From sequence record KP869102: 64,000 bases of DNA; one strand, 5' to 3'. A model generated the notes under the pieces. The model was not told where the DNA came from. It ran no database searches and saw only the letters and a program-made list of their open reading frames with translations. The DNA comes from Escherichia coli O157 typing phage 4. A program made the translations under genes and the position numbers. Of this stretch, positions 1 through 64,000 are shown piece by piece (within the stretch, counting starts at the first letter, position 1; the number at the start of each line of letters is the position of its first letter).

Positions 1-499
1 TGGTTATTTCAGCCTTAATTCCCTGAAGATCCTCAAAAGCCCCAATGTCTGTTTCAACAAACCTTACGTTAAATGTCAGCATCACAGTGGCTCTATTTTC
101 ATACGTCTGCTTATTCAACGGCACTCTTTGAGGTGAGATTGTTGAATTGTTAGAGTAGGCAAAGCACGATCCCAGAGGGAAATACTTGTCATAAAACATT
201 GGAAGGTTTATTGCTTGCAATACTCTGCTAAGTGCAGCATATGCCCTGCCACGATAAGCTGTTAACAGATAAGTAACAGTGTAACTGTGGGTGACGTAAG
301 CATTACCCTCCGCATCTTGAAACTCATTATCTTCCCAAGTGGTGGGATTGATCGCCAAGGTTTGTAAAAGTACAAACTCACCTTCCGGCTTCGGTATGGT
401 AGAGCTTTCTGCCAGAACTACAGTTCTTCCTGTGGCAACCTTGACGAGCTTAGCAATGGTTGTTTCAAGATCAGAAAAAACTTTTTCGAAAGCTTCCAT
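1..499 (-). CDS. virion structural protein, partial (3-prime end lies beyond window start)
   Basis: Stop-free minus-strand frame from ATG at 499 to window edge; start overlaps upstream stop (TGATG); downstream of head genes. Confidence 0.45.
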   Translation of the reverse strand, partial: MEAFEKVFSDLETTIAKLVKVATGRTVVLAESSTIPKPEGEFVLLQTLAINPTTWEDNEFQDAEGNAYVTHSYTVTYLLTAYRGRAYAALSRVLQAINLPMFYDKYFPLGSCFAYSNNSTISPQRVPLNKQTYENRATVMLTFNVRFVETDIGAFEDLQGIKAEIT

Positions 500-924
500 C
501 AGTTTTCTCCTTCAGGCTCTTCTACCACAAAAAATCTATATCTCCCACCACCAGAGGTAACATATGCATCGCATTTTAAAACAGTAAACCATTTCAAGTC
601 ACCACGGATGTCAGGCAGCTGAATTTGGTCAGCCATTGCATATGTTCCTTCGTCCGGACTATACAACTTGGTTGAGGAGTAAACTGTAAAAGCCTCGTAC
701 TGTCTGTCACCTTCAGGGTTTATTTGAGAGGAGTAATCTTTAGCTGCCCTTCCTGTCAACGGCTGCACAACACAATCTAAGACATCAAACTCTTCATACT
801 CAAGTTCTAACCCCTCGTTGGCAAAAGGGCCACCAACTGTTTTGTTATACACTCTGTGGCGACCTTTGAATGTTTTACGAGGTATTAGTCTGTTCTTTCC
901 TATCAGCTTATAACCTGCTGCCAC
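499..924 (-). CDS. hypothetical virion/head-tail joining protein
   Basis: 141-aa ORF co-oriented with and downstream of capsid genes. Confidence 0.45.
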   Translation of the reverse strand: MAAGYKLIGKNRLIPRKTFKGRHRVYNKTVGGPFANEGLELEYEEFDVLDCVVQPLTGRAAKDYSSQINPEGDRQYEAFTVYSSTKLYSPDEGTYAMADQIQLPDIRGDLKWFTVLKCDAYVTSGGGRYRFFVVEEPEGEN

Positions 925-940
925 TCAACCCCCTTATTTT

Positions 941-1411
941 TTACTGTCCGATTTTAAAGGTTGCAGATTCAAGCAGCACATCGTAATGCCGCATAGCCTC
1001 GTTGAAGCCTTTCTCTTGTGCCCACTGCTCGCTAACAGTAGGATTACTAAACTGCCCAGCCTCAATAACAAACTGGATAGCTTTGGCCCCTGTGTCCCCC
1101 ATCTGCTTAAGAATAGCCTCTGCACTTGATCCCCTAGCCATAGCTCTCAACAATTTTTCTGTCAAGGTCTGTAGTTGAGTGCTGTGAAATGCAAAAGCTG
1201 TCTCCATGAAATTGCGAACAGGCAGCCCGTTCCAACCGAAGTTGTGAATGGCTGCCAATGTTGCCATATTTAAGCCTGACGGGTGAGGTTCGTCATAAAA
1301 GCCGTAGGTTATTGTTTTACTTTCAAGTCTCACAAGTTCTTTGTAGAAGCGATCTAAACGCTTTAGGTTGAAACTTGTTTGACATTTAACCTTTAGCATT
1401 ATATTCCTCAC
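941..1411 (-). CDS. hypothetical virion protein
   Basis: 156-aa ORF in structural gene string. Confidence 0.45.
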   Translation of the reverse strand: MRNIMLKVKCQTSFNLKRLDRFYKELVRLESKTITYGFYDEPHPSGLNMATLAAIHNFGWNGLPVRNFMETAFAFHSTQLQTLTEKLLRAMARGSSAEAILKQMGDTGAKAIQFVIEAGQFSNPTVSEQWAQEKGFNEAMRHYDVLLESATFKIGQ

Positions 1412-1452
1412 TAATGTATTTTACCACAAAGATACATCAAAAGCAACAATTT

Positions 1453-2073
1453 TTAAAAACTGCGTTTGCGTCTTGGGTGGCGAGGAGGTTGATTATTTAG
1501 ACCACTGATAGGTGTAATCCCCTGAACATCGAACGGTCCGTTACTGTTTTCATTAAATTTAACCCGAATTCCTTCGTCTACACGAACACCACCAATGATA
1601 ATCATTCTGCTATAAGCATCTAGCTCAGAGTCTACATAATCTGGGTGTGCCAGCAGCCAATCAAGAAAATCTTTCCACTGAGCGTAGGAAGATCCACCAC
1701 GAATCTCTATGGTCTCATCACCTATTTTTTCCAGACGAGAAGTTATACTTGCATTACCACTGGAAACTTCCTGCATCATCAGCCACCGCACAAGCTGCAC
1801 AAGCACATTGTACTTAAGCAGGGGTAGCTTATCAGGGTCTGCCGGATAATTTAGTTTCAGCTTCTCCATGTCAAGGAATGTTTTAATTACCCCATCAGGG
1901 AGTGTTTCCTCATCAACATTTCCAAGCAATAACCTCATAATATCAATAAGAGGTTGGTCTGGATCAGGTTCTGGGGGCACAGGATCTTCTTTTGGTGGTT
2001 CTTCTGGGGTATCGACTACACCATCATGGTTAGGCGGTGACGGGATAATCTCTTCATCTTCATACCATGCCAT
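1453..2073 (-). CDS. hypothetical virion protein (Pro/Glu-rich N-terminus)
   Basis: ORF trimmed to internal ATG (MAWYEDEE) with GAGG RBS; track ORF 1453..2130. Confidence 0.4.
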   Translation of the reverse strand: MAWYEDEEIIPSPPNHDGVVDTPEEPPKEDPVPPEPDPDQPLIDIMRLLLGNVDEETLPDGVIKTFLDMEKLKLNYPADPDKLPLLKYNVLVQLVRWLMMQEVSSGNASITSRLEKIGDETIEIRGGSSYAQWKDFLDWLLAHPDYVDSELDAYSRMIIIGGVRVDEGIRVKFNENSNGPFDVQGITPISGLNNQPPRHPRRKRSF

Positions 2074-2132
2074 TTGAAAATACCTCGTAAAAATAAAGCC
2101 CCATTCCTGATTTGGAAGGGGCCTTAACAAAA

Positions 2133-2987
2133 TTATGCCAGTGCAGCCTCAAAATCTTTCATCATATTTTGGAAAGTTTTTGCCTTACTTAAGGTAACAC
2201 CGTGCTCTTTAGCGAAGGTTTGGAGTGCATCTTTCGAACCACTTTTGTCATCTTCGTTGTTAAGAGCTGAGGCTTGCTGTAGTATGGCATCAATATCATT
2301 ACCGGAAGATCTTGATTCTTGTGCCTGTTCAGGATCCTGCTTAGTTCCTTCCGTACCATCCGGTGCGGTAGGGCCTGGTGATTCCTCACTGCCACCACCA
2401 GGTTCAGTAGGACCTACAGGTGGCTCCGGCTCTGGTTCAGGTTCTGGGGCTACTGTAGAAGTCAGCCCAAGATTTACAACCTGAGAACGTTTCTTAGGCC
2501 ACTCAATGGTGAAAGTCTGGGTATCTTCTGCATAAGCAACATCGCATTGCTCATCGTTTATGGTCACTTTTTTGGGCATCCCTTCAGGGTCCCACAGATG
2601 ACCTTCTGCTACGGAAACCTTGAAAGCAGCATCTACCTCTTTAAACACCGAAGGAGTGAGTGTAATATTGACATCACCGCTTTGAAGTGTTAAAGTGCTT
2701 TCATCAAGATTTTCTGTGAAGAACAGAAGAATAACACCCATACGGATGGTTGAAATGCCTGTATCAATTGGCAGGCCTGTGTGTTTTGCAATCTTCTCGA
2801 AGAAGTCTACAATCGTTCTGCATGGATAGTGAACACTTCCAATAACGAACTCTGTTGGTGGAAGCAGGGCTGATAAACCAACATTGATTTCTGGATTGTA
2901 TTGTGCTAAAAATTGATAAAAACTTAACTGATTGTTGAAAACTCTTAATAGAGGATCATACTCGACTGGATATACGGCTCTCTTCAC
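2133..2987 (-). CDS. virion structural protein with PEPEPEPEP linker
   Basis: 284-aa ORF directly downstream of major capsid gene; two domains joined by Pro-Glu repeat. Confidence 0.5.
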   Translation of the reverse strand: MKRAVYPVEYDPLLRVFNNQLSFYQFLAQYNPEINVGLSALLPPTEFVIGSVHYPCRTIVDFFEKIAKHTGLPIDTGISTIRMGVILLFFTENLDESTLTLQSGDVNITLTPSVFKEVDAAFKVSVAEGHLWDPEGMPKKVTINDEQCDVAYAEDTQTFTIEWPKKRSQVVNLGLTSTVAPEPEPEPEPPVGPTEPGGGSEESPGPTAPDGTEGTKQDPEQAQESRSSGNDIDAILQQASALNNEDDKSGSKDALQTFAKEHGVTLSKAKTFQNMMKDFEAALA

Positions 2988-3068
2988 GGGACACTCCTGT
3001 TAAACCCTAATAAATAAAAAAGGGGAGGGGAGAACCCCCTCCCCATATGGGATGAATCACATTAGTGA

Positions 3069-4091
3069 TTATTCACTTTTCAGAGTTACTTTAACAACCA
3101 GCTCTGGGCGGGTGTTAACTGCCAGCATGGAAGTTTCAGATTCGATTTTCTGTTCTCTCAGGTAGGCAGAGTGTTTATACCACATATACAGCTCTTGAGC
3201 TGGGGTATTTGCATCTTCCAGAGTGTCAGCCGGAGCAAAGTGCAGCTGGAACATCTGATCGATACCCATAGGCATCAGACGAGCCTCACCGTCCGGAATG
3301 TTGCCAGAGATGTCTTCGATGAAGGTCATACCCTTGTGTTCAAACACACGGTAAATGCTCTGTTCACCACCTGCACCCAGACGACGACGCAGCGGTTCCT
3401 GAGAAGAGCTGTAGTAGGTGTAAGCCAGCTCTACCAGCGGGTGATGAACCAGTGCTGAGAAGAATTTCGGAGAGCACAGCGCGATGATGTTATAAGCACC
3501 AGCGTTGTCACCAGCCTGCAGAGCAATGTGCAGACGTGCATCTTCGATTACTTCCATCGGGTCCTGTGCTGCATTTTTAGGATCGATTTCGATAGATTTC
3601 TGGGAAACGCCCCACAGTTTGTAATAGTCATACTGACAGGTGGTGTCGCCAGGGGCATATGATTTACCCAGAACTGCAGCAAACAGCGCTTTTTCACGCA
3701 GAGTTTCGTGGGTCAGACGGATACGACGAACCACACGGGTAACTACGTCCTGAACAGTTTTCGGTGCATCAGGGGTGAAGTAGCGACGGAAGTTCTGAAC
3801 ATCCGCAGCGGTGATGCCTTTATCCAGCGGGAAGAACGGGATGTTCAGGTTTTTGATCTGAGCACGTTCGCTACCAACGTAGTTACGTTCACCACCACGG
3901 CGACGTGCAGCAATATCACCAACCACTTCATCTACACGTTCAATCTGTGCGATTGTTGAGGTGCCTAGATGAGTTTCAAACAGATCCATACCAGTGATCA
4001 GTCGGAATTGGCGCGGAACCAGTTCAAGAGTAGCACCTAAATCAACAATACCAAAATCATCTTTACGGGTGTTAGCCATTATTTTCTCCAA
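3069..4091 (-). CDS. major capsid protein
   Basis: 340-aa ORF at the lambda gpE position (portal-scaffold-decoration-capsid order); GC-richer codon usage than surroundings. Confidence 0.75.
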   Translation of the reverse strand: MEKIMANTRKDDFGIVDLGATLELVPRQFRLITGMDLFETHLGTSTIAQIERVDEVVGDIAARRRGGERNYVGSERAQIKNLNIPFFPLDKGITAADVQNFRRYFTPDAPKTVQDVVTRVVRRIRLTHETLREKALFAAVLGKSYAPGDTTCQYDYYKLWGVSQKSIEIDPKNAAQDPMEVIEDARLHIALQAGDNAGAYNIIALCSPKFFSALVHHPLVELAYTYYSSSQEPLRRRLGAGGEQSIYRVFEHKGMTFIEDISGNIPDGEARLMPMGIDQMFQLHFAPADTLEDANTPAQELYMWYKHSAYLREQKIESETSMLAVNTRPELVVKVTLKSE

Positions 4092-4125
4092 ATAACTTTA
4101 AAATTTATTTCCCAAAGATCTAGGA

Positions 4126-4500
4126 TTATTCCTGAACTTTGTTGCCTTTGGCTTCAAGCGCTGCCAGAACTGCTTCAGCTGCCGCTGTGCCGCCAGCAAC
4201 TTTCAAATGAGCTTTAGCGAAGGTTACACCGCGAACAGCAACAACCAGCTTGTACTTCTCGCCAACTTTCAGCGGTTCTGCAAGATTTACACGACCAGCA
4301 GAGTCGGGCAGAAGCGCACGGTCAACCAGCACACCAAAGGTGTCTGAACCATCTTGATTAGCCAGAGTACCGGTTTTGGTAACTACTGCGCCAGCAACGT
4401 GATCAGCAGTGAGAGTGATTTCAATTTCTTTAAAGTTGAAACCTGCATCGCTAGAATCAACTTTGCCGAGCACGATATCAGAATATTGAGTGGTGATCAT
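4126..4500 (-). CDS. putative head decoration protein
   Basis: 124-aa ORF between scaffold and capsid genes (lambda gpD position); sequence itself not clearly gpD-like. Confidence 0.45.
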   Translation of the reverse strand: MITTQYSDIVLGKVDSSDAGFNFKEIEITLTADHVAGAVVTKTGTLANQDGSDTFGVLVDRALLPDSAGRVNLAEPLKVGEKYKLVVAVRGVTFAKAHLKVAGGTAAAEAVLAALEAKGNKVQE

Positions 4501-4521
4501 TATTTTCCCCTATTAAACAAA

Positions 4522-5502
4522 TTATTTATTGGATTCTTTACGTGCGCGAGCCAGAGCTTTAGCGACGTTTTCAGCAATAATGTCTTCAGCAGATTTAGCA
4601 ATGTCGTCCACCACGACATCACCATCTTTACCTTGCTCTGTGGTTGCGAACTCTTCTTTAGCTTTTTCAACTTTAGCTTCCAGTTCAGCAATACGAGCTT
4701 GAGCTTTTTCCAGCAATTCAACAACAGGGGCGTTAGCTTTATCCAGCATGAATTCGACCAGAGGTGCGTGGTCTTCTTCAGTGGTGAAGCTTAACGCCTG
4801 AGCTTTTTCCAGCATTTTAGCTTTTTCAACTTCTACCTGAGCCTTGATGATTTCTTCAGCTTTTTCATTGGTAGCTTTCAGTTCTTCGAACTGTTTCAGC
4901 AGGTCCAGGTACTCTTGAGACTTGGTTACGTCTTCCACCGGATTCTCCTCGGTATTTGCGGATTTATCAACATTGTCCACAGCGTCTGTAACAACTTCTT
5001 CTGTGGTTTCCTGTGCCGCTTTAATAAGTTTCCCTTCTTCATCGAAGAGATCAGCGGTCATCTGCTCAAAAACTTGTTGGGTTTTCAACAGAGTGTATTG
5101 GTCAACAATACTTAAATCTTTACCTTCTTTAGCAGCTTTGTGAATGGTTACGTTATCACAACGTTCTTCTAACCACTGCACACAAGCCTCTGCATCAGCC
5201 TGTGCCCACTCCCAATCTGGGTGTTCTTTTGCCCAAGCTTCTTCCTCAATCTCGAACCCAAGCAGGTGAGCCAGTGCCTTAGCATCGTCATACCACATAT
5301 CGAAAAAACGACGCAGGTATTCTTCAAAGCTAAGTTCAACAGTAACTTGGCGAAGAGCCTTAACGATATCCTCTGTTAACTGCTCGGGCTTAAGATCGCT
5401 CTTCATTAAAAGAGATACAGGCCTATTGTTAGCGCTATAGCCTTGCGCCTTGTGGCACAGGGCAATCCCTTTCTCTTTAATAGTGATTGTTTTTTCAGAC
5501 AT
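4522..5502 (-). CDS. putative capsid scaffolding protein
   Basis: 326-aa acidic, coiled-coil-rich protein (AELEAKVEKAKEE) upstream of capsid gene. Confidence 0.5.
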   Translation of the reverse strand: MSEKTITIKEKGIALCHKAQGYSANNRPVSLLMKSDLKPEQLTEDIVKALRQVTVELSFEEYLRRFFDMWYDDAKALAHLLGFEIEEEAWAKEHPDWEWAQADAEACVQWLEERCDNVTIHKAAKEGKDLSIVDQYTLLKTQQVFEQMTADLFDEEGKLIKAAQETTEEVVTDAVDNVDKSANTEENPVEDVTKSQEYLDLLKQFEELKATNEKAEEIIKAQVEVEKAKMLEKAQALSFTTEEDHAPLVEFMLDKANAPVVELLEKAQARIAELEAKVEKAKEEFATTEQGKDGDVVVDDIAKSAEDIIAENVAKALARARKESNK

Positions 5503-5933
5503 TACTCATTGCCCTCTTCTACAACACTGATCCCGAAGTTTACGTTGGTGATCTCGCCAGTTTCTTCATCAACATTGCCAGTTGCCTGAATGCTTAGTCC
5601 ACCAACAATGCCAGCCTTCTTAGCTTCCCATAATTCAGGATTGTTGTATTTAACTTTAGCAACCCAAGAGCCAGCCTTGATGACCTGCTCAGTACCAATT
5701 ACCACAACATCAAACTCTTCTTGAATCCACGTCTTTTCAATAGTGAATGCATCTGTGGAGGTCAAGTGGAAAAGGTTTTCAGAAACTAGGCCTGCGGCGT
5801 ATGCTGCGTCCCAATTATCTTTAGCCTTTTTGATGGTGTCTTTACTCATCCACTCACCGTGAGCGTCTTTAGTGTCCGGTTCGTAGATGATTTCGTAGGA
5901 AATCATTTCTTCCTGTGGCATCTTATTCCCCAT
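5502..5933 (-). CDS. hypothetical head morphogenesis protein (protease position)
   Basis: ORF between portal and scaffold; trimmed to internal ATG to avoid portal overlap. Confidence 0.3.
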   Translation of the reverse strand: MGNKMPQEEMISYEIIYEPDTKDAHGEWMSKDTIKKAKDNWDAAYAAGLVSENLFHLTSTDAFTIEKTWIQEEFDVVVIGTEQVIKAGSWVAKVKYNNPELWEAKKAGIVGGLSIQATGNVDEETGEITNVNFGISVVEEGNE

Positions 5934-5988
5934 GTGGATTATTTTATCACGCCAAAGGAGGTTTTGCAACCCCCTGTGTTGATAATTT

Positions 5989-7545
5989 TTAATTTTCCAT
6001 GTTGGATATGGAATTATCTCTGGTTGATGACATCTTAGAAGTGCCGTTGCCAGTGGATCCTGCAGCCATACCATCACCAGCCCTGCTGATATCCTGGCCC
6101 AAGAGCTTCATCAGCTCTTCTTGATCCATGTCTTCGTCAAATCTTTCATCAAACCCGCCTACTTCAAGAATCTTATTAATTACTGCAGGAGTTTTTGGCA
6201 AGTAACCTACAGCACCGATCCTCTGGACAAACTTGGAGAAGCTCTCCATGTCCACTTCTTCAATCAGACCAGGTTTCAGTTTAGGCATATCATCATCTTC
6301 AAGGATGATACCATTCAATGCCAGAAGCTGTGGAATAAGATCCTTATTGAAGGCTTCAGTGATAATATCTATATCACGCTGAACAAAATGACCATGGATA
6401 GACTGTTTTGACTCAGACAGAGAGAAGGATCCAACGTTATCGTTACCGAGGTTAATAAAGCCAGCACCGAAACGGTCAAGAATCGCCTTCTTACGGGCAT
6501 CGATCAAATCTTTAGTGGAATATTGCTTACCCATACCGTCAACCCCCTTCAGGGTCATGGAGTAAAGCTCTTTACCAGACTTATCTCTATCAGACGGAAG
6601 TATAAAGAAACTTTGCTCACCACTATGGGCGTTTGCTGCGTCAAGCATAAGGTCTGCAACCATTCTCCCTTCCATTGAATTCGGGTCAATACTGGCCTTG
6701 TTCAAAATATTGGAAGGAATTTTCAGCTCAAGCACCCCACCAAGGTCTTTGGAACAGCCAACAACCTCAAGGTTTTCAATCAGAACTTTCTCACGGAAAG
6801 ATCTGTAGCAACCTATCATCGGTGACACACCTGCAGGGTTAGATTCTGTTCCTGACAGGGTCATGAGCATAAGCTTTTTAGCAGGGATGAAAATTTCAGG
6901 CTCATTAAAGCCTTTTGAAGGCATTGCAGCAAGAGGTCCAGCCCAGCGTGCATTCTGAGTGTTTAGAAATGCATTAGGTGACTGATAAATACCTGTCAGT
7001 GTTCTACTATTCTTGTCAAAGACAAACGGCTCTGATCTGGACAAACTGGCCTGAGGTCGGAATGCAATTTTATCAATAAGAAGCATCCCGGCATATTTAC
7101 CTTCTTTCTCTCTGCGGTATACTTTCTCAAACAGTGAAAAACCATACTCGTTAAAGGTAGCTGCGCTTCTTGCAATATCCCGAAGGGTTTGTTGGTTTGC
7201 CAAATTACGCAAAGAATACTCTATAAGCTCGGCAGCTTTCTTAGAGTCTTCACTTTTAACATTATAAAGGATCTTAAAATCATTGAATGCTTTCGTGATG
7301 AAAACATATTTTGTATCTAAGGCAGTAGCAACTGTGGAATCACATTTCATAGTCTCCACTGTGGCAATCAGCTGAGGCCAACGCAATTCCTCAACCATCA
7401 TAGATTGCGATTCTGCCATAATTTGGGAAAGTGCGCCAGAACCGATCTCACTCATACGAACATTATGAGTTGGTGCGCCTGCGTTCCCAGATTTATTCAC
7501 AGTTTTGGCTGTGGCGTTGTGTTTCCTGCGGTTCTTTTTGGACAC
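5989..7545 (-). CDS. portal protein
   Basis: 518-aa ORF immediately downstream of terminase large subunit; size and synteny. Confidence 0.65.
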   Translation of the reverse strand: MSKKNRRKHNATAKTVNKSGNAGAPTHNVRMSEIGSGALSQIMAESQSMMVEELRWPQLIATVETMKCDSTVATALDTKYVFITKAFNDFKILYNVKSEDSKKAAELIEYSLRNLANQQTLRDIARSAATFNEYGFSLFEKVYRREKEGKYAGMLLIDKIAFRPQASLSRSEPFVFDKNSRTLTGIYQSPNAFLNTQNARWAGPLAAMPSKGFNEPEIFIPAKKLMLMTLSGTESNPAGVSPMIGCYRSFREKVLIENLEVVGCSKDLGGVLELKIPSNILNKASIDPNSMEGRMVADLMLDAANAHSGEQSFFILPSDRDKSGKELYSMTLKGVDGMGKQYSTKDLIDARKKAILDRFGAGFINLGNDNVGSFSLSESKQSIHGHFVQRDIDIITEAFNKDLIPQLLALNGIILEDDDMPKLKPGLIEEVDMESFSKFVQRIGAVGYLPKTPAVINKILEVGGFDERFDEDMDQEELMKLLGQDISRAGDGMAAGSTGNGTSKMSSTRDNSISNMEN

Positions 7546-7647
7546 AAGCTTTACCCCTCAAAACAGTATAACAAAATAGCCCTCGTGTTAGAGGGCTAGT
7601 ATCTCCGATTACTCTATTCTACCACATCTAATTAAGATTGGCAACAC

Positions 7648-8736
7648 TTAGATAAAACGCTTGAACATAGAAGGTGATGAGATTGATGGAATCACACAAG
7701 GAAGTGCTACCTCCTCTTTCTCCAGGAAATTAATCGCAGAAGCTACACAGTCGGCCCAGTCGTCTTTCCTGTTAAATGTTGATCTTTCCCCGTTGAATTT
7801 TTCAAGTTCAGTCAGAAATGCTTCCAGAGTATCAGGATGGAAACTGGATTTTACAATCCTAACCATTCCTTGTTGGGCAAGATTGGCAAAAGGTGAGAAC
7901 CTTGTCAGTTTAGATTTGTTGGAAGGCATTGGGTCTTCTTCAACCCTAAACCCTTCGGCGAGCAAGGATCTGGAGGATGTTAAGAACTCACTCTTACCTG
8001 CCTGACCGGGGTCCACAGAGAATACGATTATACAATCATCACCATCAAACTGCGCCTGTTTCCTGATGATCACATCTCGTTCACCAGCCTTTTTACAGAA
8101 CTTGCCTTCCAGACCTGTGGAATACCTCCCGTCATCCACGTTCTCAGGACAATAATCACCGGACAGGTAATAAAAGCCGTCGCTATCTTTACTTACCTTA
8201 ACACTGGCGGTAAAGTCAGGAAATTTATTACCGGAAGTTCTCTCGGTTCCTGCCTTATCCCATGCCCTGCAAGATACTGATCCAAGGGGTACTCTATCGG
8301 CATCACGAAGGAAAGATCTTTGAAAATAGTTTGCACCCTCAGGCTTTGCAAACCAGTTGCCATGAAGAAGCTGGGCTTTTTCAAGCTCGGGCAGACCTTC
8401 AAGAAAAGCAAGGTATTCTGGGTTGTCTCTCAAGCAGACAGGATTATCGAAGATTGTTGCGCCTATAAACGAGAATGACAACGGTCTTGGCTTGATCTCT
8501 ACACCAAGTCCGTTAACCGTGGTGTATTTCTCTATCAACTCTTCCTTAGAGTCTCCCCAAATAAATTCACCGTCGCGTCGGATAAAATATCTTTTCTTAC
8601 CGCATTTCTCCGGATCTGGATACCCTTCATCGTCCAACCACCATCTAACCAGTTTGGCAAGCATGTGTTCTGAATCTGGGTTACAGCTGATAACCATTCT
8701 TGATGGATACTTTGACTGAGATCGCAGACGAGACAT
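7648..8736 (-). CDS. terL: terminase large subunit, C-terminal nuclease part (exon 2 or separately translated half)
   Basis: 362 aa with terminase-like VISCNP segment; continues the Walker A/B-containing ORF at 9650..10078. Confidence 0.75.
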   Translation of the reverse strand: MSRLRSQSKYPSRMVISCNPDSEHMLAKLVRWWLDDEGYPDPEKCGKKRYFIRRDGEFIWGDSKEELIEKYTTVNGLGVEIKPRPLSFSFIGATIFDNPVCLRDNPEYLAFLEGLPELEKAQLLHGNWFAKPEGANYFQRSFLRDADRVPLGSVSCRAWDKAGTERTSGNKFPDFTASVKVSKDSDGFYYLSGDYCPENVDDGRYSTGLEGKFCKKAGERDVIIRKQAQFDGDDCIIVFSVDPGQAGKSEFLTSSRSLLAEGFRVEEDPMPSNKSKLTRFSPFANLAQQGMVRIVKSSFHPDTLEAFLTELEKFNGERSTFNRKDDWADCVASAINFLEKEEVALPCVIPSISSPSMFKRFI

Positions 8737-9649
8737 CAGGTAGTCTATCTGTTCCCATTCGAATTGTGTCGTTTATGTTCAGGCAAGGTCGCTAGTCTTG
8801 CCCCGCCATTTTCAGGCAGCTGCATGTCTCCATGCAGACCAGACTATATCTTATGAATGTGTAAATACTCTGCCGCTCTAAGAATAGTTTCCTCATCTTC
8901 TTGGAAGAAACCTAAAGCTCTGTTGCATTTATCACAAAGCAACCCTCTTACAGCACCAGTTTTATGGTCATGATCAACACAAAAGAAATCTCTGTACCCT
9001 TGCGTCCTATACTCATCGAGAGATATTCTACAAATGGCACACTTATGATCTTGATCTGAGAGTAGACGATAGTATTCATCTTTTGTTATGTGAAATTTCT
9101 TCTCAATCTGATAAAACTTTTCACACATCTTACACCTGTTCGTAACCAGATATACTTTACCATAGTCACGTTTTGTGTAAAAACTATCAGCGAGCATACT
9201 TTCATGACAAGATTTGCATTCAAAAAGTTCACCTTTCTTCAGCAAGTCTTGAATAAATAATGCTGCGTCATCTCTCTTAACCATATTTTTGTTTTTACGA
9301 GATCCACCCTTCCTGTAGTACATATAGCATTCCTTGCATGTACCTGAGTATCCATCCTTGCTCTTAGATGATAAAAAGAAATCATCAATAGGTAGAACTC
9401 TTTGGCAATCCATACATTTTTTAGTATTACACATTCACCCTCCCGTTTCGAATCGCTTGATTCTACGTCTTTCGACTAGTCGTTGAACGTTCATCCTCTC
9501 GGATGCTTCGCTGCGGATTATCTAAACTAACACACTGTTACCATACCTTCGATCTCTCTTCGAAGCCTCTATCATGTTACCATGACAGGTTGGTGGTGTC
9601 AATAATAAAGATTTCCCCGCAATTAGGGAGGTTTTACGAGAGCTACAAA
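8737..9649 (-). mobile_element. intervening sequence in terL: candidate group I intron (or free-standing HEG insertion)
   Basis: ~910 bp between the two terL halves; contains endonuclease ORF flanked by 215-nt and ~107-nt non-coding segments. Confidence 0.6.
8844..9434 (-). CDS. homing endonuclease, endonuclease VII/HNH family
   Basis: Cys-rich N-terminus plus CVDHDHKTGAVRGLLCDKCN motif (Endo VII-type HNH). Confidence 0.75.
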   Translation of the reverse strand: MCNTKKCMDCQRVLPIDDFFLSSKSKDGYSGTCKECYMYYRKGGSRKNKNMVKRDDAALFIQDLLKKGELFECKSCHESMLADSFYTKRDYGKVYLVTNRCKMCEKFYQIEKKFHITKDEYYRLLSDQDHKCAICRISLDEYRTQGYRDFFCVDHDHKTGAVRGLLCDKCNRALGFFQEDEETILRAAEYLHIHKI

Positions 9650-10078
9650 TTAACCCTCATCGAAGCAAACCATGGTGTACTCAAGCCCTTGATGGTTAAG
9701 CTTATCTTGTACATACTCCATGTGGCAGTATTTTACAACAGCTCCCTTTTTGCTTCTATCCCACTTGCCAGTGTTCGGATCAAACCGTGGAAAAATGAAC
9801 TTATGATCCTTCTCTCTGAACTTTGGCTTAATGTTTTCAGGCAGATCGCTATAAATAGCTACTGCTTTAGGCCATAGTCCACCCTCACCTTCCAACTGTG
9901 GGGTTGTTCTTCGGAACATAACCACAGAGCTGTGGGGGTCATCAATAATTTTAAGTGGCATCAACTGCAAGAGAAACGACTTGCCAGACCCTGCGGCACC
10001 GCCGATTACCAAAATATCTGCATCGTTTTCGAGGATCATCTTCTGCTTTTCAGAACACGGTCCGTAAATCTTAGACAT
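9650..10078 (-). CDS. terL: terminase large subunit, N-terminal ATPase part (exon 1)
   Basis: Walker A GGAAGSGKS and Walker B VCFDE; ORF ends at a stop right after Walker B. Confidence 0.8.
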   Translation of the reverse strand: MSKIYGPCSEKQKMILENDADILVIGGAAGSGKSFLLQLMPLKIIDDPHSSVVMFRRTTPQLEGEGGLWPKAVAIYSDLPENIKPKFREKDHKFIFPRFDPNTGKWDRSKKGAVVKYCHMEYVQDKLNHQGLEYTMVCFDEG

Positions 10079-10365
10079 TAACCTCTCTCCTTTGGAAACA
10101 GTGTTCTAATATAGTCTTGCAAAATGATCAATTTAGCTCTATCATTGCTACAAGACAAATTATTATCCCTCATAATGCCAGAATTTACTGCATCTGGAGC
10201 ACCTTTCTTCAAAGGCATAGCTTTAGCAGGTGGTTTCATGGCACCTTCCGGGGGTTTAACAATCAACCTTCCTACATCTGGAGGGTCAATCTTGTATTCT
10301 CTCTCAACGCTGGTTGCACACCCACATAATAAAAAGCACACAATAAACAGTGCAGCAACTCTCAT
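10078..10365 (-). CDS. o-spanin (Rz1-like outer membrane lipoprotein)
   Basis: Signal peptide with lipobox LLCGC, Pro-rich body; 4-bp overlap with upstream i-spanin. Confidence 0.55.
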   Translation of the reverse strand: MRVAALFIVCFLLCGCATSVEREYKIDPPDVGRLIVKPPEGAMKPPAKAMPLKKGAPDAVNSGIMRDNNLSCSNDRAKLIILQDYIRTLFPKERG

Positions 10366-10760
10366 CGATCCTCCTGATTGATACTCTCATTATAAATATC
10401 TATAAGCTGATCAGGGAGTGTTGACTTCTTACCTTCAGGTGATTGGAGGTAGATAATCTGCTTTTCTCTACCTGCCCTCTCAGCTATATTTAATTTATCC
10501 TGCAGATCAGAAAGAGATTTTTCAAGGTTTTTAACCTCCTCTGCGTGGCCCATTTTAATCTTGTCGGCCTGCTTTTGTTGCTGATCAAGGATCCGTTCCC
10601 ACTTTAACTCTGTTGCTGACACACCCTCCTGGTAGGCATCATTAAGCTTGGAGTTAAACCAATACACGGCCCCAAGATAAGCTGTACCTATCGCAGCTGC
10701 AAAAACTAAACCTTTTATGATCCCTTTATACCTACTCAGCCATGTTAAAACTGAAATCAT
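10362..10760 (-). CDS. i-spanin (Rz-like)
   Basis: N-terminal TM helix followed by coiled-coil periplasmic domain; paired with lipoprotein gene. Confidence 0.55.
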   Translation of the reverse strand: MISVLTWLSRYKGIIKGLVFAAAIGTAYLGAVYWFNSKLNDAYQEGVSATELKWERILDQQQKQADKIKMGHAEEVKNLEKSLSDLQDKLNIAERAGREKQIIYLQSPEGKKSTLPDQLIDIYNESINQEDR

Positions 10761-10769
10761 TTTAAGGCT

Positions 10770-10806
10770 CCAGAAACGAAAAAACCCCGCAGCTATGCAG
10801 CTAACG
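10770..10806 (-). terminator. rho-independent terminator
   Basis: On minus strand: CCCCG stem / 15-nt loop / CGGGG followed by TTTTTT. Confidence 0.5.
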
Positions 10807-10865
10807 GGGCGGGTTAAAATTGAGTAACCTAAATAGATCGAAACTAACTAAAAGGAGACTAATAC

Positions 10866-11135
10866 TTATCGAGGCACTCGGTGGATGATTCTAACAGTAA
10901 CTGCATTTTCATTCATCAAGTATGCATCTACATCTCTGTAAATATAAAACTTCTGCTCACTATCAACAACACAAGCTACTGCCCCTTCAGAGTTGTCTTC
11001 AAAAAAGACCACCACTGCATCGCAGCTGAGTTCATGATATGACTCTCGAAGATTTACAGCCAGAGGATTGAAATCGTCACGAAAATCTACGGTATGGGTT
11101 GGATTTACACGCTCTACAATTTTAAGTGTATACAT
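10866..11135 (-). CDS. hypothetical protein
   Basis: ORF trimmed to ATG at 11135 (AAAGGA RBS) so it does not overlap tRNA-Pro. Confidence 0.4.
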   Translation of the reverse strand: MYTLKIVERVNPTHTVDFRDDFNPLAVNLRESYHELSCDAVVVFFEDNSEGAVACVVDSEQKFYIYRDVDAYLMNENAVTVRIIHRVPR

Positions 11136-11181
11136 TTTAAAGGTTCCTTTTGTTTGTATATGTTTAAAGTATAACTGAAAG

Positions 11182-11258
11182 TGGTCTCCACGGAGTGATT
11201 CGAACACTCGACCTCCTGATCCCAAATCAGGCGCTCTACCAAGCTGAGCTACGCGGAG
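11182..11258 (-). tRNA. tRNA-Pro (anticodon TGG)
   Basis: Cloverleaf folded by hand: C1-G72 acceptor, T-arm GAGTG-TTCGAAT-CACTC, anticodon loop TTTGGGA, CCA encoded. Confidence 0.75.
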
Positions 11259-11269
11259 TATTCATTATT

Positions 11270-11344
11270 TGGTGGCCCTGGGTGGAATTGAACCACCGTC
11301 TGGCGATTATGAGTCGCTTGCTTGAACCTTCCAGCTACAGGGCC
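11270..11344 (-). tRNA. tRNA-Met/Ile2 (anticodon CAT)
   Basis: Acceptor GGCCCTG/CAGGGCC, T-arm GGTGG-TTCAATT-CCACC, anticodon loop CTCATAA, CCA encoded. Confidence 0.7.
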
Positions 11345-11345
11345 A

Positions 11346-11421
11346 TGGTGCTGATGGCAGGACTTGAACCTGCAACCTATTGATTACAAATCAATTGCAC
11401 TACCAATTGTGCTACATCAGC
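11346..11421 (-). tRNA. tRNA-Thr (anticodon TGT)
   Basis: Perfect acceptor GCTGATG/CATCAGC, T-loop TTCAAGT, anticodon loop TTTGTAA, CCA encoded. Confidence 0.75.
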
Positions 11422-11426
11422 AAAAA

Positions 11427-11517
11427 GGTGCTAGGTGATGGAGTCGAACCACCCGAATCGCAATGATAACAGATTTACAGTCTGCCCCGCTACCCCTACG
11501 GAATTAACTCACCTAAA
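11427..11517 (-). tRNA. tRNA-Tyr-like (anticodon GTA), long variable arm; possibly aberrant
   Basis: Anticodon arm GCAGA-CTGTAAA-TCTGT, T-arm GGTGG-TTCGACT-CCATC, variable hairpin; acceptor stem pairs imperfectly. Confidence 0.45.
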
Positions 11518-11643
11518 TACTAATATTTAAATTCTTTTTAAAATAGCTAGTGTTCTCACCACTAACTATGAGGTATCGGTAAAGTGGTTACCGCCACTTG
11601 CCGAAGATTTACTCTGCTAAAGTAAGCTACATTAAAAAGAACT

Positions 11644-11718
11644 TGGCACCCCGTACTGGACTCGAACCAGTGTCAACGGCTTAGAAGGCCGCTGCTTTAT
11701 CCACTAAGCTAACAGGGC
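11644..11718 (-). tRNA. tRNA-Arg (anticodon TCT)
   Basis: Acceptor with two G-U pairs, T-arm ACTGG-TTCGAGT-CCAGT, anticodon loop CTTCTAA, CCA encoded. Confidence 0.7.
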
Positions 11719-11814
11719 ACTGGGTGGCTTTCTTTTACACCTTAGCCGCCAGAAAAGGTGGGAGACCATGTTTACAATATTACACTGTTAAGCAAAGTTT
11801 GTCAAGAAAATATT

Positions 11815-12153
11815 TTAGCTATTGCTAACAGGCTGTATTTCTGTGGTAAACGGCATAAAAGGTGCTGGTTTTTCAGCCTCTTCTACTACCACCTCTTCCT
11901 CTTCACCAAACATCTCATCATATTCTTCCTGCATTCGGTCTGCCTTATCAAGAACATACTCTGCAATGCTTTGACGAATATTTTGTTTGGTTTTCGGGTC
12001 CAACATCAGCTCTCTTAAAACTTTGTGAGCTTCTGGAACCATCGCTATAAAAGATTCCTTCATATCAAGGATGTTCTTCTCTAGCTGAATGGCGTTGGAC
12101 TCCTCTTTCAGAGGTCTGCCTCTACGGCGACGCTTTTTAGTTGTATCCGCCAT
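11815..12153 (-). CDS. putative terminase small subunit / DNA-binding packaging protein
   Basis: 112 aa from ATG at 12153 (GGAGGA RBS); basic N-terminus KKRRRRGRP, acidic C-terminus; upstream of terL. Confidence 0.4.
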   Translation of the reverse strand: MADTTKKRRRRGRPLKEESNAIQLEKNILDMKESFIAMVPEAHKVLRELMLDPKTKQNIRQSIAEYVLDKADRMQEEYDEMFGEEEEVVVEEAEKPAPFMPFTTEIQPVSNS

Positions 12154-12501
12154 GTTTCCTCCATTATCACGTGATAGGTGGATTTTATCACAGCAAATAC
12201 TGATTGTCAAGTTCGCCGCAGGGTGGTGTTCCCTGCGACTTGTCCAGCGTCCTGGACCAGCAAGACCCAACAAGTGGGTTTTCCAGCTATACCCATTACC
12301 GCGCTCAGGCTCGACCTTATTACAGGTTGGCTGGGGTCACATCGTCATGTGCTGGCTGCCCCTACCATTTTAAGTGTGGTGCACTATCAAGCCCTCTAAG
12401 GGGAACTCAGTCTTCTCCGAACCCTGTTTCAAAGCATCCGGAGATAAAGCCATCAAATTCATCTTTAAATTGGATATTCATCATGATACACGAAAACAAC
12501 C

Positions 12502-12744
12502 TCATTGTAAAGCGCAAATAAATAAAACATACTTAATTTGTTTGTTATCAGGCTCAGGGTAGAAGTAGAAGATCTTGCTATCACCGATCTGAACACCACC
12601 ATCCCAACAGCATAGCCCATAACCTGTATTCATACAAGCTAAGTCGTTGGCAAAATCTATTGCATCATCCAGTGCACGAAATTCACCTTCATCTTCTAAA
12701 TAATCCTCATTCATGGAACGAAAAACGAGCTTAACCTTAAACAT
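12502..12744 (-). CDS. hypothetical protein
   Basis: 80-aa minus-strand ORF. Confidence 0.35.
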   Translation of the reverse strand: MFKVKLVFRSMNEDYLEDEGEFRALDDAIDFANDLACMNTGYGLCCWDGGVQIGDSKIFYFYPEPDNKQIKYVLFICALQ

Positions 12745-12820
12745 AGCATTACCTGTAGACCTCGTAAGTTAAAATTGTAGCACATCATATTGCAGATCTT
12801 ATCAGGTAACACTGTTTTTG

Positions 12821-13030
12821 TCAACAGATTCCGGCCTTATCTCGCCTGTCTGCGTATTCTTTAATCGCAACCTCATCTGCATTAGTGACCAGGTCTTCAA
12901 AGTAACTCTCAAGCTCCTCGTCAATGTCAGGAGACCAGCTCTTTTTCCTGTCAGTGTGAATTGCAGACTTGTTGAACTTATTACAGTTCTTTGCTACCGG
13001 GTTATTCATTAAGCGCTCCTCAGCGTTCAT
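12821..13030 (-). CDS. hypothetical protein
   Basis: 69-aa acidic ORF, short overlap with upstream gene. Confidence 0.3.
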   Translation of the reverse strand: MNAEERLMNNPVAKNCNKFNKSAIHTDRKKSWSPDIDEELESYFEDLVTNADEVAIKEYADRRDKAGIC

Positions 13031-13598
13031 AGTAAATTTTATTTAACATTACCTCATCCTTTGCAGAAAGAATACCGAGATATGCATCACCGAATCTACC
13101 TGCAACAACCTCTGCATGATACATTACTTCGTTAATATCGTCAAGAGTGATAACTGGATGACCGTATCTCTCTGAGTATTGTCTCAGAGTGCGATGTAGA
13201 GAGTCATCATCATAGGCAGACTTTTTAATATCACAAACACGACGAATAGCCTTGATGTCGAAAAACCCTGTACGATACCAACCAAGAAAAAGGTTTCGTG
13301 CAGTGTCAACATCTACATCAATACCATCAAGAACCTTATCTACAAGATAGCTATCATCCTTTGGACTCGCTTCCTTAGTGCGGATATAGTTGCCATCTTT
13401 TCCAGGTGACAGCTCCTTCTCATCACCAGCCTTCATGTCATCATTTGGCGGGGTTAGCCACTTATCCGGATGCTTACGATCACGAGCGTTAGAATGATTA
13501 CGCTGGAAACCTGGCTGCCACTTGAAAGTTTTCTCCATCTGTTCTTCATTCTGATAACGTTTTGCAATCTTTTCACGGTCATCTTTGCGTGAACTCAT
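13020..13598 (-). CDS. hypothetical protein
   Basis: 192-aa ORF. Confidence 0.5.
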   Translation of the reverse strand: MSSRKDDREKIAKRYQNEEQMEKTFKWQPGFQRNHSNARDRKHPDKWLTPPNDDMKAGDEKELSPGKDGNYIRTKEASPKDDSYLVDKVLDGIDVDVDTARNLFLGWYRTGFFDIKAIRRVCDIKKSAYDDDSLHRTLRQYSERYGHPVITLDDINEVMYHAEVVAGRFGDAYLGILSAKDEVMLNKIYYER

Positions 13599-14102
13599 AG
13601 CTGCCTCCTCTTCAAGTTATAGAAAAACTCACTGTATCGCTTTGTAACGAGCTTTTCTATCAAACTGGTGCGATTGCATTACTTGGTATGGTTTATATAG
13701 CTGTGGAGCGATTTAGGGTCCTTCTTGTCCGTTTCCACACATAAACTTTATCCAAACTCGCGCGGGAGGCTCTCAACCGACTCCTTACGGCGCTGGCAAG
13801 CTTTCGTCGGTGGCCCACATTAGTGCTCGGCCTTTGGCCTGCGCTATCGCTTCGCTCCCACACATGTTAACAGACCTGCATGTATGCACTTCTGTTATTG
13901 TGTGCACTATGGAGGCCCGGCATCTCGCCCCTCGTAGGCGAGTGCCAATGAAGGGCCGACACTACCCATAGTAAGTAATAAATTTAAAACATGGTACTTA
14001 GGATCTAATATATTCTACATAAGTTAAGTATATGTACTTTAGTACCATAAGTACTAGATCTTTTATTTTTTATTATTCAGTTATTTTAGTTATATTCTTT
14101 AT

Positions 14103-14170
14103 GTGTCCGTATCACGGACAGTTAGTGTCCGTATTACGGGCAGTAGTGTCCGTATCACGGACAGTTAGTG
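14103..14170. repeat. three tandem palindromes TGTCCGT-N3-ACGGACA (candidate operator or origin sites)
   Basis: 18-bp inverted repeat present three times at ~21-23 bp spacing; middle copy degenerate. Confidence 0.6.
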
Positions 14171-14238
14171 GACTCTGTTCCAGAGCGAACATAAAACATA
14201 CGAATCCTTATAGTACAGATATTTAAGTTTTTACTGGT

Positions 14239-14589
14239 CTAACCAGTTGTTGACATCCGAATAACCTCTTCTGGTGGCAAAACTTTGGAAAATGTGCATC
14301 TTTTACCTCTCCCTTGTGTGGATGTTTCAACCACCCCCGCACACTCTAAAGTTTTAACGCACGCTGCTGCTTTTGTTTTCTTTATCCCAACATCTGCTGC
14401 AATTTTCCTTGTGCTTGGTGTGAAGCGTGAATTTCCTCCAAGCTTATACCAGTTGTGCAGGTAGCAGTATACAATCTTGTCATACAAGTCAAGAACAACA
14501 ACCTCTCCAGTTGTGTCATTCAAAACTTTTGACATAGACAGTATTTCAAGGGGGACTTTAAGATATAGCAGCTTATCCCCATCTTTCAT
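14239..14589 (-). CDS. putative HTH DNA-binding protein
   Basis: 116 aa with helix-turn-helix-like segment TRKIAADVGIKKTKAAACVKTLECAGVV. Confidence 0.45.
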   Translation of the reverse strand: MKDGDKLLYLKVPLEILSMSKVLNDTTGEVVVLDLYDKIVYCYLHNWYKLGGNSRFTPSTRKIAADVGIKKTKAAACVKTLECAGVVETSTQGRGKRCTFSKVLPPEEVIRMSTTG

Positions 14590-14636
14590 ATCTCCTGATT
14601 CTCCTTGTGTGGCAATTTTCTTTAAAATAGCAGGGA

Positions 14637-15191
14637 TTACTCCCCGCTGTCAATAGCAAAACTCATTGCAATACGGTATGCTTCTTCTAATGGTAAGAGT
14701 CTCCCCCACACATCCCAACCGACATCAAGCTGCCTGCCAAACAACTGTTGTGTGGTTCCGTGAGCATGACCGAACAGTTGGACTGATCCATGAGGCTTTC
14801 TGTTCCACTTTGCAAACTGGTAATGGCTCATACAGATCAAATTCTTGTTGTGGCGAAGCTCGTAATAATCTACAACCTCGTGATAGAACTCTTTCATAAT
14901 TCTGACAGTCGTCCTTGTGTCATGGTTGCCACGAACAAGAATAATATGTCCGTTCAACATATTTAGAATATCCGGGAGTAAGTTGTTGATATTCTTATCA
15001 TTAGTGCACGCAATATCTCCCAAGTGGAACACAGTGTCTGCAGGTGACACAACAGAGTTCCACTCGGCGATGATTCCTGCATTCATACTGTCAAGATTGT
15101 GATCATACTGAGATCTGTGTTTTTGACATGAATCAAACTCCATGACCCGCTGGTGGAGAAAGTGTGTGTCGCTTGTTACAAAGTATTTCAT
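14637..15191 (-). CDS. calcineurin-like metallophosphoesterase
   Basis: Motifs DTHF, GDIAC, GNHD; start trimmed to ATG at 15191 with GAGGA RBS. Confidence 0.7.
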   Translation of the reverse strand: MKYFVTSDTHFLHQRVMEFDSCQKHRSQYDHNLDSMNAGIIAEWNSVVSPADTVFHLGDIACTNDKNINNLLPDILNMLNGHIILVRGNHDTRTTVRIMKEFYHEVVDYYELRHNKNLICMSHYQFAKWNRKPHGSVQLFGHAHGTTQQLFGRQLDVGWDVWGRLLPLEEAYRIAMSFAIDSGE

Positions 15192-15198
15192 ACATTCC

Positions 15199-15609
15199 TC
15201 ATTTAAGTTTAATGCAGTTTTTAAGCTGGCGTTCCATACGATCCACAACCCTGTCTGGAACATCATGAATGCTTTTATTACCGTGGCGGTTTTCAACCAC
15301 GATCACGGTATAACTATACCCATGACTGATTGCCATGTCAACATATTCCTGCACATGTTTTTCTTTTGTAAACGTATTACTTACCACGATACGGTCGTAT
15401 CCCATACGCATCATATCTTCTACGTTATCTTTGCACCATTTTGCTGCGAGTGTTACTTTACTTGCATCCCAGTTGTAATTGCCGTCATCGTCATACCAGA
15501 ACATGTCGTTCTCAAAATGTGGATACAGACCTTCTAAAGATAGCGCATTTGCCAGTGTTGATTTGCCAGACCCTGGCAGACCACGCACGATATATAGCAT
15601 TTTAGACAT
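15199..15609 (-). CDS. P-loop kinase (polynucleotide kinase-like)
   Basis: Walker A GLPGSGKST near N-terminus; start at ATG 15609 with GGAGGA RBS. Confidence 0.6.
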   Translation of the reverse strand: MSKMLYIVRGLPGSGKSTLANALSLEGLYPHFENDMFWYDDDGNYNWDASKVTLAAKWCKDNVEDMMRMGYDRIVVSNTFTKEKHVQEYVDMAISHGYSYTVIVVENRHGNKSIHDVPDRVVDRMERQLKNCIKLK

Positions 15610-15709
15610 AGCAATCCTCCGTTTTAATTTTAATGATAGTATACCTAACTGTTTTGTTAATTTCAAGTGTTGACACTAGGTTATTTGTGTGGCAGGATAG
15701 ACTGACAAA

Positions 15710-16645
15710 ATGACAAATGAGGAACGTATGATGAAGTATTTTAATGCAGACGATCTAGTTGACAAAGGTCTTGTAACCAGCAGATATTACCCAGATCTTG
15801 GATTAAAGATTTATAAATATGCCAGAAAAGTATTTTACAACAATTTATGGCATTTGTCCCCTCGTTTGCTGGAGTGCCGAGGCATTGTTGTCGGTAATGA
15901 AGGAAATGTTGTGGCATGGCCCTTCACAAAAGTGTTTAACTTGGGAGAAAATCACACCAACCTGCCTGACAATAAGCTTGTGACGGCGGTAGAGAAAAAG
16001 AACGGATTCCTCGGTGTGGTGTCATCTCATAAAGGTGAACTATTGTTCTCAACAACCGGATCTCTTGATTCCCCATATTGTAACCTCGCAAAGGAAACCA
16101 TCCGGGAGCAATGTGGTAATTTAGATCTTATCAAGAAGGTTATGGGCAATGAAAACATGACATTCATGTTTGAAATTTGTCACCCTTCAGATCCGCATAT
16201 TGTTCAGGAAGATCATGGCGCATATTTGATAGGTTGCAGATATAATGATTCTGGAATAATGCTACCAGAAGCAGCTTTAGATGGGATTGCCAAATACCTT
16301 GGCGCAAAACGTCCTCACACTGTGCGTGAAATTCCGTTCAGCTATGCAAAAGAATTGGCTGCAGAAACAAGAGGTGAAGGGTATATGATTCGTAAGCCTT
16401 ACTACCCTTATGATCTGCAGCTGAAGATCAAGTCTCCATACTATCTGGCACGGAAGGCCGTAATGAGGGGTAAAGCTTGGAAGATTTGGGATGATGATAT
16501 CTTTAAACGTGTTGACGAAGAGTTTTACGGCATGGTAAACTTCATTCGTAGCAATTACACAGAAGATGTGTGGAACTGCCTACTGGAGCAGGAACGCAGG
16601 GAGATACTCGACCACTATTTCCACAACGAGGACTATATGCAATGA
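15710..16645 (+). CDS. putative RNA ligase (nucleotidyltransferase superfamily)
   Basis: Lysine motif VEKKNGF (KxNG) in 311-aa protein; divergent from flanking kinase/phosphoesterase. Confidence 0.5.
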   Translation: MTNEERMMKYFNADDLVDKGLVTSRYYPDLGLKIYKYARKVFYNNLWHLSPRLLECRGIVVGNEGNVVAWPFTKVFNLGENHTNLPDNKLVTAVEKKNGFLGVVSSHKGELLFSTTGSLDSPYCNLAKETIREQCGNLDLIKKVMGNENMTFMFEICHPSDPHIVQEDHGAYLIGCRYNDSGIMLPEAALDGIAKYLGAKRPHTVREIPFSYAKELAAETRGEGYMIRKPYYPYDLQLKIKSPYYLARKAVMRGKAWKIWDDDIFKRVDEEFYGMVNFIRSNYTEDVWNCLLEQERREILDHYFHNEDYMQ

Positions 16646-16992
16646 AGAAGTTGATTGTGTGGCTGGATGATTTGAGAGATCCGTCAAATTATGGACTCCC
16701 AGACGCTGTTTGGCTGAAGAATTCCTCCGAGTTTATGGATTTTATTAACGATAAGGGAAAGCTCTACAGACGCGTTTCTGAGTGGCATATGGACAACGAC
16801 CTAGGAGAAGTATTCGAAGGATATGATTGCCTATCCATGTTGGAGGAAAAATTTGTATTCGGTAAGCCTCCCGTGGTTGACAACGTGAAGATTTTCGTAC
16901 ATACTTCTAATCCATCAGCGGCTCGTAAATTCATGCTTGCAGCTGACTCGTTTAAAAAGTTTGGAATAGAGATTAAACAAAACATCTACTGA
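16642..16992 (+). CDS. hypothetical protein
   Basis: ATGA overlap with ligase stop; 116 aa. Confidence 0.4.
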   Translation: MKKLIVWLDDLRDPSNYGLPDAVWLKNSSEFMDFINDKGKLYRRVSEWHMDNDLGEVFEGYDCLSMLEEKFVFGKPPVVDNVKIFVHTSNPSAARKFMLAADSFKKFGIEIKQNIY

Positions 16993-17000
16993 GGACACTT

Positions 17001-17762
17001 ATGCGACGACTGATTATTATCTCCGGTGCTGGTTTGAGCGCTGAATCTGGTATTCCCACTTTCCGATCTGGTAGCACTGCAATGTGGGAGAATTTCAGCA
17101 TCGATGAGGTGTGCAACATCCACACCTTTGCCAAGAACTACTATAAGGTGCATGACTTTTACAATGCACGTCGCGTAGCTCTGGGCAGTGTTGATCCTAA
17201 CCTTGCACATCTTCGGATCGCTGAGTGGTATTCCCGCTGGTCTGGTCGTGTGATCAACCTTACCACCAATGTAGATGATTTGCTGGAGCGTGCTGGTGTA
17301 AAACATGAAGATATTTTACATGTCCACGGGTATTTGCCTGAAATCACCTACGAAGATGCTGAAGGTAATGATGTAATTAAAAATATCGGATACACGGAGG
17401 TAGATACAGGCAAGTATACCTGGGTTAAGCCCAATGTAGTGTTCTTCGGTGAGGTTGCTCCTAAGTATACAGACATGTATGACCTGTTGACATCTCTCAC
17501 AAGCAATGATATGGTGATCCTGGTAGGTTGTTCTAACACAGTTATTAATTTTAACTGGGAATTGTTTCCTGCTACTTGTAAAGGCACAAAACTGCTGATT
17601 GTAAACAAGTATGATTCGCAGAGTGCAGATGGAAGTGGCATTTCACGTAGCGACCTTTATCAATATGAGGATCGCGGGATCCCTGTATGGTTTAACGGTG
17701 CTGTTGACGCTTTCTCTGATAAAGTATTTATTGAAACTGTAGAAAACTTTATGGAACTTTAA
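17001..17762 (+). CDS. Sir2-family NAD-dependent deacetylase / ADP-ribosyltransferase
   Basis: Sirtuin motifs GAGLSAESGIPTFR, NxDxL-like TTNVDDL and HG. Confidence 0.7.
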   Translation: MRRLIIISGAGLSAESGIPTFRSGSTAMWENFSIDEVCNIHTFAKNYYKVHDFYNARRVALGSVDPNLAHLRIAEWYSRWSGRVINLTTNVDDLLERAGVKHEDILHVHGYLPEITYEDAEGNDVIKNIGYTEVDTGKYTWVKPNVVFFGEVAPKYTDMYDLLTSLTSNDMVILVGCSNTVINFNWELFPATCKGTKLLIVNKYDSQSADGSGISRSDLYQYEDRGIPVWFNGAVDAFSDKVFIETVENFMEL

Positions 17763-17775
17763 AAGGAGACCTTTA

Positions 17776-18489
17776 ATGCTGAATACTAAACTGATCGACA
17801 ACCTGGAAAAACTGTCTCAGCCTGAAAACTACCTTTGGTCTGCCAACTGGGTGGAAAACTGGAACCGTGTGGCAGCTAAGGTGAAAAAATCATACACACC
17901 ATTCGAATTACAGCTTAGCTTCATTGAGGAAGAGTTCAATGAAGTTTTGGAAGAGCTGGAGAAAGGTGATGGTGGAGATCACTTGCTAAAAGAGGCCTGC
18001 GATCTTCATGTTGTCACAAGTTATGCCGCTTATCTTGTTAATGACAATCACGAAAAGTGGTCAAACCTGTTTGATAATCCACGAGGTATTAAGTTCAAGA
18101 TTGGTGAGTTCTATGATACACTGATCGCTGCGAAAAACACCTCTAAGCAAAGAGCGTCTGCTTACCGCTTAGCAGAGTTGTCAACAGCTTTGCTGTTCCA
18201 GCTTCGCGGCGATGTGTGCGGGATGATGCGTAAGGTTCTCAAATCGAATGACAGCAAGTTTGCACGGGTCAACCATCTACGGTATTCACACGGTGCCAGT
18301 GCAGATATGCCTGCTGAACAACTCATCGAGTTGGAGATTAAAGATCTTGAGCGACGCTTTGATGGTCGATATGAAGGTTTTGTTGCTAAGGAAGAATTCT
18401 ACAACGGTAATAAAGTTATCATATTCCTTGACAGTAAAGGTAAGATCATGAAGCCTTCAAGCTTCAAGGATGTAACAGAGTATATTTAA
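17776..18489 (+). CDS. putative MazG-like nucleotide pyrophosphohydrolase
   Basis: EEEFNEVLEELE...EACDL resembles the MazG EExxE motif; weak. Confidence 0.35.
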   Translation: MLNTKLIDNLEKLSQPENYLWSANWVENWNRVAAKVKKSYTPFELQLSFIEEEFNEVLEELEKGDGGDHLLKEACDLHVVTSYAAYLVNDNHEKWSNLFDNPRGIKFKIGEFYDTLIAAKNTSKQRASAYRLAELSTALLFQLRGDVCGMMRKVLKSNDSKFARVNHLRYSHGASADMPAEQLIELEIKDLERRFDGRYEGFVAKEEFYNGNKVIIFLDSKGKIMKPSSFKDVTEYI

Positions 18490-18522
18490 CAACATAGCCG
18501 GGATCACCCGGCTTTACTTGTT

Positions 18523-18861
18523 GTGGAAAGTATGCAAGTGAGGCAGATAGTTATGTACAAGCACTCTAGAGATCTTGAAAACGATGCTGTGTTTGGGGAT
18601 CAGATGAAAGAGTTGGTTAAACTCATAGGCAGGATAGAGGATAAGTTTGACACTAAGATCTACATCGACAGCAAAGTATTCAACCACAAAATATGGACAA
18701 ATCTGTGTGTTGGACTACATGGAGATAAAGATGTTGTAAATTTAGTTGTAATTAGGTTCATAGTGTGGCAGAATAAAACTATAAATTATTACGATCCACA
18801 CCTGCTTGTTTACCCGATAAAAGACCTATTAGATAAGGAGGACTGCAATGCCGTTATTTAA
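18523..18861 (+). CDS. hypothetical protein
   Basis: 112-aa ORF. Confidence 0.4.
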   Translation: MESMQVRQIVMYKHSRDLENDAVFGDQMKELVKLIGRIEDKFDTKIYIDSKVFNHKIWTNLCVGLHGDKDVVNLVVIRFIVWQNKTINYYDPHLLVYPIKDLLDKEDCNAVI

Positions 18862-19117
18862 TCTTGCTAAACCTGTAGAAGCACACCAGTTTGACGGAAG
18901 CTCTTCATCAGTATCTGATCTGCAACGGTGGATTGATACAGGTGTGTTTACATCGTCACCTGTTCGGACCAGAGATCTTCGTCGTATGTGTGAGCTTGTA
19001 GAGCCGTTTGGTAACCTAGTCTTGTACCAGGGTGATTGGCTTGTTGATTTTATGGGGGACTGGTTGGTAATGAGTAAAGAAGAGATGTTTAAAATTTTTA
19101 AGGAAGAGGTAGAGTAA
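18848..19117 (+). CDS. hypothetical protein
   Basis: 89-aa ORF overlapping neighbours by a few nt. Confidence 0.4.
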   Translation: MPLFNLAKPVEAHQFDGSSSSVSDLQRWIDTGVFTSSPVRTRDLRRMCELVEPFGNLVLYQGDWLVDFMGDWLVMSKEEMFKIFKEEVE

Positions 19118-20400
19118 TGCATCAAATCAAAACAACACTGTACGCACTGAACAAAGATGGCAGCTACCAACAGTGGAAAGTATTCACGGATGGTGATAAG
19201 GTTATCGTAGAGTTTGGCAAGCTTGATGGTAAACTGCAATACAAAGAGACGATCTGCACACCTAAGAACGTAGGTCGTGCCAACGAGACTACAGCTGAGC
19301 AACAGGCCGAGCTTGAGGCTATCAGTAAGTGGGAAAAACAAGTCCGTCTGGGGTATGTTGAAAACATGGAAGATTGCGAGCAGGGTGTTGACCTTTTACC
19401 CATGCTGGTGCATGACTATCTGAAGCGTGGCAAGGCACTTAAATTACCTTGCTGGATCTTGCGTAAGTTAGATGGCCTTCGTCTGCTTGTTGTTTTCCAA
19501 AATGGTGAGCCTAAATTTATTTCCCGTGGTAATAAGTCCTACCCTATTCAAGGAAAGCTTTTAGAGCAACTTCGTTCTTTCCATTCTACCACTGGGATTA
19601 AACAACTTGATGGGGAACTATACATTCATGGTCTTCCTTTGCAGAAAATAGTGTCTCTTGCTAAACGGTGGCGCACACAGGAAGAGATTCAGGCCGAGAT
19701 CGATAAAGACTATGAGGCAGATAAAAAACGCCGTCATGCCGCAATTAAGGCAGGCTTATCAACATACAAAAACTTCAACAAGGTAGATATTCCTGTCGAT
19801 GTTGATCCTGTTCGTGATGATTTGCGTTACGGTGGGTACTGTAGCTACGATCTGGAGTATCACATTTTTGATATTCCTAGCGACAAGGTGTGGTGGGATC
19901 CAGAAACAGAGTCTGGACGCTGCAAGGATCTTATGGATGCAGAGGATACCGTTACCACTCTGATGCTTGACCATATCAAGGTTGTTGACGCAGAGCTTGC
20001 GTACACAGTTGATCATTGCGAAGAATCTGTTGGTATATTCATGTCCGAAGGATATGAAGGTACCATTATGCGTAACTTCTGTGGTAAATATGAGTACGGT
20101 CAGCGAACATCTGAAGCATTGAAATGGAAAAAGTTCAACGACGCAGAGGTGAAAGTTATTGACGTTGAGAAAGATAAGAATGATGAAGGTGTTCTTATCT
20201 GTGTTGACAAGGAAGGTATTGTTGTTAAAATGAAGATGAAAGGTACGCACGAGGAGCGTAGCTATGACAGAATGCAGGAAATGATCGGCAAGTTTGTCAC
20301 CTTCAAATATCAAGCAAGGACAGAAGACAACAACTACCAATTCCCTGTCGGTATCTGCGTCCGAAATGTTAACCCAGACACTTGGGAGGTGCTGGAATAA
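19117..20400 (+). CDS. ATP-dependent DNA ligase
   Basis: Adenylation motif I RKLDGLR (KxDG) and EGTIMR motif; 427 aa. Confidence 0.75.
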   Translation: MHQIKTTLYALNKDGSYQQWKVFTDGDKVIVEFGKLDGKLQYKETICTPKNVGRANETTAEQQAELEAISKWEKQVRLGYVENMEDCEQGVDLLPMLVHDYLKRGKALKLPCWILRKLDGLRLLVVFQNGEPKFISRGNKSYPIQGKLLEQLRSFHSTTGIKQLDGELYIHGLPLQKIVSLAKRWRTQEEIQAEIDKDYEADKKRRHAAIKAGLSTYKNFNKVDIPVDVDPVRDDLRYGGYCSYDLEYHIFDIPSDKVWWDPETESGRCKDLMDAEDTVTTLMLDHIKVVDAELAYTVDHCEESVGIFMSEGYEGTIMRNFCGKYEYGQRTSEALKWKKFNDAEVKVIDVEKDKNDEGVLICVDKEGIVVKMKMKGTHEERSYDRMQEMIGKFVTFKYQARTEDNNYQFPVGICVRNVNPDTWEVLE

Positions 20401-20542
20401 TTTAGGTATGTTTAGTAGCCAATTGAATAAGTGTTTTCAATTTGCACCTACATATGCCCTGATGTATGAACTGTGCAACCTAGCCACACCACACAGTGGT
20501 GCTGATCGGGGCTCGTTATGAGTGAACTGGAGAGTATGAAAA

Positions 20543-21013
20543 ATGAAACTTGATAAAAATGTTCAACGAAAGGCTTTCTTGGATATGATCGCATATTCGG
20601 AAGGCACAGATAATGGTAGACAACCTACCAAGGATCGGGGATACGATGTCATAGTCGGAGGCAAGCTGTTCAGCGATTACAGCAAGCATCCCGGTGTTTA
20701 CGTTAAGCTAAATGCTAAACTTACCTCCTCCGCTGCTGGGCGTTACCAGGTTTTGGAGAAGTTTGCTAAACACTACATGGAACAGTTAGGATTGCCAGAT
20801 TTTGGCCCTGCCAGTCAGGACAAGATTGCGTTGCAACTGATCCGTGAGTGCAAGGCTCTCGCCGACATTGACGAAGGGCGTATCCACGAGGCTATCCATA
20901 AATGCCGTTCCCGCTGGGCTTCGTTACCTGGTGCTGGATATGGTCAGCATGAACAGAAGATCGAGAAGTTGATCGAGGTGTTTAAAAAGGCAGGCGGTGT
21001 TGTCCTTGATTGA
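20543..21013 (+). CDS. endolysin, lambda R-type lytic transglycosylase
   Basis: Near-colinear similarity to lambda R recalled from memory (QRKAFLDMIAYSEGTDNGRQ, GRYQ, WASLPGAGYGQHE, FKKAGG). Confidence 0.85.
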   Translation: MKLDKNVQRKAFLDMIAYSEGTDNGRQPTKDRGYDVIVGGKLFSDYSKHPGVYVKLNAKLTSSAAGRYQVLEKFAKHYMEQLGLPDFGPASQDKIALQLIRECKALADIDEGRIHEAIHKCRSRWASLPGAGYGQHEQKIEKLIEVFKKAGGVVLD

Positions 21014-21076
21014 TCATTGACATAACCACACGGACGTGGTATTGTTACCTCATAAAATGTTTAGGAGGGTTTAACC

Positions 21077-21283
21077 ATGAAAGATTTTCTGTTGGCAATT
21101 TTGTTCATGGCCGCATGTCTGGCCTGTGGTGTCGTGTTTGCAGGTGAAACAGCGTATCTTGTCGATGTATACCGGGACAATGGTAAACGTATTTGCCTTT
21201 ATGAGACAAGCCAAGGTGAGCTCTACGAGCTTGTGAAACAAGGTGAGGCAGGTTCCTGCCCTCGCACCCATTTCTTTGAATGA
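21077..21283 (+). CDS. small secreted or membrane-anchored protein
   Basis: N-terminal hydrophobic segment LLAILFMAACLACG; 68 aa. Confidence 0.35.
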   Translation: MKDFLLAILFMAACLACGVVFAGETAYLVDVYRDNGKRICLYETSQGELYELVKQGEAGSCPRTHFFE

Positions 21284-21311
21284 GGGAGAACACGTGGAAG
21301 ACGGACGTTTA

Positions 21312-21758
21312 ATGAAGTCTGAACGCAGGCTTATTGTGCAACTGATCCCAGAAACAGCTTGGTATAATAACCTCCGAAACGCTGTGAAGAAGGGTGAGTG
21401 GGATAAGATCCGCAAGAAGTGCTATAGAGAAGCCAACTACACCTGTGAGGTGTGCGGCGGTAAAGGCAGCAAACACCCAGTGGAGTGTCATGAACTTTAC
21501 ACTTTCGAAGAGGGAGTGATCCGGCTTGTCGGACTGATAGCGTTGTGCCCAGATTGTCACACATCGGTGCATCCTGGGTTAGCAAATATCCGTGGAAAGT
21601 ATGCTCAGGCAGTTAATCAGTTGGCTAAGGTGAATAAGATCACCAAAGGTATGGCAGAGGCGTATTACCGAGACTGCTTTGCAGAGTGGCGTGAGCTTAG
21701 TAAAGTTCCAGAATGGAAGACTGACTTTTCGTGGATAGAGGGTTACCTTGATGGCTAA
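21312..21758 (+). CDS. putative HNH-type nuclease
   Basis: CEVCG...ECHELY...CPDCH zinc/HNH-like arrangement; start trimmed to ATG 21312. Confidence 0.45.
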   Translation: MKSERRLIVQLIPETAWYNNLRNAVKKGEWDKIRKKCYREANYTCEVCGGKGSKHPVECHELYTFEEGVIRLVGLIALCPDCHTSVHPGLANIRGKYAQAVNQLAKVNKITKGMAEAYYRDCFAEWRELSKVPEWKTDFSWIEGYLDG

Positions 21759-22041
21759 GAGACCTGTAAAAGAGAAATTTGATAAGACAGCTTTTGTATT
21801 CGATACACCTTTGGACGATATCATCAGAGGTATGCAAGCTTTGTATCGGAAGGCTGAATCGGAGCAGCTGTCAGAATCAGAGCTTTACTGGTTGGGTTGG
21901 TGGGAGCTTAATCTACCTAAAGCTGAAAGATCTGATCTAAAAACCGTTAAAACGTGTGCCCAAGAAAATGCTGCACTTGGAATTTACCACAAAAGAAAAA
22001 GATCAACAAAAAGCTCTCCAAGAAAGACTAAAAAGTCTTGA
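21748..22041 (+). CDS. hypothetical protein
   Basis: 97-aa ORF with basic C-terminus. Confidence 0.35.
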   Translation: MMAKRPVKEKFDKTAFVFDTPLDDIIRGMQALYRKAESEQLSESELYWLGWWELNLPKAERSDLKTVKTCAQENAALGIYHKRKRSTKSSPRKTKKS

Positions 22042-22067
22042 CAAATGAGTCTCTGATCTGATATTAT
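22038..22067 (+). promoter_or_regulatory. sigma70-like promoter
   Basis: TTGACA - 18 nt - TATTAT upstream of gene at 22101. Confidence 0.5.
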
Positions 22068-22100
22068 CAGTTAACTATTTATTAACTAGGAGAACTAGGT

Positions 22101-22409
22101 ATGCTTAAAATTTTCATTGTTGAAGATAAAGATATCGTCCAGTTGTATGCAAATGAGAATCACAAAGGTATGATTCTGAAGAAGGCAAAAAACCTTCATG
22201 AAAACACAATTCAACCGGGCGATGTAATTAAGATCTGTGGTTATATGATACCAGACTCCTTGATGAAAATAACCTACCACTGGGGGTCTAATCCGTTCCT
22301 TTTTGAAAAGTATTGGGATGTTGAGTCACTTATTGCAGAGAGTGATGATGCATTCCATTACAGCATCCAACCATCTTGCAGAATAACTAACAGGAGGGTC
22401 TTTGAGTAG
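22101..22409 (+). CDS. hypothetical protein
   Basis: 102-aa ORF with AGGAG RBS. Confidence 0.4.
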   Translation: MLKIFIVEDKDIVQLYANENHKGMILKKAKNLHENTIQPGDVIKICGYMIPDSLMKITYHWGSNPFLFEKYWDVESLIAESDDAFHYSIQPSCRITNRRVFE

Positions 22410-23541
22410 AGAATATCCACTTATTGAGTCCATAGATTGTCTGGCTGATCTTCTTGAACCTGACGCTATAGTTTATTATGACTTCGATCAGGTTGCATAT
22501 CAAGCTGCAGCAAGTTGTGAAAAAAGGACAATTGAGGTAACACACAAAGCCTCCGGACGTAAGAAGATGTTTAAAACACGAACAGAGTTCTGGGGGCGGC
22601 AGAAGAACACCGTTGGTGGTTGGTTAAAAGCTGAGAATACCAACCGTGAAGCTGCATGTAAAAAGGCTGGCAAGGAGTTTATTCCGTGGACACGGGAAGA
22701 TTTCGATGTCTTGGATATCCAAACCCCTGATCCTGTAGAGAACTGCTTGCACACAATTAAGTGTAAAGCTAATGCAGTCCTTAATTATCTCGGTATTCCG
22801 GAAGATCGGTGCGTGGGGGTACTTGGAGGCACAGGTAATTTCAGACTAGATCTTCCCATGCCGGAAAGATATAAAGCCAACCGTAACAATACTCTTCGAC
22901 CACTGCTGCTTGGAGATGCAAGACAGTATCTCCAAAAGCAGTATAATGCTCAAGTGATCAACGGTATCGAGGCTGATGACTGGTTAGCTATCCAGCAATT
23001 TGAAGGTTGGAACCACTACCAAAAAACAGGTAAGTTCAACAAGTTTATTATCTCTATTGATAAGGACCAAAGAACACTACCGGGGCTTGTGTTCGATCCC
23101 ATGCGAAACGATAAGGGAGATTTTGTAAGGGAAACCCCTATGCTGATCGATAACGGTATGGGTAACATCTTCATGAAGCCTAATGGAGAGGTTGGTGGTT
23201 ACGGAATGCTGTTCTTCGGATACCAAATGCTGTGTGGTGACTCTGCTGACAACATCAAGCCGTATCAAGGACTTATCGGTAAGGGTAAGTTCGGGGATGC
23301 CTCAGCATTCTACCTGCTGTCTCAGTGCAGCACTCCAAAGGAGATGTGGGTGGCTATTATTGATCAGTACAAGAAGTGGTTCCCGAAAGGTGTTGTTAAG
23401 TATACTGATTTCAATGGTATTGATCGTAGAATTTCCGTAGGTCAGTGGATGAGTATAATTTTTGACTGTTTGTATATGAAGCGAACATTCAATGATCAAA
23501 CAAAACTTGTTAACGTTCTTAGAAATGTTGGAGCAATTTGA
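22402..23541 (+). CDS. 5-prime-3-prime exonuclease / flap endonuclease
   Basis: GIEADDWLA motif typical of FEN/Pol I 5-prime nuclease family; 379 aa. Confidence 0.55.
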   Translation: MSREYPLIESIDCLADLLEPDAIVYYDFDQVAYQAAASCEKRTIEVTHKASGRKKMFKTRTEFWGRQKNTVGGWLKAENTNREAACKKAGKEFIPWTREDFDVLDIQTPDPVENCLHTIKCKANAVLNYLGIPEDRCVGVLGGTGNFRLDLPMPERYKANRNNTLRPLLLGDARQYLQKQYNAQVINGIEADDWLAIQQFEGWNHYQKTGKFNKFIISIDKDQRTLPGLVFDPMRNDKGDFVRETPMLIDNGMGNIFMKPNGEVGGYGMLFFGYQMLCGDSADNIKPYQGLIGKGKFGDASAFYLLSQCSTPKEMWVAIIDQYKKWFPKGVVKYTDFNGIDRRISVGQWMSIIFDCLYMKRTFNDQTKLVNVLRNVGAI

Positions 23542-23873
23542 TGACTAAAAACTCTGTAGATAGTGCAATTATGGAAGCTGTTTTTGAGGATGATCATACA
23601 ACAGGGGCCCTTAAAACAAAAAATACATTCGTTGTTGCCACAGGTATGTGGCGGTTGTATGAAGATGACACCATTTCATACATCCTGTACACAGATGATT
23701 ACGCAGATGACCGTGTATGGTCTGCTGTTTTAAAAGAGGATTGTGAGTTGATTGAGGGCGAGCGGTTATGCATGTTCACCAGTGTGGAAACAGATGTTAA
23801 GCTTTGCTCTCTCGTCTTGTTCAAAGATAAGGCTTATGCTCCTGATGAAGGAGAGGAGGATGAGGAAGCATGA
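23538..23873 (+). CDS. hypothetical acidic protein
   Basis: 111-aa ORF, ATGA overlap with upstream gene. Confidence 0.4.
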   Translation: MMTKNSVDSAIMEAVFEDDHTTGALKTKNTFVVATGMWRLYEDDTISYILYTDDYADDRVWSAVLKEDCELIEGERLCMFTSVETDVKLCSLVLFKDKAYAPDEGEEDEEA

Positions 23874-24499
23874 GAGAGCGTCTATTATCCATAGACCAGT
23901 CGTTGACACACACAGCTTGCGTTGTATGGGACGATGGAAAGCCTGTTCACAAGGTTGTGTTACGAACTCAAAGCTCATCTGCAAAAGAGAAGAAACCAGG
24001 GACGGTTTCTTTTGCAACAGCTGCTGAGCGTATTGACTGGATCTGCAAACAGGTCAGATATTATATCCACACGCACGGCGTTGACACCGTGGTTATGGAA
24101 GGGCTTTCCTTTGGATCACGCGGGGATGCCACACGTGAACTGGCTGGGTTGTTTTACGGTCTTGAAGTTATGCTTTGGGATGCTTTGGCTGATTGTGAAA
24201 ATGACGGCCTGTTTAAGGTCCACACAGTGACACCAACAACTGCCAAAAAGTTTGCTCGTAGTCATCTTCCTGAGGAACTTGCTTTTGAGGAGAAGAAAAA
24301 GCTTGACAAAAAGACAGGTAAAGAGCATACTGTGAAGAAACCTGTTACGATGGATAAAAAGTTGATGGTTAAGGCCTGCGAAGTATCTGAACCTGGGTTC
24401 CTAGACGGGATCAATTTGGTACAAGGTAAGGCCGATCTCGCAGATGCTTATTGGATAGGCAGGGCGCATCTGGAGGGATTATCGCAAAGCGTAAAATAA
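23870..24499 (+). CDS. RuvC-like Holliday junction resolvase
   Basis: LSIDQSLTHTACVVW (catalytic Asp) and MEGLSFGSRGDA segments resemble RuvC fold motifs. Confidence 0.5.
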   Translation: MRERLLSIDQSLTHTACVVWDDGKPVHKVVLRTQSSSAKEKKPGTVSFATAAERIDWICKQVRYYIHTHGVDTVVMEGLSFGSRGDATRELAGLFYGLEVMLWDALADCENDGLFKVHTVTPTTAKKFARSHLPEELAFEEKKKLDKKTGKEHTVKKPVTMDKKLMVKACEVSEPGFLDGINLVQGKADLADAYWIGRAHLEGLSQSVK

Positions 24500-25056
24500 G
24501 AAAGAAAGCTGTCAAAGCACCCGTTCATAACGGGTGGCTAAAAGATTCTAAGGACATAGCCAACTTTCGAAAAGAATTGTCAGAGGAGCAGGATGGTCTT
24601 GATCCGATCTTGTGCGAGCCACTTCGTAAGCCTTGTTTAGATCATGATCATCTGACTGGTCGTTGCAGGGGTGTTTTGTCTCAGTGCACTAATACCTTTG
24701 AGGGGTATGTGCTTAAATACTGGATGAAATACTGTAACGAGTATACAGATTGCAGTTTATCAGAGGCGTTGCGCCGGATGGCTGACTATTTGGAGAAAGA
24801 CTACAGCGACTTCCCGCTCCACAAAAACTACAGAGATGATATGACAAAGTTCTTGAGGAGATGCTCTAAAGCTACGATCATTGCACGAGCAGAATCAGAT
24901 CTCAATCTTGTCATTAATCCAGAGTGCACCAAGCATGAGGCTATTGAGCTCTACATGCAGGAGTTTATAAAGAAAACTGAGGAGAGAGATTTCTATGGGG
25001 ATGAAAAAGGTATTCAATCCTTGCGACTCAGTCCTGATCAGGATGAAATACCGTAA
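24451..25056 (+). CDS. endonuclease VII-family protein
   Basis: CLDHDHLTGRCRGVLSQCTN motif; 49-nt overlap with upstream gene suggests a later non-ATG start. Confidence 0.5.
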   Translation: MDRQGASGGIIAKRKIRKKAVKAPVHNGWLKDSKDIANFRKELSEEQDGLDPILCEPLRKPCLDHDHLTGRCRGVLSQCTNTFEGYVLKYWMKYCNEYTDCSLSEALRRMADYLEKDYSDFPLHKNYRDDMTKFLRRCSKATIIARAESDLNLVINPECTKHEAIELYMQEFIKKTEERDFYGDEKGIQSLRLSPDQDEIP

Positions 25057-25216
25057 CTGGAAAGGTGTTGTTGCAGATCGCTGCGTTACTGAGCCCAATT
25101 TATGGTTTGGCTCTACAGAGTATCATAAAGAAGAGCAGTGGTTGATGCGTGCCTTCGATGTAGACAAGGGCGAATATCGTGACTTCGCTTTAAAAGACAT
25201 TCTTCAGTTTTACTAA
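25043..25216 (+). CDS. hypothetical protein
   Basis: Short ORF from internal ATG of track ORF 24995..25216. Confidence 0.3.
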   Translation: MKYRNWKGVVADRCVTEPNLWFGSTEYHKEEQWLMRAFDVDKGEYRDFALKDILQFY

Positions 25217-25228
25217 GGAATCTTAACG

Positions 25229-26212
25229 ATGATGACAAAGTTAACTCTTGAGCAAATTTTAACACTAAAGCAACAAGGATACACTAATAGACAAATTGCT
25301 CGTGAATTTTTAGGCCGTGAGTCACGTGAGAGCTGGATCCGACTACAGCTTAAACGTGCACAAGAGAATATGTCAGAGATTGTAGGAGAAGCAACGGAGC
25401 GCTTCCTTGAAGAGCACAAAGGTGCTAAAGTTTGGGTGTATGATACAGAGACATCCCCAACAAACGGCTGGTTCTTTGGGCACTATAAGACCAACATTCA
25501 AACCTGTGGTATTGAAGTTATGCCCTATATGCTAACTTTCGCAGGTAAGTGGTTAGACAGCCCTAGTGTGGTTGACTGCGCTCTTCCAGATTACAAAATG
25601 TGGGATGAGGATATTCACAATGATCTCGAATTGATTCAGGATTTGTGGTATTATCTGGATAAATGCGATGTCGCAGTAGCCCACAATTCAGGTTTTGACT
25701 GCGGGTGGGCCAACCAACGATTTGCATTTCACGGGTTGCCTCCAACAAGCCCCTACAAAGATGTTGACACCCTTAAAATGATCAAAAAGGCATTCCGTTT
25801 GAATGCAAACACTTTGGAGTATGCATGCAAATACTTCCAACTGGCCCGACAGAAACTTATTGATCACACATTTGAAATGTGGATCAAGTGTGTCCATGGT
25901 GATCTTGAGGCATTTAAACAGATGCGGGAGTATAATGTTGGTGATATCCTGTCTCTGGAAGGACTGTATTTGCTGGCTCGCCCGTTTGCTAAGCAGCACC
26001 CAAACATGTCATTGTACTACCAGGACGAGGAGCCAAAGGTTCGTTGCCCACGCTGTGGTGGAGAACACCTTCACGAGGAAGAAGCTTTGGCATATACTCA
26101 GCTGAGTGCATTTAAAACATACCGCTGTGAAGGTTGTGGATCTGTTGTTCGTGATCGTAACAACATCCGTACCCGAGAAGAGATGAAAAACACCCTGATT
26201 CAGATAATCTAA
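25229..26212 (+). CDS. DnaQ-like 3-prime-5-prime exonuclease with N-terminal HTH
   Basis: Exo I VYDTETS and Exo II HNSGFD motifs; C-terminal zinc ribbon CPRCG...CEGCG. Confidence 0.65.
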   Translation: MMTKLTLEQILTLKQQGYTNRQIAREFLGRESRESWIRLQLKRAQENMSEIVGEATERFLEEHKGAKVWVYDTETSPTNGWFFGHYKTNIQTCGIEVMPYMLTFAGKWLDSPSVVDCALPDYKMWDEDIHNDLELIQDLWYYLDKCDVAVAHNSGFDCGWANQRFAFHGLPPTSPYKDVDTLKMIKKAFRLNANTLEYACKYFQLARQKLIDHTFEMWIKCVHGDLEAFKQMREYNVGDILSLEGLYLLARPFAKQHPNMSLYYQDEEPKVRCPRCGGEHLHEEEALAYTQLSAFKTYRCEGCGSVVRDRNNIRTREEMKNTLIQII

Positions 26213-26220
26213 CAAGTATA

Positions 26221-26245
26221 GGGAGGCGCAAGCCTCCCTTTTCCT
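26221..26245 (+). terminator. rho-independent terminator
   Basis: GGAGGC-GCAA-GCCTCC hairpin followed by T-rich run. Confidence 0.7.
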
Positions 26246-26257
26246 TTTGGAGGCACT

Positions 26258-27076
26258 TTGAGTAAGAAAGAGTCCAACGACAAATATTACACAAACCCTG
26301 AGTATGCAGAATATCTTGTTGGTAAAGTAAAAGATAAGTATGGGAATTGTGCATACGTTGAGCCTTCTGCTGGAAGAGGTTCTTTTTCAAAACTATTTTC
26401 AGAGATACTGTCGTACGATTTAGTACCAGATCCTGAATTTGAAGGACCAACACCGTGCATTCAGGCAAACTTCTTGGAGGTGCACCCCAAGGCAGATGTC
26501 TTCATAGGTAACCCACCGTTTGGTAAGAATTCATCTTTAGCTTGCAAATTCTTTAACCATTGTGCATCATTGCTAGAGCTTGGCGGGGCTATAGCCTTCA
26601 TCTTGCCACGGACATTTGAAAAAATATTTTTTTCAAACAAACTGGACATGTCTATGCACCTTGTCTACAGCGAAAGGTGCCCTAAGAACTCGTTTTTACT
26701 TAATGGCAAACCTTATGACGTGCCATGTGTTTTCCAAATTTGGGAGAAAAAGGCGTGCAATAGGGATCCTGTAGATATTGGAGAGAATAAGTTATTTTCT
26801 TTTAGCACACCGGATGACTACGACTTCTGTGTAAGACGTGTTGGGTATAACGCTGGAAAAGTATTGGGTGATGATGATCCAAAATCTGAAGAATCTACAT
26901 ATTTCATAAAATCTTTAGTTGACGGTGTTGACAGAGTGTTTGCTGAATGCTATTCTTCTTTTCAAGAAGAAGCAGGTAAGACTGCTGGAATGAAGAGTAT
27001 AGGCAAGAAAGAACTACAATACATTTTGGAGACCCGGTATGATCAAAAGCATAGACTTGACCAAAGAACTTACTGA
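26258..27076 (+). CDS. DNA N6-adenine methyltransferase
   Basis: Motif I EPSAGRGSF and motif IV IGNPPFG; apparent TTG start. Confidence 0.7.
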   Translation: MSKKESNDKYYTNPEYAEYLVGKVKDKYGNCAYVEPSAGRGSFSKLFSEILSYDLVPDPEFEGPTPCIQANFLEVHPKADVFIGNPPFGKNSSLACKFFNHCASLLELGGAIAFILPRTFEKIFFSNKLDMSMHLVYSERCPKNSFLLNGKPYDVPCVFQIWEKKACNRDPVDIGENKLFSFSTPDDYDFCVRRVGYNAGKVLGDDDPKSEESTYFIKSLVDGVDRVFAECYSSFQEEAGKTAGMKSIGKKELQYILETRYDQKHRLDQRTY

Positions 27077-27497
27077 TGCAAAAGCTTTTGGTGAGACAGC
27101 GGTACAAAGAGGCCAGGCTATGGGACTGGCACTACCTTTCGTCTTAAAAGAGCACTTTACAGATTTTCAACTTATCAAGGGTGATAAGGGAATTCTTATC
27201 CTGGAGCATAAGTTGAGTAAGAAACGCTATAAAGTTGTTTTTAATTCTAAAGCTCCAACAAAACTGGGATTCAGAACTTACAATCTTAACCCATCCTACA
27301 CTAAGGGTGTAGGAAGAGTAGAACAACAGCATTTCAGTGCTAGAGCTTCTTTAGCTCCCTTGATGCTAAATTTTTCAGGGGTGGCTTTAGGATACCTTGA
27401 CAAGAAAAGAGTTCTTCATGTCCGTTTCACAGACTTTGTAACGCTTTTAGCTAACAATGAGGTAGATGAAAAGGGACGTGTAAAAACAAACTTCTAA
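27039..27497 (+). CDS. hypothetical protein
   Basis: 152-aa ORF. Confidence 0.4.
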   Translation: MIKSIDLTKELTDAKAFGETAVQRGQAMGLALPFVLKEHFTDFQLIKGDKGILILEHKLSKKRYKVVFNSKAPTKLGFRTYNLNPSYTKGVGRVEQQHFSARASLAPLMLNFSGVALGYLDKKRVLHVRFTDFVTLLANNEVDEKGRVKTNF

Positions 27498-27512
27498 TAA
27501 CGCATAGTATGA

Positions 27513-27716
27513 TTGGAGACCGCAATGACACTAAAGTTAACAGTTCCAGACAGCTTTTCAGAAAACTTTATCCCAGAAATGATGGATAAGATGCGATCAT
27601 TGCTTGATCAGATTGAAGAGGCTGTTTGGGAAGACGATGCTGTAGTGGCTAACGAGCTGGTAGATAAGTGTAAAAGTATTATTGATGCAGTTGAAGAATA
27701 CCACGGAGGTTTTTGA
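27513..27716 (+). CDS. hypothetical acidic protein
   Basis: 67-aa ORF. Confidence 0.4.
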   Translation: METAMTLKLTVPDSFSENFIPEMMDKMRSLLDQIEEAVWEDDAVVANELVDKCKSIIDAVEEYHGGF

Positions 27717-28330
27717 TGGATATTATTGTTCTTAACGCCCCACCTAGTAGTGGTAAGGATCACATTGCAGATCTCTTGTTGGAAGCTATTCCTAACTCAC
27801 ACCATCGTGAGGTTAAGGAGATGCTCTTCAGCGTGGCAATTAAGGCAGCTGGTGTAACTCCTCAACTCTGGAATGCACTTTATGACCGCCACTACAAAGA
27901 AGAGCCTTGCCCTTTCTTAATGATAGACGGTAAGCATGTTTCTCCGCGAGAGTGGATGATCCATTGTAGTGAAAATCTGATTAAACCTATCTTTGGTGAA
28001 GATGCTTTCGGTAAGGCCGCAGTCACATCCTTGAAGAAAGATTTCCCTAAAGGTAAAGGGGTTGTTGTTTACTCCGATGGTGGATTCAAAGAGGAGCTGG
28101 CATGCCTTAGTGAGTACGCATACAGCACAGGTGGAGATCTGTTGTTGTTCCGTATTCACCGTGTTGGATATGACTGGGGAAATGATTCCAGAACCTATCT
28201 AAGTCTGGAAAAGAACGGAATAAAAGGGATTGAGTTCGATGTTGTAAATCCTGAAGGTGCACCTTGGGAATGTGCATCGGAGATTGTGTGCAAGTATATT
28301 GATGCTAAAGAGGCCCAAGAAGAATGTTAA
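27713..28330 (+). CDS. putative deoxynucleoside monophosphate kinase
   Basis: N-terminal P-loop NAPPSSGKD; 205 aa. Confidence 0.5.
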   Translation: MMDIIVLNAPPSSGKDHIADLLLEAIPNSHHREVKEMLFSVAIKAAGVTPQLWNALYDRHYKEEPCPFLMIDGKHVSPREWMIHCSENLIKPIFGEDAFGKAAVTSLKKDFPKGKGVVVYSDGGFKEELACLSEYAYSTGGDLLLFRIHRVGYDWGNDSRTYLSLEKNGIKGIEFDVVNPEGAPWECASEIVCKYIDAKEAQEEC

Positions 28331-28918
28331 TCGGAATTGATGTAGATTTGACACTGGTAGATTCAGGAACAGCATGGTGGGAGTGGTTGGAGCGTTTGTA
28401 TGGTCCAGCCAGTAAGACAGTCGTTAAACCTTCTAATGGGCTGATGTATTACGATCTGTCAAAGTATTGGCCTGATCGCCCCAAAGAAAACATCATAGGA
28501 CCTTTTGATTTCTGGAGTGATCCGTTCCTCTACGACTTTCTTAAGCCTGAAGAGGGGGGCTATTGAGGTTATGAAAGATTTGGTGGCTCGCGGTCACAAG
28601 CTCGCATTTATCTCGGTATGCAAGAAAGGTCACCTTGCATCTAAATCAAGGTTCTTAAAGCGTTGGACCAGTGATTTTATGGATCTGGATGATCACACCC
28701 AGGGTCACGGCTTCTACGCCACACATTTTAAAGGAAATGTGGCTGTAGATGTTATAATTGACGACAGGCATGAATACCTGAACCAATTCGCTTCACGACC
28801 TGAAGTTATTAAAATCCTAAAAGATACGCCTTATGAGCAATTTGAGGAGTTAAAGGTCAGTGTTGACTATACCGCTGATAGCTGGTATAAAATAGGAAAG
28901 TTTTTAGAAGGTATTTGA
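28324..28918 (+). pseudogene. HAD-family hydrolase interrupted by a frameshift at a G-homopolymer
   Basis: Motif I IDVDLTLVDS in frame A stops at 28566; continuation (GAIEVMKDL...VIIDD) in another frame; GGGGGG run at ~28552-28557. Confidence 0.55.
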
Positions 28919-28919
28919 A

Positions 28920-29120
28920 ATGGGCAGATGTTCTAAAGGTGGCGATCCTGTAGTCAGATACGGTGACTGGCTAGAGGTGTATGATCTGGGAGGTAAGCTA
29001 GTGTATGCCTCCAGGATCACCCAAGATATGTGCTCTGACATGTTTAACAGATACCTTGCATTTAAGGCCAACATAAACCCAGACGAAATTTCCAAAATTA
29101 AAACAAGGAGAGCTAAATAA
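28920..29120 (+). CDS. hypothetical protein
   Basis: 66-aa ORF. Confidence 0.4.
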   Translation: MGRCSKGGDPVVRYGDWLEVYDLGGKLVYASRITQDMCSDMFNRYLAFKANINPDEISKIKTRRAK

Positions 29121-30103
29121 TGCTAAAACTGTGCACTGCAAAGATTATTGCTGACAGCATTTCCGAGAAAGGTAAGCGTATCACCACTTTTGAACTAGAG
29201 TATCCTCGAATTATTCACTCAGAGCTTATGACGCACCGAGTGTTCAGCCGAAACGCCATGTCTTCCCGTGCAGTGCCTGTCGGCAAGATGCTGCAACAGA
29301 TTGTGGAGAATCCGGCAATGCCAGTTCGCTTCGGTGTAAATAAGCGAGGGATGGAAGATGGTGGGGAACACGATCAAAAGATCCGTGTAGAGTACACTGA
29401 CATGGAGTTAACTCCTGAAGAGTTTTGGAAAGAAGCTGCAAAAAACGCCGCTTGGCATGCAGAGAAGTTCGCCCTTGCTGGTTACCATAAGCAAGTATGT
29501 AACCGTTTAGTGGAGCCGTTTCAGCGCATGAAAACAGTTGTAACAAGCACAGAGTGGAATAATTTCTTCCATCTCCGTTGCTGGCACGATGCTGACCCTA
29601 CTATTCAGATGTTAGCGAATTGCATGTGGGAGGCTCTTATGAATAGCACTCCTGAAATCCTTAAACCTGGTCAATGGCACACACCATATGTAGAGCACGT
29701 TTATTTGGACGGCGAGTTTAACTATGCTGTACGTGACACAGAAGGAAAGCTTTGCATTCTCGATACTGGAGAAGCTCTGTCTATTAGTGCTAGTTGCTGT
29801 GCACAAGTATCTTATCGAAATATTGACAGCACGTTTGAAAAGGCAGACAGTGTGGCTAAAAAACTAATTGGTGGGGATCGTATTCATGCAAGCCCTTACG
29901 AGCACCAGGCAACACCTATGGATCATGATAACGCAATGGAACGTTTAAACTACTACCTGTCTTCATGTGAAATCACACAAGACATTAGTACTTGGCAGGA
30001 AGGTGTAACCCATCAAGACCGTGATGGTAAATTCTGGTCTGCCAACTTTTGTGGGTGGGTTCAGCACAGACAGCTGCTTAATAACCACTTCGTGAAAGGT
30101 TAA
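29120..30103 (+). CDS. thyX: flavin-dependent thymidylate synthase
   Basis: ThyX-like MTHRVFSRNAMSSR segment and TEWNNFFHLR segment; 327 aa. Confidence 0.7.
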   Translation: MLKLCTAKIIADSISEKGKRITTFELEYPRIIHSELMTHRVFSRNAMSSRAVPVGKMLQQIVENPAMPVRFGVNKRGMEDGGEHDQKIRVEYTDMELTPEEFWKEAAKNAAWHAEKFALAGYHKQVCNRLVEPFQRMKTVVTSTEWNNFFHLRCWHDADPTIQMLANCMWEALMNSTPEILKPGQWHTPYVEHVYLDGEFNYAVRDTEGKLCILDTGEALSISASCCAQVSYRNIDSTFEKADSVAKKLIGGDRIHASPYEHQATPMDHDNAMERLNYYLSSCEITQDISTWQEGVTHQDRDGKFWSANFCGWVQHRQLLNNHFVKG

Positions 30104-30132
30104 TCCTATCACAGCGATAGGTAACTTTTGTG

Positions 30133-30161
30133 TTGACTAATAGTATCAGATAATCTATAAT
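30133..30161 (+). promoter_or_regulatory. sigma70-like promoter
   Basis: TTGACT - 17 nt - TATAAT immediately upstream of gene at 30163. Confidence 0.6.
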
Positions 30162-30162
30162 A

Positions 30163-30663
30163 ATGGCTCACTTTGTTAGTGAGCCAGAAATGGAGACAGA
30201 TATGAGTAATGTTATGATTCCTAAAAAGACATTTATTTCAGTTACTTTGGATTTCCTATCTACCGTTCCCGGGTTTAACGTTCGCACACGAAACGGTCTC
30301 CGAGCTGCACTCTTTGCCGTAGGGTTTGATTTAAAAAGTATTGATGTTCTTCGTGGAAAAAACGTTCGATGCAAAAATAAGCCAACACATTATCGAAAGG
30401 CAGATGTATTTGCTGGTGTCATGCGTGCAGACTTTAGATACCCGCAAATGTATAACGGTGTAGATATTTTAGATGTAGATAAAGCACCCGGTGAGGCAAT
30501 GCTTGTTCAAGATCTTCCGTATGATATCCCTGTGGAGGATCGTGTTAATGTAAGAAAGTATACAAAACAATCTGAAAAGGCTGAAGATATTCATATTGTT
30601 GATGAACCTTTCAATTTTGAAGATCTGCATCGCCTGGAAAAATTATTCGGTATTGAAAGCTAA
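30163..30663 (+). CDS. hypothetical protein
   Basis: 166-aa ORF. Confidence 0.45.
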   Translation: MAHFVSEPEMETDMSNVMIPKKTFISVTLDFLSTVPGFNVRTRNGLRAALFAVGFDLKSIDVLRGKNVRCKNKPTHYRKADVFAGVMRADFRYPQMYNGVDILDVDKAPGEAMLVQDLPYDIPVEDRVNVRKYTKQSEKAEDIHIVDEPFNFEDLHRLEKLFGIES

Positions 30664-30673
30664 GGTGGTGAAG

Positions 30674-30904
30674 ATGAGTCATAACTCCAAGTGGAAGGAT
30701 CTTGGTTTTGCAAGTCGGGCAGAGTATGTTGGTTGGCTTTGGTTCAATGGCCTGACAAACGATATTAAAATGTATGATGATGTCTATTATGACGAGTATA
30801 CAGGTAAAATTATAAATATCTCTGTAGAAGAGGATACTTTTATCCAGCAAGATACTGATACCTGCCTTGATAAATACGTTAGTGAAGTGGAGGAAGCAAA
30901 TTGA
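30674..30904 (+). CDS. hypothetical protein
   Basis: ATG at 30674 with AAGGTGG RBS; 76 aa. Confidence 0.4.
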   Translation: MSHNSKWKDLGFASRAEYVGWLWFNGLTNDIKMYDDVYYDEYTGKIINISVEEDTFIQQDTDTCLDKYVSEVEEAN

Positions 30905-33216
30905 TCACCAAGGTAATTAAAAGCAACGGATGTGAAGTGGCATTCGATCCAGAACGTTTAAATAAGGCAGCTATTTTCGGTGACGACGGTAACGGCAATT
31001 GGTCACACATTGCACTGGATGCATACAAACGACTGTATGATGGATGTACAACCAAAGAAGTTAACCAAGCTATCATAGACTCCTGTGTTAGCCGTAAAGA
31101 CGAAGCACATTCCCGTATGGCTGGTCGTGTTCTTATTGGTCAGATTTATAAAGAGGCTTTTGGAGGGTTTACAAAGATCCCTTCCTTACCATCATTTTAC
31201 AATACCATGGTTGAGAAAGGGTATTGGGAGGATATGGGATATAGCTTTACCGAGCTAAACACTTTAGACGCTGTTATTGACCACAGTAAAGATCTCGGTT
31301 ATGGCTATGCAGTCCTTAAACAGTTTCGCGACAAATACGGGATCAAGGATACTCTTAAAGACACCTTGTTTGAATCTCCCCAGATGATGTTTATGGGGAT
31401 AGCAATGGCTGTCATGAAGAATATGCCGAAAGAACGTCGTATCAACGATGTTGTAAAATTATACACTTATCTGTCCGACTTAAAGATCAATGCCCCAACA
31501 CCGTACTTAAACGGGCTGCGCACAGGTAAGACAGGGTATGCATCTTGTTGTGTAATAAAAGCTGACGATACAGCAAAATCTATTGGTGTGGCACGTGAAG
31601 TTGCGTACACAATGACGGTTAACCAAGCAGGTATCGGCTACTATTTATCATCAAGATCTGCAGGCGATGGTGTTCGTGGTAACACTATTAAACACATGGG
31701 TAAGATTCCATATTATCGAGGTATTGATGCTGGGGTTAAGGAGAACAGACAACAATCACGTGGCGGTTCTGCAACAGTATCATTCCTTGCACTAGACCCA
31801 CAGATTGATGAGCTAATCCGTTTGAGAAACCCTATGACTGTTGCTTCAAAAAGAATCAACACCATGGACTACTCTATAGGTATTAACAGGTCGTTTATCA
31901 ACCGTGTGGCTAAGAATTTAGATTGGATGCTTGTTTCTTATAAGCACGCGCCTCAACTGCATGAAGGTATCTTCACCATGTCTATGGAGGAGTTTGATGC
32001 AGAGGTTGATCGTATCGCTAAAGATGACAGTATTCCTAAAACATGGATCCGAGCTAGAGATCTTGCTGTTGAGCTGATCACGCAGCGTACCGAAGTGGGA
32101 AGGCTGTACGTATACTGGACAGATGAGATGAATAGACATACACCTTTTAAAGATGTGATCTATTCAAGTAACCTGTGTGCAGAAATAGCCCTCCCGACAA
32201 AAGGCTATTCAGATATGCGTAATATCTTCAAGTACGATGTTGATGATGGTGAGGTTGCATTGTGCTTCCTGTCATCTCTTGTAGCTGGAAGGGTTACCCC
32301 AGAGGAGTATGAGGATGTTGCATACTATACGGTGCTTATGATTGACAATGTTATGGAAATCATGACATATCCATATGAAAATATGGAGAGCACTGTTAAA
32401 AAACGCAGATCCATCGGGGTTGGCCTTACCAATGTTGCACATTTTATTGCCAGCCACAAGGTTACTTACGGATCTCCTGAAAGTAAACAGCTTGTTCACG
32501 ATCTTGCAGAACTTCACAGCTACAGCTTGCATAAGGCAAGTTTACGGTTGGCAAAAGAGCGTGGTGTCTGCGAGTGGATGCATAAAACAAAATATCCAGA
32601 AGGTTGGTTACCAATCGACACCTATAACAAAGAGGTAGATAGCGTGGTGAAAGATCCTTCTCTTAAACAGGATTGGGAAGGGTTACGTAAAGAAATCATT
32701 GAAAATGGTGGGCTACGTAATAGCGTTCTTGAAGCATATATGCCTAATGAAAGCTCTTCGCTGGCAACAAACACCACTAATGGGGTTTATCCTGTCCGTG
32801 AGCACATCATCTTTAAAAAATCGCCACAAGGGCAGGTGCTGTTTATCGTTCCTGACTATGATGAGTTGAAAGAGTATTACACCTCGGCTTGGGACGTTGA
32901 TACTAACGACATGATCGATATGTATGCTGTGATTCAAAAATTCACAGGTCAGGCAATCAGCGCGGATTTATACATAGACTACACCAAGTTGAAAGATGGT
33001 AAAATTTCAATGAAGGAGCAGCTAGGGTACCTTATCCGTGCCACTAAATTTGGGATGAAGACATGGTATTATTTAAACTCTAGGGTTGGTGCTGGTGACT
33101 CCTTGGCAGAGGAACTTCATGCCAAGAAACAGGCTGAAGATGAAACCAGAAAGAACTACCCTTTGATTGCAGATAGTTCAGTTGAAGATCCGTATTGCGA
33201 AAGCTGTGCACTATAA
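30901..33216 (+). CDS. nrdA: ribonucleotide reductase class Ia large subunit
   Basis: 771 aa, N-terminal ATP cone, active-site NLCAEIALPT; apparent TTG start. Confidence 0.85.
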   Translation: MITKVIKSNGCEVAFDPERLNKAAIFGDDGNGNWSHIALDAYKRLYDGCTTKEVNQAIIDSCVSRKDEAHSRMAGRVLIGQIYKEAFGGFTKIPSLPSFYNTMVEKGYWEDMGYSFTELNTLDAVIDHSKDLGYGYAVLKQFRDKYGIKDTLKDTLFESPQMMFMGIAMAVMKNMPKERRINDVVKLYTYLSDLKINAPTPYLNGLRTGKTGYASCCVIKADDTAKSIGVAREVAYTMTVNQAGIGYYLSSRSAGDGVRGNTIKHMGKIPYYRGIDAGVKENRQQSRGGSATVSFLALDPQIDELIRLRNPMTVASKRINTMDYSIGINRSFINRVAKNLDWMLVSYKHAPQLHEGIFTMSMEEFDAEVDRIAKDDSIPKTWIRARDLAVELITQRTEVGRLYVYWTDEMNRHTPFKDVIYSSNLCAEIALPTKGYSDMRNIFKYDVDDGEVALCFLSSLVAGRVTPEEYEDVAYYTVLMIDNVMEIMTYPYENMESTVKKRRSIGVGLTNVAHFIASHKVTYGSPESKQLVHDLAELHSYSLHKASLRLAKERGVCEWMHKTKYPEGWLPIDTYNKEVDSVVKDPSLKQDWEGLRKEIIENGGLRNSVLEAYMPNESSSLATNTTNGVYPVREHIIFKKSPQGQVLFIVPDYDELKEYYTSAWDVDTNDMIDMYAVIQKFTGQAISADLYIDYTKLKDGKISMKEQLGYLIRATKFGMKTWYYLNSRVGAGDSLAEELHAKKQAEDETRKNYPLIADSSVEDPYCESCAL

Positions 33217-33223
33217 TTTTAAA

Positions 33224-33242
33224 GGGGCTTCGGCCCCATTTT
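33224..33242 (+). terminator. rho-independent terminator
   Basis: GGGGC-TTCG-GCCCC hairpin followed by ATTTT. Confidence 0.6.
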
Positions 33243-33254
33243 AGAGGTAGAATA

Positions 33255-34343
33255 ATGGCTGTATTTAATGCTGAGAACACCGCTCATAAAACTGGTGACT
33301 ATCCGCTGTTTCTGGGACAGCAAATGGGTATGTACGACTCTATCAACAAAAAATATCCACAACTGTTCGAACTGTACAAAAAACAAAAAGAACAAGACTG
33401 GGCAGAGGATGAAGTGGATTTGTCGCAATCTATTTCAGATTTTGTAACATGCTCCAAGTCAACTTATGATGTGATGGTGCAGACCTTGATGTGGCAATGG
33501 GAGGCTGATAGCGTTGCGGCAAGATCGATCATCTGCCTCTTTTCACCATTCATCACTAATAGTGAGCTTTTCACTCTATTGATGAAACAGTCAGAGATTG
33601 AAGTTCTTCACGCACTAACTTACTCAGAGATTGTTAGACAATGCCTCCCCAATGCCCGTGAGATTATAGAAGAGATTCAGGAAAACCAAAACGTTCTGAG
33701 CAGATCTGGCGTTATTGTCAAATACATGCAAGAGCTTGAGGTTATTGGTGCAAAATACCGACTGGATCCTTCTAGTGTTGAAGAAGATATTGTGCGGAAA
33801 TGCATTCTTAGAGCGCTTTTTGCACTTTTAGCCCTGGAAAGTATTGAGTTTATTGCAAGTTTTGCATGCACTTTCGCAGTAGCTGAACAGGGTATTTTTG
33901 TTCAGGTGGCGCAGCTTGTTCAAAAAATCATGCTTGACGAAATGCTACATTCGAAAGGTGATTTTGCCATCATTGATATCCTGCTTAATGATCCGGCATG
34001 GGAGAAAAGCTTCCTTGAGATAAAAGGGGAGTTAAAAGAGATTCTTGATGAAGTACGAACCAAAGAGTACGGTTGGAGTGACTATATTTTCAGCGAAGGA
34101 AGAGCGATTATAGGTCTTAACTCACCGTTGCTTAAAGAATGGGTTGACTATAACTGCTCACCGATTTATGATTACTACGGCATCGACAAAGACTTTGTGC
34201 CGCCAACAAAGGACCCTCTACCGTTTATGCAGGTGTGGATGAAACCTTCATTGCAACAGACGGCGAACCAAGAAATGTCGAACACTGACTACCGCGTCAA
34301 CACAACTGTTAATGACGCTGAAGAAGAAATTTGGGAGTTTTAA
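33255..34343 (+). CDS. nrdB: ribonucleotide reductase class Ia small subunit
   Basis: Follows nrdA; ATG at 33255 with GAGG RBS; ferritin-like di-iron protein length. Confidence 0.8.
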   Translation: MAVFNAENTAHKTGDYPLFLGQQMGMYDSINKKYPQLFELYKKQKEQDWAEDEVDLSQSISDFVTCSKSTYDVMVQTLMWQWEADSVAARSIICLFSPFITNSELFTLLMKQSEIEVLHALTYSEIVRQCLPNAREIIEEIQENQNVLSRSGVIVKYMQELEVIGAKYRLDPSSVEEDIVRKCILRALFALLALESIEFIASFACTFAVAEQGIFVQVAQLVQKIMLDEMLHSKGDFAIIDILLNDPAWEKSFLEIKGELKEILDEVRTKEYGWSDYIFSEGRAIIGLNSPLLKEWVDYNCSPIYDYYGIDKDFVPPTKDPLPFMQVWMKPSLQQTANQEMSNTDYRVNTTVNDAEEEIWEF

Positions 34344-34346
34344 TAC

Positions 34347-34625
34347 ATGAGCTGTGAAAAATCTTTTTTCTTTATTATTTACGGTAAAGATAACTGCCCA
34401 CATTGTGTAAGAGCAAAAGAATTTGCAGTCAGTAAAGGTCTGCCTTTTGTATATAAGACACTTGGCGAGGGTTACACAAAAGAAGAGCTTATCGAGAAGT
34501 GCAGTCCAATCGTACCCAGAACGTTGCCGCAGATCTTCTTAGAAAGCAATCTTGAAAGTGTCCATATAGGCGGTGCCGACGATTTCATCTCTTTTGTTAA
34601 GAATGGTTTTGGAGAGAAAAAGTGA
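34347..34625 (+). CDS. glutaredoxin / NrdH-like redoxin
   Basis: CPHC active-site motif in 92-aa protein between RNR genes. Confidence 0.65.
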   Translation: MSCEKSFFFIIYGKDNCPHCVRAKEFAVSKGLPFVYKTLGEGYTKEELIEKCSPIVPRTLPQIFLESNLESVHIGGADDFISFVKNGFGEKK

Positions 34626-36745
34626 AAGTTGTAAAACGGGACGGTAGAGAAGAGGTCTATAACGGAATTAAGGTGATCAAGGCGGCAGAGTCCGCCTTAC
34701 TTGAGTCTGGACATACTGAAGAAGAAGCTTACCGGATCGCCTGCGCGGTTAATGAAGTTGTTGCTAACAATCTACCAACCGACCAGTGCACGATCTCTGT
34801 AAAAAATATCCATATCCTTGTTGAAGACGCTCTTATGGATATGGGTTTAAAATGTGCAGCCAGAGAATACATCCAGTATAGGCAGACAAGAGATAATAAC
34901 AGAGAGGCAGGTGGAAAACTGCTTGCAGATATTAGTGGCTTCTTGGATCGCACTTGTGATGAATTTACAAAAGAAAACGCAAATAAGCCTACCAATCATG
35001 TACACACTCATCGTGACCTGCTTGCAGGCATCCTTAGCAAACACCTTGCATCAACACAGATCCTGCCAGACCGTGTCTCAGAAGAGCACAATAAAGGCTT
35101 CATCCATGTGCATGATCTTGACTACTTGATCAGTCCGTTAACAAACTGTTGTTTGGTAAATTATCCAGATATGTTGGAAAACGGATTCAACATTGGCAAC
35201 GCCCATGTCAGTAAGCCGAAGTCAATAGGGGTTGCAACAACAATCCTTAGCCAAATCTCTAGTGCAGTAGCTAGTGCTCAATATGGAGGTCAGACTATGA
35301 GCCATATTGATCATTATCTGGCACAGTATGCTGAGGCGACCTATGAGAAGAATCTTAAATTTTGCCAGGAACACTGGTTGCCAGATGCTGAGACTGTTGC
35401 AATGCAAATGACAGATAAAGACGTATTTGACAGCATGCAGACTTTGCTCTATCAAATCAATACGTTAACCTCTGTCAACGGGCAAACTCCATTCATCACA
35501 TTAAGTTTAGGACTGGATACCTCGGTCTTTGGTAGAATGATTACCAAAAACTACTTGAAAGTCCACAAAATGGGTCTTGGTGAAGAACGTATCACACCTG
35601 TGTTCCCTAAAGTGCTGTTCTTCCTAGAAGAGGGTGTCAACATGAGCCCTGGAGATCCCAACTATGATTTGAAACGATTAGCTCTGGAATGCTCTGCAGA
35701 GCGGATTTATCCTGACTTTGTTTCTGTTCCACTAAATCGTAAAGTGACAGGCTCGACAGATGGCAAAGTAACGAGCATGGGTTGCCGGAGTTTTCTTAGC
35801 AAATACAATGACTTGGAAACAGGCGAGGAGAAATACCTTGGTAGATTTAACTTAGGCGTTGTTAGCCTTAACCTGCCAATGATTGCGGCAAAAGCTAAAA
35901 CGGAAGGTGTTGATTTCTTTGCAGTTCTTGACGAATACCTGGATCTTGCATACGAGGCTCACCTTGTAAGGGTTAACCGTCTAAAAGGAACAAAGGCAGG
36001 GCAGAACCCTATCATGTGGTGTGAAGGCGCTCTTGCTCGCCTGGATCCTGAAGAGAGTATTGATAAACTCTTCTATGACGGGTACGCTTCCATCAGTATT
36101 GGGTATATTGGTGTGTATGAAACCTGTCAGATTTTGGGCAGGGAGGGTGACAAGGCTTTAGCTCTTGGAATACTCCAGCACATGAGAGATGCTTGTGAGC
36201 GATACAAGAAGGAAAGTAGACTAGCGTTTAGCTTGTACGGCACCCCTTCTGAGAGTCTATGCTATAAAGCTGCAACCTGTCTGGATCGTGAATATCCTGA
36301 AGTGTTGAAGCATGAGCATGAATACCTCACCAACAGTTTCCATCAGCCAGTATGGATAAATAGCTCTCCTTTTGATAAGTGGGAATACGAGGAAGGTTTT
36401 GCTATGATCTCCTCTGGTGGCAACATCGGATACGTAGAGACACCAAATCTGAAAAACAACTTAGATGCTTTAGAGGCTCTTGTTGACTTCGGGTATAAAC
36501 ACATTATGTATTTTGGTATCAACCAGCCTGTGGATAAATGTCTTAAGTGTGGTTTCTCTGGTGAGTTCAGTGCAACAGCTAAGGGATTCGTATGCCCGGA
36601 GTGTGGAAACCATGAAGAGGGAACGATCAGTGTGATCAGACGTGTATCCGGGTACCTGTCTAGTCCAAACTCCCGTCCTTACAATAAAGGTAAGCAAGCG
36701 GAAGTTATAGAACGGGTTAAGCACTACGGAAGTTGTGGTTGCTGA
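34622..36745 (+). CDS. nrdD: anaerobic ribonucleoside-triphosphate reductase
   Basis: 707 aa, C-terminal glycyl-radical-like RRVSGYLSS and Cys cluster; followed by activase gene. Confidence 0.8.
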   Translation: MKVVKRDGREEVYNGIKVIKAAESALLESGHTEEEAYRIACAVNEVVANNLPTDQCTISVKNIHILVEDALMDMGLKCAAREYIQYRQTRDNNREAGGKLLADISGFLDRTCDEFTKENANKPTNHVHTHRDLLAGILSKHLASTQILPDRVSEEHNKGFIHVHDLDYLISPLTNCCLVNYPDMLENGFNIGNAHVSKPKSIGVATTILSQISSAVASAQYGGQTMSHIDHYLAQYAEATYEKNLKFCQEHWLPDAETVAMQMTDKDVFDSMQTLLYQINTLTSVNGQTPFITLSLGLDTSVFGRMITKNYLKVHKMGLGEERITPVFPKVLFFLEEGVNMSPGDPNYDLKRLALECSAERIYPDFVSVPLNRKVTGSTDGKVTSMGCRSFLSKYNDLETGEEKYLGRFNLGVVSLNLPMIAAKAKTEGVDFFAVLDEYLDLAYEAHLVRVNRLKGTKAGQNPIMWCEGALARLDPEESIDKLFYDGYASISIGYIGVYETCQILGREGDKALALGILQHMRDACERYKKESRLAFSLYGTPSESLCYKAATCLDREYPEVLKHEHEYLTNSFHQPVWINSSPFDKWEYEEGFAMISSGGNIGYVETPNLKNNLDALEALVDFGYKHIMYFGINQPVDKCLKCGFSGEFSATAKGFVCPECGNHEEGTISVIRRVSGYLSSPNSRPYNKGKQAEVIERVKHYGSCGC

Positions 36746-36748
36746 TAC

Positions 36749-36780
36749 TTGACAAAAGCCACAAGGATGTGGCATATTAT
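36749..36780 (+). promoter_or_regulatory. sigma70-like promoter with embedded palindrome GCCACAAGGATGTGGC
   Basis: TTGACA then inverted repeat then ATATTAT; near-identical element at 43.7 kb. Confidence 0.5.
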
Positions 36781-36808
36781 TGACACACAGTGAGCTAGGA
36801 GGTACAGT

Positions 36809-36925
36809 ATGTCTACAGGTATTTATAAAATTTGCAAGTGTGGTTGTCGTTGCAATCTTCGTTGGTGCAAGGCACTGGACGATTTTATTTGGCATTGCCC
36901 TAAATGTGATGCGGAGTATCTATGA
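36809..36925 (+). CDS. small zinc-ribbon protein (38 aa)
   Basis: AGGAGG RBS 7 nt upstream; CKCGCRC...CPKC; ATGA overlap with nrdG start; too short for the ORF track. Confidence 0.4.
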   Translation: MSTGIYKICKCGCRCNLRWCKALDDFIWHCPKCDAEYL

Positions 36926-37395
36926 ATATTGCCGGATACACAGAAATATCTTACACCGAAGGGCCAGGTATTAGAACTGCCTTATGGGTATCTGGGTGCC
37001 CACACGCTTGCCCTGGTTGCTTTAATCAGGCATTTTGGTCAAAAGATAAGGGGAGAGAGTTTACTGAAGAAGACTTGCAAAAAATCTTGTCAGATTTAGA
37101 TAACCCGTCTGTGTGCGGTATCTCTCTGCTGGGTGGAGAACCCTTAGCATACTATAATGAGCCAGATATTATTAGCCTGATGGAGAAAATTAAGGAAAAA
37201 TTTGGTGACAAGAAAACTATTCTTGTATATACTGGGTTCACATTTGACCATATCTCTAGTGATGTTCTTAAACTGGCTGATATCATCATTGACGGTAAGT
37301 ATGTAAAAGATTTACCAACCAAGAAACCGTTCCGAGGCAGTGATAACCAAAGAATGTTTAAAAAAGTATCAGGCGGTTGGGTCCAGGTAGACTAG
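36922..37395 (+). CDS. nrdG: anaerobic ribonucleotide reductase activating protein (radical SAM)
   Basis: CPHACPGC radical-SAM cysteine motif; downstream of nrdD. Confidence 0.8.
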   Translation: MNIAGYTEISYTEGPGIRTALWVSGCPHACPGCFNQAFWSKDKGREFTEEDLQKILSDLDNPSVCGISLLGGEPLAYYNEPDIISLMEKIKEKFGDKKTILVYTGFTFDHISSDVLKLADIIIDGKYVKDLPTKKPFRGSDNQRMFKKVSGGWVQVD

Positions 37396-37398
37396 CTG

Positions 37399-37429
37399 TT
37401 GACAAAGCTTTGTTTAGATAGGTATAATT
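37399..37429 (+). promoter_or_regulatory. sigma70-like promoter
   Basis: TTGACA - 19 nt - TATAAT. Confidence 0.5.
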
Positions 37430-37459
37430 ATCGTAAAATGAAAGCAGAGGAGGTGCCAA

Positions 37460-37573
37460 ATGGCTAAAAAAGCCTTGAAGAAGGCGTACAAAAAAGAAAT
37501 TGCGCTTGAGCTCAAGAAAAAACACAAGCGTGAAAAGAAACATCATGAGGATGAAGAGGGGGTGCAACAGTGA
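37460..37573 (+). CDS. small basic protein (37 aa)
   Basis: GAGGAGG RBS; Lys-rich peptide; GTGA overlap with next gene. Confidence 0.3.
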   Translation: MAKKALKKAYKKEIALELKKKHKREKKHHEDEEGVQQ

Positions 37574-37920
37574 CACAAGAACGTATCGATTTGGCTAATA
37601 AGTTTGTAGATCTCATTTTGCCACGGTTAGTTACTCAACATGCAGACGCTATTTCTACTAATCTTGATGGCTTACGCCTAATGCTGAATCGCACAGATGA
37701 CCCTCGTATTCGGGCTGATTTAGAAGCCTCTGCCAACAAACTGGAAAAGTTCTTGCAAGTAGACACGCAAGAAGCCTTACACAAGATTATGGTGGAAGGT
37801 TTCTCTAAAGAATTTACCATTAAAGAGCTTAAGGAGCTGATCCACCAAGAAGAGATGAATATCCGAGTTCAGGCTGTTGCAAGCAGCATGGAAGCGGCTA
37901 TTGAAAAACTGTTGCAGTAA
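37570..37920 (+). CDS. hypothetical protein
   Basis: 116-aa ORF, apparent GTG start. Confidence 0.45.
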   Translation: MTQERIDLANKFVDLILPRLVTQHADAISTNLDGLRLMLNRTDDPRIRADLEASANKLEKFLQVDTQEALHKIMVEGFSKEFTIKELKELIHQEEMNIRVQAVASSMEAAIEKLLQ

Positions 37921-37958
37921 AAGTACTTGGCACATCTCAATCTGAAAGGAGTCCCAAC

Positions 37959-38747
37959 ATGGGTCGAGCTAAAGAAACAAAACGCATGCGTGATGAAGCT
38001 AGAGAGGCTCGCAAATCTGATCGCCTGCGTAAGGCTGCTGAGAAATTTGCTGACGAAAGAGAGCACACCGCTCCAGCTCTCCGACCAATGAATAAGAAGC
38101 AGCAAAAGTATCTTGATTATCTAGGGTCACGTAAGATTATCATTGTAAACGGTGTGTTTGGATCTGGTAAGACATTCATGGCATCTGCCTATGCAGGTGA
38201 TCTTCTGCGTAAGAACGAGATTGATAAGATCATTGTTGCACGTCCTTACGTTCAGACAGGAAAGACTTCAGGATTTAAACCTGGAAATGCAATGCAGAAA
38301 CTGTGGCCCTATCTTCGAAGCATGATGGACACGATTTGTCGTCGTGTTGGCAAAGGTGCTTTTGCCGCAATGCTGGGAGACGGTCAGAACAGCCGTATCG
38401 AGATTTGTGAGGTTGAAAGCATTCGTGGTCGTAGTTTCGATGAGCGATGCTTTGTCCTGATTGACGAGGCACAGCAAACTAACCCTGAAGAAATGTTGTC
38501 AATTATCACAAGGATCTCTGATCAGGCCACCCTTGTAATTATGGGCGATAATAGCCAACGTGACATCCCTGGTAAATCTGGCCTTGCATGGGTGACGGAT
38601 TTCTTTACTCGTCATCCAGATCCTGAGGTTGGAATGATCAGCTTTGATAGTCCAGACGATGTTGTTCGTTCCGGGTTGGGTCGTCAGATTGCACTCAATC
38701 TTATTGAGGATCGTGCAAATCATATTTGGACCCCTGTTTCCGAGTAA
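37959..38747 (+). CDS. phoH: PhoH-like ATPase
   Basis: Walker A GVFGSGKTF and Walker B VLIDEAQ in 262-aa protein. Confidence 0.8.
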   Translation: MGRAKETKRMRDEAREARKSDRLRKAAEKFADEREHTAPALRPMNKKQQKYLDYLGSRKIIIVNGVFGSGKTFMASAYAGDLLRKNEIDKIIVARPYVQTGKTSGFKPGNAMQKLWPYLRSMMDTICRRVGKGAFAAMLGDGQNSRIEICEVESIRGRSFDERCFVLIDEAQQTNPEEMLSIITRISDQATLVIMGDNSQRDIPGKSGLAWVTDFFTRHPDPEVGMISFDSPDDVVRSGLGRQIALNLIEDRANHIWTPVSE

Positions 38748-38791
38748 TACAGAAGGGTGGTTATTCCACCCTTAGATATCTAAAACAGTTG

Positions 38792-38820
38792 TTGACAAAC
38801 AGGTAAGATTTAGATATTAT
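38792..38820 (+). promoter_or_regulatory. sigma70-like promoter
   Basis: TTGACA - 17 nt - TATTAT upstream of gene at 38851. Confidence 0.55.
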
Positions 38821-38850
38821 TACCGGACAAGACAAGGAGAAGGAGATAGT

Positions 38851-39162
38851 ATGGCTACAATACAAGAGAGACTGAATAAAATATACTGCCTGTTTGTCTA
38901 TAACGGCGAGACAATTTTGGCAAATAAAGGATCCAAGAATGTGTGGATCAAGGACAGGGGTGGTAATATAATCAACTTAGCGTTGCTACGTGAGCGCCGA
39001 CACAGATTCTTTATCGAGTCTCGGATTATTGAAAGCAGCACCTGCTACAGAACAGGCGATAAAGTAATTGTTGACAATGATACGTGGTATGTGGTAGACT
39101 GGCAATCATTGAGCTGTGATGCTTCTGACAATCGTAAGTATTCCCTAGTGATTGCTAAATAA
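38851..39162 (+). CDS. hypothetical protein
   Basis: 103-aa ORF with GGAGAAGGAG RBS. Confidence 0.45.
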   Translation: MATIQERLNKIYCLFVYNGETILANKGSKNVWIKDRGGNIINLALLRERRHRFFIESRIIESSTCYRTGDKVIVDNDTWYVVDWQSLSCDASDNRKYSLVIAK

Positions 39163-39222
39163 AGGTAAATGTGAATCAGGTTTAAATAAATAGCTTTCAA
39201 CTTCCAATATTAAGGATTTCTC

Positions 39223-40272
39223 ATGAATTTAACACCTCGCAGCACCATGGTACACGGCATGAAAGAAAAACAGAACGGTTTCGAACCTATGAGTAATAAA
39301 ATGTTTGGTATGCCGGGTGGTATTATGGAAACATACAGCTACCCAACACCTGTTGTTGACCACGTTCTTTATATCGACGATTTGGAAGACTTACAAGATC
39401 ATATGTCTCGTCTGCAGACGATCCGTATGGCTCAGCCGGAAGAAAGCATTCGGGTGATCATCAATAGCCCTGGGGGTTGCGTGCACATTGCAATGGCTTA
39501 TCTGCAGGCATTCCGCGAGTCTCAGGCAAGCGTTGTTGCACATGCTGAAGGGATGTGCTGCTCTGCTGGAACAATCTTATGGCTTGGTTGTAAAGAACGT
39601 ACTGTGGCTCCGGACACAGAGTTTATGTTCCACTACTATCAAGGTGGCACTTATGGTAACGGTGTGAACATGAATACTCAGGTCAGCTACTGGAAAAAAC
39701 GTTTTGAACGCCTGATCGAAAAATACTACGGTGGGGTGCTGACAGAAGATGAGATCGCATCCATCACAGCTGGTGGCGAAGTGTGGTTGGACGGAGAAGA
39801 GCTGGCAGCACGCACTGGAGCTATTATTCTGGATGAAGGCAACATACAACGCATCCAGAACGGACAAAAACCGAAAAAGCTTCTGGCAAAAGGTGATGAA
39901 GAAGGCGTGTTAGGTGAAGCAGGTCTTCCGGAGATTCACCAGTGCACATCTTTAGATGAGTTAGTTCATGCTGTTGAATCTGCAAAAGCGGGTGGTTCGA
40001 AAGGTGATGTTCACACTGTGTTCCTGAATCTGCAGATGGAAAGTGGCGAGACCGTCAGAATTGCCCTGGGTGAGATTACTTCAGAAGATCTGCAGAGATT
40101 CTCTGTCGTTGAACTTCAGGATATTCTGTCTCAATTGAAGACTACTCTGAACGGCGGTGAAGAGGTTAAGGTGAAAGATAAGACGCGCAAGCGTCTGGTG
40201 GACAATATTATTAAAACAGCAAAAGAGCTCAATGAAAAAATCCTGGGTGCAGGAATTGTCGAAGAAGCTTAA
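39223..40272 (+). CDS. ClpP-like serine protease with C-terminal extension
   Basis: INSPGG and CCSAGT motifs (ClpP/S14-like) in N-terminal ~200 aa; ~150-aa acidic C-terminal extension. Confidence 0.6.
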   Translation: MNLTPRSTMVHGMKEKQNGFEPMSNKMFGMPGGIMETYSYPTPVVDHVLYIDDLEDLQDHMSRLQTIRMAQPEESIRVIINSPGGCVHIAMAYLQAFRESQASVVAHAEGMCCSAGTILWLGCKERTVAPDTEFMFHYYQGGTYGNGVNMNTQVSYWKKRFERLIEKYYGGVLTEDEIASITAGGEVWLDGEELAARTGAIILDEGNIQRIQNGQKPKKLLAKGDEEGVLGEAGLPEIHQCTSLDELVHAVESAKAGGSKGDVHTVFLNLQMESGETVRIALGEITSEDLQRFSVVELQDILSQLKTTLNGGEEVKVKDKTRKRLVDNIIKTAKELNEKILGAGIVEEA

Positions 40273-40284
40273 ACATTAATTCTA

Positions 40285-40307
40285 AAGCCCTCTTCGGAGG
40301 GCTTTTA
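40285..40307 (+). terminator. rho-independent terminator
   Basis: AAGCCCTC-TTCG-GAGGGCTT hairpin followed by TTT. Confidence 0.7.
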
Positions 40308-40323
40308 TGATCTGGAGATTTGC

Positions 40324-40857
40324 ATGACTTGTGCTAGAAAACCTGATGAACAACGTAACGCCTACGATGAGTATGTGACACCGGAGTGGTGTGCAGAAGG
40401 GCTGTATGACCTTATTCCGTTCCCAGAAGACTGGACCTACTTAGAGCCTTGCAGGAATAGTGCCTCAGGTGTGTTCTACTCCCGTATGCCGTTAGGATCT
40501 GCATGGGGAGAAATCCAAGAAGGTGTTGACTATCTGAATACAGAATACAACCATGTTGACTGTATTATCACCAACCCGCCGTACAGCCTGGCTCGTGAGT
40601 TTGTGGACAAGGCGTTGAAAGATGCCGACGTAGTTATTATGCTTTTGCGTCTTAATTTTCTGGAAAGCAAGGCCAGATTTGAATGGTGGCTTGATAATGC
40701 ACCTACCACTGTGATCACAATATCTAAGCGCCCGTCATTCCAATCCAATGGTAGAACGGATGGGCAGGCATATGCATATTTTGTATGGGACAAGAAAAAC
40801 CGTCTAGACTTGCCGCCATTTATGTGGTTGGCACCACCAGAGGCAGATTTGAAATGA
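40324..40857 (+). CDS. DNA methyltransferase (NPPY-type, N6-adenine or N4-cytosine)
   Basis: IITNPPY motif; 177 aa. Confidence 0.6.
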   Translation: MTCARKPDEQRNAYDEYVTPEWCAEGLYDLIPFPEDWTYLEPCRNSASGVFYSRMPLGSAWGEIQEGVDYLNTEYNHVDCIITNPPYSLAREFVDKALKDADVVIMLLRLNFLESKARFEWWLDNAPTTVITISKRPSFQSNGRTDGQAYAYFVWDKKNRLDLPPFMWLAPPEADLK

Positions 40858-41138
40858 AAATGAGTGCTAAGGACAAGTTGCACCAGTTAGCGCTAAAACG
40901 TCCTGTAACGCTCCCTGACGAGCTTAACTCCATTTATGATGCGATTGTAGGGGAGATACAAAATAAAGCGTTAGCAGGCTTTCTGGGATGCGGATTTTCG
41001 ATAAATCTACCCTCACATCTCTCAGATTACTTCCCGCATATTGTTGGGGATTTGAGGGCAGGAGGTCTGCAGGTAGATGTTGTTGGCATCTCTCCAGAGA
41101 AAAATAACACGGTTGCCTACTTGACAGTAACCTGGTAG
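40854..41138 (+). CDS. hypothetical protein
   Basis: ATGA overlap with methyltransferase stop. Confidence 0.4.
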   Translation: MKMSAKDKLHQLALKRPVTLPDELNSIYDAIVGEIQNKALAGFLGCGFSINLPSHLSDYFPHIVGDLRAGGLQVDVVGISPEKNNTVAYLTVTW

Positions 41139-41140
41139 TT

Positions 41141-41413
41141 ATGTATTGTTGTTCTCAACAAGGGGGGTCATTTATGTACAAGTCATTTTCAATTTACTCA
41201 AGACAGGCGAAACACTACACAGAGATCCTGATTACTCAGAAAAAATCTGTAGAAGGTGAGTGGGAATATCACCATAAAATGTTGCGTCCAGATTGGGTTT
41301 TTGATAGACTTATTGCTATGATCCCTCTTGGAGAAGTATACCCTCTGACAGGTCATAGGGATGCTTGGGATTTAATTGATTACATAGATTCATTTAAGGA
41401 GCCCAGTGTATGA
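41141..41413 (+). CDS. hypothetical protein
   Basis: 90-aa ORF. Confidence 0.4.
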   Translation: MYCCSQQGGSFMYKSFSIYSRQAKHYTEILITQKKSVEGEWEYHHKMLRPDWVFDRLIAMIPLGEVYPLTGHRDAWDLIDYIDSFKEPSV

Positions 41414-41808
41414 AGATTGAGATCACTAAAGAAGGTAAGAAAGTGTCTGGAGACTATGCAACAGTAATTCGAGATTTAATGTTTGAAACCACCAAGTTCG
41501 GCACATCTAAAGTTGGTCAAACGGTGAGTGTGCAAGGTAATATCACCTCAGGAGAGAAGATAATCATCGTGATCAAAGGACAAGATCCTGTGGAAGGAAC
41601 AGTGGGCCGAGGAGGCTACCTGTGCATTTCTGAAGAACCGCGCATGCTGGTTGCTGATGACTCCACAGGTAAAAAGCGGGTATGTAACACTGACGAGGTG
41701 ATGATTATCTATCCAGTCAACCCAGATGATCCTGCAACATGGATTGTGGGGAATGAAATCTTCTCTTTAGAAGAGTTATCATTCCCAGCTCCGCGCTCTG
41801 TTCAGTAA
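41410..41808 (+). CDS. hypothetical protein (MKIEIT N-terminus)
   Basis: 132-aa ORF; N-terminus resembles other small proteins in this region. Confidence 0.45.
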   Translation: MKIEITKEGKKVSGDYATVIRDLMFETTKFGTSKVGQTVSVQGNITSGEKIIIVIKGQDPVEGTVGRGGYLCISEEPRMLVADDSTGKKRVCNTDEVMIIYPVNPDDPATWIVGNEIFSLEELSFPAPRSVQ

Positions 41809-41847
41809 TAATTTATCTTACCAGGGACGGTAGAAGTAGGAGGTAGC

Positions 41848-42081
41848 ATGAAAGTTAAATTTCTTACAGATTTAGGGTACCCTTCCTTGGTTGACTGCGT
41901 TGGTAAAATTGTGGAAGCAAAACGACTATCTGCAAACGATAATGTTGTCATGGTTAAGGGAAAAGATTTACTATCTGCAGGTGCAGAGTCTGGCAGGATC
42001 TCTCCTGACTATACGTATTACCTGTCTTTAAGTAATCTACCAGAACGAGGCGGCAAAGGCCTTGAAGTTGTGGAGGAGTGA
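41848..42081 (+). CDS. small acidic protein, KGxDLxxAGA paralog family
   Basis: MKVKFL start, VKGKDLLSAGA motif, acidic C-terminus VVEE. Confidence 0.45.
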   Translation: MKVKFLTDLGYPSLVDCVGKIVEAKRLSANDNVVMVKGKDLLSAGAESGRISPDYTYYLSLSNLPERGGKGLEVVEE

Positions 42082-42605
42082 CAGGTATGCTACTGGTTGA
42101 TTGGAAAGATTTTTATGGCGATAAAGACCCGAAAGCATTTATATATAAGCCTTGGAGATACTCAGAGAGTCAAATTGCTGCAATAAACCTTACAGCAAAG
42201 CGCCGAAAAATTATTGAAAGTAAATATAGATACGCCCAGCTAGTGGCTGGTGTTTCTCCACAGGTAGAGGGTTTTGTACTTAAACTGTACGAAAAGTTTA
42301 TGAATTACGATTTGTCATTCGTGAAGGTGGGCGAGGATTTATCCCCTGGTAACAACGTAACTCGTTGGAAAGTTTCGTGTGACAAAAAACTCCCGATCAG
42401 TATTGAGGTGTGTCGATACTGGGGGTATCATGATTGTGGATTGTATGACTACCATGATGTGGAAATAAAGCCACGCAATCATCTAAGCGACACAGAAAAA
42501 GATTACTTGAAGCATGTGATTCTTTCCATGTTTGGAGGGTATATCACAGAGAAAAATAGCGAAGACAGAGTATCCTTTCTTAACAGTTTGAACCAGGAGA
42601 TGTAA
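42078..42605 (+). CDS. hypothetical protein
   Basis: 175-aa ORF. Confidence 0.45.
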   Translation: MTGMLLVDWKDFYGDKDPKAFIYKPWRYSESQIAAINLTAKRRKIIESKYRYAQLVAGVSPQVEGFVLKLYEKFMNYDLSFVKVGEDLSPGNNVTRWKVSCDKKLPISIEVCRYWGYHDCGLYDYHDVEIKPRNHLSDTEKDYLKHVILSMFGGYITEKNSEDRVSFLNSLNQEM

Positions 42606-42606
42606 T

Positions 42607-42843
42607 ATGGCCATAGATACTGTGTTGGTTTGGTATTGCGCATTGACCTTTCTGACAATGGTTGTTTTAGCAACTCTTTGCATCATATCTTGTAGAAAAA
42701 TTAAGTTTGACGACTTTATAACTATAATCACTGCCGCACCTTTTTGGCCTGTCGTTCTCTTCATTGTTGTTATGTGCTTGGTAGATCACTGTAAAACCGT
42801 CAGAAAAATGAAGGAGGCAGATAAGAATGGTAACAGTGACTGA
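42607..42843 (+). CDS. small membrane protein (two predicted TM helices)
   Basis: Two hydrophobic stretches in 78 aa. Confidence 0.45.
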   Translation: MAIDTVLVWYCALTFLTMVVLATLCIISCRKIKFDDFITIITAAPFWPVVLFIVVMCLVDHCKTVRKMKEADKNGNSD

Positions 42844-42957
42844 AACTGTTTATACTGTTCTTAGGGAGATTGCATTCTATACAGACCTTAGTTCAGTATC
42901 TTCATGGGAAAAGAGTGTGTATTTAAAATGGTGCGTGAAATTAGAGGGGACCTTCTA

Positions 42958-43077
42958 ATGTTTCAAGCCATGTTTATTGAAATGCTCTCCGGAGTATTAC
43001 TGCTGGTAGCCATTTTGGGTGGTGCGGCACTAATGTATAATTATCTTGAAAAAGGAGACAGCAATGGTAAAAAATAA
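42958..43077 (+). CDS. small membrane peptide (39 aa)
   Basis: Hydrophobic core SGVLLLVAILGGAALM; AGAGGGGA RBS; overlaps the next call, so one of the two may be wrong. Confidence 0.3.
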   Translation: MFQAMFIEMLSGVLLLVAILGGAALMYNYLEKGDSNGKK

Positions 43078-43249
43078 ATCTTTAGAGCAGGCTGAAAACC
43101 TTCTCCACGAGCTGGTAAAGGAGTGGAAAGTTGAATACTCAGATTTTAATGCACGAGAGGGTGAAGATTATTGGCCTACGGAGCGCTCAGAGGGTGAATG
43201 GTATCAAGATTTTATAGAGTGGTTATATCAGACGTGCGATGAGGGGTGA
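43064..43249 (+). CDS. hypothetical protein
   Basis: ATG at 43064 with AAGGAG RBS (track ORF 43046..43249). Confidence 0.4.
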   Translation: MVKNKSLEQAENLLHELVKEWKVEYSDFNAREGEDYWPTERSEGEWYQDFIEWLYQTCDEG

Positions 43250-43707
43250 CGATGTTTGTTAAATATGTAAAAACGTGCCTCAACAGCCTTGGCAGAGAGC
43301 ATTGGTACACCTTGCTTGAAAAAGGAGAGATTTTAACAAAATCTGGAAAGATAACTTTGATACCTCTTGACAGTAAAGACCCGTCACTACTTGTTATAGA
43401 TGATTACGTTACAGGTGTGACGTTCGAGGTCTCTGTGGAGAGGTTAATACGCAGAGCTGGCGGCCCTTGTGATCAAAGAGAGTATGTTTTCGATTCCGTT
43501 ACAGAGAGGGATCATCCGTCTTTAATGTTCAGGATGGTAATCAGAGATATGAGGTCATCTATAGATAGGATCGTAAAGGACATTAAGGAACCTTTTAGAG
43601 TAAAAGTTAAGAAGTTTTTTGATTCTAAGATTAACATACTTGCCGTTGTGCTAGGCGTAATTCAACTTCTGTTAATTTTGCACTATTTTGAACTGTTGTC
43701 TAAGTAG
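43246..43707 (+). CDS. hypothetical protein with C-terminal TM helix
   Basis: 153 aa, C-terminal ILAVVLGVIQLLLILHYF. Confidence 0.45.
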   Translation: MTMFVKYVKTCLNSLGREHWYTLLEKGEILTKSGKITLIPLDSKDPSLLVIDDYVTGVTFEVSVERLIRRAGGPCDQREYVFDSVTERDHPSLMFRMVIRDMRSSIDRIVKDIKEPFRVKVKKFFDSKINILAVVLGVIQLLLILHYFELLSK

Positions 43708-43767
43708 TGTGCAACAAGGCACAAAGGATGTGCCATAATTAAACAAATTAAGAAAGAGGTAGAGAGA

Positions 43768-44115
43768 ATGTCAAAGATTAAATCGATATTAATGTGGGTA
43801 GCTGTTGTGGCTTTTATAGGGTACTGGGTTTGGGAAACTGAATTAAAAGATATCGGATATACCAGTCTTGAGAGCAAGGCGTGCATTGGCATAACCGATG
43901 CGTTCAGGCAAAACGCTATGGATCACGAATGTGTTGATGCAGATATAGATGAGAAACTGTCTAAGGACAAAGATTTTTACCATGGGCATGCTTTGCTTGA
44001 TAGTGGTGACACTGTAGAGTTCTGGTCGTGGTTCCGTGAAGATGGAACAATAAAAACAGCAGTAAAGATCTCTAACAAAGAGTTAATGCTGTTGCAGCAG
44101 AAGGAGGCTCAATGA
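43768..44115 (+). CDS. hypothetical protein with N-terminal TM helix
   Basis: 115 aa, AGAGG RBS. Confidence 0.45.
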   Translation: MSKIKSILMWVAVVAFIGYWVWETELKDIGYTSLESKACIGITDAFRQNAMDHECVDADIDEKLSKDKDFYHGHALLDSGDTVEFWSWFREDGTIKTAVKISNKELMLLQQKEAQ

Positions 44116-44399
44116 TCTGGATATCCTATACTGATGGCACCATGCTGTATACTGCAGGTACCCGATATGAGGTTCAGGAGGACGATAAAAAATTTATCGT
44201 AAAAACATTTGACAAGGACGACAACCTTTTGCTAGAATTGACTTACAAGGTTGGAGAGGTATCCGATATCCAATTGGATTGTGGTCATAAAGATAATCCA
44301 CTCAAAAAACCTGGAATAGGCAAGGCTTCAGAAGAACGTTTGTCTCGTATTGCAGAAAGCGTTTCTCCCCAAAAATCTAAGAAGAGGAGTAGAAAATGA
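44112..44399 (+). CDS. hypothetical protein
   Basis: 95 aa, ATGA overlap. Confidence 0.45.
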   Translation: MIWISYTDGTMLYTAGTRYEVQEDDKKFIVKTFDKDDNLLLELTYKVGEVSDIQLDCGHKDNPLKKPGIGKASEERLSRIAESVSPQKSKKRSRK

Positions 44400-44596
44400 G
44401 TGACAAAATTCTTAAATTTAATACCTACTATGAGAATGATTTGAACGATCTGTATTATATAGTGCGTAGCGAAAACCCGAATGTAGTACTGTTTTGCCGA
44501 GAACCTTTCAAAGGAGAGGAGATTGAATCTACCATGAATGTGGATCAGATTTCACACCTGCTGCTCCTTGGATCATTAAAAGAGGCTGTATTCTAA
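44396..44596 (+). CDS. hypothetical protein
   Basis: 66 aa, ATGA overlap. Confidence 0.4.
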   Translation: MSDKILKFNTYYENDLNDLYYIVRSENPNVVLFCREPFKGEEIESTMNVDQISHLLLLGSLKEAVF

Positions 44597-44615
44597 ACCA
44601 GGGTGGAGGGTTTTT

Positions 44616-44801
44616 ATGAAGCACTATTGTCTGTCTGGTAGAATGGGTGCAGATTGTGATTGGGTTTTCTTAAAACTTGTCAGTATTCGAGAGTTCATTC
44701 CAGAGGAAGAGCAAGAAAGTGAGCTGATGTCATGGATCAACCATTACGGTAACACTTTTCGGCATGTTAAGGTGGAAGAGTTGCCAAGCGAGGCTGATTG
44801 A
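44616..44801 (+). CDS. hypothetical protein
   Basis: 61 aa. Confidence 0.4.
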   Translation: MKHYCLSGRMGADCDWVFLKLVSIREFIPEEEQESELMSWINHYGNTFRHVKVEELPSEAD

Positions 44802-44803
44802 CT

Positions 44804-44893
44804 ATGATTGCATCAATATTAACGTTTATGGGTGGCGTGGCATTCGGATTCATTGTTTGCCTGTTTATAGTGATTATGTCTATGCGAGGCTGA
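44804..44893 (+). CDS. small membrane peptide (29 aa)
   Basis: Fully hydrophobic peptide filling the gap between neighbouring genes. Confidence 0.3.
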   Translation: MIASILTFMGGVAFGFIVCLFIVIMSMRG

Positions 44894-44896
44894 ATT

Positions 44897-45190
44897 ATGA
44901 AACTTTTTGAGTGGTTTAAAAAGTTTAAATATAAAGCTGTAGCCATCGTGCCGTGGTCCATTCAGTGGGTGGACGATGAGGGATTACCAATTCCAGGTGA
45001 TAAAGACACGGGATACTGGATCATGCTTGAGAACGGGTTCGGTAAACGGAAATATTCCTGCACGGATACCTCAGGAGCATCTTTTAGGAGAATTCCTGGG
45101 TATAAATGTATGATTGTGTGGAAGATGTCTGGTGTACCTCCGGCCAATGCACAATATCTTACTACCAATCCAACCACAGAAGAGGACTAA
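44897..45190 (+). CDS. hypothetical protein
   Basis: 97 aa. Confidence 0.4.
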   Translation: MKLFEWFKKFKYKAVAIVPWSIQWVDDEGLPIPGDKDTGYWIMLENGFGKRKYSCTDTSGASFRRIPGYKCMIVWKMSGVPPANAQYLTTNPTTEED

Positions 45191-45193
45191 GTA

Positions 45194-45475
45194 ATGAAAA
45201 AGATTTGCGATACAGATGTGGAGTTCAAGGTGTGTAGTAAGGAGACCTATTGGGAAGTGAGACAAAAGGTATATTTGTTTGGACTTATCCCATATTGGTC
45301 TAAATTCTACTGGGGAGCAGATGAATTAGGGAGATATGCCACCAAAGCTATGGCGCTTATAGGTATAGCTGAATATATTGCTGCTAGGGACAGGGCTGGA
45401 AAAACCTGCTACTACACTGCTGACGAGATTCGTAACAGTGTTTACGTCCCCCAACCACCTGAAGGAGACCGTTGA
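45194..45475 (+). CDS. hypothetical protein
   Basis: 93 aa. Confidence 0.4.
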   Translation: MKKICDTDVEFKVCSKETYWEVRQKVYLFGLIPYWSKFYWGADELGRYATKAMALIGIAEYIAARDRAGKTCYYTADEIRNSVYVPQPPEGDR

Positions 45476-45699
45476 TGAAAGTTAAAGTTTTAGATTCAAG
45501 CTTCTATATTGGTCAGGAGCCTTTAGTGGGTAAAGTGTTTACCGCTGTCCCTAACGAAGATTATCCTGATCTTTTAAAAATAAAGGGCGCAGATCTTATT
45601 GCCGCTGGTGCATCTCAGGACTGCTTTGACAGCCAGTGGACCTACAACTTTGCCCTAGGTGAGGATGTAGAGATAGTGGAGGATGATCATGAAGGTTAA
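45472..45699 (+). CDS. small acidic protein, KGxDLxxAGA paralog family
   Basis: MKVKVLD start, IKGADLIAAGA motif, acidic tail. Confidence 0.45.
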   Translation: MMKVKVLDSSFYIGQEPLVGKVFTAVPNEDYPDLLKIKGADLIAAGASQDCFDSQWTYNFALGEDVEIVEDDHEG

Positions 45700-45943
45700 A
45701 ATTCTTGACTCTAACGTCTACTTGGGGCAATCCTTCCTGAAAGGAAAGGTCATCCCTGCGGTATACTTTGAAGGGTTGCCGTGGGATGATCCTGTGCGGC
45801 AACATCACAGTTATGTAGGCCACAACGTGGTGTTTATCTTAGGATCAGACCTGATCACCGCTGGTGCACCTGAATATTATTTCGGGGAAGAGTCCTATTA
45901 TGCCTTTGGGGTAGGGTCAGATGCAGATATTGTAGAGCTGTGA
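45689..45943 (+). CDS. small acidic protein, KGxDLxxAGA paralog family
   Basis: MKVKILD start, GSDLITAGA motif; start chosen at ATG 45689 after GGAGGA RBS. Confidence 0.45.
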   Translation: MKVKILDSNVYLGQSFLKGKVIPAVYFEGLPWDDPVRQHHSYVGHNVVFILGSDLITAGAPEYYFGEESYYAFGVGSDADIVEL

Positions 45944-45955
45944 TGGGTAACCGTT

Positions 45956-46354
45956 GTGAAAAATAAACTGTTCAAAGTTACAATGAAAATTCGCGGAGCT
46001 TGGAGCGTAAAGCAAGGGCGTATCCCAGAATTTGAGAAAGATTTCTACGTAGTCTCCACCTCGGAGGAGGCTGCATGCTGGCAGGCTGGCTATGCCTATG
46101 CAAGAACCTGGTACGAAGGATACCAGACTGGGGGCTATGACGGAGAAATTATCAGCAAGGGTGTAGAAGAAATTAATGTGTTGACAAGTGAAAAAGTTTT
46201 TGTTATAGTGCATCCAGATTCCAGAGTGAAGCATTACTGGAATGCCAGAACAAAAACTTGGACACCGTTTGCAGATTCTGCTACGCCACTTTTAAACCAG
46301 AAAGCTCTTGACTCTGCCCCAAGTTATGGGGTTGTTGAAGAAAAGCTAAACTGA
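45956..46354 (+). CDS. hypothetical protein (paralog of 48165..48560)
   Basis: Shares HPxS...YW...WTP segment with 48165 gene; apparent GTG start. Confidence 0.45.
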   Translation: MKNKLFKVTMKIRGAWSVKQGRIPEFEKDFYVVSTSEEAACWQAGYAYARTWYEGYQTGGYDGEIISKGVEEINVLTSEKVFVIVHPDSRVKHYWNARTKTWTPFADSATPLLNQKALDSAPSYGVVEEKLN

Positions 46355-46371
46355 AACAGTGAGGTGTCACC

Positions 46372-46662
46372 ATGATGGATTTAATTCTAAATATTGATAA
46401 CGCAGAAGAATTTAAAGACGATGGTGTAACAAGCATGGGCAAACCATGCTCTGCTAAGGTTGACTCAAAATGGACCTACAAGTTTGACGGAGAGATCTTC
46501 GCAAATGATGAGAAGGTTGTAGATGCTGCAGCCATTTTAAACGCTCTAGGGTACGACCCTGTGAATTCTTTGATCAAGGATCCTGTTGAGTTTGCAGAGT
46601 ATGTTCGAAAAATGGCAGATCTTGCTGTGGATATTTTAAAAACTATCGACAACAAGCTGTAA
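46372..46662 (+). CDS. hypothetical protein
   Basis: 96 aa. Confidence 0.45.
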   Translation: MMDLILNIDNAEEFKDDGVTSMGKPCSAKVDSKWTYKFDGEIFANDEKVVDAAAILNALGYDPVNSLIKDPVEFAEYVRKMADLAVDILKTIDNKL

Positions 46663-46668
46663 AAACTG

Positions 46669-46697
46669 TTGACACAACGCTTCAGATTTAGTATCAT
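46669..46697 (+). promoter_or_regulatory. sigma70-like promoter
   Basis: TTGACA - 17 nt - TATCAT upstream of hpf-like gene. Confidence 0.55.
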
Positions 46698-46744
46698 TGT
46701 TTTCAAAGAGGGTTTGGTTCCCTCTTCTTTAAAAGGAACATGTT

Positions 46745-47062
46745 GTGCAAATTGAAATCACTGGCAACGTAGAGATCACTGAAGGTATGGTGTCTTTCAT
46801 TTCCCACAAAATGTCTAAGCTGGAGCGTTTGCACCCCTCTGCCAACTATGCACGTGTGAGTGTAAAAGTTGAAAATGATCACCAGGAAGTCATGGCGTTC
46901 ATTTTTGACACTTCCGGAAAAGAAGTTATTGCCAAAGCTAAAGGCAGTAACGCTTACGAGGCAACTGACCGTATGGTAGATGTTGCAGCACGTCAGTTGG
47001 CTAAATGCGGTGGAAAGAAAGGTAAAGGGAAAGGCAAAGTAAAGATTGACTTTGGAGAATGA
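46745..47062 (+). CDS. hpf: ribosome hibernation promoting factor homolog (HPF/RaiA/YfiA family)
   Basis: N-terminal MQIEITGNVEITEGM and overall pattern match the HPF fold family; Lys/Gly-rich C-terminus; GTG start. Confidence 0.6.
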   Translation: MQIEITGNVEITEGMVSFISHKMSKLERLHPSANYARVSVKVENDHQEVMAFIFDTSGKEVIAKAKGSNAYEATDRMVDVAARQLAKCGGKKGKGKGKVKIDFGE

Positions 47063-47071
47063 GGTGCTACA

Positions 47072-47173
47072 ATGGGCGTGATTAAGAAATTAGTCCCAAA
47101 TGTAGAGATTGCATGCTTTGAAATTATGTTTGCAATCGCAGTTGTAGTTAATGTGTTAGGTTACGGCTATTAA
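47072..47173 (+). CDS. small membrane peptide (33 aa)
   Basis: GAGGTG RBS, hydrophobic core FEIMFAIAVVVNVLG. Confidence 0.3.
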   Translation: MGVIKKLVPNVEIACFEIMFAIAVVVNVLGYGY

Positions 47174-47199
47174 TATCAAATAATTGAGGAGACCTCTAA

Positions 47200-47469
47200 A
47201 TGAAAATTAAATTATTCAAAACTGAGCTGGCAGACAAAAACTGTGGACTGGTTGAAGGCATGATCGTTGAAGCACAACCAGTGGACTACATGAAGGTAGT
47301 TCGTGATGCCTTGGGTGAAGGCTTTGATCTGATGGAGCCAGCTCTGCGAGAAGATGTTATCGAGATGGCTAAAAAGCACACACCTGAAGGCTTGGTGGTG
47401 TTTGTTGCACCGGGTAACGGAGAAGAGTTGATTGTAACTCCTGATGTGTATGAGATTGTAGAAGAGTAA
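47200..47469 (+). CDS. small acidic protein (MKIKLF N-terminus)
   Basis: 89 aa, acidic tail IVEE. Confidence 0.45.
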   Translation: MKIKLFKTELADKNCGLVEGMIVEAQPVDYMKVVRDALGEGFDLMEPALREDVIEMAKKHTPEGLVVFVAPGNGEELIVTPDVYEIVEE

Positions 47470-47564
47470 TCCTGCTCGGATTAGCATACTTCTCTCAATA
47501 AAAAGAAAAGTTTGTAATTATTTGTGGGAAAGGAATCCCCATCTCTTGCCAGAGGTGATACTAT

Positions 47565-47828
47565 ATGATTGTTTATTTTAAAACTTCAGGTGGATACCCT
47601 GATTCTCAAAGCTTGATCGGAAAAACGTGCACAGCATACTCACCTCTTGATGAGGAGGTAAGCGATATTCTACGAGATATGTATCGGATTGATCCCCAAA
47701 AAGCTTTTGATCAAAACCTTGTATTTGTCAAGGGCTCAGACATGAAGTCTTTGGGAGCATTCCCTGAAGCAGATGATGATGCCGTTTATTCGTTCATGAC
47801 TCCTTTTGAAGCTATGGTTGTTGGGTGA
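47565..47828 (+). CDS. small acidic protein, KGxDLxxAGA-related
   Basis: VKGSDMKSLGA motif; 87 aa. Confidence 0.45.
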   Translation: MIVYFKTSGGYPDSQSLIGKTCTAYSPLDEEVSDILRDMYRIDPQKAFDQNLVFVKGSDMKSLGAFPEADDDAVYSFMTPFEAMVVG

Positions 47829-47832
47829 GAAT

Positions 47833-48165
47833 ATGAAAGTACGATTTATTGGTGAAACAATTCCTGTGCATCTCCGGTCGCCTGAAGATTCTGCAGATCT
47901 TGCATCTCAGAAGGCGAGAGGTTATGATAAGAAAGTAATCTCAAACGCTGTAGAACTTGAGGCTACTAGTTTACCTGACCCTGCCGCATTCTTTAATCAT
48001 TATGGATACTATTTCAGCAATCTGATGAATATCGGTGAGCTTGTGTTTATTAGTGGTGGAGAAATTGTTAGCAAGCTTGGCGGCGATCCGGATGTCTTTC
48101 ATGAAACCTGTCCTTTTGCATTTGTGGTAGGTTCAGATGTGGAAGTTATTGAGGAGGTGCGGTAA
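47833..48165 (+). CDS. small acidic protein (MKVRFIG N-terminus)
   Basis: Start at ATG 47833; acidic tail VEVIEEVR. Confidence 0.45.
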   Translation: MKVRFIGETIPVHLRSPEDSADLASQKARGYDKKVISNAVELEATSLPDPAAFFNHYGYYFSNLMNIGELVFISGGEIVSKLGGDPDVFHETCPFAFVVGSDVEVIEEVR

Positions 48166-48560
48166 TGGTAAGACTATACCGTGTTGAGTATAGCTCAGAT
48201 ACTGTATACAACGTAAGAAGCAAAGATCGCAGCGACAGAGTGCAAGAAATGTATGTTCTTGCCGACAGTCCGTTATCTGCAGCGTTCAAGGCAGGGTCTC
48301 TTGCATCTCGTTGGAAATTTGAAGGTGGATCTTTCTATGAAGAAACCCTTGAAGATTCTGTTGTTATTTCTTCTGCAGAGGTTTCAGATGACTACGAAGG
48401 GAAAAAGTTCGTAATGCGGCACCCACACAGCAACATTGCGTACTACTGGGATGTTCTGAACAACGAGTGGACCCCAGATCTTCAGAAGGCCACTGTGCTA
48501 ACACCGTTTTTGGCAGATAAGTTTCCACCAGAAGGTAATTTATCCGCACTGTTTCAGTAA
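48165..48560 (+). CDS. hypothetical protein (paralog of 45956..46354)
   Basis: Shared motif RHPHSNIAYYW...EWTP. Confidence 0.45.
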   Translation: MVRLYRVEYSSDTVYNVRSKDRSDRVQEMYVLADSPLSAAFKAGSLASRWKFEGGSFYEETLEDSVVISSAEVSDDYEGKKFVMRHPHSNIAYYWDVLNNEWTPDLQKATVLTPFLADKFPPEGNLSALFQ

Positions 48561-48578
48561 TTTTCTTGCACACAGGTG

Positions 48579-48608
48579 TTGACAACGCCAACCCTGTGTG
48601 AAATAATA
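48579..48608 (+). promoter_or_regulatory. sigma70-like promoter flanked by inverted repeat CACAGG/CCTGTG
   Basis: TTGACA with -10-like AATAAT; palindrome arms bracket the -35. Confidence 0.45.
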
Positions 48609-48636
48609 CCTTCATCTTAACAAGACAGGAGACCGA

Positions 48637-48897
48637 TTGATGAAGATTAAATTGAAAAACCTTGAAACGGCAGAGATTCAGGACGGTGTGGATTTCCGTT
48701 CTAAAGATGGTGACATCTTAGAGGTAAATATTCCAACCTACGAGCTGATCAAAGGTTTTGGCAACGTCCCCGAGGAAGGTATCGCAGACGTTCTTATAAT
48801 GTTAATCGTTAGTGGGACAGTGTTCTTGGGGGAAGGTGAGAACGCTATTGCAATCCCAAGCCATTTTTATGAAGTAGTTGACGAAGAGGCGCTGTAA
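48637..48897 (+). CDS. small acidic protein (MKIKL N-terminus)
   Basis: 86 aa, acidic tail VVDEEAL. Confidence 0.45.
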   Translation: MMKIKLKNLETAEIQDGVDFRSKDGDILEVNIPTYELIKGFGNVPEEGIADVLIMLIVSGTVFLGEGENAIAIPSHFYEVVDEEAL

Positions 48898-49248
48898 ATG
48901 AAAGTAGAAATTACTGGTTTTGATGTGAATGTGGTTCCGGAAGATATTTTAGCTAAACTCCCGGAAGGTTTTGGTAACGGTGTTGTGGTGGATGCTGTTC
49001 CTCCTACCAAAGACATTCTGCTGCAGTATGGTGTAGCAGAGGAAGATGTTGATAAAGTTCTTACAATGATGGCAATCGATCGTGTTGTCGTTGTTAAAGG
49101 TCTCGATAATTTTGAGAGTGATCCTCTGATTATTCGTGGAGATGACTACAAAATCATCGATAATGAAGGCCAAGAGTTCTATGAGCCTTGTGCAGAAGAT
49201 ATTCTTAACTTATTACTGGAAGCAGGCACCGAAGAGGAGGACGAATAA
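48898..49248 (+). CDS. small acidic protein (MKVEITG N-terminus)
   Basis: 116 aa, acidic tail TEEEDE. Confidence 0.45.
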   Translation: MKVEITGFDVNVVPEDILAKLPEGFGNGVVVDAVPPTKDILLQYGVAEEDVDKVLTMMAIDRVVVVKGLDNFESDPLIIRGDDYKIIDNEGQEFYEPCAEDILNLLLEAGTEEEDE

Positions 49249-49577
49249 TGAAGATTGACCCGTTACTGAAGGCTCGTGCAGAAAAAGCGTACACCATTAA
49301 GCTGACCAACCTGGTTCCTACTTGTCATCCAGATGTAGGTTGGCCCGAAGGTTTGGTGGAGGGAACTGTAACAGCTGCATACCTTCCTAACATCAAATAC
49401 CTCATGGAGATCTTAGAGATGGATGAGGAAACTGCAGAACAGTTCCAGTTGGATATGAAACAGAGTGGGACTCTGGTTATTCACGGGTGGTATAATACTA
49501 AAGATGCAGAAGACCCTCTGGTAACTTCTAATCTGGCATATGAAATCTTAGGGCCTTTGAACCTGGAGGAAGACTAA
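49248..49577 (+). CDS. hypothetical protein
   Basis: 109 aa, overlapping start/stop. Confidence 0.45.
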   Translation: MKIDPLLKARAEKAYTIKLTNLVPTCHPDVGWPEGLVEGTVTAAYLPNIKYLMEILEMDEETAEQFQLDMKQSGTLVIHGWYNTKDAEDPLVTSNLAYEILGPLNLEED

Positions 49578-49864
49578 TGAAAGATCTGGTTAAGATTAAG
49601 ATTAAAGATACCAATGGGGAGCTCAGCCATTTTGGAATTAATGATGGTGACGAGCTGATCGCACACCTGCCTACCAAGGAGGTTGTAAGCAAAGCAGTTG
49701 CCGGAGAAGAAGCTGCAATGCAGGCTGCAGGTGTGGATGAAAACTATGTAGCTATGTGCATGTGCCGAGATCAGGTTGTTCTGTATAAAGCGTATCGACC
49801 AAACGGAGCCACGGAGTGGCTTGTATTCCGACCCGAAGGATATGAAATCTTAGAGGCACTATGA
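49577..49864 (+). CDS. hypothetical protein
   Basis: 95 aa. Confidence 0.45.
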   Translation: MKDLVKIKIKDTNGELSHFGINDGDELIAHLPTKEVVSKAVAGEEAAMQAAGVDENYVAMCMCRDQVVLYKAYRPNGATEWLVFRPEGYEILEAL

Positions 49865-49953
49865 TAAATCTTGCCAAGGTTGCAACGGCACTGTTAATTA
49901 TTTGCTGGTCAGTAACCTTAACACTGTGTCTTGTATTTCAGTGAGGTGCTTGT

Positions 49954-50217
49954 ATGAACATCCTGATGTGGGTTATAGCAGTGGCGTTTGTTGCATGTTT
50001 TTGCTGCTGGGTTGCGGTGAGGATTTCTGTAGCTACCCTTCGGAAGTTGGGGTTCTCAGAATGGGATATTAATATCCTTTCTTTTCGCAATGAGACAATA
50101 TCAGCCGCCCTGCTTTGTAAGAAATTCAAGTGGGAACCTTGTGAGGTCATGAACTATCTAAGAACGGGAGATATCCCTGAAAGATTTAAAAAAGTTCTTG
50201 ACGGTAAGGATAAATGA
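49954..50217 (+). CDS. small membrane protein
   Basis: N-terminal TM helix; 87 aa. Confidence 0.4.
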   Translation: MNILMWVIAVAFVACFCCWVAVRISVATLRKLGFSEWDINILSFRNETISAALLCKKFKWEPCEVMNYLRTGDIPERFKKVLDGKDK

Positions 50218-50245
50218 TAGTATAGTGACTAACAAGAGGTGAGGA

Positions 50246-50386
50246 ATGACAGATTTTACTGAAGCTTTAATGATGGCCTTGTCTGTTTTAGCGCTATCGG
50301 TGTGTTTTGGGGCGTTATTCACATCTCTGGTTAAAGTTTTACATACAGTATTATTACCCAAGGAGCGCAGTAATGACGAAGATTGA
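50246..50386 (+). CDS. small membrane peptide (46 aa)
   Basis: GAGGTGAGGA RBS; hydrophobic core; overlaps next gene start. Confidence 0.3.
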   Translation: MTDFTEALMMALSVLALSVCFGALFTSLVKVLHTVLLPKERSNDED

Positions 50387-50624
50387 CTTGAATGCTGGCG
50401 ACCATGTTGTTGTCAAATGCATCGGAGATTATCTTGGATTCACAATCGGCAATACTTACGAGGCGGTAGTGGCGAAGGTTTATCATGATAAAGTCCTCAG
50501 TCTTGTATTTGACTGCGATGATGATGGGGATGACCGATACGTCTGTGAGGTGCTGGCACGAGACGATAGTGAAGACCAGAAATTCCTGGTTATTGAACTG
50601 AACGGTATTTTTGTAGAACGTTAA
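50373..50624 (+). CDS. hypothetical acidic protein
   Basis: ATG at 50373 with AAGGAG RBS. Confidence 0.4.
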   Translation: MTKIDLNAGDHVVVKCIGDYLGFTIGNTYEAVVAKVYHDKVLSLVFDCDDDGDDRYVCEVLARDDSEDQKFLVIELNGIFVER

Positions 50625-50652
50625 TTTAAAACAACATAAGGAGACTCTTACT

Positions 50653-50958
50653 ATGGCTAAATCTAAAGTTGAACTGTTCACCTCTCTTCCTTCTGACACT
50701 GCAGAGCGTGATCGCCTTCGCAAAACAATCGAAGAACTGGTGGAACTCCAACTTCAGATTAAAGATCTGAAAGATGCCATCAAGGATATCATTCTTGTTG
50801 AGAAGCAGGATCATCTGTATTCTCCTAAATTCATCAAATCTCTGGTGGCTACCGAGTTCGATATTCGATATGAGGCTGAAAAACGTCGAGCTAAAATCGA
50901 AGAAGAGGTTGAGCACATGTCCGAGGCAGACATTCTGTTCAAACGCTCTGTAGAATAA
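50653..50958 (+). CDS. hypothetical coiled-coil protein
   Basis: 101 aa, AAGGAG RBS. Confidence 0.45.
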   Translation: MAKSKVELFTSLPSDTAERDRLRKTIEELVELQLQIKDLKDAIKDIILVEKQDHLYSPKFIKSLVATEFDIRYEAEKRRAKIEEEVEHMSEADILFKRSVE

Positions 50959-50964
50959 TGACAA

Positions 50965-50990
50965 AGAGAGGGGCTTGGGCCCCTCTTTTT
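50965..50990 (+). terminator. rho-independent terminator
   Basis: GAGAGGGGC-TTG-GGCCCCTCT hairpin followed by TTTT. Confidence 0.7.
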
Positions 50991-51013
50991 ACTATCTATG
51001 AAGGAGATTTGAG

Positions 51014-51340
51014 ATGGGTATACCGATCACTGTAAAAGAATTGAATGAACGTGATGCAGGTGGTCTATGGCCTGCACGAAAAATACGCTGCGTCTACATG
51101 AAAGAGAACCTTGAACATCTTGATCAACAGATCAAGGTCGGTGATATTTTCGAGGTCTTCTATTCCAATCGTCGCAACTGGGAAACCATTCAGCCTTCTG
51201 GTTTTGTTCTTGCCAAACTTGACACTGGAGAAGTGATTATCCCAGGGTTGGATATTGTCTTCGAAATTATCCAGGAGTGGGATCCGGATAAGATTAGATA
51301 TGAAGAGTTATTCGGTGAAGGTATTATCAAACCTGTGTGA
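51014..51340 (+). CDS. hypothetical protein
   Basis: 108 aa, AAGGAG RBS. Confidence 0.45.
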   Translation: MGIPITVKELNERDAGGLWPARKIRCVYMKENLEHLDQQIKVGDIFEVFYSNRRNWETIQPSGFVLAKLDTGEVIIPGLDIVFEIIQEWDPDKIRYEELFGEGIIKPV

Positions 51341-51648
51341 GGTGGATTATGTCTACAAAGACGGCTAAATACTCCTACATGCCATCAACCTCTGCAGAGG
51401 TAGATTTTAGTTTCGATGTGTTTCCACTGTTTGAGGTGGTTCTGGCATACCCAACAATACTATCTACTCCGGAATCACTTGTGCCTGTTAAGTTGCAGAA
51501 CGCCATGCATTCTATGCACTACAACAATAAATGCAGGCACAGATGGTGTCAGGACGAGGAAAAAGATCTGGATAGTTTGAGAGATTTTGACAGTCACCTT
51601 TTGACACCTTTCAGCTACTCCAACCTTGATAAGCCATCATGGGTATAG
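51337..51648 (+). CDS. hypothetical protein
   Basis: 103 aa, ATGA overlap. Confidence 0.4.
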   Translation: MRWIMSTKTAKYSYMPSTSAEVDFSFDVFPLFEVVLAYPTILSTPESLVPVKLQNAMHSMHYNNKCRHRWCQDEEKDLDSLRDFDSHLLTPFSYSNLDKPSWV

Positions 51649-51861
51649 CAAAATATCAAATTTAAGACACCTAGGACGCTCTGTGGCGTCCTTTTCTTTA
51701 TCTGGTGCACGATTGCATACCTTGGACAGATAATCTCCTTACAGAGCGTTTAAGAGCTTCCTACAAACAACTCTCTTTTTCGAGCGTAGCGAGAACGCAC
51801 GTCCGTTTTGACCAAAATCACCATACGCTCGGATTTTAACCAAACCCTCGCGGCGTTTCTG

Positions 51862-51891
51862 TTGACACATTGCCGCTCCAGTGATAATATC
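51862..51891 (+). promoter_or_regulatory. sigma70-like promoter
   Basis: TTGACA - 18 nt - TAATAT. Confidence 0.5.
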
Positions 51892-51910
51892 CACACATCA
51901 TTTGGAGAAT

Positions 51911-52012
51911 ATGGAATACACAATGAAAACATTGTCCGAAGTTTTAGTGGTGATCCTGATGATCATTACGTCCATAGCGGCTGTTGCCGGAATACTCACG
52001 GGTGGAACATGA
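51911..52012 (+). CDS. small membrane peptide (33 aa)
   Basis: GGAG RBS; hydrophobic LVVILMIITSIAAVAGIL; ATGA overlap with next gene. Confidence 0.3.
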   Translation: MEYTMKTLSEVLVVILMIITSIAAVAGILTGGT

Positions 52013-52221
52013 TCAACACACATGCATCTGAAGAGACATCAAAAGGAGTGACTATATGTCCCTTGGCTGAGCCAGTGAAAGAGGAAAACTTCGATTCTGA
52101 AGATTCTCCATCTTCGCTCCAGGTAGACCCTGAGGCTGATGACCTAACGTGGGAAGACATCGTAGATATCTGGTTCTCTGTTATGCCTGAGCACGAAGAG
52201 TTCAGGGGTGGTAGACTATGA
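52009..52221 (+). CDS. hypothetical acidic protein
   Basis: Internal ATG of track ORF 51808..52221; the upstream part of that ORF would run through the promoter. Confidence 0.35.
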   Translation: MINTHASEETSKGVTICPLAEPVKEENFDSEDSPSSLQVDPEADDLTWEDIVDIWFSVMPEHEEFRGGRL

Positions 52222-52342
52222 AGCACCGAGCCCACACAAGTTCCTCATGCTAAAGCATGGCCTGAAGAGGCAAACGTGCATAATTCCTGTGCATCGGAAC
52301 GTATGAAACCTTGTTCACACTCTCATTTCCAGAGGAGATTTT

Positions 52343-52558
52343 ATGAAGATAGAAATATTTGGTGGAGCTGACAACACTCGTGGCCTGATTTACCTTGAAT
52401 TCGATGAATCATACCTACCAGAGGTGTTAAATATAGACTCTGTTGCGGAGGCTTTGGGAGTAAACCCTAAAGAACTCCACTCTTGTGCTGAGATCGATGG
52501 TTGGGAAGAGACCATGAACATTGATTTCAGTGAAGTAGAGGATGAACCGCTGGACTGA
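52343..52558 (+). CDS. small acidic protein (MKIEIFG N-terminus)
   Basis: 71 aa, GGAG RBS, acidic tail. Confidence 0.4.
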   Translation: MKIEIFGGADNTRGLIYLEFDESYLPEVLNIDSVAEALGVNPKELHSCAEIDGWEETMNIDFSEVEDEPLD

Positions 52559-52793
52559 CACACAATTAGCTGCCCGGCTAAAGTGCTGGAAGCACCTATA
52601 ACACATCTTTCAACTAAATTTCCCACCACAACAATCACTTACCTCCCATACATGACTGTTTGCTTGTTTAGTGAGCAGTCATGCCTTGACATTCTTGCCT
52701 ATCCTGATAAAATTAAGTTCTTCTCTTTTCTTTTACCGAGTAATTCGGGTTTTCTGTTCTCTTCGGTTTGAAGGGGTATGGAGATACACCTGA

Positions 52794-52893
52794 NNNNNNN
52801 NNNNNNNNNNNNNNNNNNNNNNNNNNNNNNNNNNNNNNNNNNNNNNNNNNNNNNNNNNNNNNNNNNNNNNNNNNNNNNNNNNNNNNNNNNNNN
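52794..52893. other. assembly gap (run of N)
   Basis: 100 consecutive N. Confidence 0.99.
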
Positions 52894-52944
52894 TTAGTGG
52901 CGGGAAGTTTTCCCGCCTGTGTTTTTAATTATACTTATTGAGAT

Positions 52945-53205
52945 TTACTTGTCAACACTATTTTTTAAATTATTGTGGCGCAAAATGTTTAAAATCTCTT
53001 CAACGTCATCAACACGGCGGCAATTTTTAAACGCTACCAATTGCCCCATGATTTTAATCACTGGGCGGCCTTGCCAGTGCCCCTGGAGAAAGCGCGCCTT
53101 GACTTTATCAGTGGAACTATCACGCCACCAAACGGCCTTGTTATTGCAGTAGTAAAAATTATTCAGGACAATATCAACTTTATCAAAATTTTTTAATTTA
53201 CGCAT
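52945..53205 (-). CDS. hypothetical protein
   Basis: 86-aa minus-strand ORF. Confidence 0.4.
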   Translation of the reverse strand: MRKLKNFDKVDIVLNNFYYCNNKAVWWRDSSTDKVKARFLQGHWQGRPVIKIMGQLVAFKNCRRVDDVEEILNILRHNNLKNSVDK

Positions 53206-53413
53206 AGTGTTTACTCCTTCCTTCTTGCTTTGATGTGGTTAGTATATCCGGACTATTCCAAGGTGTCAAGCTTTAAATAAAATCACTGTCAATGATATTT
53301 TTAACACCATAAAACGGCCCTGGGTGATGTTTTCAGGCTAAGAAAGGGGATTGCATAGGTAGGGGCTTTTGTGGCGTTTGTGGGGCCAACCAGGGGCGCT
53401 ATTCGTAGGATAG

Positions 53414-53442
53414 AAATAAAAAGCCCCGCACAATGGCGGGGC
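53414..53442 (-). terminator. rho-independent terminator
   Basis: On minus strand GCCCCGC-CATTGT-GCGGGGC followed by TTTTTATTT. Confidence 0.55.
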
Positions 53443-53531
53443 GTTGGTTGTTATTTGTCTTTATGGCGGTATCGTTCCGCTTGTCGTTCACGTTCCAAAA
53501 GTAGGCCCGGCAATTTACGATCATAATGATT

Positions 53532-53633
53532 CCNNNNNNNNNNNNNNNNNNNNNNNNNNNNNNNNNNNNNNNNNNNNNNNNNNNNNNNNNNNNNNNNNNN
53601 NNNNNNNNNNNNNNNNNNNNNNNNNNNNNNNNN
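53532..53633. other. assembly gap (run of N)
   Basis: About 100 consecutive N. Confidence 0.99.
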
Positions 53634-53949
53634 TGGCCTGAATCGCCCGGATACGGCGTTTTATAACCTCCTGATCCGTGCAATCGTATCCCCAAAAGTC
53701 TACAATTTTCGCGCCGCCAGCTTTTAAGCGGTATAATGTTTCTTGCATTTTGTAAGCTGGGATCGGTCGCGGTGTTACCTGGTCGCCTTTTTCATCCTTG
53801 TACTTGATTATGTAGTCCTCGTTGTCGTTGAATACCCAAAAAGGGTACTCTGTAAGGGCGTTGCTTTCTTTTTCGTTTTTAGATTGGATCTTGTTTACAA
53901 TTAAAGCCGTAGCAATAGCGCCAATAATAAAACTAGCCCCGCTGATCAT
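53634..53949 (-). CDS. hypothetical protein with N-terminal TM helix, partial (runs into gap)
   Basis: Minus ORF from ATG ~53949; 3-prime end lost in N run. Confidence 0.35.
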
Positions 53950-54024
53950 GTTACTTTCTCCTTTCATTGTGTTGATAAACTATCTTTATAGATGGCCCTG
54001 TTACCAGGACCACCGAAAAAATAA

Positions 54025-54270
54025 CTATTTCACAATGCCTACAAAACAGATCCCGCCTTCACCTATATAGGCAATATCGGTAATTTTATAATTTGTCAAG
54101 ATCCGCGTGTTCAGATCATTAATAAAATCGGTCATCGCGTTGGTGTAGTTGTCTTCCGTGTCTAAGGCATAATCCCAGGTGTAAACCTTTTTACGTCCGA
54201 AGCCTTTTACCATGATACGGGCGCTTTTGGTGTTGGTAGGGGCATAATATTTGGTGATTAGTGCTGCCAT
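54025..54270 (-). CDS. hypothetical protein
   Basis: 81 aa, AGGAG RBS. Confidence 0.4.
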   Translation of the reverse strand: MAALITKYYAPTNTKSARIMVKGFGRKKVYTWDYALDTEDNYTNAMTDFINDLNTRILTNYKITDIAYIGEGGICFVGIVK

Positions 54271-54359
54271 GGTTTTAACTCCTCTGAATTAGTTCAGTGT
54301 TAACAGTATAAAGTTTACTTTATTGATGGCCCTGAAGTCAAGGCCATCTAAAAATAAAC

Positions 54360-54701
54360 TTACTCGTTTTCTTCCAGCTCCGCAAGCTCTTCTTTTGCTT
54401 CTTCTAACTCTGTCTGTAGTTCCTGGTATTCTTCATCGTCCTCAATATCCAGGCTGTCGATGTAGTCGCTAAATCCGCAGCGGTAAGCGATAGGATCTAG
54501 CTCCTTGAGGATACGCGACGGAAGAAAAGAAATGTTTCCGATCATAATTTCGCCGTAGATCTCGTCTAACCATTCATCATAGTTTTCGTCGTACTTGTCC
54601 TCGTCGATTTCAAAGTTATCGATCTTGTTCTCAAGGTCTGCGATCTGTTTTTTCAGCGCGGCGATCTGCATAGCTTTTTCTGCGGCGGTCATAGTAGTCA
54701 T
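54360..54701 (-). CDS. hypothetical acidic coiled-coil protein
   Basis: 113 aa, AAGGAG RBS. Confidence 0.45.
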   Translation of the reverse strand: MTTMTAAEKAMQIAALKKQIADLENKIDNFEIDEDKYDENYDEWLDEIYGEIMIGNISFLPSRILKELDPIAYRCGFSDYIDSLDIEDDEEYQELQTELEEAKEELAELEENE

Positions 54702-54980
54702 GGTGTTTTCTCCTTTTGTGTGCTCTGGGAAGTTTTCCCGTTTACGTGTTTAAGTATAGCGATCTAAGTTAGTTTGTCAATTAAAAATTTAAGAAAAATT
54801 TTGCAAAACTGTTAGCGCTACTCATTAACATTTGCGCCAGGATGTAACCAATGATGCAAACGATAATAGTTACCTTTGTGTGCTGGCGTGTAGTACTCAT
54901 CTTTAAGCCCCCCTTTCCGCTCAACTGTGGTTAGTTTACTTTATTGATGGCCCTGGAGTCAAGGCCATCTAAAAATAAAC

Positions 54981-55376
54981 TCAGTACGTTTTCAGTACTT
55001 TCCCGTCCAACCTGTCTAACTGAATCTCAATAGCTGCAGAAAACCTATTGTAAACCACATCGCCCAAGGAGTCCAGCCAATCTATAACGTTATACACCTG
55101 CTCTTTATTCTTGCAAGTCCGGATCCGTTTCATTACGTAAGACGGATCAATATTAGTACTCCCGTTGTTGTGGTCATGCGCCTGGCCTGCTGCACTGGTT
55201 ATAGATTTTACAACCACCTGAAAGGGCTTTAAGGTGCCTTTTGCGTTCATCTCACGCGCTTTTGCGGCGCGGTTGTTATATGTTACACAACGGCGGCAAA
55301 TGTTGAATAAATGCATGTCAATAATTTTTTCATCGTTTGCCAGTTCGTTCATGATGCGGCGTACGTTCTTATTCAT
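54981..55376 (-). CDS. hypothetical protein
   Basis: 131 aa, AGAGGA RBS. Confidence 0.45.
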   Translation of the reverse strand: MNKNVRRIMNELANDEKIIDMHLFNICRRCVTYNNRAAKAREMNAKGTLKPFQVVVKSITSAAGQAHDHNNGSTNIDPSYVMKRIRTCKNKEQVYNVIDWLDSLGDVVYNRFSAAIEIQLDRLDGKVLKTY

Positions 55377-55460
55377 AGCTTTTCCTCTGTGTTGGCGGGA
55401 TGTTTCCCGCCTTTTGTGTCTAGTTTACTTGAATTTTGCAGCGTGTCAATAATTTTTTTT

Positions 55461-55859
55461 TTATTCGTGGGCACATGTTACAATGTGCTTTTTATAGCCC
55501 AGGTGGGCAGCAAGTGCCGCCAAAAACTCATCTTCATAGATCCAGCCGTTGGCAGTGATCCCCATAGCATTTAATGCGCTCTCAAGTGCTGCGTTAGCTT
55601 TATCATAACCGTGACCGCTCGCCTTGCCGCCAGTATAACCGTACTTATTGTTCTTGTTGTCGTGTATCCAAAAAACGCAGTAGTTAGTGTTACCGCTGGC
55701 GGCGGCATAGTACCGGATCTCCGCTACTTCGTGCAAATTATTATCATCGTCCAGGCCAACCAGATTATAAGCCTTGTAAAATCCACGATCACGGCGGCAG
55801 TTCTTGACATCAGAAAAAGAGAAGTCGGCATTGTCAAAATTAAAGGTTGTGGTTTTCAT
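55461..55859 (-). CDS. hypothetical protein
   Basis: 132-aa ORF. Confidence 0.45.
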   Translation of the reverse strand: MKTTTFNFDNADFSFSDVKNCRRDRGFYKAYNLVGLDDDNNLHEVAEIRYYAAASGNTNYCVFWIHDNKNNKYGYTGGKASGHGYDKANAALESALNAMGITANGWIYEDEFLAALAAHLGYKKHIVTCAHE

Positions 55860-55923
55860 GATTTTATCCTCTTAGTGTCTTTTGTGATTTCAGTATATTT
55901 TGTGTCGGGGCGTATGTCAATAC

Positions 55924-56121
55924 TTATTTTTTATTAAACCAGTGATTGATCTGACCTTTTGTCAGGGCGCAACGATTAAGCTGTTGCAGGGTATAGCTAT
56001 GACCGCGACGAAATTTATAAAGGCCTTGCCCGTTGTTGATGGTTACATCCACCAGGCAAACCACTTGATCGGTGACCACCTGGCGAGTGTTGCGACGTAC
56101 TTTGATTCCGTATGCGTTCAT
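55924..56121 (-). CDS. hypothetical basic protein
   Basis: 65-aa ORF. Confidence 0.35.
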   Translation of the reverse strand: MNAYGIKVRRNTRQVVTDQVVCLVDVTINNGQGLYKFRRGHSYTLQQLNRCALTKGQINHWFNKK

Positions 56122-56209
56122 GATTTTTTATCCTCTCTGTTAATTAGTGTGGTGTTGTTCACCTTGCGAGGATAAGAATAACAAGAACTGTCCGAGCTGT
56201 CAACCATTA

Positions 56210-56362
56210 GTTAAAATTATTTTTGCCCCTGCCAGGTTAACCATCATTTTTTCGTACTCTTCTTTATGTTCCAACGCTCCCGCCATAGCCTTTTCAACCA
56301 GGGCGATAGCCTCAGCGTCATTAATAGCTACATTTTCCAGGGGGATCATATTACCTTTCATT
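56210..56362 (-). CDS. small hypothetical protein (~50 aa)
   Basis: Minus ORF MKGNMIPLENVAINDAEAIALVEK... with AAGGGGAGG RBS; below ORF-track length cutoff. Confidence 0.3.
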
Positions 56363-56544
56363 TTTGTACCTCCCCTTCAATTGTTACCTATCCTATAGCA
56401 TAGGCCCACCAGGTTTACAAGCCTTCATTCTCTCCTGCCTGGTCAGTTAGGTCCTGCCAGGCTGGCCCCGCCAGGTTGCAGCGGTTAGCGCATCAGGTTA
56501 GAAAAATTTTTTGAAAAGTGTTGACAGCGGCCCCGCCAGGTGGC
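56231..56544. repeat. iteron-like array of CYGCCAGGT motifs (about 7 copies)
   Basis: cctgccaggtt, cccaccaggtt, cctgcctggtc, cctgccaggct, ccccgccaggtt, catcaggtt, ccccgccaggtg read directly. Confidence 0.55.
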
Positions 56545-56894
56545 ACAATATACCTATCGAAAGGACGGCAGGCACCGGTGACGGGGGAGGCAACCACCGG
56601 GGATGGACGCTGCATAAAATGAGAACGGTTATCATTATCATTTAAAAATTTATGCAAAAAATCCTTGCTTTCTTTGTCCTGTGTGATACTATAATAACAA
56701 GCCGGGGCAACAGGGGCCGGGAGACAATCACCGGGCCTGCCCGTTATTCTGCAAACGAGAATGATTATCATTCAAAATTCTAAATGAGAACTCCTCGCAT
56801 TTAATAAATTTAATTAGCATGCTAATTACCCTCCGTAACAATTTCCTATAAAACAGTATCCCATAAAATATTTCCATATAGAAATTTTAAAAAT

Positions 56895-57069
56895 CCATTT
56901 CTGAAAACGAAAAATCGATTTCGTCCCCAAAAATTTCAGGTCGAGATCCGGAACGATTTCCAGAAAATCCGATTTAGAAAACGAAAAACAGATCGAGTAC
57001 TGAGAAATTTATCGAGAAAAATTTTCAGAAAATTCAATCTTTGAAACGAAAAACAGATCGAGTACCTGG
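56895..57069. repeat. AT-rich direct repeats (unit ending GAAAACGAAAAACAGATCGAGTAC), two full copies and one partial
   Basis: Near-identical ~44-bp copies at ~56957-57000 and ~57023-57066, partial copy ~56895-56925. Confidence 0.6.
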
Positions 57070-57377
57070 AAAGCTGCACTGCAACTTCAAGATAGTGGTT
57101 AGATTATTACCATAAAAGGTCAAGGGTAAGTGGAGGAAGTTCTAGTAGAAGGATGTGAGCATGTGTGGGAAATCTATAATGGTGGCCTGGAATATGGTGC
57201 AAACGATAGGATGAGTTATTCAGCTTGTCGCGCCTACTCTGAAAAATCCATTTTAGTTTTCGATCCATTTTCTGATTTTCTAAGAATTTTAAAATATCCA
57301 GCCCGGTGAAATATCAAAAGGAGGAAATCCATTTTAGAAATCCCCCTTATACTTGATATGCCAGGAATTTTCAAGTA

Positions 57378-57707
57378 TCAGTTGTCTTTGTTTTTAGGTT
57401 TGTACATGCGCAGAGGTATGGTCTTTGTAACATTCCATTTCCTCAACCCTTCCCAGCTCCAGTTGTGGGCGTGGTATCCGGTTATGCATGCACTACTGGA
57501 GTGATCGTAAGCATAAGAGAACGCTAAGCGCACCAGGTGGGGCCAGTCCTTCCATGGTTGTGGACCGTAAGCTTTTCTCCAACACCGACACAAACTAAAT
57601 GTCTCAAGGATAGGAAGGATAACAAACCCATACACTGTCACCAAAATAGTCAGTGCAATGATTGTCAGGAACACATACCCTGCAGTTGAAATGATGATCT
57701 CTGTCAT
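57378..57707 (-). CDS. membrane protein
   Basis: N-terminal TM helices; 109 aa. Confidence 0.4.
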   Translation of the reverse strand: MTEIIISTAGYVFLTIIALTILVTVYGFVILPILETFSLCRCWRKAYGPQPWKDWPHLVRLAFSYAYDHSSSACITGYHAHNWSWEGLRKWNVTKTIPLRMYKPKNKDN

Positions 57708-57907
57708 TTGTCGTCCCCTTTCTTACGGATATAGATGTGAGAACCTGCCTGTATATAAATTTCTCGACCATCTTCTGCGAAGATGTGGAATACACGGTCA
57801 CCTTCGTACTCAATACGAGATATCTTCATAATGGTCTTTCCACCTGGGATACGGATCTCGTCCCCCACAGCGATGTTCCATGCAGATTTAAGCTTAAACA
57901 TCTGCAC
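57704..57907 (-). CDS. hypothetical protein
   Basis: 67 aa, overlapping stop/start. Confidence 0.4.
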   Translation of the reverse strand: MQMFKLKSAWNIAVGDEIRIPGGKTIMKISRIEYEGDRVFHIFAEDGREIYIQAGSHIYIRKKGDDK

Positions 57908-58139
57908 CCTCCTTTGGGAACTTGAACTCTGGCATAGCCATATACGCTACAACAGGGTTGTGATCAAAGTAGAACTGACCGTTAATTATCCCGGTTTTAC
58001 TCACATAGTTACCAGATCCTGCAAGAACAACCTCGCAAGCTCCGAAATCTACATTGCCATCCTCATCAGCCATGGCTACGATATACTTTCCTAGAGGCAT
58101 GTTTTTAACGCCGTCTACAAATGTCCACCCTTTGTTCAT
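57894..58139 (-). CDS. hypothetical protein
   Basis: 81 aa. Confidence 0.4.
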   Translation of the reverse strand: MNKGWTFVDGVKNMPLGKYIVAMADEDGNVDFGACEVVLAGSGNYVSKTGIINGQFYFDHNPVVAYMAMPEFKFPKEGADV

Positions 58140-58159
58140 ACTTTATCTCCTGCACTTTC

Positions 58160-58492
58160 TTAAGGTAACCAGTAAACAATCTCGCCTTTCAGCTTCATGT
58201 CGTTTCCAACATAAATTTCCCAGCCATCCATCTTAGCAACTGTAGGCCCAAAGTCATCCGCACCCCTTACCTCTTTCCAGGCTCCGTAGTCAGGTTGCCA
58301 GATATAGAATCCACCTTCTTTGTCCCATGCTCCGTACACTACGTTTAACAGGTTTCCCATTGCAACAATGGTGGGCCGTGGGAATAATACATCTACAGAT
58401 GCGCCACAATTTCGGGTATCTTTTAAGTTGCAATCCCAAAAGATGTCTGCCAGTGTGGCGGCGATAGCTTTACGTCTTTCCAATGTTACCAT
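58160..58492 (-). CDS. hypothetical protein
   Basis: 110 aa. Confidence 0.4.
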   Translation of the reverse strand: MVTLERRKAIAATLADIFWDCNLKDTRNCGASVDVLFPRPTIVAMGNLLNVVYGAWDKEGGFYIWQPDYGAWKEVRGADDFGPTVAKMDGWEIYVGNDMKLKGEIVYWLP

Positions 58493-58502
58493 GGCACGAT
58501 AC

Positions 58503-58694
58503 TCACTTGTTGTTAATAAGTTCTAAAACTTTCTGTCTTACTTTGTCAAGGTCTGTTGATTCAAAAACTGTGCGATATCCCCAACTTTGCCCATAGGAGT
58601 GACTGCAATCTCCGTAGCACCATTGCTCAATTTGATAGTATTCAAGGAAGGGGTGCTGTCTAACTATGATGCCATCCCGGTTAAAAATTACCAT
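58503..58694 (-). CDS. hypothetical protein
   Basis: 63 aa. Confidence 0.35.
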   Translation of the reverse strand: MVIFNRDGIIVRQHPFLEYYQIEQWCYGDCSHSYGQSWGYRTVFESTDLDKVRQKVLELINNK

Positions 58695-58757
58695 AATACG
58701 TCGCTCTCTGTTAGTCTGTGCGTATATTATACACTGTAGTTTTCAGATGTCAATCTT

Positions 58758-59009
58758 TTACAGGTTACTCCAGTATACTCGGCATTTACATTTCGGGCAA
58801 TGAGGCTCTTTTATGTAATAACCATCAGTCTTTGGAACACTTTTTGGTGCAGTTTTAAGATTGTACCGAGTAAAACACCGGAAGCAGGTTACCTCTCCAA
58901 CCTGTTGATCGTTTATCCACTCGCCAGAGTAAAGCTCTCTCTTGTTTCTCATAATTCTCTCCCAAATCCTCTGCAATCTTATACCAAAATCTCCAGCCAG
59001 AAAGCACAC
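58758..59009 (-). CDS. zinc-ribbon protein
   Basis: CFRCFTRYNL...HCPKCKC Cys pairs. Confidence 0.4.
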   Translation of the reverse strand: MCFLAGDFGIRLQRIWERIMRNKRELYSGEWINDQQVGEVTCFRCFTRYNLKTAPKSVPKTDGYYIKEPHCPKCKCRVYWSNL

Positions 59010-59202
59010 GGGAACACTTTGATGATTGAATCTTTACCTGGTTCAGCAGTTCTTTTTCCGTAGGGTAGGTAGAAATACCCTCCTGCAGATTCGAACACAG
59101 CCCCTTCGGTTGTATCTATCACAGCCAGAATTAAGATTTTAGTCTCCATAGTGCTCCCTCTCTCAATCGTTGTGGTGACTATACCATCTCAAAAACCCGC
59201 TG

Positions 59203-59760
59203 TCAACACTTTTTGTACTCCACCACGATAATATTCATATCAAAAGTGGCAAGGTTAATAACGTCCTCTACGTGCTCCCACTTCAAACCGCCTATGCCGC
59301 ACCCGATCTTAGGGATGTAGAATGGTAAAGTCGATCCACTGAATACCTCATTGACTAGCTCAAAGCCTTTCAGGATTGAGAAATATTCAGCATTAGGTCC
59401 TGGGTAGAACTGAGTATACAGATTGATTCCGTAGACAATACCTCTCGGAGATAAGTGCTCCCATCGGGAGAACGCACCCAGTTTACTTAGGCAACCGTGT
59501 CTGGTCTCTTTGTCAGCTGCCAATGCTTGAGGGAACTCACGGGCAATCTGTTTTGCTATCCCCTTGCCCATTGTGTGGAAGCAGTTACAACCGTGGATCA
59601 GGTGACCAGCACCGCTCTTAAAAAGGGAGATTAAATCTCCCTCTACAGTATCAATAATCACGGTATGCCAGCTCCTCTTCCGCAATTTCAAAAAACTCAT
59701 CCCAACCTTGTGGCATATTTGAGTTGCCGAAGTGGCTTTCATAGTAAAGGTTCTCACCAC
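59203..59760 (-). CDS. macro-domain protein (ADP-ribose binding/processing)
   Basis: HLIHGCNCFHTMGKGIAKQIAREFP resembles the macro-domain core; true start probably an internal ATG. Confidence 0.55.
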   Translation of the reverse strand: MVRTFTMKATSATQICHKVGMSFLKLRKRSWHTVIIDTVEGDLISLFKSGAGHLIHGCNCFHTMGKGIAKQIAREFPQALAADKETRHGCLSKLGAFSRWEHLSPRGIVYGINLYTQFYPGPNAEYFSILKGFELVNEVFSGSTLPFYIPKIGCGIGGLKWEHVEDVINLATFDMNIIVVEYKKC

Positions 59761-60076
59761 TTGGGAGATAGAAATCTGTTACCTCGTAGAATCCACAATC
59801 GTCGCACTCGCCTTCTTCAAACTTGGCCTCAACCTTAATACCGAGGAAGGTGAAAAGTTTATGAATATCTTCAGTTTCGAACTCCCAGTGAATGTTGTTT
59901 TCCGCATCGGTGTAGAACTGGATCAGCAGACCATTGTCCAGTTTACCAAAATACTCTGTGAAGTAACTTCCTTCCCAGAAATCTCTATGACAAATAATAT
60001 CCATGCGTTTGCCCATAATAATGGTGTGAGCGTTTTGGGCATCGTCGCGAATCAGTTTTGGCATTTCATAGATCAT
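59651..60076 (-). CDS. hypothetical acidic protein
   Basis: 141-aa ORF; 3-prime end overlaps macro-domain ORF. Confidence 0.4.
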   Translation of the reverse strand: MIYEMPKLIRDDAQNAHTIIMGKRMDIICHRDFWEGSYFTEYFGKLDNGLLIQFYTDAENNIHWEFETEDIHKLFTFLGIKVEAKFEEGECDDCGFYEVTDFYLPSGENLYYESHFGNSNMPQGWDEFFEIAEEELAYRDY

Positions 60077-60144
60077 CTTAGTTCTCCGGGTTCAACAGGT
60101 GGTGGTGCTACAGGAAGATCATAAAACATAGCTATCACAGTCTC

Positions 60145-60342
60145 TTACACAGGAATTGCTTCAAACAGGCCGTTATCTATACCGTCCTTCAGATAGAGAT
60201 TATATTCTATATCGGTATCTGTATAAAGGGCAGCATCCAGCATTCTATCTGTGAGTCCATCCATTGGGTGGAGAAACCACCACCCACGCCAGTCAAAGTA
60301 ACAGCCTGGTGCATCTTCTCTTACACGGATTCGATAAATCAT
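60145..60342 (-). CDS. hypothetical protein (gene A; second copy starts at 61334)
   Basis: 65 aa; identical N-terminus seen again at 61285-61334. Confidence 0.4.
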   Translation of the reverse strand: MIYRIRVREDAPGCYFDWRGWWFLHPMDGLTDRMLDAALYTDTDIEYNLYLKDGIDNGLFEAIPV

Positions 60343-60438
60343 GGGCAGTGGCCTCCTGTTAGTTATACATCCCAGTTTTCTTCGTTCATCGCGTCCTCCC
60401 GTTATATGAAGTTATAATTGCACACCTTTCAACCTGTG

Positions 60439-60855
60439 TCAACAGAAAACTTCAACAAATTCTTCCACAGTTTTAATGTCGTGGGAAAAAGGTTTACGGC
60501 TATAACGGGCAATAGCACTATCAACCACCGCCCGGTACTCCAAATCTTCAGAATATTTCATGAAGCATTGCAGCGTCTCTGGGCAGATAGCTAAATAGCT
60601 CCACCACCCTTCTTCAGATTGGTAGTCGAATCCCATACTCTCCAACCATGAAGCATATACTCCTGCACCCTCAAGCCAGTGAGTATTTTCATCCAGAAAC
60701 TTGTTAATAGACATGTGAGCTTCTAAGCATTTATCTAGCTCTTTTCCGTTAACCAGCCACGCACTGACCGTGGCGCATCCAAGGTCTACAGATTGAGTTG
60801 ACAGGTTGTATTGGTCATAGTTCTCAGGTTTAACAATGATATCTTCTAATGTCAT
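60439..60855 (-). CDS. hypothetical protein (gene B, copy 1)
   Basis: 138 aa; ~98 percent identical to 61431..61847. Confidence 0.45.
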   Translation of the reverse strand: MTLEDIIVKPENYDQYNLSTQSVDLGCATVSAWLVNGKELDKCLEAHMSINKFLDENTHWLEGAGVYASWLESMGFDYQSEEGWWSYLAICPETLQCFMKYSEDLEYRAVVDSAIARYSRKPFSHDIKTVEEFVEVFC

Positions 60856-60874
60856 TTTTCAGATCTCCTTATAC

Positions 60875-60903
60875 AAAAATGCCCCACCCTTTCGGGCAGG
60901 GCT
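60875..60903 (-). terminator. rho-independent terminator (second copy at ~61867-61895)
   Basis: On minus strand GCCCTGCCC-GAAA-GGGTGGGGC followed by ATTTTT. Confidence 0.65.
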
Positions 60904-60917
60904 ATGTTAACTAATTG

Positions 60918-61184
60918 TTAAAAAGGGATGTCATCATCAAAGGAGTACTGTGCTGGATTCTGATCCATTGGGTCATCTTCCTCATCATTTACAGGAGGAG
61001 CGTCTACAGTGTTTTGCTGTGGAGCTGCTTCCTGTTTGGTAGCCTGAGGTTCTTGATGGTCAGTTGACCCAGCACCGTTCTTGATCCAATCGTACAACGG
61101 CTCAGCCAGATTAGTCAAGACATCTTTTGCTTCTGCAGTAATTGCCGCTGCAAAATCATCAACTTTCGTTTTCTTGTCAATACG
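60918..61184 (-). CDS. SSB-like protein, C-terminal fragment ending DDDIPF (5-prime part lost in gap)
   Basis: Gly/Pro/Gln-rich linker then acidic tip ...PAQYSFDDDIPF-stop. Confidence 0.4.
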   Translation of the reverse strand, partial: RIDKKTKVDDFAAAITAEAKDVLTNLAEPLYDWIKNGAGSTDHQEPQATKQEAAPQQNTVDAPPVNDEEDDPMDQNPAQYSFDDDIPF

Positions 61185-61284
61185 NNNNNNNNNNNNNNNN
61201 NNNNNNNNNNNNNNNNNNNNNNNNNNNNNNNNNNNNNNNNNNNNNNNNNNNNNNNNNNNNNNNNNNNNNNNNNNNNNNNNNNNN
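61185..61284. other. assembly gap (run of N)
   Basis: 100 consecutive N. Confidence 0.99.
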
Positions 61285-61430
61285 TCAAAGTAACAGCCTG
61301 GTGCATCTTCTCTTACACGGATTCGATAAATCATGGGCAGTGGCCTCCTGTTAGTTATACATCCCAGTTTTCTTCGTTCATCGCGTCCTCCCGTTCTATG
61401 AAGTTATAATTGCACACCTTTCCACCTGTG

Positions 61431-61847
61431 TCAACAGAAAACTTCAACAAACTCTTCCACAGCTTTAATGTCGTGGGAAAAAGGTTTACGGCTATAACGG
61501 GCAATAGCACTATCAACCACCGCCCGGTACTCCAAATCTTCAGAATATTTCATGAAGCATTGCAGCGTCTCTGGGCAGATAGCTAAATAGCTCCACCACC
61601 CCTCTTCAGATTGGTAGTCGAATCCCATACTCTCCAACCATGAAGCATATACTCCTGCACCCTCTAGCCAGTGGGTATTTTCATCAAGAAATTTATTCAC
61701 CGACATGTGTGCTTCCAGGCACTCGTCAAGCTCTTTTCCGTTAACCAGCCATGCACTGACTGTGGCGCATCCGAGGTCTACAGATTGAGTTGACAGGTTG
61801 TATTGGTCATAGTTCTCAGGTTTAACAATGATATCTTCTAATGTCAT
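61431..61847 (-). CDS. hypothetical protein (gene B, copy 2)
   Basis: 138 aa; differs from copy 1 at a few residues. Confidence 0.45.
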   Translation of the reverse strand: MTLEDIIVKPENYDQYNLSTQSVDLGCATVSAWLVNGKELDECLEAHMSVNKFLDENTHWLEGAGVYASWLESMGFDYQSEEGWWSYLAICPETLQCFMKYSEDLEYRAVVDSAIARYSRKPFSHDIKAVEEFVEVFC

Positions 61848-61909
61848 TTTTCAGATCTCCTTATACAAAAATGCCCCACCCTTTCGGGCAGGGCTATGTC
61901 AGTTAGGTG

Positions 61910-62533
61910 CTAAAAGTATTCATAGAGGTATCCATCGGGAGCTGGAATTTTTTCATGAATGTAGTAATCAACACATATTCCGGTTTCTCTTCTACAAGAA
62001 TTGTGGGATACCCATTCTTTAAGAACGTTGCCATTCATGTCCAGCCTCCTTACATTTTTACACCGTCTACCGCTGGTGCTTCTATGCAACAGAATATCCT
62101 CCGTCTGCTTGTCTTTATTTTCTCCCCAGGTCGTTAAACGGATATTATCAAAAGAGTACCCTTTGAAATCATCTATCCTGTCACAAGAAGGCTTTTTCCT
62201 TTTGTCGTATCCGCTGGCTACCCACTGGTCATACAACTCTTTGTAACCGTTCAGGTATAGCCACTCCTTAAACTCTTTTTTGGTGTAAGTCGGAGGAGGG
62301 TGACCTCTTTGCTTGCTGTTGCACTTTTGAGCCTTGTACAACACGCGTATTACACCTTTTTCTGAAGAGTCGTGGGAAAACTGGTCAGCCTCCCTACTGG
62401 CCTTCTTACAACACTCTTTGCACTTATTAAGATGACCGTCAGACATCTTTGGGTGTTTGTAGAACTCGGAGAGGTTTTTCACCTCTCCGCACTTGATGCA
62501 TCTCTTACAATGCGTAGATTCTACTTTTGCCAT
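61910..62533 (-). CDS. putative HNH-type homing endonuclease
   Basis: N-terminal Cys cluster [13 protein letters not shown]...CKEC, SFDNIRL...GEN segment; present only in copy 2 of the duplicated locus. Confidence 0.5.
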
Positions 62534-63027
62534 ATTGCAGACCTACCGGAGCGAAAGGAATGTCATCACAGAAGTCATACTGTGCTGGATTCTGATCCAT
62601 CGGGTCATCTTCCTCATCATTTACAGGAGGAGCGTCTACAGTGTTTTGCTGTGGAGCTGTTTCCTGTTTGGCAGCCTGAGGTTCTTGATGGTCAGTTGAC
62701 CCAGCACCGTTCTTGATCCAATCGTACAACGGCTCAGCCAGATTAGTCAAGACATCTTTTGCTTCTGCAGTAATTGCCGCTGCAAAATCATCAACTTTCG
62801 TTTTCTTGTCAATACGGCGACAAGCGTTCAACACCGCATTACCGACACTGGCACCTACTTCATCTTCAGTTCGGTTGGTGGCCTGAGCATACTCTTTCTT
62901 AAGCTCAATGGTGACTACGTGCAGTGTTTTAGCCACGCCCAGTGGGTCGTCTACCTTAAACCCGCGATCCAGGATGATCTGCAACGCATTGATGCTATGC
63001 CCCGTTTCCACACCGATAGGGTCGTAA
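62505..63027 (-). CDS. SSB-like protein (copy 2), partial, with C-terminal extension past DDIPF
   Basis: Same linker and acidic tail as 60918 copy but frame continues ...[23 protein letters not shown]; N-terminus lost at gap. Confidence 0.4.
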
Positions 63028-63127
63028 NNNNNNNNNNNNNNNNNNNNNNNNNNNNNNNNNNNNNNNNNNNNNNNNNNNNNNNNNNNNNNNNNNNNNNNNN
63101 NNNNNNNNNNNNNNNNNNNNNNNNNNN
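63028..63127. other. assembly gap (run of N)
   Basis: 100 consecutive N. Confidence 0.99.
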
Positions 63128-63416
63128 TTACGACCCTATCGGTGTGGAAACGGGGCATAGCATCAATGCGTTGCAGATCATCCTGGATCGCGGGTTTAAG
63201 GTAGACGACCCACTGGGCGTGGCTAAAACACTGCACGTAGTCACCATTGAGCTTAAGAAAGAGTATGCTCAAGCCACCAACCGAACTGAAGATGAAGTAG
63301 GTGCCAGTGTCGGTAATGCGGTGTTGAACGCTTGTCGCCGTATTGACAAGAAAACGAAAGTTGATGATTTTGCAGCGGCAATTACTGCAGAAGCAAAAGA
63401 TGTCTTGACTAATCTG
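63128..63416. repeat. inverted duplicate of 62738..63027 (probable assembly artefact)
   Basis: Reverse complement of 63128-63416 matches 62738-63027 with one mismatch; arms flank an N gap. Confidence 0.7.
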
Positions 63417-63516
63417 NNNNNNNNNNNNNNNNNNNNNNNNNNNNNNNNNNNNNNNNNNNNNNNNNNNNNNNNNNNNNNNNNNNNNNNNNNNNNNNNNNNN
63501 NNNNNNNNNNNNNNNN
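63417..63516. other. assembly gap (run of N)
   Basis: 100 consecutive N. Confidence 0.99.
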
Positions 63517-63585
63517 GAAATGGGCAAAAAAGATGCAGAGGACAGCTCAATTCGGGAGTCATATCTACTACAAGGAGCGCAATAA

Positions 63586-64000
63586 ATGATTGTAAACAGT
63601 AATGAAACTAAAGCAGTACTAACCGGAAATATGGAGGTCACCAGGGGCTCAATTTCTCTGAACAAAGAGACTTTTGGGCTAATCATTAAAGGGATTTACG
63701 AAGATAAGGTGCTGGCAAGCTGCCGTGAACCAATCTTCAATGCTGTGGACTCCCATGTTGAGTCTGGACGGGGTGATGTACCGATCATCATTCACTCTCC
63801 TACAGACCTTGAACCATACTTCTTTGTGCAGGACGTTGGATTGGGCATGTCGGAAGAGATGGTCCGCAACACTTTCATGAACCTCGGGGAGTCAACCAAG
63901 CGCAACAGCAACGCTCTGGTAGGTAATAAAGGTGTAGGTTCAAAGGCCCCGTTCAGCATGGTGGACACTTTCGATGTGATCAGTGTGCACAACGGTGTTG
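63586..64000 (+). CDS. GHKL-type ATPase (Hsp90/MutL/GyrB-like ATP-binding fold), partial at window end
   Basis: AAGGAG RBS; N-box EPIFNAVDSH, G1 box QDVGLGM, G2 box GNKGVGSKAPF; no stop before window end. Confidence 0.5.
   Translation, partial: MIVNSNETKAVLTGNMEVTRGSISLNKETFGLIIKGIYEDKVLASCREPIFNAVDSHVESGRGDVPIIIHSPTDLEPYFFVQDVGLGMSEEMVRNTFMNLGESTKRNSNALVGNKGVGSKAPFSMVDTFDVISVHNGV

Follow-up and report, generated by a model that had tools for sequence, protein, structure and literature searches.

A candidate three-protein RNA heal-and-seal module in a Vequintavirus, with linked homologues in other phages and in bacteria

Introduction

Defence systems that cut tRNA (PrrC, PARIS, retron-associated nucleases, Cas13) represent a major arm of bacterial immunity, and T4 Pnkp/Rnl1 is, to our knowledge, the only phage repair answer that has been proven experimentally so far. 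Among the closest known RNA repair systems are also Pnkp/Hen1 of Clostridium thermocellum and Pnkp1-Rnl-Hen1 of Capnocytophaga. In gene content, the closest description is the type-2 sirtuin neighbourhood of Iyer et al. 2022 (Viruses 14:1977, PMC9503650), which was outlined for phage V5 and Proteus phage Mydo, is comprised of a sirtuin, a T4-like tRNA ligase, cREC, a nucleotide kinase, MazG and a calcineurin-like phosphoesterase, and for which a Sir2/cREC 2'-phosphate repair route was proposed in silico.

The locus analysed here, on a window of 64,000 nt (the whole stretch of DNA under study) from a Vequintavirus (rV5-like) phage, corresponds to this published locus and comes from the phage genus of V5; all six parts of the type-2 neighbourhood are present at 14637-18489. 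The neighbourhood is therefore already described, several GenBank records already name parts of it, and the novelty implied by the original prediction does not hold. That prediction placed at 14637-16645 three adjacent genes encoding a phosphoesterase, a P-loop kinase and a KxNG nucleotidyltransferase, an assignment on which RefSeq, Pfam, PHROG and the motifs agree.

Organization of the locus

Collinearity extends to 117 records of Vequintavirus type, with identities of at least 90% in all but a few, and the locus displays the following features:

11182-11718, minus strand: tRNA cluster, Pro-UGG, Met/Ile-CAU, Thr-UGU and Arg-UCU (ARAGORN and Rfam)
14637-15191, minus strand: metallophosphoesterase (MPP, gp074, 184 aa; Pfam, PHROG and RefSeq annotation)
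15199-15609, minus strand: stand-alone P-loop kinase (gp075, 136 aa), proposed polynucleotide 5'-OH kinase
15559-15582, minus strand: kinase P-loop codons, G10-LPGSGK-S17 (translation)
15610-15730, no strand: divergent intergenic spacer of 121 nt between the kinase and ligase starts (sequence)
15731-16645, plus strand: Rnl1-clade ATP-dependent RNA ligase (gp076, 304 aa), proposed sealing enzyme
15995-16006, plus strand: ligase motif I codons, K89-K-N-G92 (alignment to T4 Rnl1)
16642-16992, plus strand: cREC (gp077, 116 aa), 'cyclic-phosphate processing receiver' domain (PF20274)
17001-17762, plus strand: Sir2-family protein (gp078, 253 aa) without zinc-binding cysteines (PF02146)
17776-18489, plus strand: MazG-like nucleotide pyrophosphohydrolase (gp079, 237 aa; phrog_671)
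18496-18513, both strands: GC-rich hairpin, terminator-like, 7 nt past the MazG stop
19117-20400: ATP-dependent DNA ligase, 2.5 kb downstream

The kinase gene is located 7 nt upstream of the MPP start, which corresponds to M36 of the longest ORF. Both genes lie on the minus strand, divergent from the ligase over the 121-nt spacer, and the trio is not one operon. The ligase ATG at 15731 has a GAGGA 7 nt upstream, with the longest ORF beginning at 15710. The original prediction delimited the trio correctly, but its right edge stops short of the rest of the ligase operon: the rightward cluster runs past 16645, with the ligase as its first gene, followed by cREC, Sir2 and, as its last gene, the MazG-like gene, packed with a 4-nt overlap (ATGA), an 8-nt gap and a 13-nt gap, respectively. 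The hairpin at 18496-18513 is the probable terminator closing this unit. A promoter scan located sigma-70-like minus-strand sites at 15666-15638 and 15660-15633, upstream of the kinase, and found no plus-strand consensus promoter within the 121-nt spacer.

The sign of the GC skew flips at the spacer, and a Macro-domain gene is present elsewhere in the window. The phage tRNA cluster is located 2.9 kb from the trio, in line with the distance of about 3 kb given originally, and its tRNAs are possible beneficiaries of, or substitutes for, repair. An Rfam scan of 10800-16000 gave nothing above gathering score except the four tRNAs; a YrlA match of 25 bits (cut-off 69) overlaps the tRNA genes, and no Y-RNA-like or other structured RNA cofactor was found in this interval.

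Sealing and healing enzymes

The ligase matches RNA_lig_T4_1 (PF09511) with 55.9 bits, compared with a gathering score of 28.3, over the full 227-position profile, and carries the PHROG name RNA ligase. Motifs I, III, IV and V (K89-K-N-G92, F147-E148, E216-G217 and K232-x-K234) show no variation across 30 homologues. The profile alignment pairs K89, the lysine predicted to be adenylylated, with K99 of T4 Rnl1. In both profile and predicted fold, the ligase is nearest to T4 Rnl1 and to Trl1 of fungi rather than to DNA ligases, and the fold comparison favours Rnl1 over DNA ligases and over the other clades of RNA ligase. T4 Rnl1 was also the only significant PDB sequence match of the ligase profile; this comparison, like that of the kinase, needed profiles, single-sequence phmmer searches of the PDB with the ligase, the kinase and cREC having returned only noise. 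The profile alignment to T4 Rnl1 ends at residue 249 of 374. Because the part after motif V comprises approximately 65 aa, versus approximately 120 aa for the tRNA-specificity domain of T4 Rnl1, a T4-like tRNA preference is not implied, and the score of 38.8 bits against the NCBIfam T4 RnlA equivalog (TIGR02308) lies below its cut-off of 242. We propose that gp076 is an ATP-dependent, self-adenylylating sealer of RNA with 3'-OH and 5'-PO4 ends. Many GenBank records carry the inherited name 'RNA ligase and tail attachment protein'.

The kinase, at 136 aa, has no second domain; its Pfam family is the generic AAA_33, while its PHROG name is ATPase/polynucleotide kinase. Within the P-loop (G10-LPGSGKS-T18), residues G10, G15, K16 and T18 are invariant among homologues, as is D35, the counterpart in the alignment of the catalytic Asp35 in T4 Pnk. 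By profile and by fold, the latter predicted from an alignment of database homologues, the protein is most similar to the polynucleotide kinases of T4 and of bacteria; among its structural neighbours, adenylate, uridylate, thymidylate and cytidylate kinases rank far lower. An equivalent of T4 R38 or CthPnk R41 is absent from the kinase, T4 R38 being situated in an insertion of the profile alignment; after D35 the family consensus is x-Y/F-F, and gp075 reads D-M-F-W. The protein is proposed to be a polynucleotide 5'-OH kinase, and its repeated fusion to RNA ligase (see below) indirectly supports phosphorylation of RNA or DNA 5'-OH ends.

The MPP matches Pfam Metallophos with 26.3 bits (cut-off 21.5) as well as Metallophos_2, and belongs to phrog_547, phosphoesterase (E = 8e-45). 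Its six metal-binding motifs (D8-x-H10, G58-D59, G88-N89-H90, H123, G141-H142-x-H144) are invariant in 27 sequences. The nearest solved structure is that of Aquifex aq_1665 (1xm7; profile E = 7e-23), a protein without known function, followed weakly in the PDB profile search by GpdQ, YfcE and Rv0805; no chain of CthPnkp or lambda phosphatase appeared in this search, and membership of their clade was not recovered. CthPnkp and lambda phosphatase have been described as MPPs that perform RNA 2',3'-cyclic phosphodiesterase and phosphatase chemistry (PMC2190708). Scanning nine proteins between 13020 and 20400 revealed no HAD (DxDxT) phosphatase domain. We propose that the MPP acts as the 3'-end healer, combining 2',3'-cyclic phosphodiesterase and 3'/2'-phosphomonoesterase activities. 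That a separate MPP would replace the HAD phosphatase, so that end-healing is split over two proteins as originally suggested, is based on its intact active site, its tight and repeated linkage with ligase and kinase, and the lack of a HAD domain. If true, a function would be gained for the small and poorly annotated aq_1665-like metallophosphoesterase family. A recent Pakpunavirus paper states that the kinase there 'lacks the 3'-phosphatase domain', and the MPP of the trio would explain this missing activity.

The HMM searches suggested with the original prediction matched RNA_lig_T4_1, AAA_33 and Metallophos for the ligase, kinase and phosphoesterase, respectively. Neither of the two outcomes that it had named against itself was obtained, as far as computation goes: the predicted ligase fold is that of the T4 Rnl1/Trl1 group instead of a DNA ligase or an unrelated fold, and the nearest relatives of the kinase suggest polynucleotide specificity.

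Conservation of the trio in phages and bacteria

Of 87 phage loci, with ligases at 36-49% identity, 69 have a homologue of the MPP and 56 one of the kinase within 6 kb of the ligase. After clustering of the phage ligases at 70% identity into 43 non-redundant clusters, the MPP was nearby in 36, the kinase in 35 and both in 31, with median gaps to the ligase of 120 nt and 11 nt, respectively. The genes (M, MPP; L, ligase; K, kinase) are ordered M-L-K (19), K-L-M (8), L-M-K (3) or L-K-M (1), in addition to kinase::ligase fusions; the phrog_8238 profile (737 positions) matches the kinase with its N-terminus and the ligase with its C-terminus. The ligase was found in 677 of 50,697 phage records, with Escherichia, Pseudomonas, Vibrio, Klebsiella, Acinetobacter and Streptomyces as hosts, and the trio locus is present in the tractable BASEL E. 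coli phage CarlMeissner (Bas48). On bacterial chromosomes a kinase match was obtained at 76 of 80 loci, nearly always on the ligase ORF itself (kinase::ligase fusion of approximately 500 aa), and the same MPP at 67, the catalytic motifs being intact in the bacterial examples checked. The module is neighboured by Ro60/TROVE-vWA, Thg1 and NUDIX genes in Neisseria and by TerD-vWA, UvrD and RlaP genes in Moraxella; it is by such neighbourhoods that predicted RNA-repair systems have been defined. Based on synteny and fusions, the linkage of the trio is far above chance.

Chance adjacency at a point where transcription diverges was considered and rejected, because in relatives the three genes stay side by side on a single strand, in multiple orders and as fusions. 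Scarcely credible, in our estimate, is also the reading in which the adjacency is meaningless, the ligase being a T4 gp63-like tail-fibre attachment factor, the kinase phosphorylating nucleotides and the MPP acting as a nucleotidase or protein phosphatase. The widely inherited GenBank name would fit this reading, as would the placement of the kinase by Pfam in AAA_33 only; yet the linkage is kept over four gene orders, fusions and two kinds of genome, all catalytic residues of the ligase are invariant, by structure the kinase groups with polynucleotide kinases, and bacteria with the module have no tail fibres, the two bacterial loci examined having chromosomal housekeeping genes on either side.

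An ATP-dependent DNA ligase is found within 6 kb in 24 of the 87 phage loci, and because it is such a frequent neighbour a role in the healing of DNA ends has to be considered. At nicks introduced by host nucleases, the kinase and MPP would then heal the 5'-OH and 3'-phosphate ends so that the phage DNA ligase can close them, and the RNA ligase would have a separate role. The DNA ligase gene directly follows Sir2 in close relatives, the MPP bears a weak resemblance to PdeM, a ligase-associated DNA-damage phosphoesterase (E = 7e-4, nowhere near the cut-off), and the kinase relatives T4 Pnkp and mammalian PNKP also act on DNA. We nevertheless judge this role very unlikely: in phages and bacteria the kinase is fused with RNA ligase and never with DNA ligase, its short median spacing is to the RNA ligase, and a DNA-ligase match was obtained in none of the 80 bacterial loci, two annotated ones of which show Ro60, Thg1 and RlaP.

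Accessory genes of the rightward operon

The cREC protein (PF20274, E = 1.6e-14) has the invariant residues D9, D10, D13, H49-x-DND53 and H87-x-SNPS92, and a cyclic-phosphate role is predicted for it. The Sir2 protein (PF02146, E = 7e-28) keeps the GAG..SGIPTFR, TTNVDDL and HVHG motifs; its translation contains no Cys from H108 to the FGE motif, and it scores under every NCBIfam deacylase cut-off. The MazG-like protein matches phrog_671 (E = 5e-22) and neither a Pfam nor an NCBIfam family. These three genes accompany just four to five of the 43 phage ligase clusters, the sampled clusters that carry them all come from one phage group of roughly 93-153 kb, and homologues were not found in the 80 bacterial loci. 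Sir2 and cREC are not strictly coupled (Sir2 only in L009, L012 and L019; cREC only in L011), and MazG is located 3-5 kb from the ligase in relatives, so that its adjacency here may be lineage synteny. In view of this low frequency, the trio can be considered a self-sufficient core; cREC, Sir2 and MazG appear to be lineage-specific accessories of Vequintavirus that the core does not appear to need, and which may handle 2'-phosphate or ADP-ribose-linked by-products. A link with NARP1-type NAD+ reconstitution was considered and rejected: the NAPRTase and PRPP-synthetase-like genes that adjoin the module in relatives are absent from the window.

Iyer et al. 2022 (PMC9503650) put forward, for exactly the same neighbourhood, a reading in which the whole six-gene set is the unit and follows an NAD+-dependent 2'-phosphate route like that of yeast and plant tRNA splicing. 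Opening of the cyclic phosphate by cREC or the MPP would yield a 2'-phosphate, the ligase would seal the break with a 2'-phosphate left at the junction, Sir2 would move this phosphate onto NAD+, as Tpt1/KptA does, and cREC, MazG or the Macro protein would clear the ADP-ribose cyclic-phosphate by-product. The tight packing of ligase, cREC, Sir2 and MazG up to the hairpin is consistent with this route, as are the invariant acidic residues of cREC, the atypical, zinc-less Sir2 and the Macro-domain gene of the window. On the other hand, the trio occurs without the accessories in most phages and bacteria, Sir2 and cREC are only loosely coupled, the position of MazG may reflect lineage, the ligase profile by sequence finds T4 Rnl1 and not Trl1, no sirtuin with RNA 2'-phosphotransferase activity is known, and cREC is uncharacterised. 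We therefore find this route unlikely. With the same degree of doubt, the zinc-less Sir2 could be an NAD+-dependent RNA 2'-phosphotransferase (a Tpt1/KptA analogue) and cREC a new metal-independent cyclic phosphodiesterase, which would provide Vequintaviruses with a yeast-like 2'-phosphate repair built from unrelated folds, beside or instead of the T4-like route.

Proposed function of the trio

The reading that we consider probable is that the MPP, kinase and ligase jointly heal and seal RNA in the style of T4, with the activities distributed over three small proteins, and the original suggestion of a set like T4 Pnk/Rnl1 is in this respect supported in silico by motifs, clades and linkage. 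The analysis shows that the active-site motifs are complete, to which folds and clades the proteins belong, and that linkage or fusion of the three genes recurs; which substrates and ends are processed, and which nuclease is countered, is inferred. Of the host RNases, those most plausibly involved are anticodon nucleases and other metal-independent enzymes of defence or toxin systems; they would cut RNA and leave 2',3'-cyclic-phosphate and 5'-OH ends. The MPP would open the cyclic phosphate and then remove the phosphate to give a 3'-OH, the mini-kinase would phosphorylate the 5'-OH, and the ligase, self-adenylylated at K89, would transfer AMP to the 5'-phosphate and seal the break. Metal-dependent nucleases of the Toprim type would leave no cyclic-phosphate ends, and healing may be unneeded after their cuts; some tRNA-cutting defence nucleases (PARIS AriB, OLD) have been described as Toprim enzymes. 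We found no biochemical or genetic work on phage members of the module in the literature on rV5-like, Pakpuna-like and other phages.

Comparison with known RNA repair systems

Compared with the neighbourhood of Iyer et al. 2022, which is centred on Sir2 and in which the phosphoesterase is 'occasional', the present analysis places the MPP-ligase-kinase trio as the wide core and the accessories as rare; in both studies function is a prediction. In T4, where Pnkp and Rnl1 counter PrrC, 3' ends are healed by a HAD phosphatase, whereas a separate dinuclear metallophosphoesterase would do so here; T4 Pnkp is bifunctional, whereas the kinase of the trio is stand-alone and without an Arg38 equivalent. 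The ligase, with 304 aa versus 374 aa for T4 Rnl1, has a much shorter C-terminal region and is far under the RnlA equivalog cut-off. In the fungal and plant Trl1 (LIG-KIN-CPD), a 2H cyclic phosphodiesterase leaves a 2'-phosphate that is removed by Tpt1, in contrast to the MPP of the trio; no Tpt1 or 2H gene was found among the genes scanned around the trio, and the domain order of Trl1 is reversed in the kinase-ligase fusions of the module.

The kinase::ligase plus MPP cassettes of Neisseriaceae, Moraxellaceae and Cardiobacteriaceae, located by Ro60/TROVE, Thg1 or RlaP, are composed of homologous families (ligase 31-37% identity; MPP E around 1e-50 against the phage profile). They differ from the phage locus in being chromosomal, with kinase and ligase fused, in cellular RNA-repair contexts and without cREC, Sir2 and MazG. 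Burroughs and Aravind are said to have given, in 2016, what is likely their first description. The trio would add to T4 Pnkp/Rnl1 a second and widespread architecture for which the same function is predicted, and its presence in tractable E. coli phages makes the defences that it would defeat straightforward to probe.

Organization of the predicted RNA repair locus

A calcineurin-type phosphoesterase, a P-loop kinase and a nucleotidyltransferase had been predicted side by side near a tRNA cluster, and the three genes are present as described, with coordinates and with Pfam and PHROG domain assignments in agreement. The original prediction missed that the ligase is divergently transcribed and that the cluster continues to the right. 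The relevant features are as follows (window position = position in NC_022323 - 50144):

11182-11718: four tRNA genes
14637-15191, minus strand: metallophosphoesterase (MPP), 184 aa; Pfam Metallophos; PHROG phosphoesterase
15199-15609, minus strand: P-loop kinase, 136 aa; Pfam AAA_33; PHROG ATPase/polynucleotide kinase
15731-16645, plus strand: RNA ligase, 304 aa; Pfam RNA_lig_T4_1; PHROG RNA ligase

The kinase gene ends 7 nt before the MPP gene starts, and a 121-nt spacer separates this pair from the ligase, whose ATG (15731) is preceded at 7 nt by GAGGA and corresponds to the start residue of its homologues. Next comes a cREC-domain gene (PF20274, E = 1.6e-14), with invariant acidic residues, whose start overlaps the ligase stop; it is followed after 8 nt by a Sir2 homologue, in which the motifs for NAD binding and the catalytic His are retained but the zinc-binding cysteines are missing, and 13 nt further on by a gene for a MazG-like pyrophosphohydrolase. 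A GC-rich hairpin (18496-18513) ends this ligase-cREC-Sir2-MazG unit.

The 3.8 kb around the trio are matched at 100% identity by Escherichia phage JES2013 (NC_022323), an rV5-like myovirus of the genus Vequintavirus, and 117 other records are collinear with this region, with identities of at least 90% in nearly all cases. Eighteen unannotated "Campylobacter phage" records (including MG065662, MG065674 and MG065677; host C. jejuni) match it, with 97-99% identity over the 3.8 kb among the matches listed; these records probably stem from contamination or from Vequintavirus genomes that were mislabelled.

Part of the tRNA cluster (11421-11644, minus strand) is a decayed form of that found in related Vequintaviruses (compare positions 158-644 of the fetched phage locus L002). 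Phage CarlMeissner (Bas48) carries a tRNA-Tyr and a 97-nt tRNA-Lys(UUU) between tRNA-Arg and tRNA-Thr; in JES2013 only remnants are left, among them the 5' half of a Tyr-like tRNA (anticodon GTA) and, from the Lys gene, the 3' portion comprising T-arm and acceptor, and neither ARAGORN nor Rfam made a call on these fragments. Lys and Tyr tRNAs are classic targets of anticodon nucleases. Between gp072 and the HTH/replication-initiation-like gp073 lies an interval of about 640 nt (13600-14238) with no convincing ORF, in which relatives annotate only tiny ORFs and Rfam gave a single sub-threshold match (rli43, which scores 24 bits where 100 are required). The terminase large subunit (7648-10078, minus strand, RefSeq ORF63-ORF65) is annotated as two CDSs that are separated by a gene for endonuclease VII (approximately 8844-9323), which suggests that it was split by insertion of a mobile endonuclease or intron.

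Active sites and affiliation of the three proteins

In the ligase, K89-x-N-G, E148, E216-G217 and K232-x-K234, which represent the covalent-nucleotidyltransferase motifs I, III, IV and V, are invariant among 30 homologues (41-49% identity). A profile search of the PDB found only T4 Rnl1 (E = 1e-12), with K89 aligned to its nucleophile K99. T4 Rnl1 and fungal Trl1-LIG also gave the highest comparison figures, which identifies the protein as an RNA ligase of the Rnl1/Trl1 clade, and not a DNA ligase or an unrelated fold.

Comparison figures for the window ligase
T4 Rnl1: 23.4 (261 of 304 residues aligned)
Fungal Trl1-LIG: 21.5-22.5
Rnl3: 15.7-17
Rnl5: 13.2
Rnl2: 12.6
DNA ligases: at most 10.4
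CthPnkp ligase domain: 7.9
Pnkp1-system ligase: 6.9

The P-loop and Asp35 of the kinase are invariant in its homologues. Its family profile aligns over the full length with T4 Pnk, C. thermocellum Pnk and Capnocytophaga Pnkp1, as well as with mammalian PNKP and tRNA(Sec) kinase, while matches to nucleoside/nucleotide-type kinases are confined to the P-loop; judged from these profiles, the affinity is with polynucleotide kinases, as had been proposed.

All six dinuclear-metal motifs of the MPP are invariant in 27 sequences, and among solved structures its closest match is aq_1665 of Aquifex, an uncharacterised protein (E = 7e-23). PMC2190708 describes an MPP that opens RNA 2',3'-cyclic phosphates; since the CthPnkp/lambda-phosphatase clade went undetected in the search for structural relatives, this precedent is functional, not phylogenetic.

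Conservation of the module in phages and bacteria

Eighty-seven phage loci with a relative of the ligase were fetched and searched with the window proteins. An MPP was found within 6 kb of the ligase in 69 of them and the kinase in 56, and in many kinase-negative loci a small P-loop ORF with GVPGSGKS nonetheless adjoins the ligase. After the ligases were collapsed at 70% identity into 43 clusters, the MPP was present in 36, the kinase in 35 and both in 31. Four gene orders occur: MPP-ligase-kinase (19), kinase-ligase-MPP (8), ligase-MPP-kinase (3) and ligase-kinase-MPP (1). The MPP is separated from the ligase by a median of 120 nt and the kinase by a median of 11 nt, and kinase::ligase fusions of about 420 aa also occur. 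In relatives the trio genes all lie on the same strand; kinase and MPP are inverted in Vequintavirus alone.

The window kinase and ligase match positions 2-109 and 440-686, respectively, of phrog_8238 ("RNA ligase", 737 positions), so phage proteins exist that fuse a kinase, a middle region of some 330 residues, which could be another end-healing domain, and this ligase.

The same MPP was found in 67 of 80 bacterial loci (L090-L169), from Neisseria, Kingella, Moraxella, Cardiobacterium, Pasteurellaceae and Campylobacter concisus, and a kinase match in 76, nearly always on the ligase ORF itself, the fused kinase::ligase measuring some 500 aa; catalytic motifs were intact in the examples checked. 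In bacteria the trio recurs in this form, with the MPP beside the fusion, in predicted RNA-repair loci. Flanked by housekeeping genes, the cassette neighbours Ro60/TROVE-vWA, Thg1 and NUDIX genes in N. flavescens (L103, 952-8404), and TerD-vWA, UvrD helicase and RlaP genes in M. osloensis (L132, 2566-10493), neighbourhoods that are hallmarks of predicted RNA-repair systems. This recurrent linkage in phages and bacteria shows that the trio is a real, mobile and conserved module.

In four phage relatives (L003, 7973-10535; L005, 7447-10258; L006, 434-2981; L009, 781-3593) the module adjoins PRPP-synthetase-like and NAPRTase-family genes, a pair that resembles the phage NAD+ reconstitution pathway NARP1 and that has no homologue in the 64-kb window. 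Macro-domain genes also lie near the module in such relatives, and this part of their genomes is possibly an anti-defence island.

Predicted pathway and comparison with known systems

With active sites intact and with homology, fold and synteny, including gene fusion, in support, the best-supported reading is the heal-and-seal pathway originally proposed, T4-like and carried out by three separate small proteins. On the RNA substrate and end chemistry that we infer, the MPP would remove a 2',3'-cyclic or 3'-phosphate, the kinase would phosphorylate the 5'-OH and the ligase would seal, presumably countering a nuclease. The NAD+-dependent 2'-phosphate route proposed for this neighbourhood (Iyer et al., PMC9503650) would draw on the Sir2 and cREC genes that follow the ligase. 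Just 4-5 of the 43 ligase clusters include cREC, Sir2 and MazG, all from relatives of about 93-153 kb, and these three genes are not strictly coupled among each other. The conserved core is the trio, not Sir2, and as the trio occurs in most lineages with neither Sir2 nor cREC, we regard the NAD+ route as accessory or alternative to heal-and-seal. A Macro-domain ORF (59203-59670, minus strand; PF01661, E = 2e-6), with 35% identity to the Macro protein neighbouring the L003 ligase, could act on derivatives of ADP-ribose, provided that the Sir2 route is in use; 41 kb distant, it has nothing that links it to the cluster.

Novelty is low, since the locus was already described in silico by Iyer et al., and GenBank records such as that of Bas48 already name a polynucleotide kinase, an RNA ligase and a phosphoesterase; our literature search found no experimental study of the module. 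A 2025 Pakpunavirus paper invoked the kinase and ligase for tRNA repair and noted a missing 3'-phosphatase. In L005, a related Pseudomonas phage, the MPP lies 248 nt upstream of the ligase gene and would supply this activity. What is contributed here is the trio core, its bacterial recurrence, the structural proximity of its kinase and ligase to T4 Pnk and Rnl1, and the distinct MPP family; the predicted Sir2/cREC chemistry is the sole part likely to surprise a specialist.

In structure, T4 Pnk is the closest counterpart of the kinase and T4 Rnl1 that of the ligase. The ligase is not an equivalog of T4 RnlA (38.8 versus 242 bits), and its region beyond motif V is about half as long as the tRNA-specificity domain of the T4 enzyme. 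The MPP belongs to a family different from the characterised RNA-healing MPPs.

Follow-up and report, generated by a model that had tools for sequence, protein, structure and literature searches.

The sirtuin gene and its neighbours

The stretch analysed here, referred to as the window, comprises 64,000 nucleotides of Escherichia coli O157 typing phage 4 (record KP869102). The features that surround the sirtuin gene gp078, together with a distant macro-domain gene, are collected in Table 1. The open reading frame of gp078 runs from ATG to stop over exactly 17001..17762 on the plus strand and encodes 253 aa; in NC_022323 it is annotated as Sir2. The latter record is that of Escherichia phage JES2013 (Vequintavirus, V5-like), which is 100% identical to the window in the regions tested.

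Table 1. Coordinates of the sirtuin gene, its neighbours and the macro-domain gene in the window
Feature	Position	Strand	Basis or remark
Four phage tRNA genes (Pro-UGG, Met-CAU, Thr-UGU, Arg-UCU)	11182..11718	-	ARAGORN; 3 kb upstream of the cluster
Calcineurin-type metallophosphoesterase gp074	14637..15191	-	Pfam Metallophos 29.7 bits, Metallophos_2 27.9; PHROG 547 E 2.2e-52
P-loop polynucleotide-kinase-like kinase gp075, divergent from the ligase operon	15199..15609	-	Pfam AAA_33 42 bits
121-bp divergent intergenic region, kinase/ligase	15610..15730	.	Promoter-like hexamers
Rnl1-type (T4 RnlA-like) RNA ligase gp076	15731..16645	+	Pfam RNA_lig_T4_1 55.9 bits; PHROG 562 E 2.7e-66
cREC (cyclic-phosphate-processing receiver-like domain) gp077	16642..16992	+	Pfam cREC_REC 54.1 bits, cut-off 27
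Sir2, sirtuin-fold, NAD+-dependent enzyme, gp078, 253 aa	17001..17762	+	Phage-specific Zn-less clade
MazG-like nucleotide pyrophosphohydrolase gp079	17776..18489	+	PHROG 671 E 5.4e-22
GC-rich hairpin (7 bp stem, 6 GC pairs) right after the MazG-like stop	18496..18513	+	Terminator-like scan
Two small conserved ORFs, gp080 and gp081	18532..19117	+	Cluster companions
ATP-dependent DNA ligase gp082	19117..20400	+	Pfam DNA_ligase_A_M, DNA_ligase_OB_2; PHROG 114 E 2.7e-83
Macro-domain protein gp194, 152 aa, T4 Tk.4/AdfM homologue; module apart from the Sir2 operon	59203..59661	-	Annotated CDS

Sir2 occupies third place in a compact operon, in the order Rnl1-type ligase, cREC, Sir2 and MazG-like, with the kinase and phosphoesterase genes divergent from it. 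The stop codon of the ligase gene overlaps the cREC start codon (ATGCAATGAAG), the cREC stop lies 8 nt from the Sir2 ATG, which is preceded by a Shine-Dalgarno-like GAGGA, and 13 nt separate the Sir2 stop from the start of gp079. Motif I of the ligase is EKKNGF. In addition to its P-loop match, the kinase matches PHROG 2071 (E 2e-58) and PHROG 505 'polynucleotide kinase' (E 9e-10). Several sigma-70-like sequences, matched by consensus alone, were found on the minus strand at 15666–15599. The hairpin that follows gp079, likewise a consensus match from a scan whose regional count was not above the shuffled expectation, is the probable end of the operon. The Pfam scans of gp079, gp080 and gp081 gave no match; homologues of the latter two adjoin the cluster in 10–11 loci of differing gene order.

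A sequence-only reading of the window had placed the sirtuin among nucleotide-metabolism genes. This was imprecise, as the genes directly beside it are those of RNA/DNA end repair and ligation, and the ribonucleotide reductase (RNR) and thymidylate-synthase genes begin ∼11 kb downstream.

Fold and active site of gp078

The same reading had proposed a complete sirtuin at this position, and this is borne out by the intact reading frame, the annotation and the profile searches. The Pfam SIR2 model (PF02146), for which the cut-off is 24, matches gp078 with 98.2 bits (E 7e-28), spans profile positions 1–178 of 180, and is the sole Pfam match at E ≤ 0.01, while PHROG 2162 'Sir2' matches with E 1.6e-108. 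A sequence search of the PDB gave CobB as the top match (E 3e-21). The AlphaFold2 model of gp078 (pLDDT 89.2, pTM 0.88) also retrieved E. coli CobB first in a Foldseek search (E 1e-18, TM 0.75–0.84), and sirtuins made up all 50 of the top 50 PDB matches. By both sequence and structure the nearest relatives are CobB, Sir2Af1 and SIRT5, which have the Rossmann plus small-domain fold in common with gp078, at an identity of just 26–28% in the structural alignments. A Tpt1/KptA fold, of the ADP-ribosyltransferase superfamily, was not seen in gp078 by Pfam or among the top structural matches.

Alignment to CobB and SIRT5 shows that the Sir2 catalytic residues are present in gp078: GAGLSAESGIPTFR, N90/D92 (TTNVDD) and H109 (HVHG). 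Residues G9-A10-G11, F21-R22, N90, D92 and H109-G110 match those of CobB and SIRT5 and are unchanged in all 29 clade members compared. The positions invariant across the 29 members include GAG, F21, R22, Y54, R57, N90, D92, H109, E151, S178 and N202, and the FFGE loop is also invariant in the clade. Thus the GAGxSxxSGIPxFR motif, the Y-x-x-R pair, the N and D of QNID, the HG and the FGE loop of CobB, SIRT5 and Sir2Af1 all recur in gp078. The clade-invariant Y-x-x-R pair, Y54 and R57, lies in FYNARR, which is identical in CobB and reads FYHYRR in SIRT5; in SIRT5 and CobB this pair binds the carboxylates of succinyl and malonyl groups. Accordingly, gp078 is a complete, bona fide sirtuin-fold enzyme whose NAD-binding and catalytic residues are intact, and it looks catalytically competent.

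Unlike CobB, SIRT5 and Sir2Af1, gp078 has no zinc-binding Cys pairs (CxxC...CxxC), has T in place of the Q that precedes N in the xNxD motif (QNID in CobB), carries V-I-N/D where the others have VxP, and is encoded in an RNA-repair operon. Segment 110–145 of gp078, which corresponds to the Cys segment of CobB, contains no Cys, and no conserved Cys was found in the small domain of any of the 29 clade members. In the AlphaFold2 model this part of the small domain is a Cys-free β-hairpin, with strands at 110–118 and 124–128. The GTSxxVxP (β-staple) loop, GTSGHVYPA in CobB, reads GCSNTVINF in gp078, and at its Pro position the clade has N, or D in three of the 29 members. The Pro of this peptide-binding loop is general among deacylases. 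Taken together, the alignments place gp078 in a large phage-specific clade from which the zinc ribbon has been lost.

These comparisons bear directly on a rival function for gp078, that of a CobB/SIRT5-like lysine deacylase (deacetylase or desuccinylase). Such an enzyme would reset the acylation state of proteins of the host or the phage while infection proceeds; the neighbouring ligases, with active-site lysines that might become acylated, could be among its targets. We consider this somewhat unlikely. In its favour, the best sequence and structure matches are CobB, Sir2Af1 and SIRT5, the database annotations uniformly name the protein an NAD-dependent deacetylase, and the clade shows no variation at His109, N90/D92, the class-III Y54-x-x-R57 pair or the FFGE loop. 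Set against this are the clade-wide absence of the zinc ribbon and the altered VxP peptide-binding loop. In addition, gp078 falls far under the cut-offs of the NCBIfam CobB equivalogs (NF040867, NF001755 and others; 104 against 320, and 93 against 318) and below that of the CobB subfamily model (122.6 against 243). The gene neighbourhood, considered in the following section, also argues against it.

The many prokaryotic SIR2 domains that are NADases suggest another possibility, that gp078 is a free NADase which depletes host NAD+, for host shut-off or for superinfection exclusion. A scan with the PADLOC defence SIR2 models (ThsA, DSR1/2, SIR2-HerA and pAgo-associated) gave no match to gp078 at E ≤ 1e-3, and a defence-type SIR2 NADase effector was therefore rejected as the primary reading. 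Moreover, gp078 carries the full deacylase-type catalytic set and is nearest to CobB, not to ThsA or DSR, and the loss of NAD would harm a lytic phage that has large nucleotide-metabolism modules of its own. Even though a relative of gp078 in one large contig (L063) adjoins a NAMPT gene, the product of which would recycle nicotinamide, we regard a free NADase as very improbable.

Linkage in related phages and a possible role in RNA repair

The same neighbourhood has been described for phage V5 by Iyer, Burroughs, Anantharaman and Aravind (2022; PMC9503650, section 3.7.3). The gene set of their V5/Mydo type-2 neighbourhood (sirtuin, T4-like ligase, cREC, kinase, MazG and, in part of the cases, calcineurin phosphoesterase) is the one found here, with all five published partners of the sirtuin lying within 14637..18489. 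In neither case is a macro gene adjacent; the nearest one here is 41.4 kb away in the window. There is no substantive difference between the published neighbourhood and the gp078 cluster, which is one more member of that group, and the published function is a computational prediction: the V5-type sirtuin is predicted to be KptA/Tpt1-like and to remove RNA 2'-phosphates in an NAD-dependent manner (PMC9503650).

We surveyed 76 IMG/VR loci that contain a member of the clade. Rnl1, kinase, phosphoesterase, MazG and DNA ligase genes were each found beside Sir2 in 11–15 of the 76 (the MazG-like gene in 13), and cREC in eight. At least three gene orders were seen, one divergent (V5 type), one colinear (Mydo/PVP-SE1 type) and one in genomes of 146–153 kb, so that the linkage between Sir2 and RNA repair survives rearrangement. 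In 30 further loci (28 T5-like, plus two contigs of 86 and 381 kb) the gene for a HAD_SAK_2 'Swiss-army-knife RNA-repair' phosphatase lies downstream of Sir2 on the same strand, at a distance of up to ∼1.3 kb in the T5-like loci and of 2.4–5.4 kb in the other two; T5.105 matches the Pfam HAD_SAK_2 model with 73 bits. This repeated association with RNA end-processing enzymes, in varied orders and with varied partner families, would be needless for a general deacylase.

The association is not universal. A recognisable RNA-repair neighbour was absent in 30 of the 76 related loci, from which Phapecoctavirus tuntematon, KVP40 and three other large contigs were sampled. In Phapecoctavirus tuntematon no recognisable RNA-repair gene lies within 6 kb on either side of Sir2. 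Among the genes sampled in KVP40 (L064), L071, L066 and L063, Pfam gave none of the 2H, Nudix, cREC or PIN partners described for jumbo phages in PMC9503650; the families seen around Sir2 were DUF7275, GyrB, resolvase, UvdE, NAMPT, endonuclease VII, NrdD and a nucleoside 2-deoxyribosyltransferase-like protein, with NAMPT adjoining Sir2 in L063; the last-named gene occurs in another large contig. Homologues of macro, Rnl1, cREC, kinase and MazG were sought in positions 1–63,232 of T5 (52% of the genome). The phage carries Sir2 and the HAD phosphatase, but this part contains no homologue of the RNA ligase. The related phage Bas54 tolerates transposon insertions in five of these genes (sirtuin, cREC, ligase, kinase and phosphoesterase) well on the hosts tested (10.1101/2025.11.20.689424, supplement), and any role of the cluster must therefore be conditional.

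The reading that we favour, at somewhat less than even confidence, is that the cluster constitutes an RNA break-repair system with a Tpt1-like sirtuin step, gp194 being a separate AdfM-type protein. The departures of gp078 from the known deacylases (no zinc Cys, Q to T, P to N or D, and scores below the CobB cut-offs) would also seem to favour a role in RNA repair. The substrates would most plausibly be tRNAs cut by host anticodon nucleases or by other metal-independent RNases, and the four phage-encoded tRNAs are possible substrates for repair. In the proposed scheme, which follows PMC9503650, cREC and/or the phosphoesterase would open the 2',3'-cyclic phosphate, the kinase would phosphorylate the 5'-OH and the Rnl1-type ligase would seal the break, after which the sirtuin would use NAD+ to strip the residual 2'-phosphate in the fashion of Tpt1/KptA. 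The phosphate oxygen would attack C1'' of NAD+ with the departure of nicotinamide, and a His-activated 2''-OH would then attack the phosphorus, giving RNA with a 2'-OH and ADP-ribose 1'',2''-cyclic phosphate. Such a mechanism would parallel established sirtuin deacylation, except that the attacking oxygen would be that of the phosphate and not that of an acyl carbonyl. The cyclic product could in turn be degraded by cREC, the phosphoesterase or the MazG-like enzyme; the roles given here to cREC and the MazG-like protein are predictions. More specifically, it is possible, and we put this more tentatively, that the zinc-less sirtuin acts on RNA and not on acyl-lysine, either as a true 2'-phosphotransferase or by transferring ADP-ribose to the phosphate at an RNA end. 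It would then complete a yeast-like pathway of healing, sealing and dephosphorylation, encoded by the phage and composed of cREC, kinase and Rnl1, that rescues tRNAs cleaved by host anticodon nucleases, and the Poa1p/DarG-like macro protein could in addition clear the ADP-ribose-phosphate by-product.

Two further points count against this scheme. The phosphoesterase of the cluster might clear the cyclic phosphate entirely, which would leave no 2'-phosphate to be removed. All the retained features of gp078 (catalytic His, Y-x-x-R and FGE loop) fit an ordinary class-III lysine deacylase equally well.

Tpt1/KptA completes tRNA splicing in fungi and plants, and KptA is also found in E. coli. The reaction proposed for gp078, NAD+-dependent removal of a 2'-phosphate with formation of ADP-ribose 1'',2''-cyclic phosphate, would be identical to that of Tpt1/KptA. 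The genomic company, too, resembles the make-up of yeast Trl1, in that a kinase and an Rnl1-family ligase occur with a candidate cyclic phosphodiesterase, a comparison based on the established pathway and on PMC9503650. The Tpt1/KptA fold is nevertheless unrelated to the SIR2 fold of gp078, and the likeness is one of possible function, not of family. The second parallel is with T4, in which a phage kinase and phosphatase, PseT (Pnkp), and an Rnl1-type ligase, RnlA, heal and seal tRNA cut by PrrC. Comparable genes are present here, but in T4 a HAD 3'-phosphatase is fused to the kinase and there is no sirtuin or cREC, whereas here the phosphatase is of the calcineurin type and encoded by a separate gene. 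The EVADES compilation includes RNA ligase 1 as a known anti-defence protein.

A substrate other than an acyl-lysine peptide is suggested by the changed substrate loop and the missing zinc module, and would also suit an ADP-ribosyltransferase. According to this alternative, gp078 would modify host proteins or RNA ends for host takeover, in the manner of SirTM and as a functional counterpart of T4 Alt/ModA/ModB, without removing 2'-phosphates. SirTM and SIRT4/6 do transfer ADP-ribose, and the option has been discussed for viral sirtuins (PMC9503650). However, a neighbouring macro gene is the defining feature of SirTM-type systems and is missing here, no target suggests itself, and the RNA-repair context points to RNA that is repaired, not modified. 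We consider this alternative improbable.

A search of the literature for biochemical or genetic experiments on this sirtuin clade, and for Tpt1 together with sirtuin, yielded only the comparative-genomics study PMC9503650. As gp078 is already annotated, and both the cluster and the prediction are already published there, our analysis adds nothing beyond the two; since the idea of an RNA-directed sirtuin is already in print as a prediction, novelty would lie in its demonstration. If the clade does remove RNA 2'-phosphates, RNA would be a new class of sirtuin substrate, and the Tpt1 reaction would have been solved twice, by convergence. Such a role would also explain a gene carried by ∼1000 sequenced phages, the model phage T5 included, and extend the arms race between phages and tRNA-cleaving defences past the PseT/RnlA paradigm of T4.

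The macro-domain gene and its relation to the sirtuin

The sequence-only reading had also noted a macro-domain protein at 59203..59760. The domain call holds, but the 5' end was set too far upstream. The longer frame is a mechanical GTG ORF that overlaps the upstream gene (59651..60076), and from the start at 59661 gp194 aligns residue for residue with the N-terminus of T4 Tk.4. BLASTP between the two proteins gives 39% identity and 63% positives over 153 aa (E 4e-40). The Pfam Macro model (PF01661) matches gp194 with 28.3 bits, above its gathering score of 22, with the best stretch covering profile positions 1–32 only; T4 Tk.4 itself scores 27.7 bits, over positions 2–113. The DarG macro matches agree with this assignment: NCBIfam antitoxin_DarG gives E 1.6e-12 over profile positions 3–139 of 338, the N-terminal macro part only, at 47.4 bits where the cut-off is 250, and PADLOC DarG gives E 1.1e-13. 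The PDB matches include the DarG macro structure 5m3i (E 4e-7) and yeast Poa1p (E 2e-6). An AlphaFold2 model built from the single sequence was too poor for use (pLDDT 30.9); the family is settled by the matches to Tk.4 and DarG.

The homology to T4 Tk.4 (AdfM) is full length, with the motifs HGCNCFHTMG and NLYTQF in common, and both proteins are small and stand-alone. The DarG antitoxin, by comparison, has a C-terminal DarT-binding domain that is missing from gp194 (∼330–340 aa against 152), and the Lys of its 'FPTK' corresponds to the Gln of 'LYTQ' in both gp194 and Tk.4. Tk.4/AdfM is reported to protect T4 against DarTG2, which ADP-ribosylates thymidines in DNA (bioRxiv 10.1101/2025.11.20.689424), an activity reported there for T4 tk.4 only, from a transposon screen and a clean knockout. 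We take gp194 to be probably a counter-defence enzyme that acts on ADP-ribose, and most likely an AdfM-type DNA ADP-ribosyl glycohydrolase, encoded by a separate early-region gene, that would guard the phage from DarT2.

It had been suggested that the sirtuin and the macro protein act together on NAD or protein ADP-ribosylation, possibly to counter host defences that deplete NAD. Sir2 might, for example, make O-acyl-ADP-ribose or ADP-ribosylate a target, and the macro protein reverse the modification or clear the product. NAD/ADP-ribose chemistry is common to both kinds of protein, and macro domains are able to hydrolyse sirtuin products and ADP-ribose-1''-phosphate, Poa1p being among the PDB matches of gp194. 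Both genes are also present in V5-like genomes and in the Mydo-like Raoultella phage Ro1. The known pairs, however, are arranged differently. In the class M SirTM-macro operons of Staphylococcus and Streptococcus, and in their actinophage version (PMC9503650), sirtuin and macro likewise occur in one genome, but there the genes are adjacent and co-transcribed. Here the sirtuin is CobB-like. A distance of 41.4 kb in the window, and of 50.3 kb in the complete genome, separates the two genes, which occupy opposite strands and belong to different transcription modules; between them lie a replication and nucleotide-metabolism module and a block of small early-type genes.

The distributions of the two genes among phages, compared through evenly spaced samples of 60 records each, are also largely disjoint. 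Sir2 was found in 1010 records, mainly T5-like, V5-like and Mydo-like phages, and macro in 2722, mainly T4-like phages. None of the 60 sampled macro matches was in a T5-like record, and none of the 60 sampled Sir2 matches was in a T4-like one (∼168 kb); positions 1–63,232 of T5 contain no macro homologue, though Sir2 is present. Among the matches listed, other genomes of Mydo or PVP-SE1 size appear in either the Sir2 or the macro list. Moreover, the base rate is high, with ∼41% of myoviruses carrying a macro domain (PMC9503650).

A role against NAD-depleting defences is equally unsupported, as sirtuins use up NAD+ and do not restore it. The known phage answers to such depletion rebuild NAD+ through the synthesis pathways NARP1-3 (PMC13464706). 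No match was found in the window by tblastn with the phage NAMPT (from L063) or the T5 HAD_SAK_2 protein as query, and the nucleoside-deoxyribosyltransferase-like query gave a chance-level match alone (E 0.63). Likewise, the annotation of the complete-genome record between 55.7 and 123 kb contains no NAD-salvage gene. The text of the EVADES compilation (268 proteins) names no phage sirtuin as an anti-defence protein, and its mentions of Sir2 are to host defence systems. Because of the distance, the disjoint distributions, the macro base rate, the reported and unrelated role of AdfM, the consumption of NAD+ and the RNA-repair partners of Sir2, we find the proposed partnership unsupported and consider joint action highly improbable. 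Given that Sir2 lies in an RNA-repair cluster and gp194 matches the anti-DarTG2 gene of T4, the two are unlikely to form a pair.

V5-like phages are frequently candidates for phage therapy, and knowledge of a conditional RNA-repair module and a probable anti-DarTG2 macrodomain in them would aid the prediction of host range.

The sirtuin gp078 and its clade

The sirtuin-type protein proposed by the sequence-only reading at 17001-17762 has exactly these coordinates: the gp078 ORF runs from ATG to stop, encodes 253 aa and is already annotated in GenBank as Sir2. It scores 98.2 bits against Pfam SIR2 (cut-off 24) and E 1.6e-108 against PHROG 2162 'Sir2', and matches 91 PDB sirtuin sequences, with E. 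coli CobB at the top (E 3e-21). An AlphaFold2 model, for which the input was an alignment of 29 members of the zinc-less phage sirtuin clade that contains gp078, was confident (pLDDT 89.2, pTM 0.88), and its best 50 PDB matches were all sirtuins, led by CobB (E 1e-18, TM 0.75-0.84) and followed by Sir2Af1 and SIRT5. None of the Sir2 catalytic residues is missing, since GAGLSAESGIPTFR, N90/D92 and H109-G110 align with the CobB and SIRT5 motifs and are invariant throughout the 29 members.

The clade nevertheless differs from ordinary deacylases in several respects. The gp078 counterpart of the zinc-binding Cys segment of CobB is without any Cys, conserved Cys in this segment are absent across all 29 members, and in the model a Cys-free beta-hairpin occupies its position. 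The Gln of the CobB QNID motif is replaced by an invariant Thr, and Asn or Asp stands where the GTSxxVxP substrate-binding loop has its Pro. Against the curated CobB equivalog models gp078 falls far short of the cut-offs (104 vs 320 and 122.6 vs 243), whereas its class-III Tyr-x-x-Arg pair and its FGE loop are retained as in CobB and SIRT5. The defence-type SIR2 models in PADLOC gave no match to gp078.

This large clade is carried essentially by phages. The protein collection yields 949 homologues, the best 120 of which lie mostly on phage-genome-sized contigs, and 1010 phage records carry a member, including V5-like, T5-like, Mydo/PVP-SE1-like, Phapecoctavirus and KVP40-like phages and other jumbo phages. 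The T5 member is gene T5.102 (57% identity to gp078).

The Sir2 operon and related loci

The description of the gene as lying among nucleotide-metabolism genes is not accurate in the strict sense: Sir2 comes third in a compact operon, transcribed rightward, of RNA ligase, cREC (cyclic-phosphate-processing receiver-like domain), Sir2 and MazG-like genes, separated by a 121-bp intergenic region from the kinase and phosphoesterase genes. An ATP-dependent DNA ligase gene lies further downstream, past two small conserved ORFs, and four phage tRNA genes are found 3 kb upstream of the cluster. The two small ORFs, gp080 and gp081, stay with the RNA-ligase/Sir2/MazG/DNA-ligase cluster across 10-11 related loci of differing gene order, and could be as yet uncharacterised components of it.

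Features of the Sir2 cluster and N-runs of the window
Feature	Position	Strand	Remarks
Calcineurin-type phosphoesterase	14637..15191	-	opposite to operon
P-loop polynucleotide-kinase-like kinase	15199..15609	-	opposite to operon
Rnl1-type RNA ligase	15731..16645	+	Pfam RNA_lig_T4_1
cREC 'cyclic-phosphate processing receiver' protein	16642..16992	+	ATG overlaps ligase stop
Sir2 (gp078)	17001..17762	+	ATG 8 nt past cREC stop; GAGGA precedes ATG
MazG-like pyrophosphohydrolase	17776..18489	+	start 13 nt past Sir2 stop
GC-rich hairpin	18496-18513		after MazG-like gene
Small conserved ORFs gp080, gp081	18532..18861, 18848..19117		downstream of MazG-like gene; without Pfam match
N-runs	52794-52893, 53534-53633, 61185-61284, 63028-63127, 63417-63516		100 N each

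Iterated profiles from the window's Sir2 neighbours were then used to search the ORFs of 76 IMG/VR loci encoding a clade member. Rnl1, kinase, phosphoesterase, MazG-like and DNA ligase genes each adjoin Sir2 in 11-15 of the 76, and cREC in 8, with at least three distinct gene orders among the linked loci (divergent V5, colinear Mydo/PVP-SE1 and a 146-153 kb type). A further 30 loci carry a HAD_SAK_2 'Swiss-army-knife RNA repair' phosphatase downstream of Sir2 on the same strand, and none of these 30 has the window-type partners (Rnl1, kinase, phosphoesterase, MazG-like, DNA ligase or cREC). The phosphatase lies within ~1.3 kb of Sir2 in 28 of them, all T5-like, and at 2.4-5.4 kb in the other two, which are contigs of 86 and 381 kb. 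The seeds used recognised no partner in the remaining 30 loci, a sample of which was also searched with Pfam; the genes sampled around Sir2 in Phapecoctavirus tuntematon and KVP40 gave nothing relevant by Pfam. Because partners recur in several gene orders and none is recognised in 30 of the 76 loci, the association of Sir2 with RNA repair is strong and recurrent, yet not universal.

Two of the 30 loci without a recognised partner have different neighbours. In a 119.9-kb contig (IMG/VR 3300033696_000004, L063), NAMPT (4057-5490) is directly upstream of the Sir2 homologue (5959-6702), a pairing which would recycle the sirtuin's nicotinamide product. In a 279-kb jumbo phage contig (L066), a nucleoside 2-deoxyribosyltransferase-like gene (6713-7195; Pfam Nuc_deoxyri_tr2, 116 bits) directly follows the homologue (6001-6708), an NAD/nucleoside-processing context that differs from the RNA-repair one.

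In phage T5, homologues of Rnl1, cREC, the kinase and the macro protein were absent from positions 1-63,232. T5.105, part of locus L079 (T5 record 56,447-58,927), bears the annotation 'Sir2 (NAD-dependent deacetylase)' and belongs instead to the HAD_SAK_2 RNA-repair phosphatases (73 bits). After it come two DUF7415 genes, which are found with Sir2 in 31 related loci as well.

A candidate RNA 2'-phosphate substrate

In heal-and-seal repair of the fungal/plant type the sealed junction retains a 2'-phosphate, and Tpt1/KptA takes it off using NAD+. The cluster would hold every activity of such a pathway: cREC or the phosphoesterase as candidate cyclic phosphodiesterase, the cluster's kinase for the predicted 5' kinase step and the Rnl1-family ligase for the putative sealing step. 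By analogy, Sir2 is quite possibly, if tentatively, the KptA/Tpt1-like NAD+-dependent remover of the RNA 2'-phosphate. In sirtuin deacylation an oxygen of the substrate displaces nicotinamide by attack on C1' of NAD+, and the His-activated ribose 2'-OH next attacks the substrate-linked centre to give a 1',2'-cyclic species. Sirtuin chemistry would fit 2'-phosphate removal because it is analogous to this established mechanism: with phosphate replacing the acyl carbonyl, the reaction would be expected to yield 2'-OH RNA together with ADP-ribose 1'',2''-cyclic phosphate. The Tyr-x-x-Arg pair of SIRT5 and CobB binds carboxylate, and we speculate that the invariant Tyr54/Arg57 could equally hold phosphate.

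The main alternative is that gp078 is an ordinary CobB-like lysine deacylase. We regard this as somewhat less likely, and give it the weight we do because no sequence feature that gp078 retains excludes such activity; the lost zinc module and altered peptide-binding loop are consistent with a non-peptide substrate.

The KptA-like reading is not new. Exactly the window's arrangement was described by Iyer, Burroughs, Anantharaman and Aravind (Viruses 2022, PMC9503650, section 3.7.3), who also cover the HAD-linked and jumbo-phage types and propose that the sirtuin is KptA-like, removing 2'-phosphates in the repair of RNAs cut by metal-independent nucleases. Gene, clade, neighbourhood and leading hypothesis are thus all previously in the literature and GenBank annotation. 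An experimental test of the proposal was not found in the searchable literature, and the remaining interest lies in the predicted RNA-directed sirtuin activity, which is directly testable.

The one dataset that bears on the proposal comes from transposon mutagenesis of Bas54, a Vequintavirinae phage whose cluster has identical gene order and essentially equal gene lengths (supplement, bioRxiv 10.1101/2025.11.20.689424). Sirtuin insertions were well tolerated (50 TA sites, mean counts ~406 and ~443 for the two conditions, log2FC 0.13, p 0.86), as were those in the adjacent cREC-size gene, RNA ligase, kinase and phosphoesterase. The Sir2 module is dispensable in the screen hosts, as expected of a conditional counter-defence function.

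The macro-domain protein and the scaffold

Both domain calls of the sequence-only reading, Sir2 and macro, were right, the macro protein gp194 passing the Pfam Macro gathering score (28.3 vs 22). The ORF proposed at 59203..59760(-) is real, but its start belongs 99 nt further downstream: at its full length the mechanical ORF runs into the gene upstream of it, the finished JES2013 record annotates 59203..59661, and the protein read from there begins MIIDTVEGD, in alignment with the start of T4 Tk.4, MIVKYIKGD. The two proteins share 39% identity across the full length (E 4e-40). The best matches of gp194 are to the DarG antitoxin macro domain (PADLOC E 1.1e-13, NCBIfam E 1.6e-12, PDB 5m3i E 4e-7); it also matches yeast Poa1p, an ADP-ribose-1''-phosphate phosphatase (E 2e-6), and, weakly, TARG1.

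According to a 2025 preprint (bioRxiv 10.1101/2025.11.20.689424), T4 tk.4, there named adfM, was the single hit of a transposon screen against DarTG2, and its clean knockout sensitised T4 to this system. T4-like phages, which are without the sirtuin, predominate among the 2722 phage records with a gp194 homologue; none of 60 evenly spaced matches among the 2722 is T5-like, and DarTG2 strongly restricts T5 (PMC11825919). A macro domain is encoded by ~41% of myoviruses (PMC9503650). The gp194 gene lies in a leftward block of small early-type genes, past the replication and nucleotide-metabolism module. Similarity to Tk.4 and DarG, the tk.4 phenotype, distribution, base rate and gene location together argue that gp194 is probably an independent AdfM-type anti-DarT2 factor and not a sirtuin partner. 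Because Poa1p-like activity is plausible for its macro class, gp194 might conceivably also clear ADP-ribose-phosphate by-products.

The suggested coupling of the two proteins is accordingly not supported, the genes being 41.4 kb apart in the window and 50.3 kb in the real genome. Of the counter-defence idea, a probable counter-defence enzyme stands in gp194, and the countering of NAD depletion is unsupported. Sirtuins consume NAD+. Known phage counter-measures are the NAD-rebuilding pathways NARP1-3 (PMC13464706), and no NAMPT homologue was found within the window.

Two genes downstream of gp194, in the same early-type block, the product of 58758..59009(-) is small and carries a 'Phage zinc binding domain' (Pfam Phage_zn_bind_2, 79.6 bits).

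JES2013 (NC_022323/KC690136), a V5-like myovirus of the genus Vequintavirus (136.9 kb), matches the window at 100% identity in both stretches that were compared, 14600-20400 and 58700-60400. The window is a gapped scaffold, interrupted by five N-runs of exactly 100 nt each. The two Sir2-macro distances differ because the first gap leaves out ~8.9 kb that the finished genome has (record 102,950-111,850); the lost sequence includes a roughly 2-kb non-coding region separating divergently transcribed units. Window pieces around 60.8-62.8 kb differ in order from the record. The ORFs 60145..60342(-) and 60918..61334(-), the latter continuing directly into an N-run, have identical first 16 residues (MIYRIRVREDAPGCYF), owing either to faulty scaffolding or to a genuine short duplication. 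Finally, 'Campylobacter phage' records (GenBank MG065635-MG065690, host C. jejuni) match the E. coli V5-like genome, 18 by nucleotide comparison and 25 by protein search, with 96-99% identity over the regions tested among the matches listed; the host label is probably wrong.

What the first reader, a model, noticed from the sequence alone, without database searches (positions are those of the whole stretch)
26258..27076. Two orphan DNA methyltransferases
An N6-adenine methyltransferase (EPSAGxGxF / NPPF) here and a second NPPY-type methyltransferase at 40324..40857 have no adjacent restriction endonuclease. They are likely anti-restriction self-methylation functions with distinct specificities.
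Basis: partly seen in the sequence, partly recalled or inferred. Interest (0 to 1): 0.4.

Follow-up and report, generated by a model that had tools for sequence, protein, structure and literature searches.

The report
Two known phage adenine methyltransferases
Two solitary DNA adenine methyltransferase genes of the E. coli phage JES2013 are real but already annotated; the small one was shown in 2025 (in an identical protein) to methylate every GATC in the phage genome, and the larger one probably makes the phage's second mark, GTAC.

Summary
The window is 100% identical to Escherichia phage JES2013, an rV5-like Vequintavirus. Both ORFs exist exactly as stated and are already annotated as DNA methyltransferases (ORF94, ORF115).

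ORF115 (40324-40857, 177 aa) is 177/177 identical to Bas51 gene bas51_0176. A 2025 PLoS Biology paper showed that this enzyme writes G(m6A)TC. Wild-type phage has 1405 methylated GATC adenines out of 1406 possible; the T83P mutant has 35. The enzyme also triggers two retron defence systems.

The same data show a second, independent mark: GT(m6A)C, about 510 of 516 adenines, unchanged in the mutant. ORF94 (26258-27076, 272 aa) is a gamma-class, type II R-M-family adenine methyltransferase and is the most likely GTAC enzyme. This is an inference. A third adenine methyltransferase (ORF217), outside the window, is the rival candidate.

Both enzymes are truly solitary; no cognate nuclease was found in the phage. 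The anti-restriction purpose is plausible but untested. These phages are "exceptionally susceptible" to six tested R-M systems, none of which targets GATC or GTAC.

Verdict: observation confirmed, interpretation partly supported, essentially already known, modest interest.

The parts
26258..27076 (+). ORF A = JES2013 ORF94, 272 aa. Solitary gamma-class N6-adenine DNA methyltransferase of a type II R-M-derived family. Motifs: X = D8-K-Y-Y-T12; I = E35-PSAGRGSF43; IV = G84-NPPFG89. C-terminal recognition domain about residues 165-260. Candidate GT(m6A)C enzyme.
   Evidence: ORF and annotation; family alignment A1 and invariant motifs; AF2 pLDDT 92.4; Foldseek hits to TrmN, CamA, M.BseCI, HsdM, M.TaqI; PADLOC MTase_II, E=1.1e-34; 270/272 identical to bas51_0200; synonymous:nonsynonymous codon differences 17:3 and 23:3.
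40324..40857 (+). ORF B = JES2013 ORF115, 177 aa. Single-domain minimal N6-adenine DNA methyltransferase writing G(m6A)TC. Motifs: X = Y17-V-T-P20; I-like = L40-EPCRNSASG49; III-like = D69-YL; IV = T83-NPPY87. No separate target-recognition domain. Known retron trigger.
   Evidence: 177/177 identical to bas51_0176, the only Bas51 methyltransferase with D69/D79/T83; PMC12548924: GATC methylation lost in T83P; retron trigger; toxic when expressed; family A3; profile hit to M.TaqI; AF2 pLDDT 88; catalytic-domain-only fold; synonymous:nonsynonymous 4:0, 6:0, 22:1, 3:0.
27039..27497 (+). ORF95, 152 aa, phrog_9938, unknown function. Overlaps the 3' end of ORF A by 38 nt. Its homolog is also directly adjacent to the ORF A homolog in Phapecoctavirus. 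Possible functional partner, but not a recognisable nuclease.
   Evidence: no Pfam or PADLOC hit; 30% identity, E=1e-13, to phAPEC8_00189, which lies immediately upstream of that phage's methyltransferase; same PHROG; the tentative D..ExK pattern is not conserved.
26220..26239 (+). Terminator-like G+C-rich hairpin with a T-run directly upstream of ORF A, followed by a GGAGG ribosome-binding site and a TTG start codon.
40285..40305 (+). Hairpin (AAGCCCTC-TTCG-GAGGGCTT, then TTTAT) directly upstream of ORF B, followed by a GGAG ribosome-binding site and an ATG start codon. Coordinates are approximate.
   Evidence: upstream sequence read directly.

Best explanation
The window is part of the rV5-like E. 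coli phage JES2013. It carries two solitary, SAM-dependent N6-adenine DNA methyltransferases that mark the phage's own replicating DNA.

ORF115 (177 aa) is a bare catalytic domain with no separate recognition domain. It methylates the adenine of every GATC. This is shown for a 100% identical protein. Host Dam does not do this job: the loss-of-function mutant grown on Dam+ MG1655 is almost unmethylated at GATC.

ORF94 (272 aa) has an M.TaqI-like gamma-class catalytic domain plus a small C-terminal recognition domain. It descends from type II restriction-modification methyltransferases and has lost its nuclease partner. It most likely writes the second full-occupancy mark of this phage genus, GT(m6A)C. 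This is inferred.

The expected consequence (inferred, untested) is immunity of virion DNA to m6A-sensitive nucleases that cut GATC (MboI/DpnII type) or GTAC (RsaI/CviQI/PabI-HpyAXII type, and supersets such as KpnI GGTACC). The phage stays fully exposed to all other R-M systems. The demonstrated cost is that ORF115 activity is sensed by retrons Asa1 and Squ1, which then abort the infection.
For: Identity of the locus.

ORF B = GATC enzyme. It is 177/177 identical to bas51_0176, the only Bas51 methyltransferase with D69, D79 and T83. PMC12548924 reports escape mutations D69G/D79G/T83P. Methylated adenines in wild type: GATC 1405, GTAC 509, other 576. In T83P: GATC 35, GTAC 511, other 349. Bas51 has 703 GATC and 258 GTAC sites, i.e. 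1406 and 516 adenines, so both motifs are about 100% modified. The mutated residues fall on conserved family columns. The phages were grown on MG1655. A relative, CB7, gives a Dam-type ClaI digest pattern.

ORF A = DNA m6A enzyme of R-M ancestry. PADLOC MTase_II hit at E=1.1e-34. Motif order X-I-II-III-IV with invariant GNPPFG. The fold matches M.TaqI, CamA, M.BseCI and HsdM. In 22 of 80 bacterial relatives a conserved ~215-aa gene lies immediately downstream, with an E..D..SxK pattern. That partner is absent from the phage. Strong purifying selection on both genes.

GTAC is independent of ORF B. A palindromic 4-mer fits a small type II-family enzyme. The known GT(m6A)C enzyme M.HpyAXII is likewise gamma-class and M.TaqI-like, with its catalytic Asn at position 87 against 85 here.
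Against: The GTAC assignment is not demonstrated. The phage also encodes ORF217 (441 aa, PF01555 beta-class, DPPF motif, E=1.6e-42), which could equally write GTAC.

No characterised relative with a known specificity was found for ORF A in Pfam, NCBIfam, the PDB or BFVD. The GTAC-depletion test on bacterial loci did not discriminate.

Anti-restriction is unproven. Vequintavirinae are 'exceptionally susceptible' to R-M systems in the BASEL study, though none of the systems tested targets these motifs. GTAC is strongly depleted in the genome (O/E 0.55-0.59), which would be unnecessary if methylation alone gave protection. ORF B mutants lose only about 2-3-fold in titre in the laboratory.
Confidence: 0.6

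Rival explanations
1. GTAC methylation is written by ORF217, the beta-class Mod-like adenine methyltransferase outside the window. ORF94 then has another DNA target (for example some of the ~349 'other' methylated adenines) or is weakly active.
For: ORF217 is a canonical PF01555 DNA methylase with a DPPF motif and is conserved in Bas51. Three adenine methyltransferase genes stand against only two reported motifs. Beta-class enzymes also methylate short palindromes (established knowledge: CcrM/M.HinfI at GANTC).
Against: ORF217's N-terminal 'LTWIGK' and its architecture resemble type III Mod enzymes, which usually hit asymmetric sites on one strand (own knowledge). That would fit the unexplained ~349 'other' sites. 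ORF94 comes from a type II R-M family with small nuclease partners, which typically recognise short palindromes. Nothing direct favours either candidate.
Confidence: 0.25
2. The methylation is not primarily anti-restriction. Phage-driven GATC methylation may instead prevent MutH nicking or SeqA binding on fast-replicating, otherwise unmethylated phage DNA. Alternatively it may regulate transcription, replication or packaging, as Dam does for phage P1 pac cleavage. This overlaps with the main explanation rather than excluding it.
For: Host Dam evidently fails to methylate the phage DNA (T83P mutant: 35 of 1406), so the phage must supply the activity itself if GATC methylation matters. E. coli hosts are Dam+ and rarely carry GATC-cutting nucleases (own knowledge). 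The phage is otherwise unprotected against R-M systems.
Against: Loss-of-function mutants plate almost normally, so no essential replication or packaging step depends on it. GATC and GTAC sites show no clustering beyond chance, so there is no pac-like or origin-like array. This rival does not explain the second, GTAC mark.
Confidence: 0.3
3. ORF94 is an RNA (tRNA or rRNA) adenine methyltransferase rather than a DNA enzyme.
For: Some homologs are labelled 'predicted RNA methylase' by JGI. The best Foldseek hit is the tRNA m6A enzyme TrmN, and the only significant PDB profile hit is Ta1320. One homolog hits RrnaAD weakly.
Against: Full-length match to a PADLOC Type II DNA methyltransferase model, E=1.1e-34. 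A nuclease-like partner lies immediately downstream in 22 of 80 bacterial relatives, and one relative sits next to type I hsdM/hsdS. The gene lies within the phage DNA replication and nucleotide metabolism module. An unassigned DNA motif (GTAC) needs an enzyme.
Confidence: 0.05
4. ORF94 is not truly orphan. With the conserved neighbour ORF95 it forms a two-gene module in which ORF95 is a novel nuclease or specificity factor. That would give the phage an R-M-like system that attacks unmethylated (host or competitor) GTAC DNA, as chlorella viruses do with CviQI.
For: ORF95 overlaps ORF94 by 38 nt. Its homolog is adjacent to the methyltransferase homolog in Phapecoctavirus despite a swapped gene order. 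Host DNA is not GTAC-methylated (own knowledge).
Against: ORF95 has no nuclease, Pfam, PADLOC or PDB signal. The tentative D..ExK pattern is not conserved. It is unrelated to the bacterial partner family.
Confidence: 0.05

Closest known systems
Bas51 (Escherichia phage WalterGehring) N6-adenine methyltransferase bas51_0176 (QXV85686.1), retron Asa1/Squ1 trigger (PMC12548924)
   Same: 100% identical protein to ORF B (177/177), with the same genomic position downstream of the ClpP-like protease gene. The demonstrated GATC m6A specificity, toxicity on expression in E. coli and retron triggering therefore transfer directly.
   Different: None at the protein level. The experiments were done in Bas51, not JES2013.
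E. coli Dam / T4 Dam (alpha-class, Pfam PF02086 MethyltransfD12)
   Same: Same product, G(m6A)TC. T4 Dam is also a phage-encoded orphan enzyme.
   Different: ORF B is not homologous at family level: no PF02086 hit. Its motif order is gamma-type (motif I before NPPY), not alpha. It is 177 aa against about 260-280 aa and has no recognition domain.
Small phage Dam family (Pfam PF05869 'Dam'; NCBIfam TIGR01712 phage_N6A_met; e.g. phage HP1 Dam)
   Same: Similar size (~165-170 aa profiles), phage-borne, NPPY motif, weak similarity over residues 69-143. 7 of 22 family members hit PF05869 weakly.
   Different: Scores fall well below the curated cutoffs (19.2 against 28.1 bits; 16.1 against 97 bits). 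ORF B is a distant relative at best, not a member.
M.TaqI and other gamma-class N6-adenine DNA methyltransferases (CamA, M.BseCI, type I HsdM)
   Same: Both ORFs share the motif order X-I-II-III-IV and the catalytic-domain fold.
   Different: Only the catalytic domain aligns (TMq 0.4-0.6). ORF A has a much smaller, unrelated C-terminal domain. ORF B has none. Sequence identity is 12-20%.
M.HpyAXII of Helicobacter pylori (GT(m6A)C; PMC2588503); also M.CviQI and M.PabI
   Same: M.HpyAXII is a gamma-class, M.TaqI-like adenine methyltransferase for GTAC, with its catalytic Asn at position 87 (ORF A: 85). It is often retained without its nuclease. It is a functional analogue of what ORF A is proposed to do.
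   Different: A related H. pylori methyltransferase (33% identity to ORF A residues 8-165) has a downstream gene with no detectable PabI similarity. Known GTAC methyltransferases belong to several unrelated families, so shared specificity cannot be inferred from class alone.

Membership tests
Gamma-class (M.TaqI-like) N6-adenine DNA methyltransferases | Linear motif order with the SAM-binding motif I (FxGxG-like) N-terminal to the catalytic (D/N/S)PP(Y/F) motif IV, preceded by motif X | tested here: met
   ORF A: DKYYT(8-12), EPSAGRGSF(35-43), GNPPFG(84-89), invariant across 18 homologs. ORF B: TP(19-20), LEPC..G(40-49), TNPPY(83-87), invariant T83/N84/P85/P86 across 22 homologs. The A3 profile aligns to M.TaqI motifs X-IV at E=1.3e-4.
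Gamma-class (M.TaqI-like) N6-adenine DNA methyltransferases | Class I Rossmann-like methyltransferase fold | tested here: met
   AF2 models have pLDDT 92.4 and 88.0. Foldseek PDB hits include M.TaqI, CamA, M.BseCI, HsdM and PacII at E 1e-7 to 1e-5.
Gamma-class (M.TaqI-like) N6-adenine DNA methyltransferases | Separate C-terminal target-recognition domain | tested here: inconclusive
   ORF A has a conserved ~100-residue C-terminal domain (VPCVFQIW, RRVG..AG, TAG..S.S) that does not align to known recognition domains. ORF B has no extra domain: the whole 177 aa is the catalytic core.
Gamma-class (M.TaqI-like) N6-adenine DNA methyltransferases | Demonstrated N6-adenine methylation of DNA at a defined sequence | not testable with these tools
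   For ORF B this is met by published experiment on an identical protein: GATC, lost in T83P. For ORF A no experiment exists; the GTAC assignment is an inference.
Dam family proper (Pfam PF02086 MethyltransfD12, alpha-class) | Significant match to PF02086 and alpha-class motif order | tested here: not met
   No PF02086 hit at E<=0.1 for ORF B, and the motif order is gamma-type. ORF B works like Dam (same product) but is not a member.
Small phage Dam family (PF05869 / TIGR01712) | Score at or above the curated cutoff | tested here: not met
   PF05869: 19.2 bits against a cutoff of 28.1. TIGR01712: 16.1 against 97.05. Only weak hits in 7 of 22 homologs.
Type II restriction-modification methyltransferases (PADLOC MTase_II) | Full-length match to a type II methyltransferase model | tested here: met
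   ORF A: PDLC03255, E=1.1e-34, residues 8-253 against profile positions 2-249 of 269. ORF B: only E=1e-3 over 44 residues, so it is not a member by this test.
Type II restriction-modification methyltransferases (PADLOC MTase_II) | Cognate restriction endonuclease encoded next to the methyltransferase | tested here: not met
   No nuclease lies next to either gene in the phage. The ~215-aa partner found downstream in 22 of 80 bacterial relatives has no counterpart in the phage genome. Hence both are orphan (solitary) methyltransferases.
Retron-triggering phage methyltransferases | Loss-of-function mutations let the phage escape retron defence; expression triggers retron toxicity | not testable with these tools
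   Published for the identical Bas51 protein (retrons Asa1 and Squ1). This applies to ORF B only.

The most novel reading that the evidence does not exclude
ORF94 and its conserved, overlapping neighbour ORF95 (phrog_9938) form a functional two-gene module. ORF95 would be an unrecognised nuclease or specificity factor, and GT(m6A)C would serve as the phage's self-mark. The phage could then destroy unmethylated host or competitor DNA, a chlorella-virus-like R-M strategy in a coliphage. A milder variant: ORF115 represents an uncurated family of recognition-domain-less, 160-180-aa enzymes that nevertheless read GATC, by a recognition mechanism not yet described structurally.
Probability: 0.06. 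Interest if true: 0.6.

Novelty: already known. Interest (0 to 1): 0.22.

Why it matters
Little is new for phage biology. Both genes are annotated in more than 100 Vequintavirus genomes, and the smaller one is experimentally characterised.

Three practical points remain. First, the JES2013/rV5 group carries two complete adenine methylomes (GATC and GTAC) that host Dam does not supply. This matters for choosing restriction enzymes, for nanopore basecalling, and for predicting which host R-M systems these therapeutic-candidate phages can evade. Second, the GATC enzyme is a liability in hosts carrying methylation-sensing retrons. Third, the enzyme for GTAC is still unassigned, and a single mutant phage would settle it.

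Tried and rejected
1. Curated-family assignment. Pfam and NCBIfam give only sub-threshold hits for both proteins, and single-sequence PDB searches give nothing.

2. Inferring ORF A's specificity from a named restriction partner. The recurrent ~215-aa partner of its bacterial relatives has no Pfam, NCBIfam or PDB match, and all 260 homologs are 'hypothetical'.

3. GTAC depletion in bacterial loci with versus without the partner gene. GTAC and CTAG are equally depleted in both groups (O/E 0.72 against 0.67), so the test is uninformative.

4. Link to H. pylori M.HpyAXII through a Helicobacter phage record. The methyltransferase there is related to ORF A (33% identity), but its downstream gene shows no PabI-like signal.

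5. ORF95 as a hidden PD-(D/E)xK nuclease. The pattern is not conserved in its Phapecoctavirus homolog, and ORF95 is unrelated to the bacterial partner.

6. Literature search for RsaI, DpnI or MboI digests of rV5-like DNA: no papers found. Two defence-system papers mentioning Vequintavirinae and methylation were irrelevant.

7. BFVD fold search for a characterised viral relative such as M.CviQI: only uncharacterised proteins. AFDB50 was unavailable.

8. GATC or GTAC clustering as a sign of a pac- or origin-like regulatory array: none beyond chance.

Full report
**Locus identity.** The 64-kb window is 100% identical to Escherichia phage JES2013 (NC_022323.1 / KC690136.1), an rV5-like myovirus of the genus Vequintavirus. 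Window coordinate = record coordinate − 50144. More than 100 near-identical phage genomes are in GenBank.

**Observation.** Both ORFs are present exactly where stated.
- ORF A (26258-27076, +, 272 aa, TTG start) is JES2013 ORF94, annotated 'putative DNA N6-adenine methyltransferase'.
- ORF B (40324-40857, +, 177 aa) is ORF115, annotated 'DNA methyltransferase'.
- BASEL-collection genomes annotate both orthologs as 'putative N6 adenine methyltransferase'.
- The quoted motifs are real: EPSAGRGSF (35-43) and NPPF (85-88) in ORF A; NPPY (84-87) in ORF B.

Curated libraries are unhelpful. Pfam and NCBIfam hits are all below cutoff, and single-sequence PDB searches find nothing. Broader evidence is strong:
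- PHROGs: phrog_5172 for ORF A (E=9e-129) and phrog_799 'DNA methyltransferase' for ORF B (E=5e-67).
- PADLOC: a full-length match of ORF A to a Type II methyltransferase model (E=1.1e-34).
- Structure: confident AlphaFold models (pLDDT 92.4 and 88.0) whose best PDB matches are the catalytic domains of M.TaqI, CamA, M.BseCI, PacII and type I HsdM.
- Motifs: family alignments show gamma-class order (X, I, II, III, IV) with invariant catalytic residues.
- Selection: both genes are under strong purifying selection. Synonymous versus nonsynonymous codon differences are 17:3 and 23:3 for ORF A, and 4:0, 6:0, 22:1 and 3:0 for ORF B.

**What ORF B does (shown in the literature).** A 2025 PLoS Biology paper (PMC12548924) isolated Bas51 mutants that escape retrons Asa1 and Squ1. 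[quoted passage not shown] Engineered D69G, D79G and T83P each abolished retron defence.

I fetched the Bas51 genome (MZ501111). Of its four methyltransferase genes, only bas51_0176 has D69, D79 and T83, and it is 177/177 identical to ORF B. These residues sit on conserved family columns, and T83 is invariant immediately before NPPY.

Native nanopore sequencing gave these counts of methylated adenines (S4 Table, Fig 4f):

| Phage | GATC | GTAC | other |
|---|---|---|---|
| Bas51 wild type | 1405 | 509 | 576 |
| Bas51 T83P | 35 | 511 | 349 |

Bas51 contains 703 GATC and 258 GTAC sites, i.e. 1406 and 516 target adenines. Both motifs are therefore essentially fully methylated, and only GATC depends on ORF B.

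The phages were grown on Dam+ MG1655, so host Dam contributes almost nothing. The enzyme is toxic when expressed in E. coli. Its mutants plate at only about 2-3-fold lower titre. A relative with an ORF B-family gene (Certrevirus CB7) gives a ClaI digest pattern consistent with Dam-type methylation.

Structurally, ORF B is just the catalytic Rossmann core with no separate recognition domain. It has the same product as Dam but is not a member of the Dam family (PF02086). It is at most a distant relative of the small phage Dam family PF05869 / TIGR01712, with scores below cutoff.

**What ORF A probably does (inferred).** ORF A is 270/272 identical to bas51_0200. Its family (about 250-290 aa; 793 homologs) is widespread in bacteria and phages.

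In 22 of 80 bacterial or archaeal loci, a conserved ~215-aa gene lies immediately downstream on the same strand. It carries invariant E16, D42 and S56-x-K58, a nuclease-like pattern. One relative sits in a defence-island setting next to type I hsdM/hsdS. Together with the PADLOC hit, this identifies ORF A as a descendant of type II R-M methyltransferases. The partner family is undescribed: no Pfam, NCBIfam or PDB match, and all homologs are 'hypothetical'. It is absent from the phage genome, so ORF A is truly solitary.

GTAC methylation in this phage genus needs an enzyme other than ORF B. ORF A is a small type II-family enzyme expected to read a short palindrome, which makes it the best candidate. 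The known GT(m6A)C enzyme M.HpyAXII is likewise gamma-class and M.TaqI-like.

The assignment is not proven. The phage also encodes ORF217 (441 aa, PF01555, DPPF motif, Mod-like N-terminus), and ORF213 (annotated 'Dcm-like'). Both lie outside the window. A tidy mapping would be ORF B → GATC, ORF A → GTAC and ORF217 → part of the ~349 'other' sites, but that is conjecture. My attempts to obtain a specificity by homology, by partner identity or by site-depletion statistics all failed.

**Is it anti-restriction?** Methylation of all GATC and GTAC sites would block m6A-sensitive enzymes of those specificities. RsaI is blocked by GT(m6A)C. By established knowledge, MboI/DpnII are blocked by G(m6A)TC and KpnI by GGT(m6A)CC.

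No experiment shows this matters for the phage. The BASEL study describes Vequintavirinae as 'exceptionally susceptible' to R-M systems and apparently lacking effective protection. However, its six systems (EcoKI, EcoCFT_I, EcoRI, EcoRV, EcoCFT_II, EcoP1_I) do not target GATC or GTAC, so it neither supports nor refutes the idea.

Site statistics are mixed. In the genome, GATC is not depleted (O/E 0.98-1.03), whereas GTAC is as depleted as CTAG (O/E 0.55-0.59) despite being methylated. Sites are not clustered, which argues against a pac- or origin-like regulatory array. The only demonstrated phenotype is a cost: retron triggering.

**Orphan status and neighbours.** Neither downstream neighbour has any nuclease or defence-system signal: ORF95 (phrog_9938) after ORF A, and ORF116 (phrog_12158) after ORF B.

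ORF95 overlaps ORF A by 38 nt. Its homolog is also adjacent to the ORF A homolog in Phapecoctavirus, though upstream rather than downstream. That is a conserved neighbourhood of unknown meaning. A tentative D..ExK pattern in ORF95 is not conserved.

**Verdict.** The finding is essentially already known. What I add is the explicit identification of JES2013 ORF115 with the published GATC enzyme, the R-M ancestry of ORF94, and its candidacy for the unassigned GTAC mark.

Noticed in passing
Outside the window: JES2013 record 132600-133925 (ORF217) and 130572-131366 (ORF213); locus L010 36456-37781 (-) and 34428-35222 (-): The phage has two further methyltransferase genes in its replication module. 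ORF217 is a 441-aa beta-class PF01555 adenine methylase with a Mod-like N-terminus. ORF213 is a 264-aa protein in phrog_757, called 'Dcm-like' in BASEL annotations but with no Pfam hit. So the phage carries four methyltransferase genes, not two.
   Followed up: partly
window 27039-27497 (+): ORF95 (phrog_9938, unknown function) overlaps the end of ORF A by 38 nt. Its homolog is also directly adjacent to the ORF A homolog in Phapecoctavirus phAPEC8, but upstream. This is a conserved gene pair of unknown meaning, with no nuclease signature.
   Followed up: partly
window 42078-42605 (+): This 175-aa ORF is the ortholog of the Bas51 'putative glycosidase', whose R87* mutation contributes to escape from Retron-Asa1 (PMC12548924). 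It has no Pfam or PADLOC support for any glycosidase function (phrog_13467, unknown function).
   Followed up: partly
window 28324-28566 and 28505-28918 (+): Two overlapping ORFs (RefSeq ORF98 and ORF99) stand where Bas51 and Bas54 have a single 594-nt gene with a HAD-like DxDxT N-terminus (annotated as deoxyribonucleotidase in phage Murica). This looks like a frameshift or sequencing error in JES2013.
   Followed up: no
window 24451-25056 (+): RefSeq annotates only the last 92 codons (24778-25056) as 'endonuclease'. The full 201-aa ORF contains the whole Endonuclease VII domain (aa 38-116) and matches the BASEL gene models, so the RefSeq start is probably mis-called.
   Followed up: no
GenBank records MG065635-MG065690: About 20 records named 'Campylobacter phage' (host C. 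jejuni) are 97-99% identical to this E. coli Vequintavirus across the regions searched. They are probably mislabelled or contaminant genomes.
   Followed up: no
whole window; Bas51 genome: GTAC is one of the two most depleted 4-bp palindromes (O/E 0.55-0.59, similar to CTAG) although it is fully methylated. GATC is not depleted (O/E about 1.0). Neither motif is clustered beyond chance.
   Followed up: yes
window 26220-26239 and about 40285-40305 (+): Each methyltransferase gene starts immediately after a G+C-rich terminator-like hairpin followed by a GGAG ribosome-binding site. This suggests each begins a separately attenuated or re-initiated transcription segment.
   Followed up: no
loci L014-L093 (e.g. 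L015 1845-2498, L038 4779-5432); alignment A2: An undescribed ~215-aa protein family sits immediately downstream of ORF A-like methyltransferases in 22 of 80 bacterial genomes. Its conserved motifs are HGKxFE, FD, PTSIKS and LNPKIDSKxQRRLQCS. It has 260 homologs, all 'hypothetical', with no Pfam, NCBIfam or PDB match. It is probably a new type II restriction endonuclease family.
   Followed up: partly
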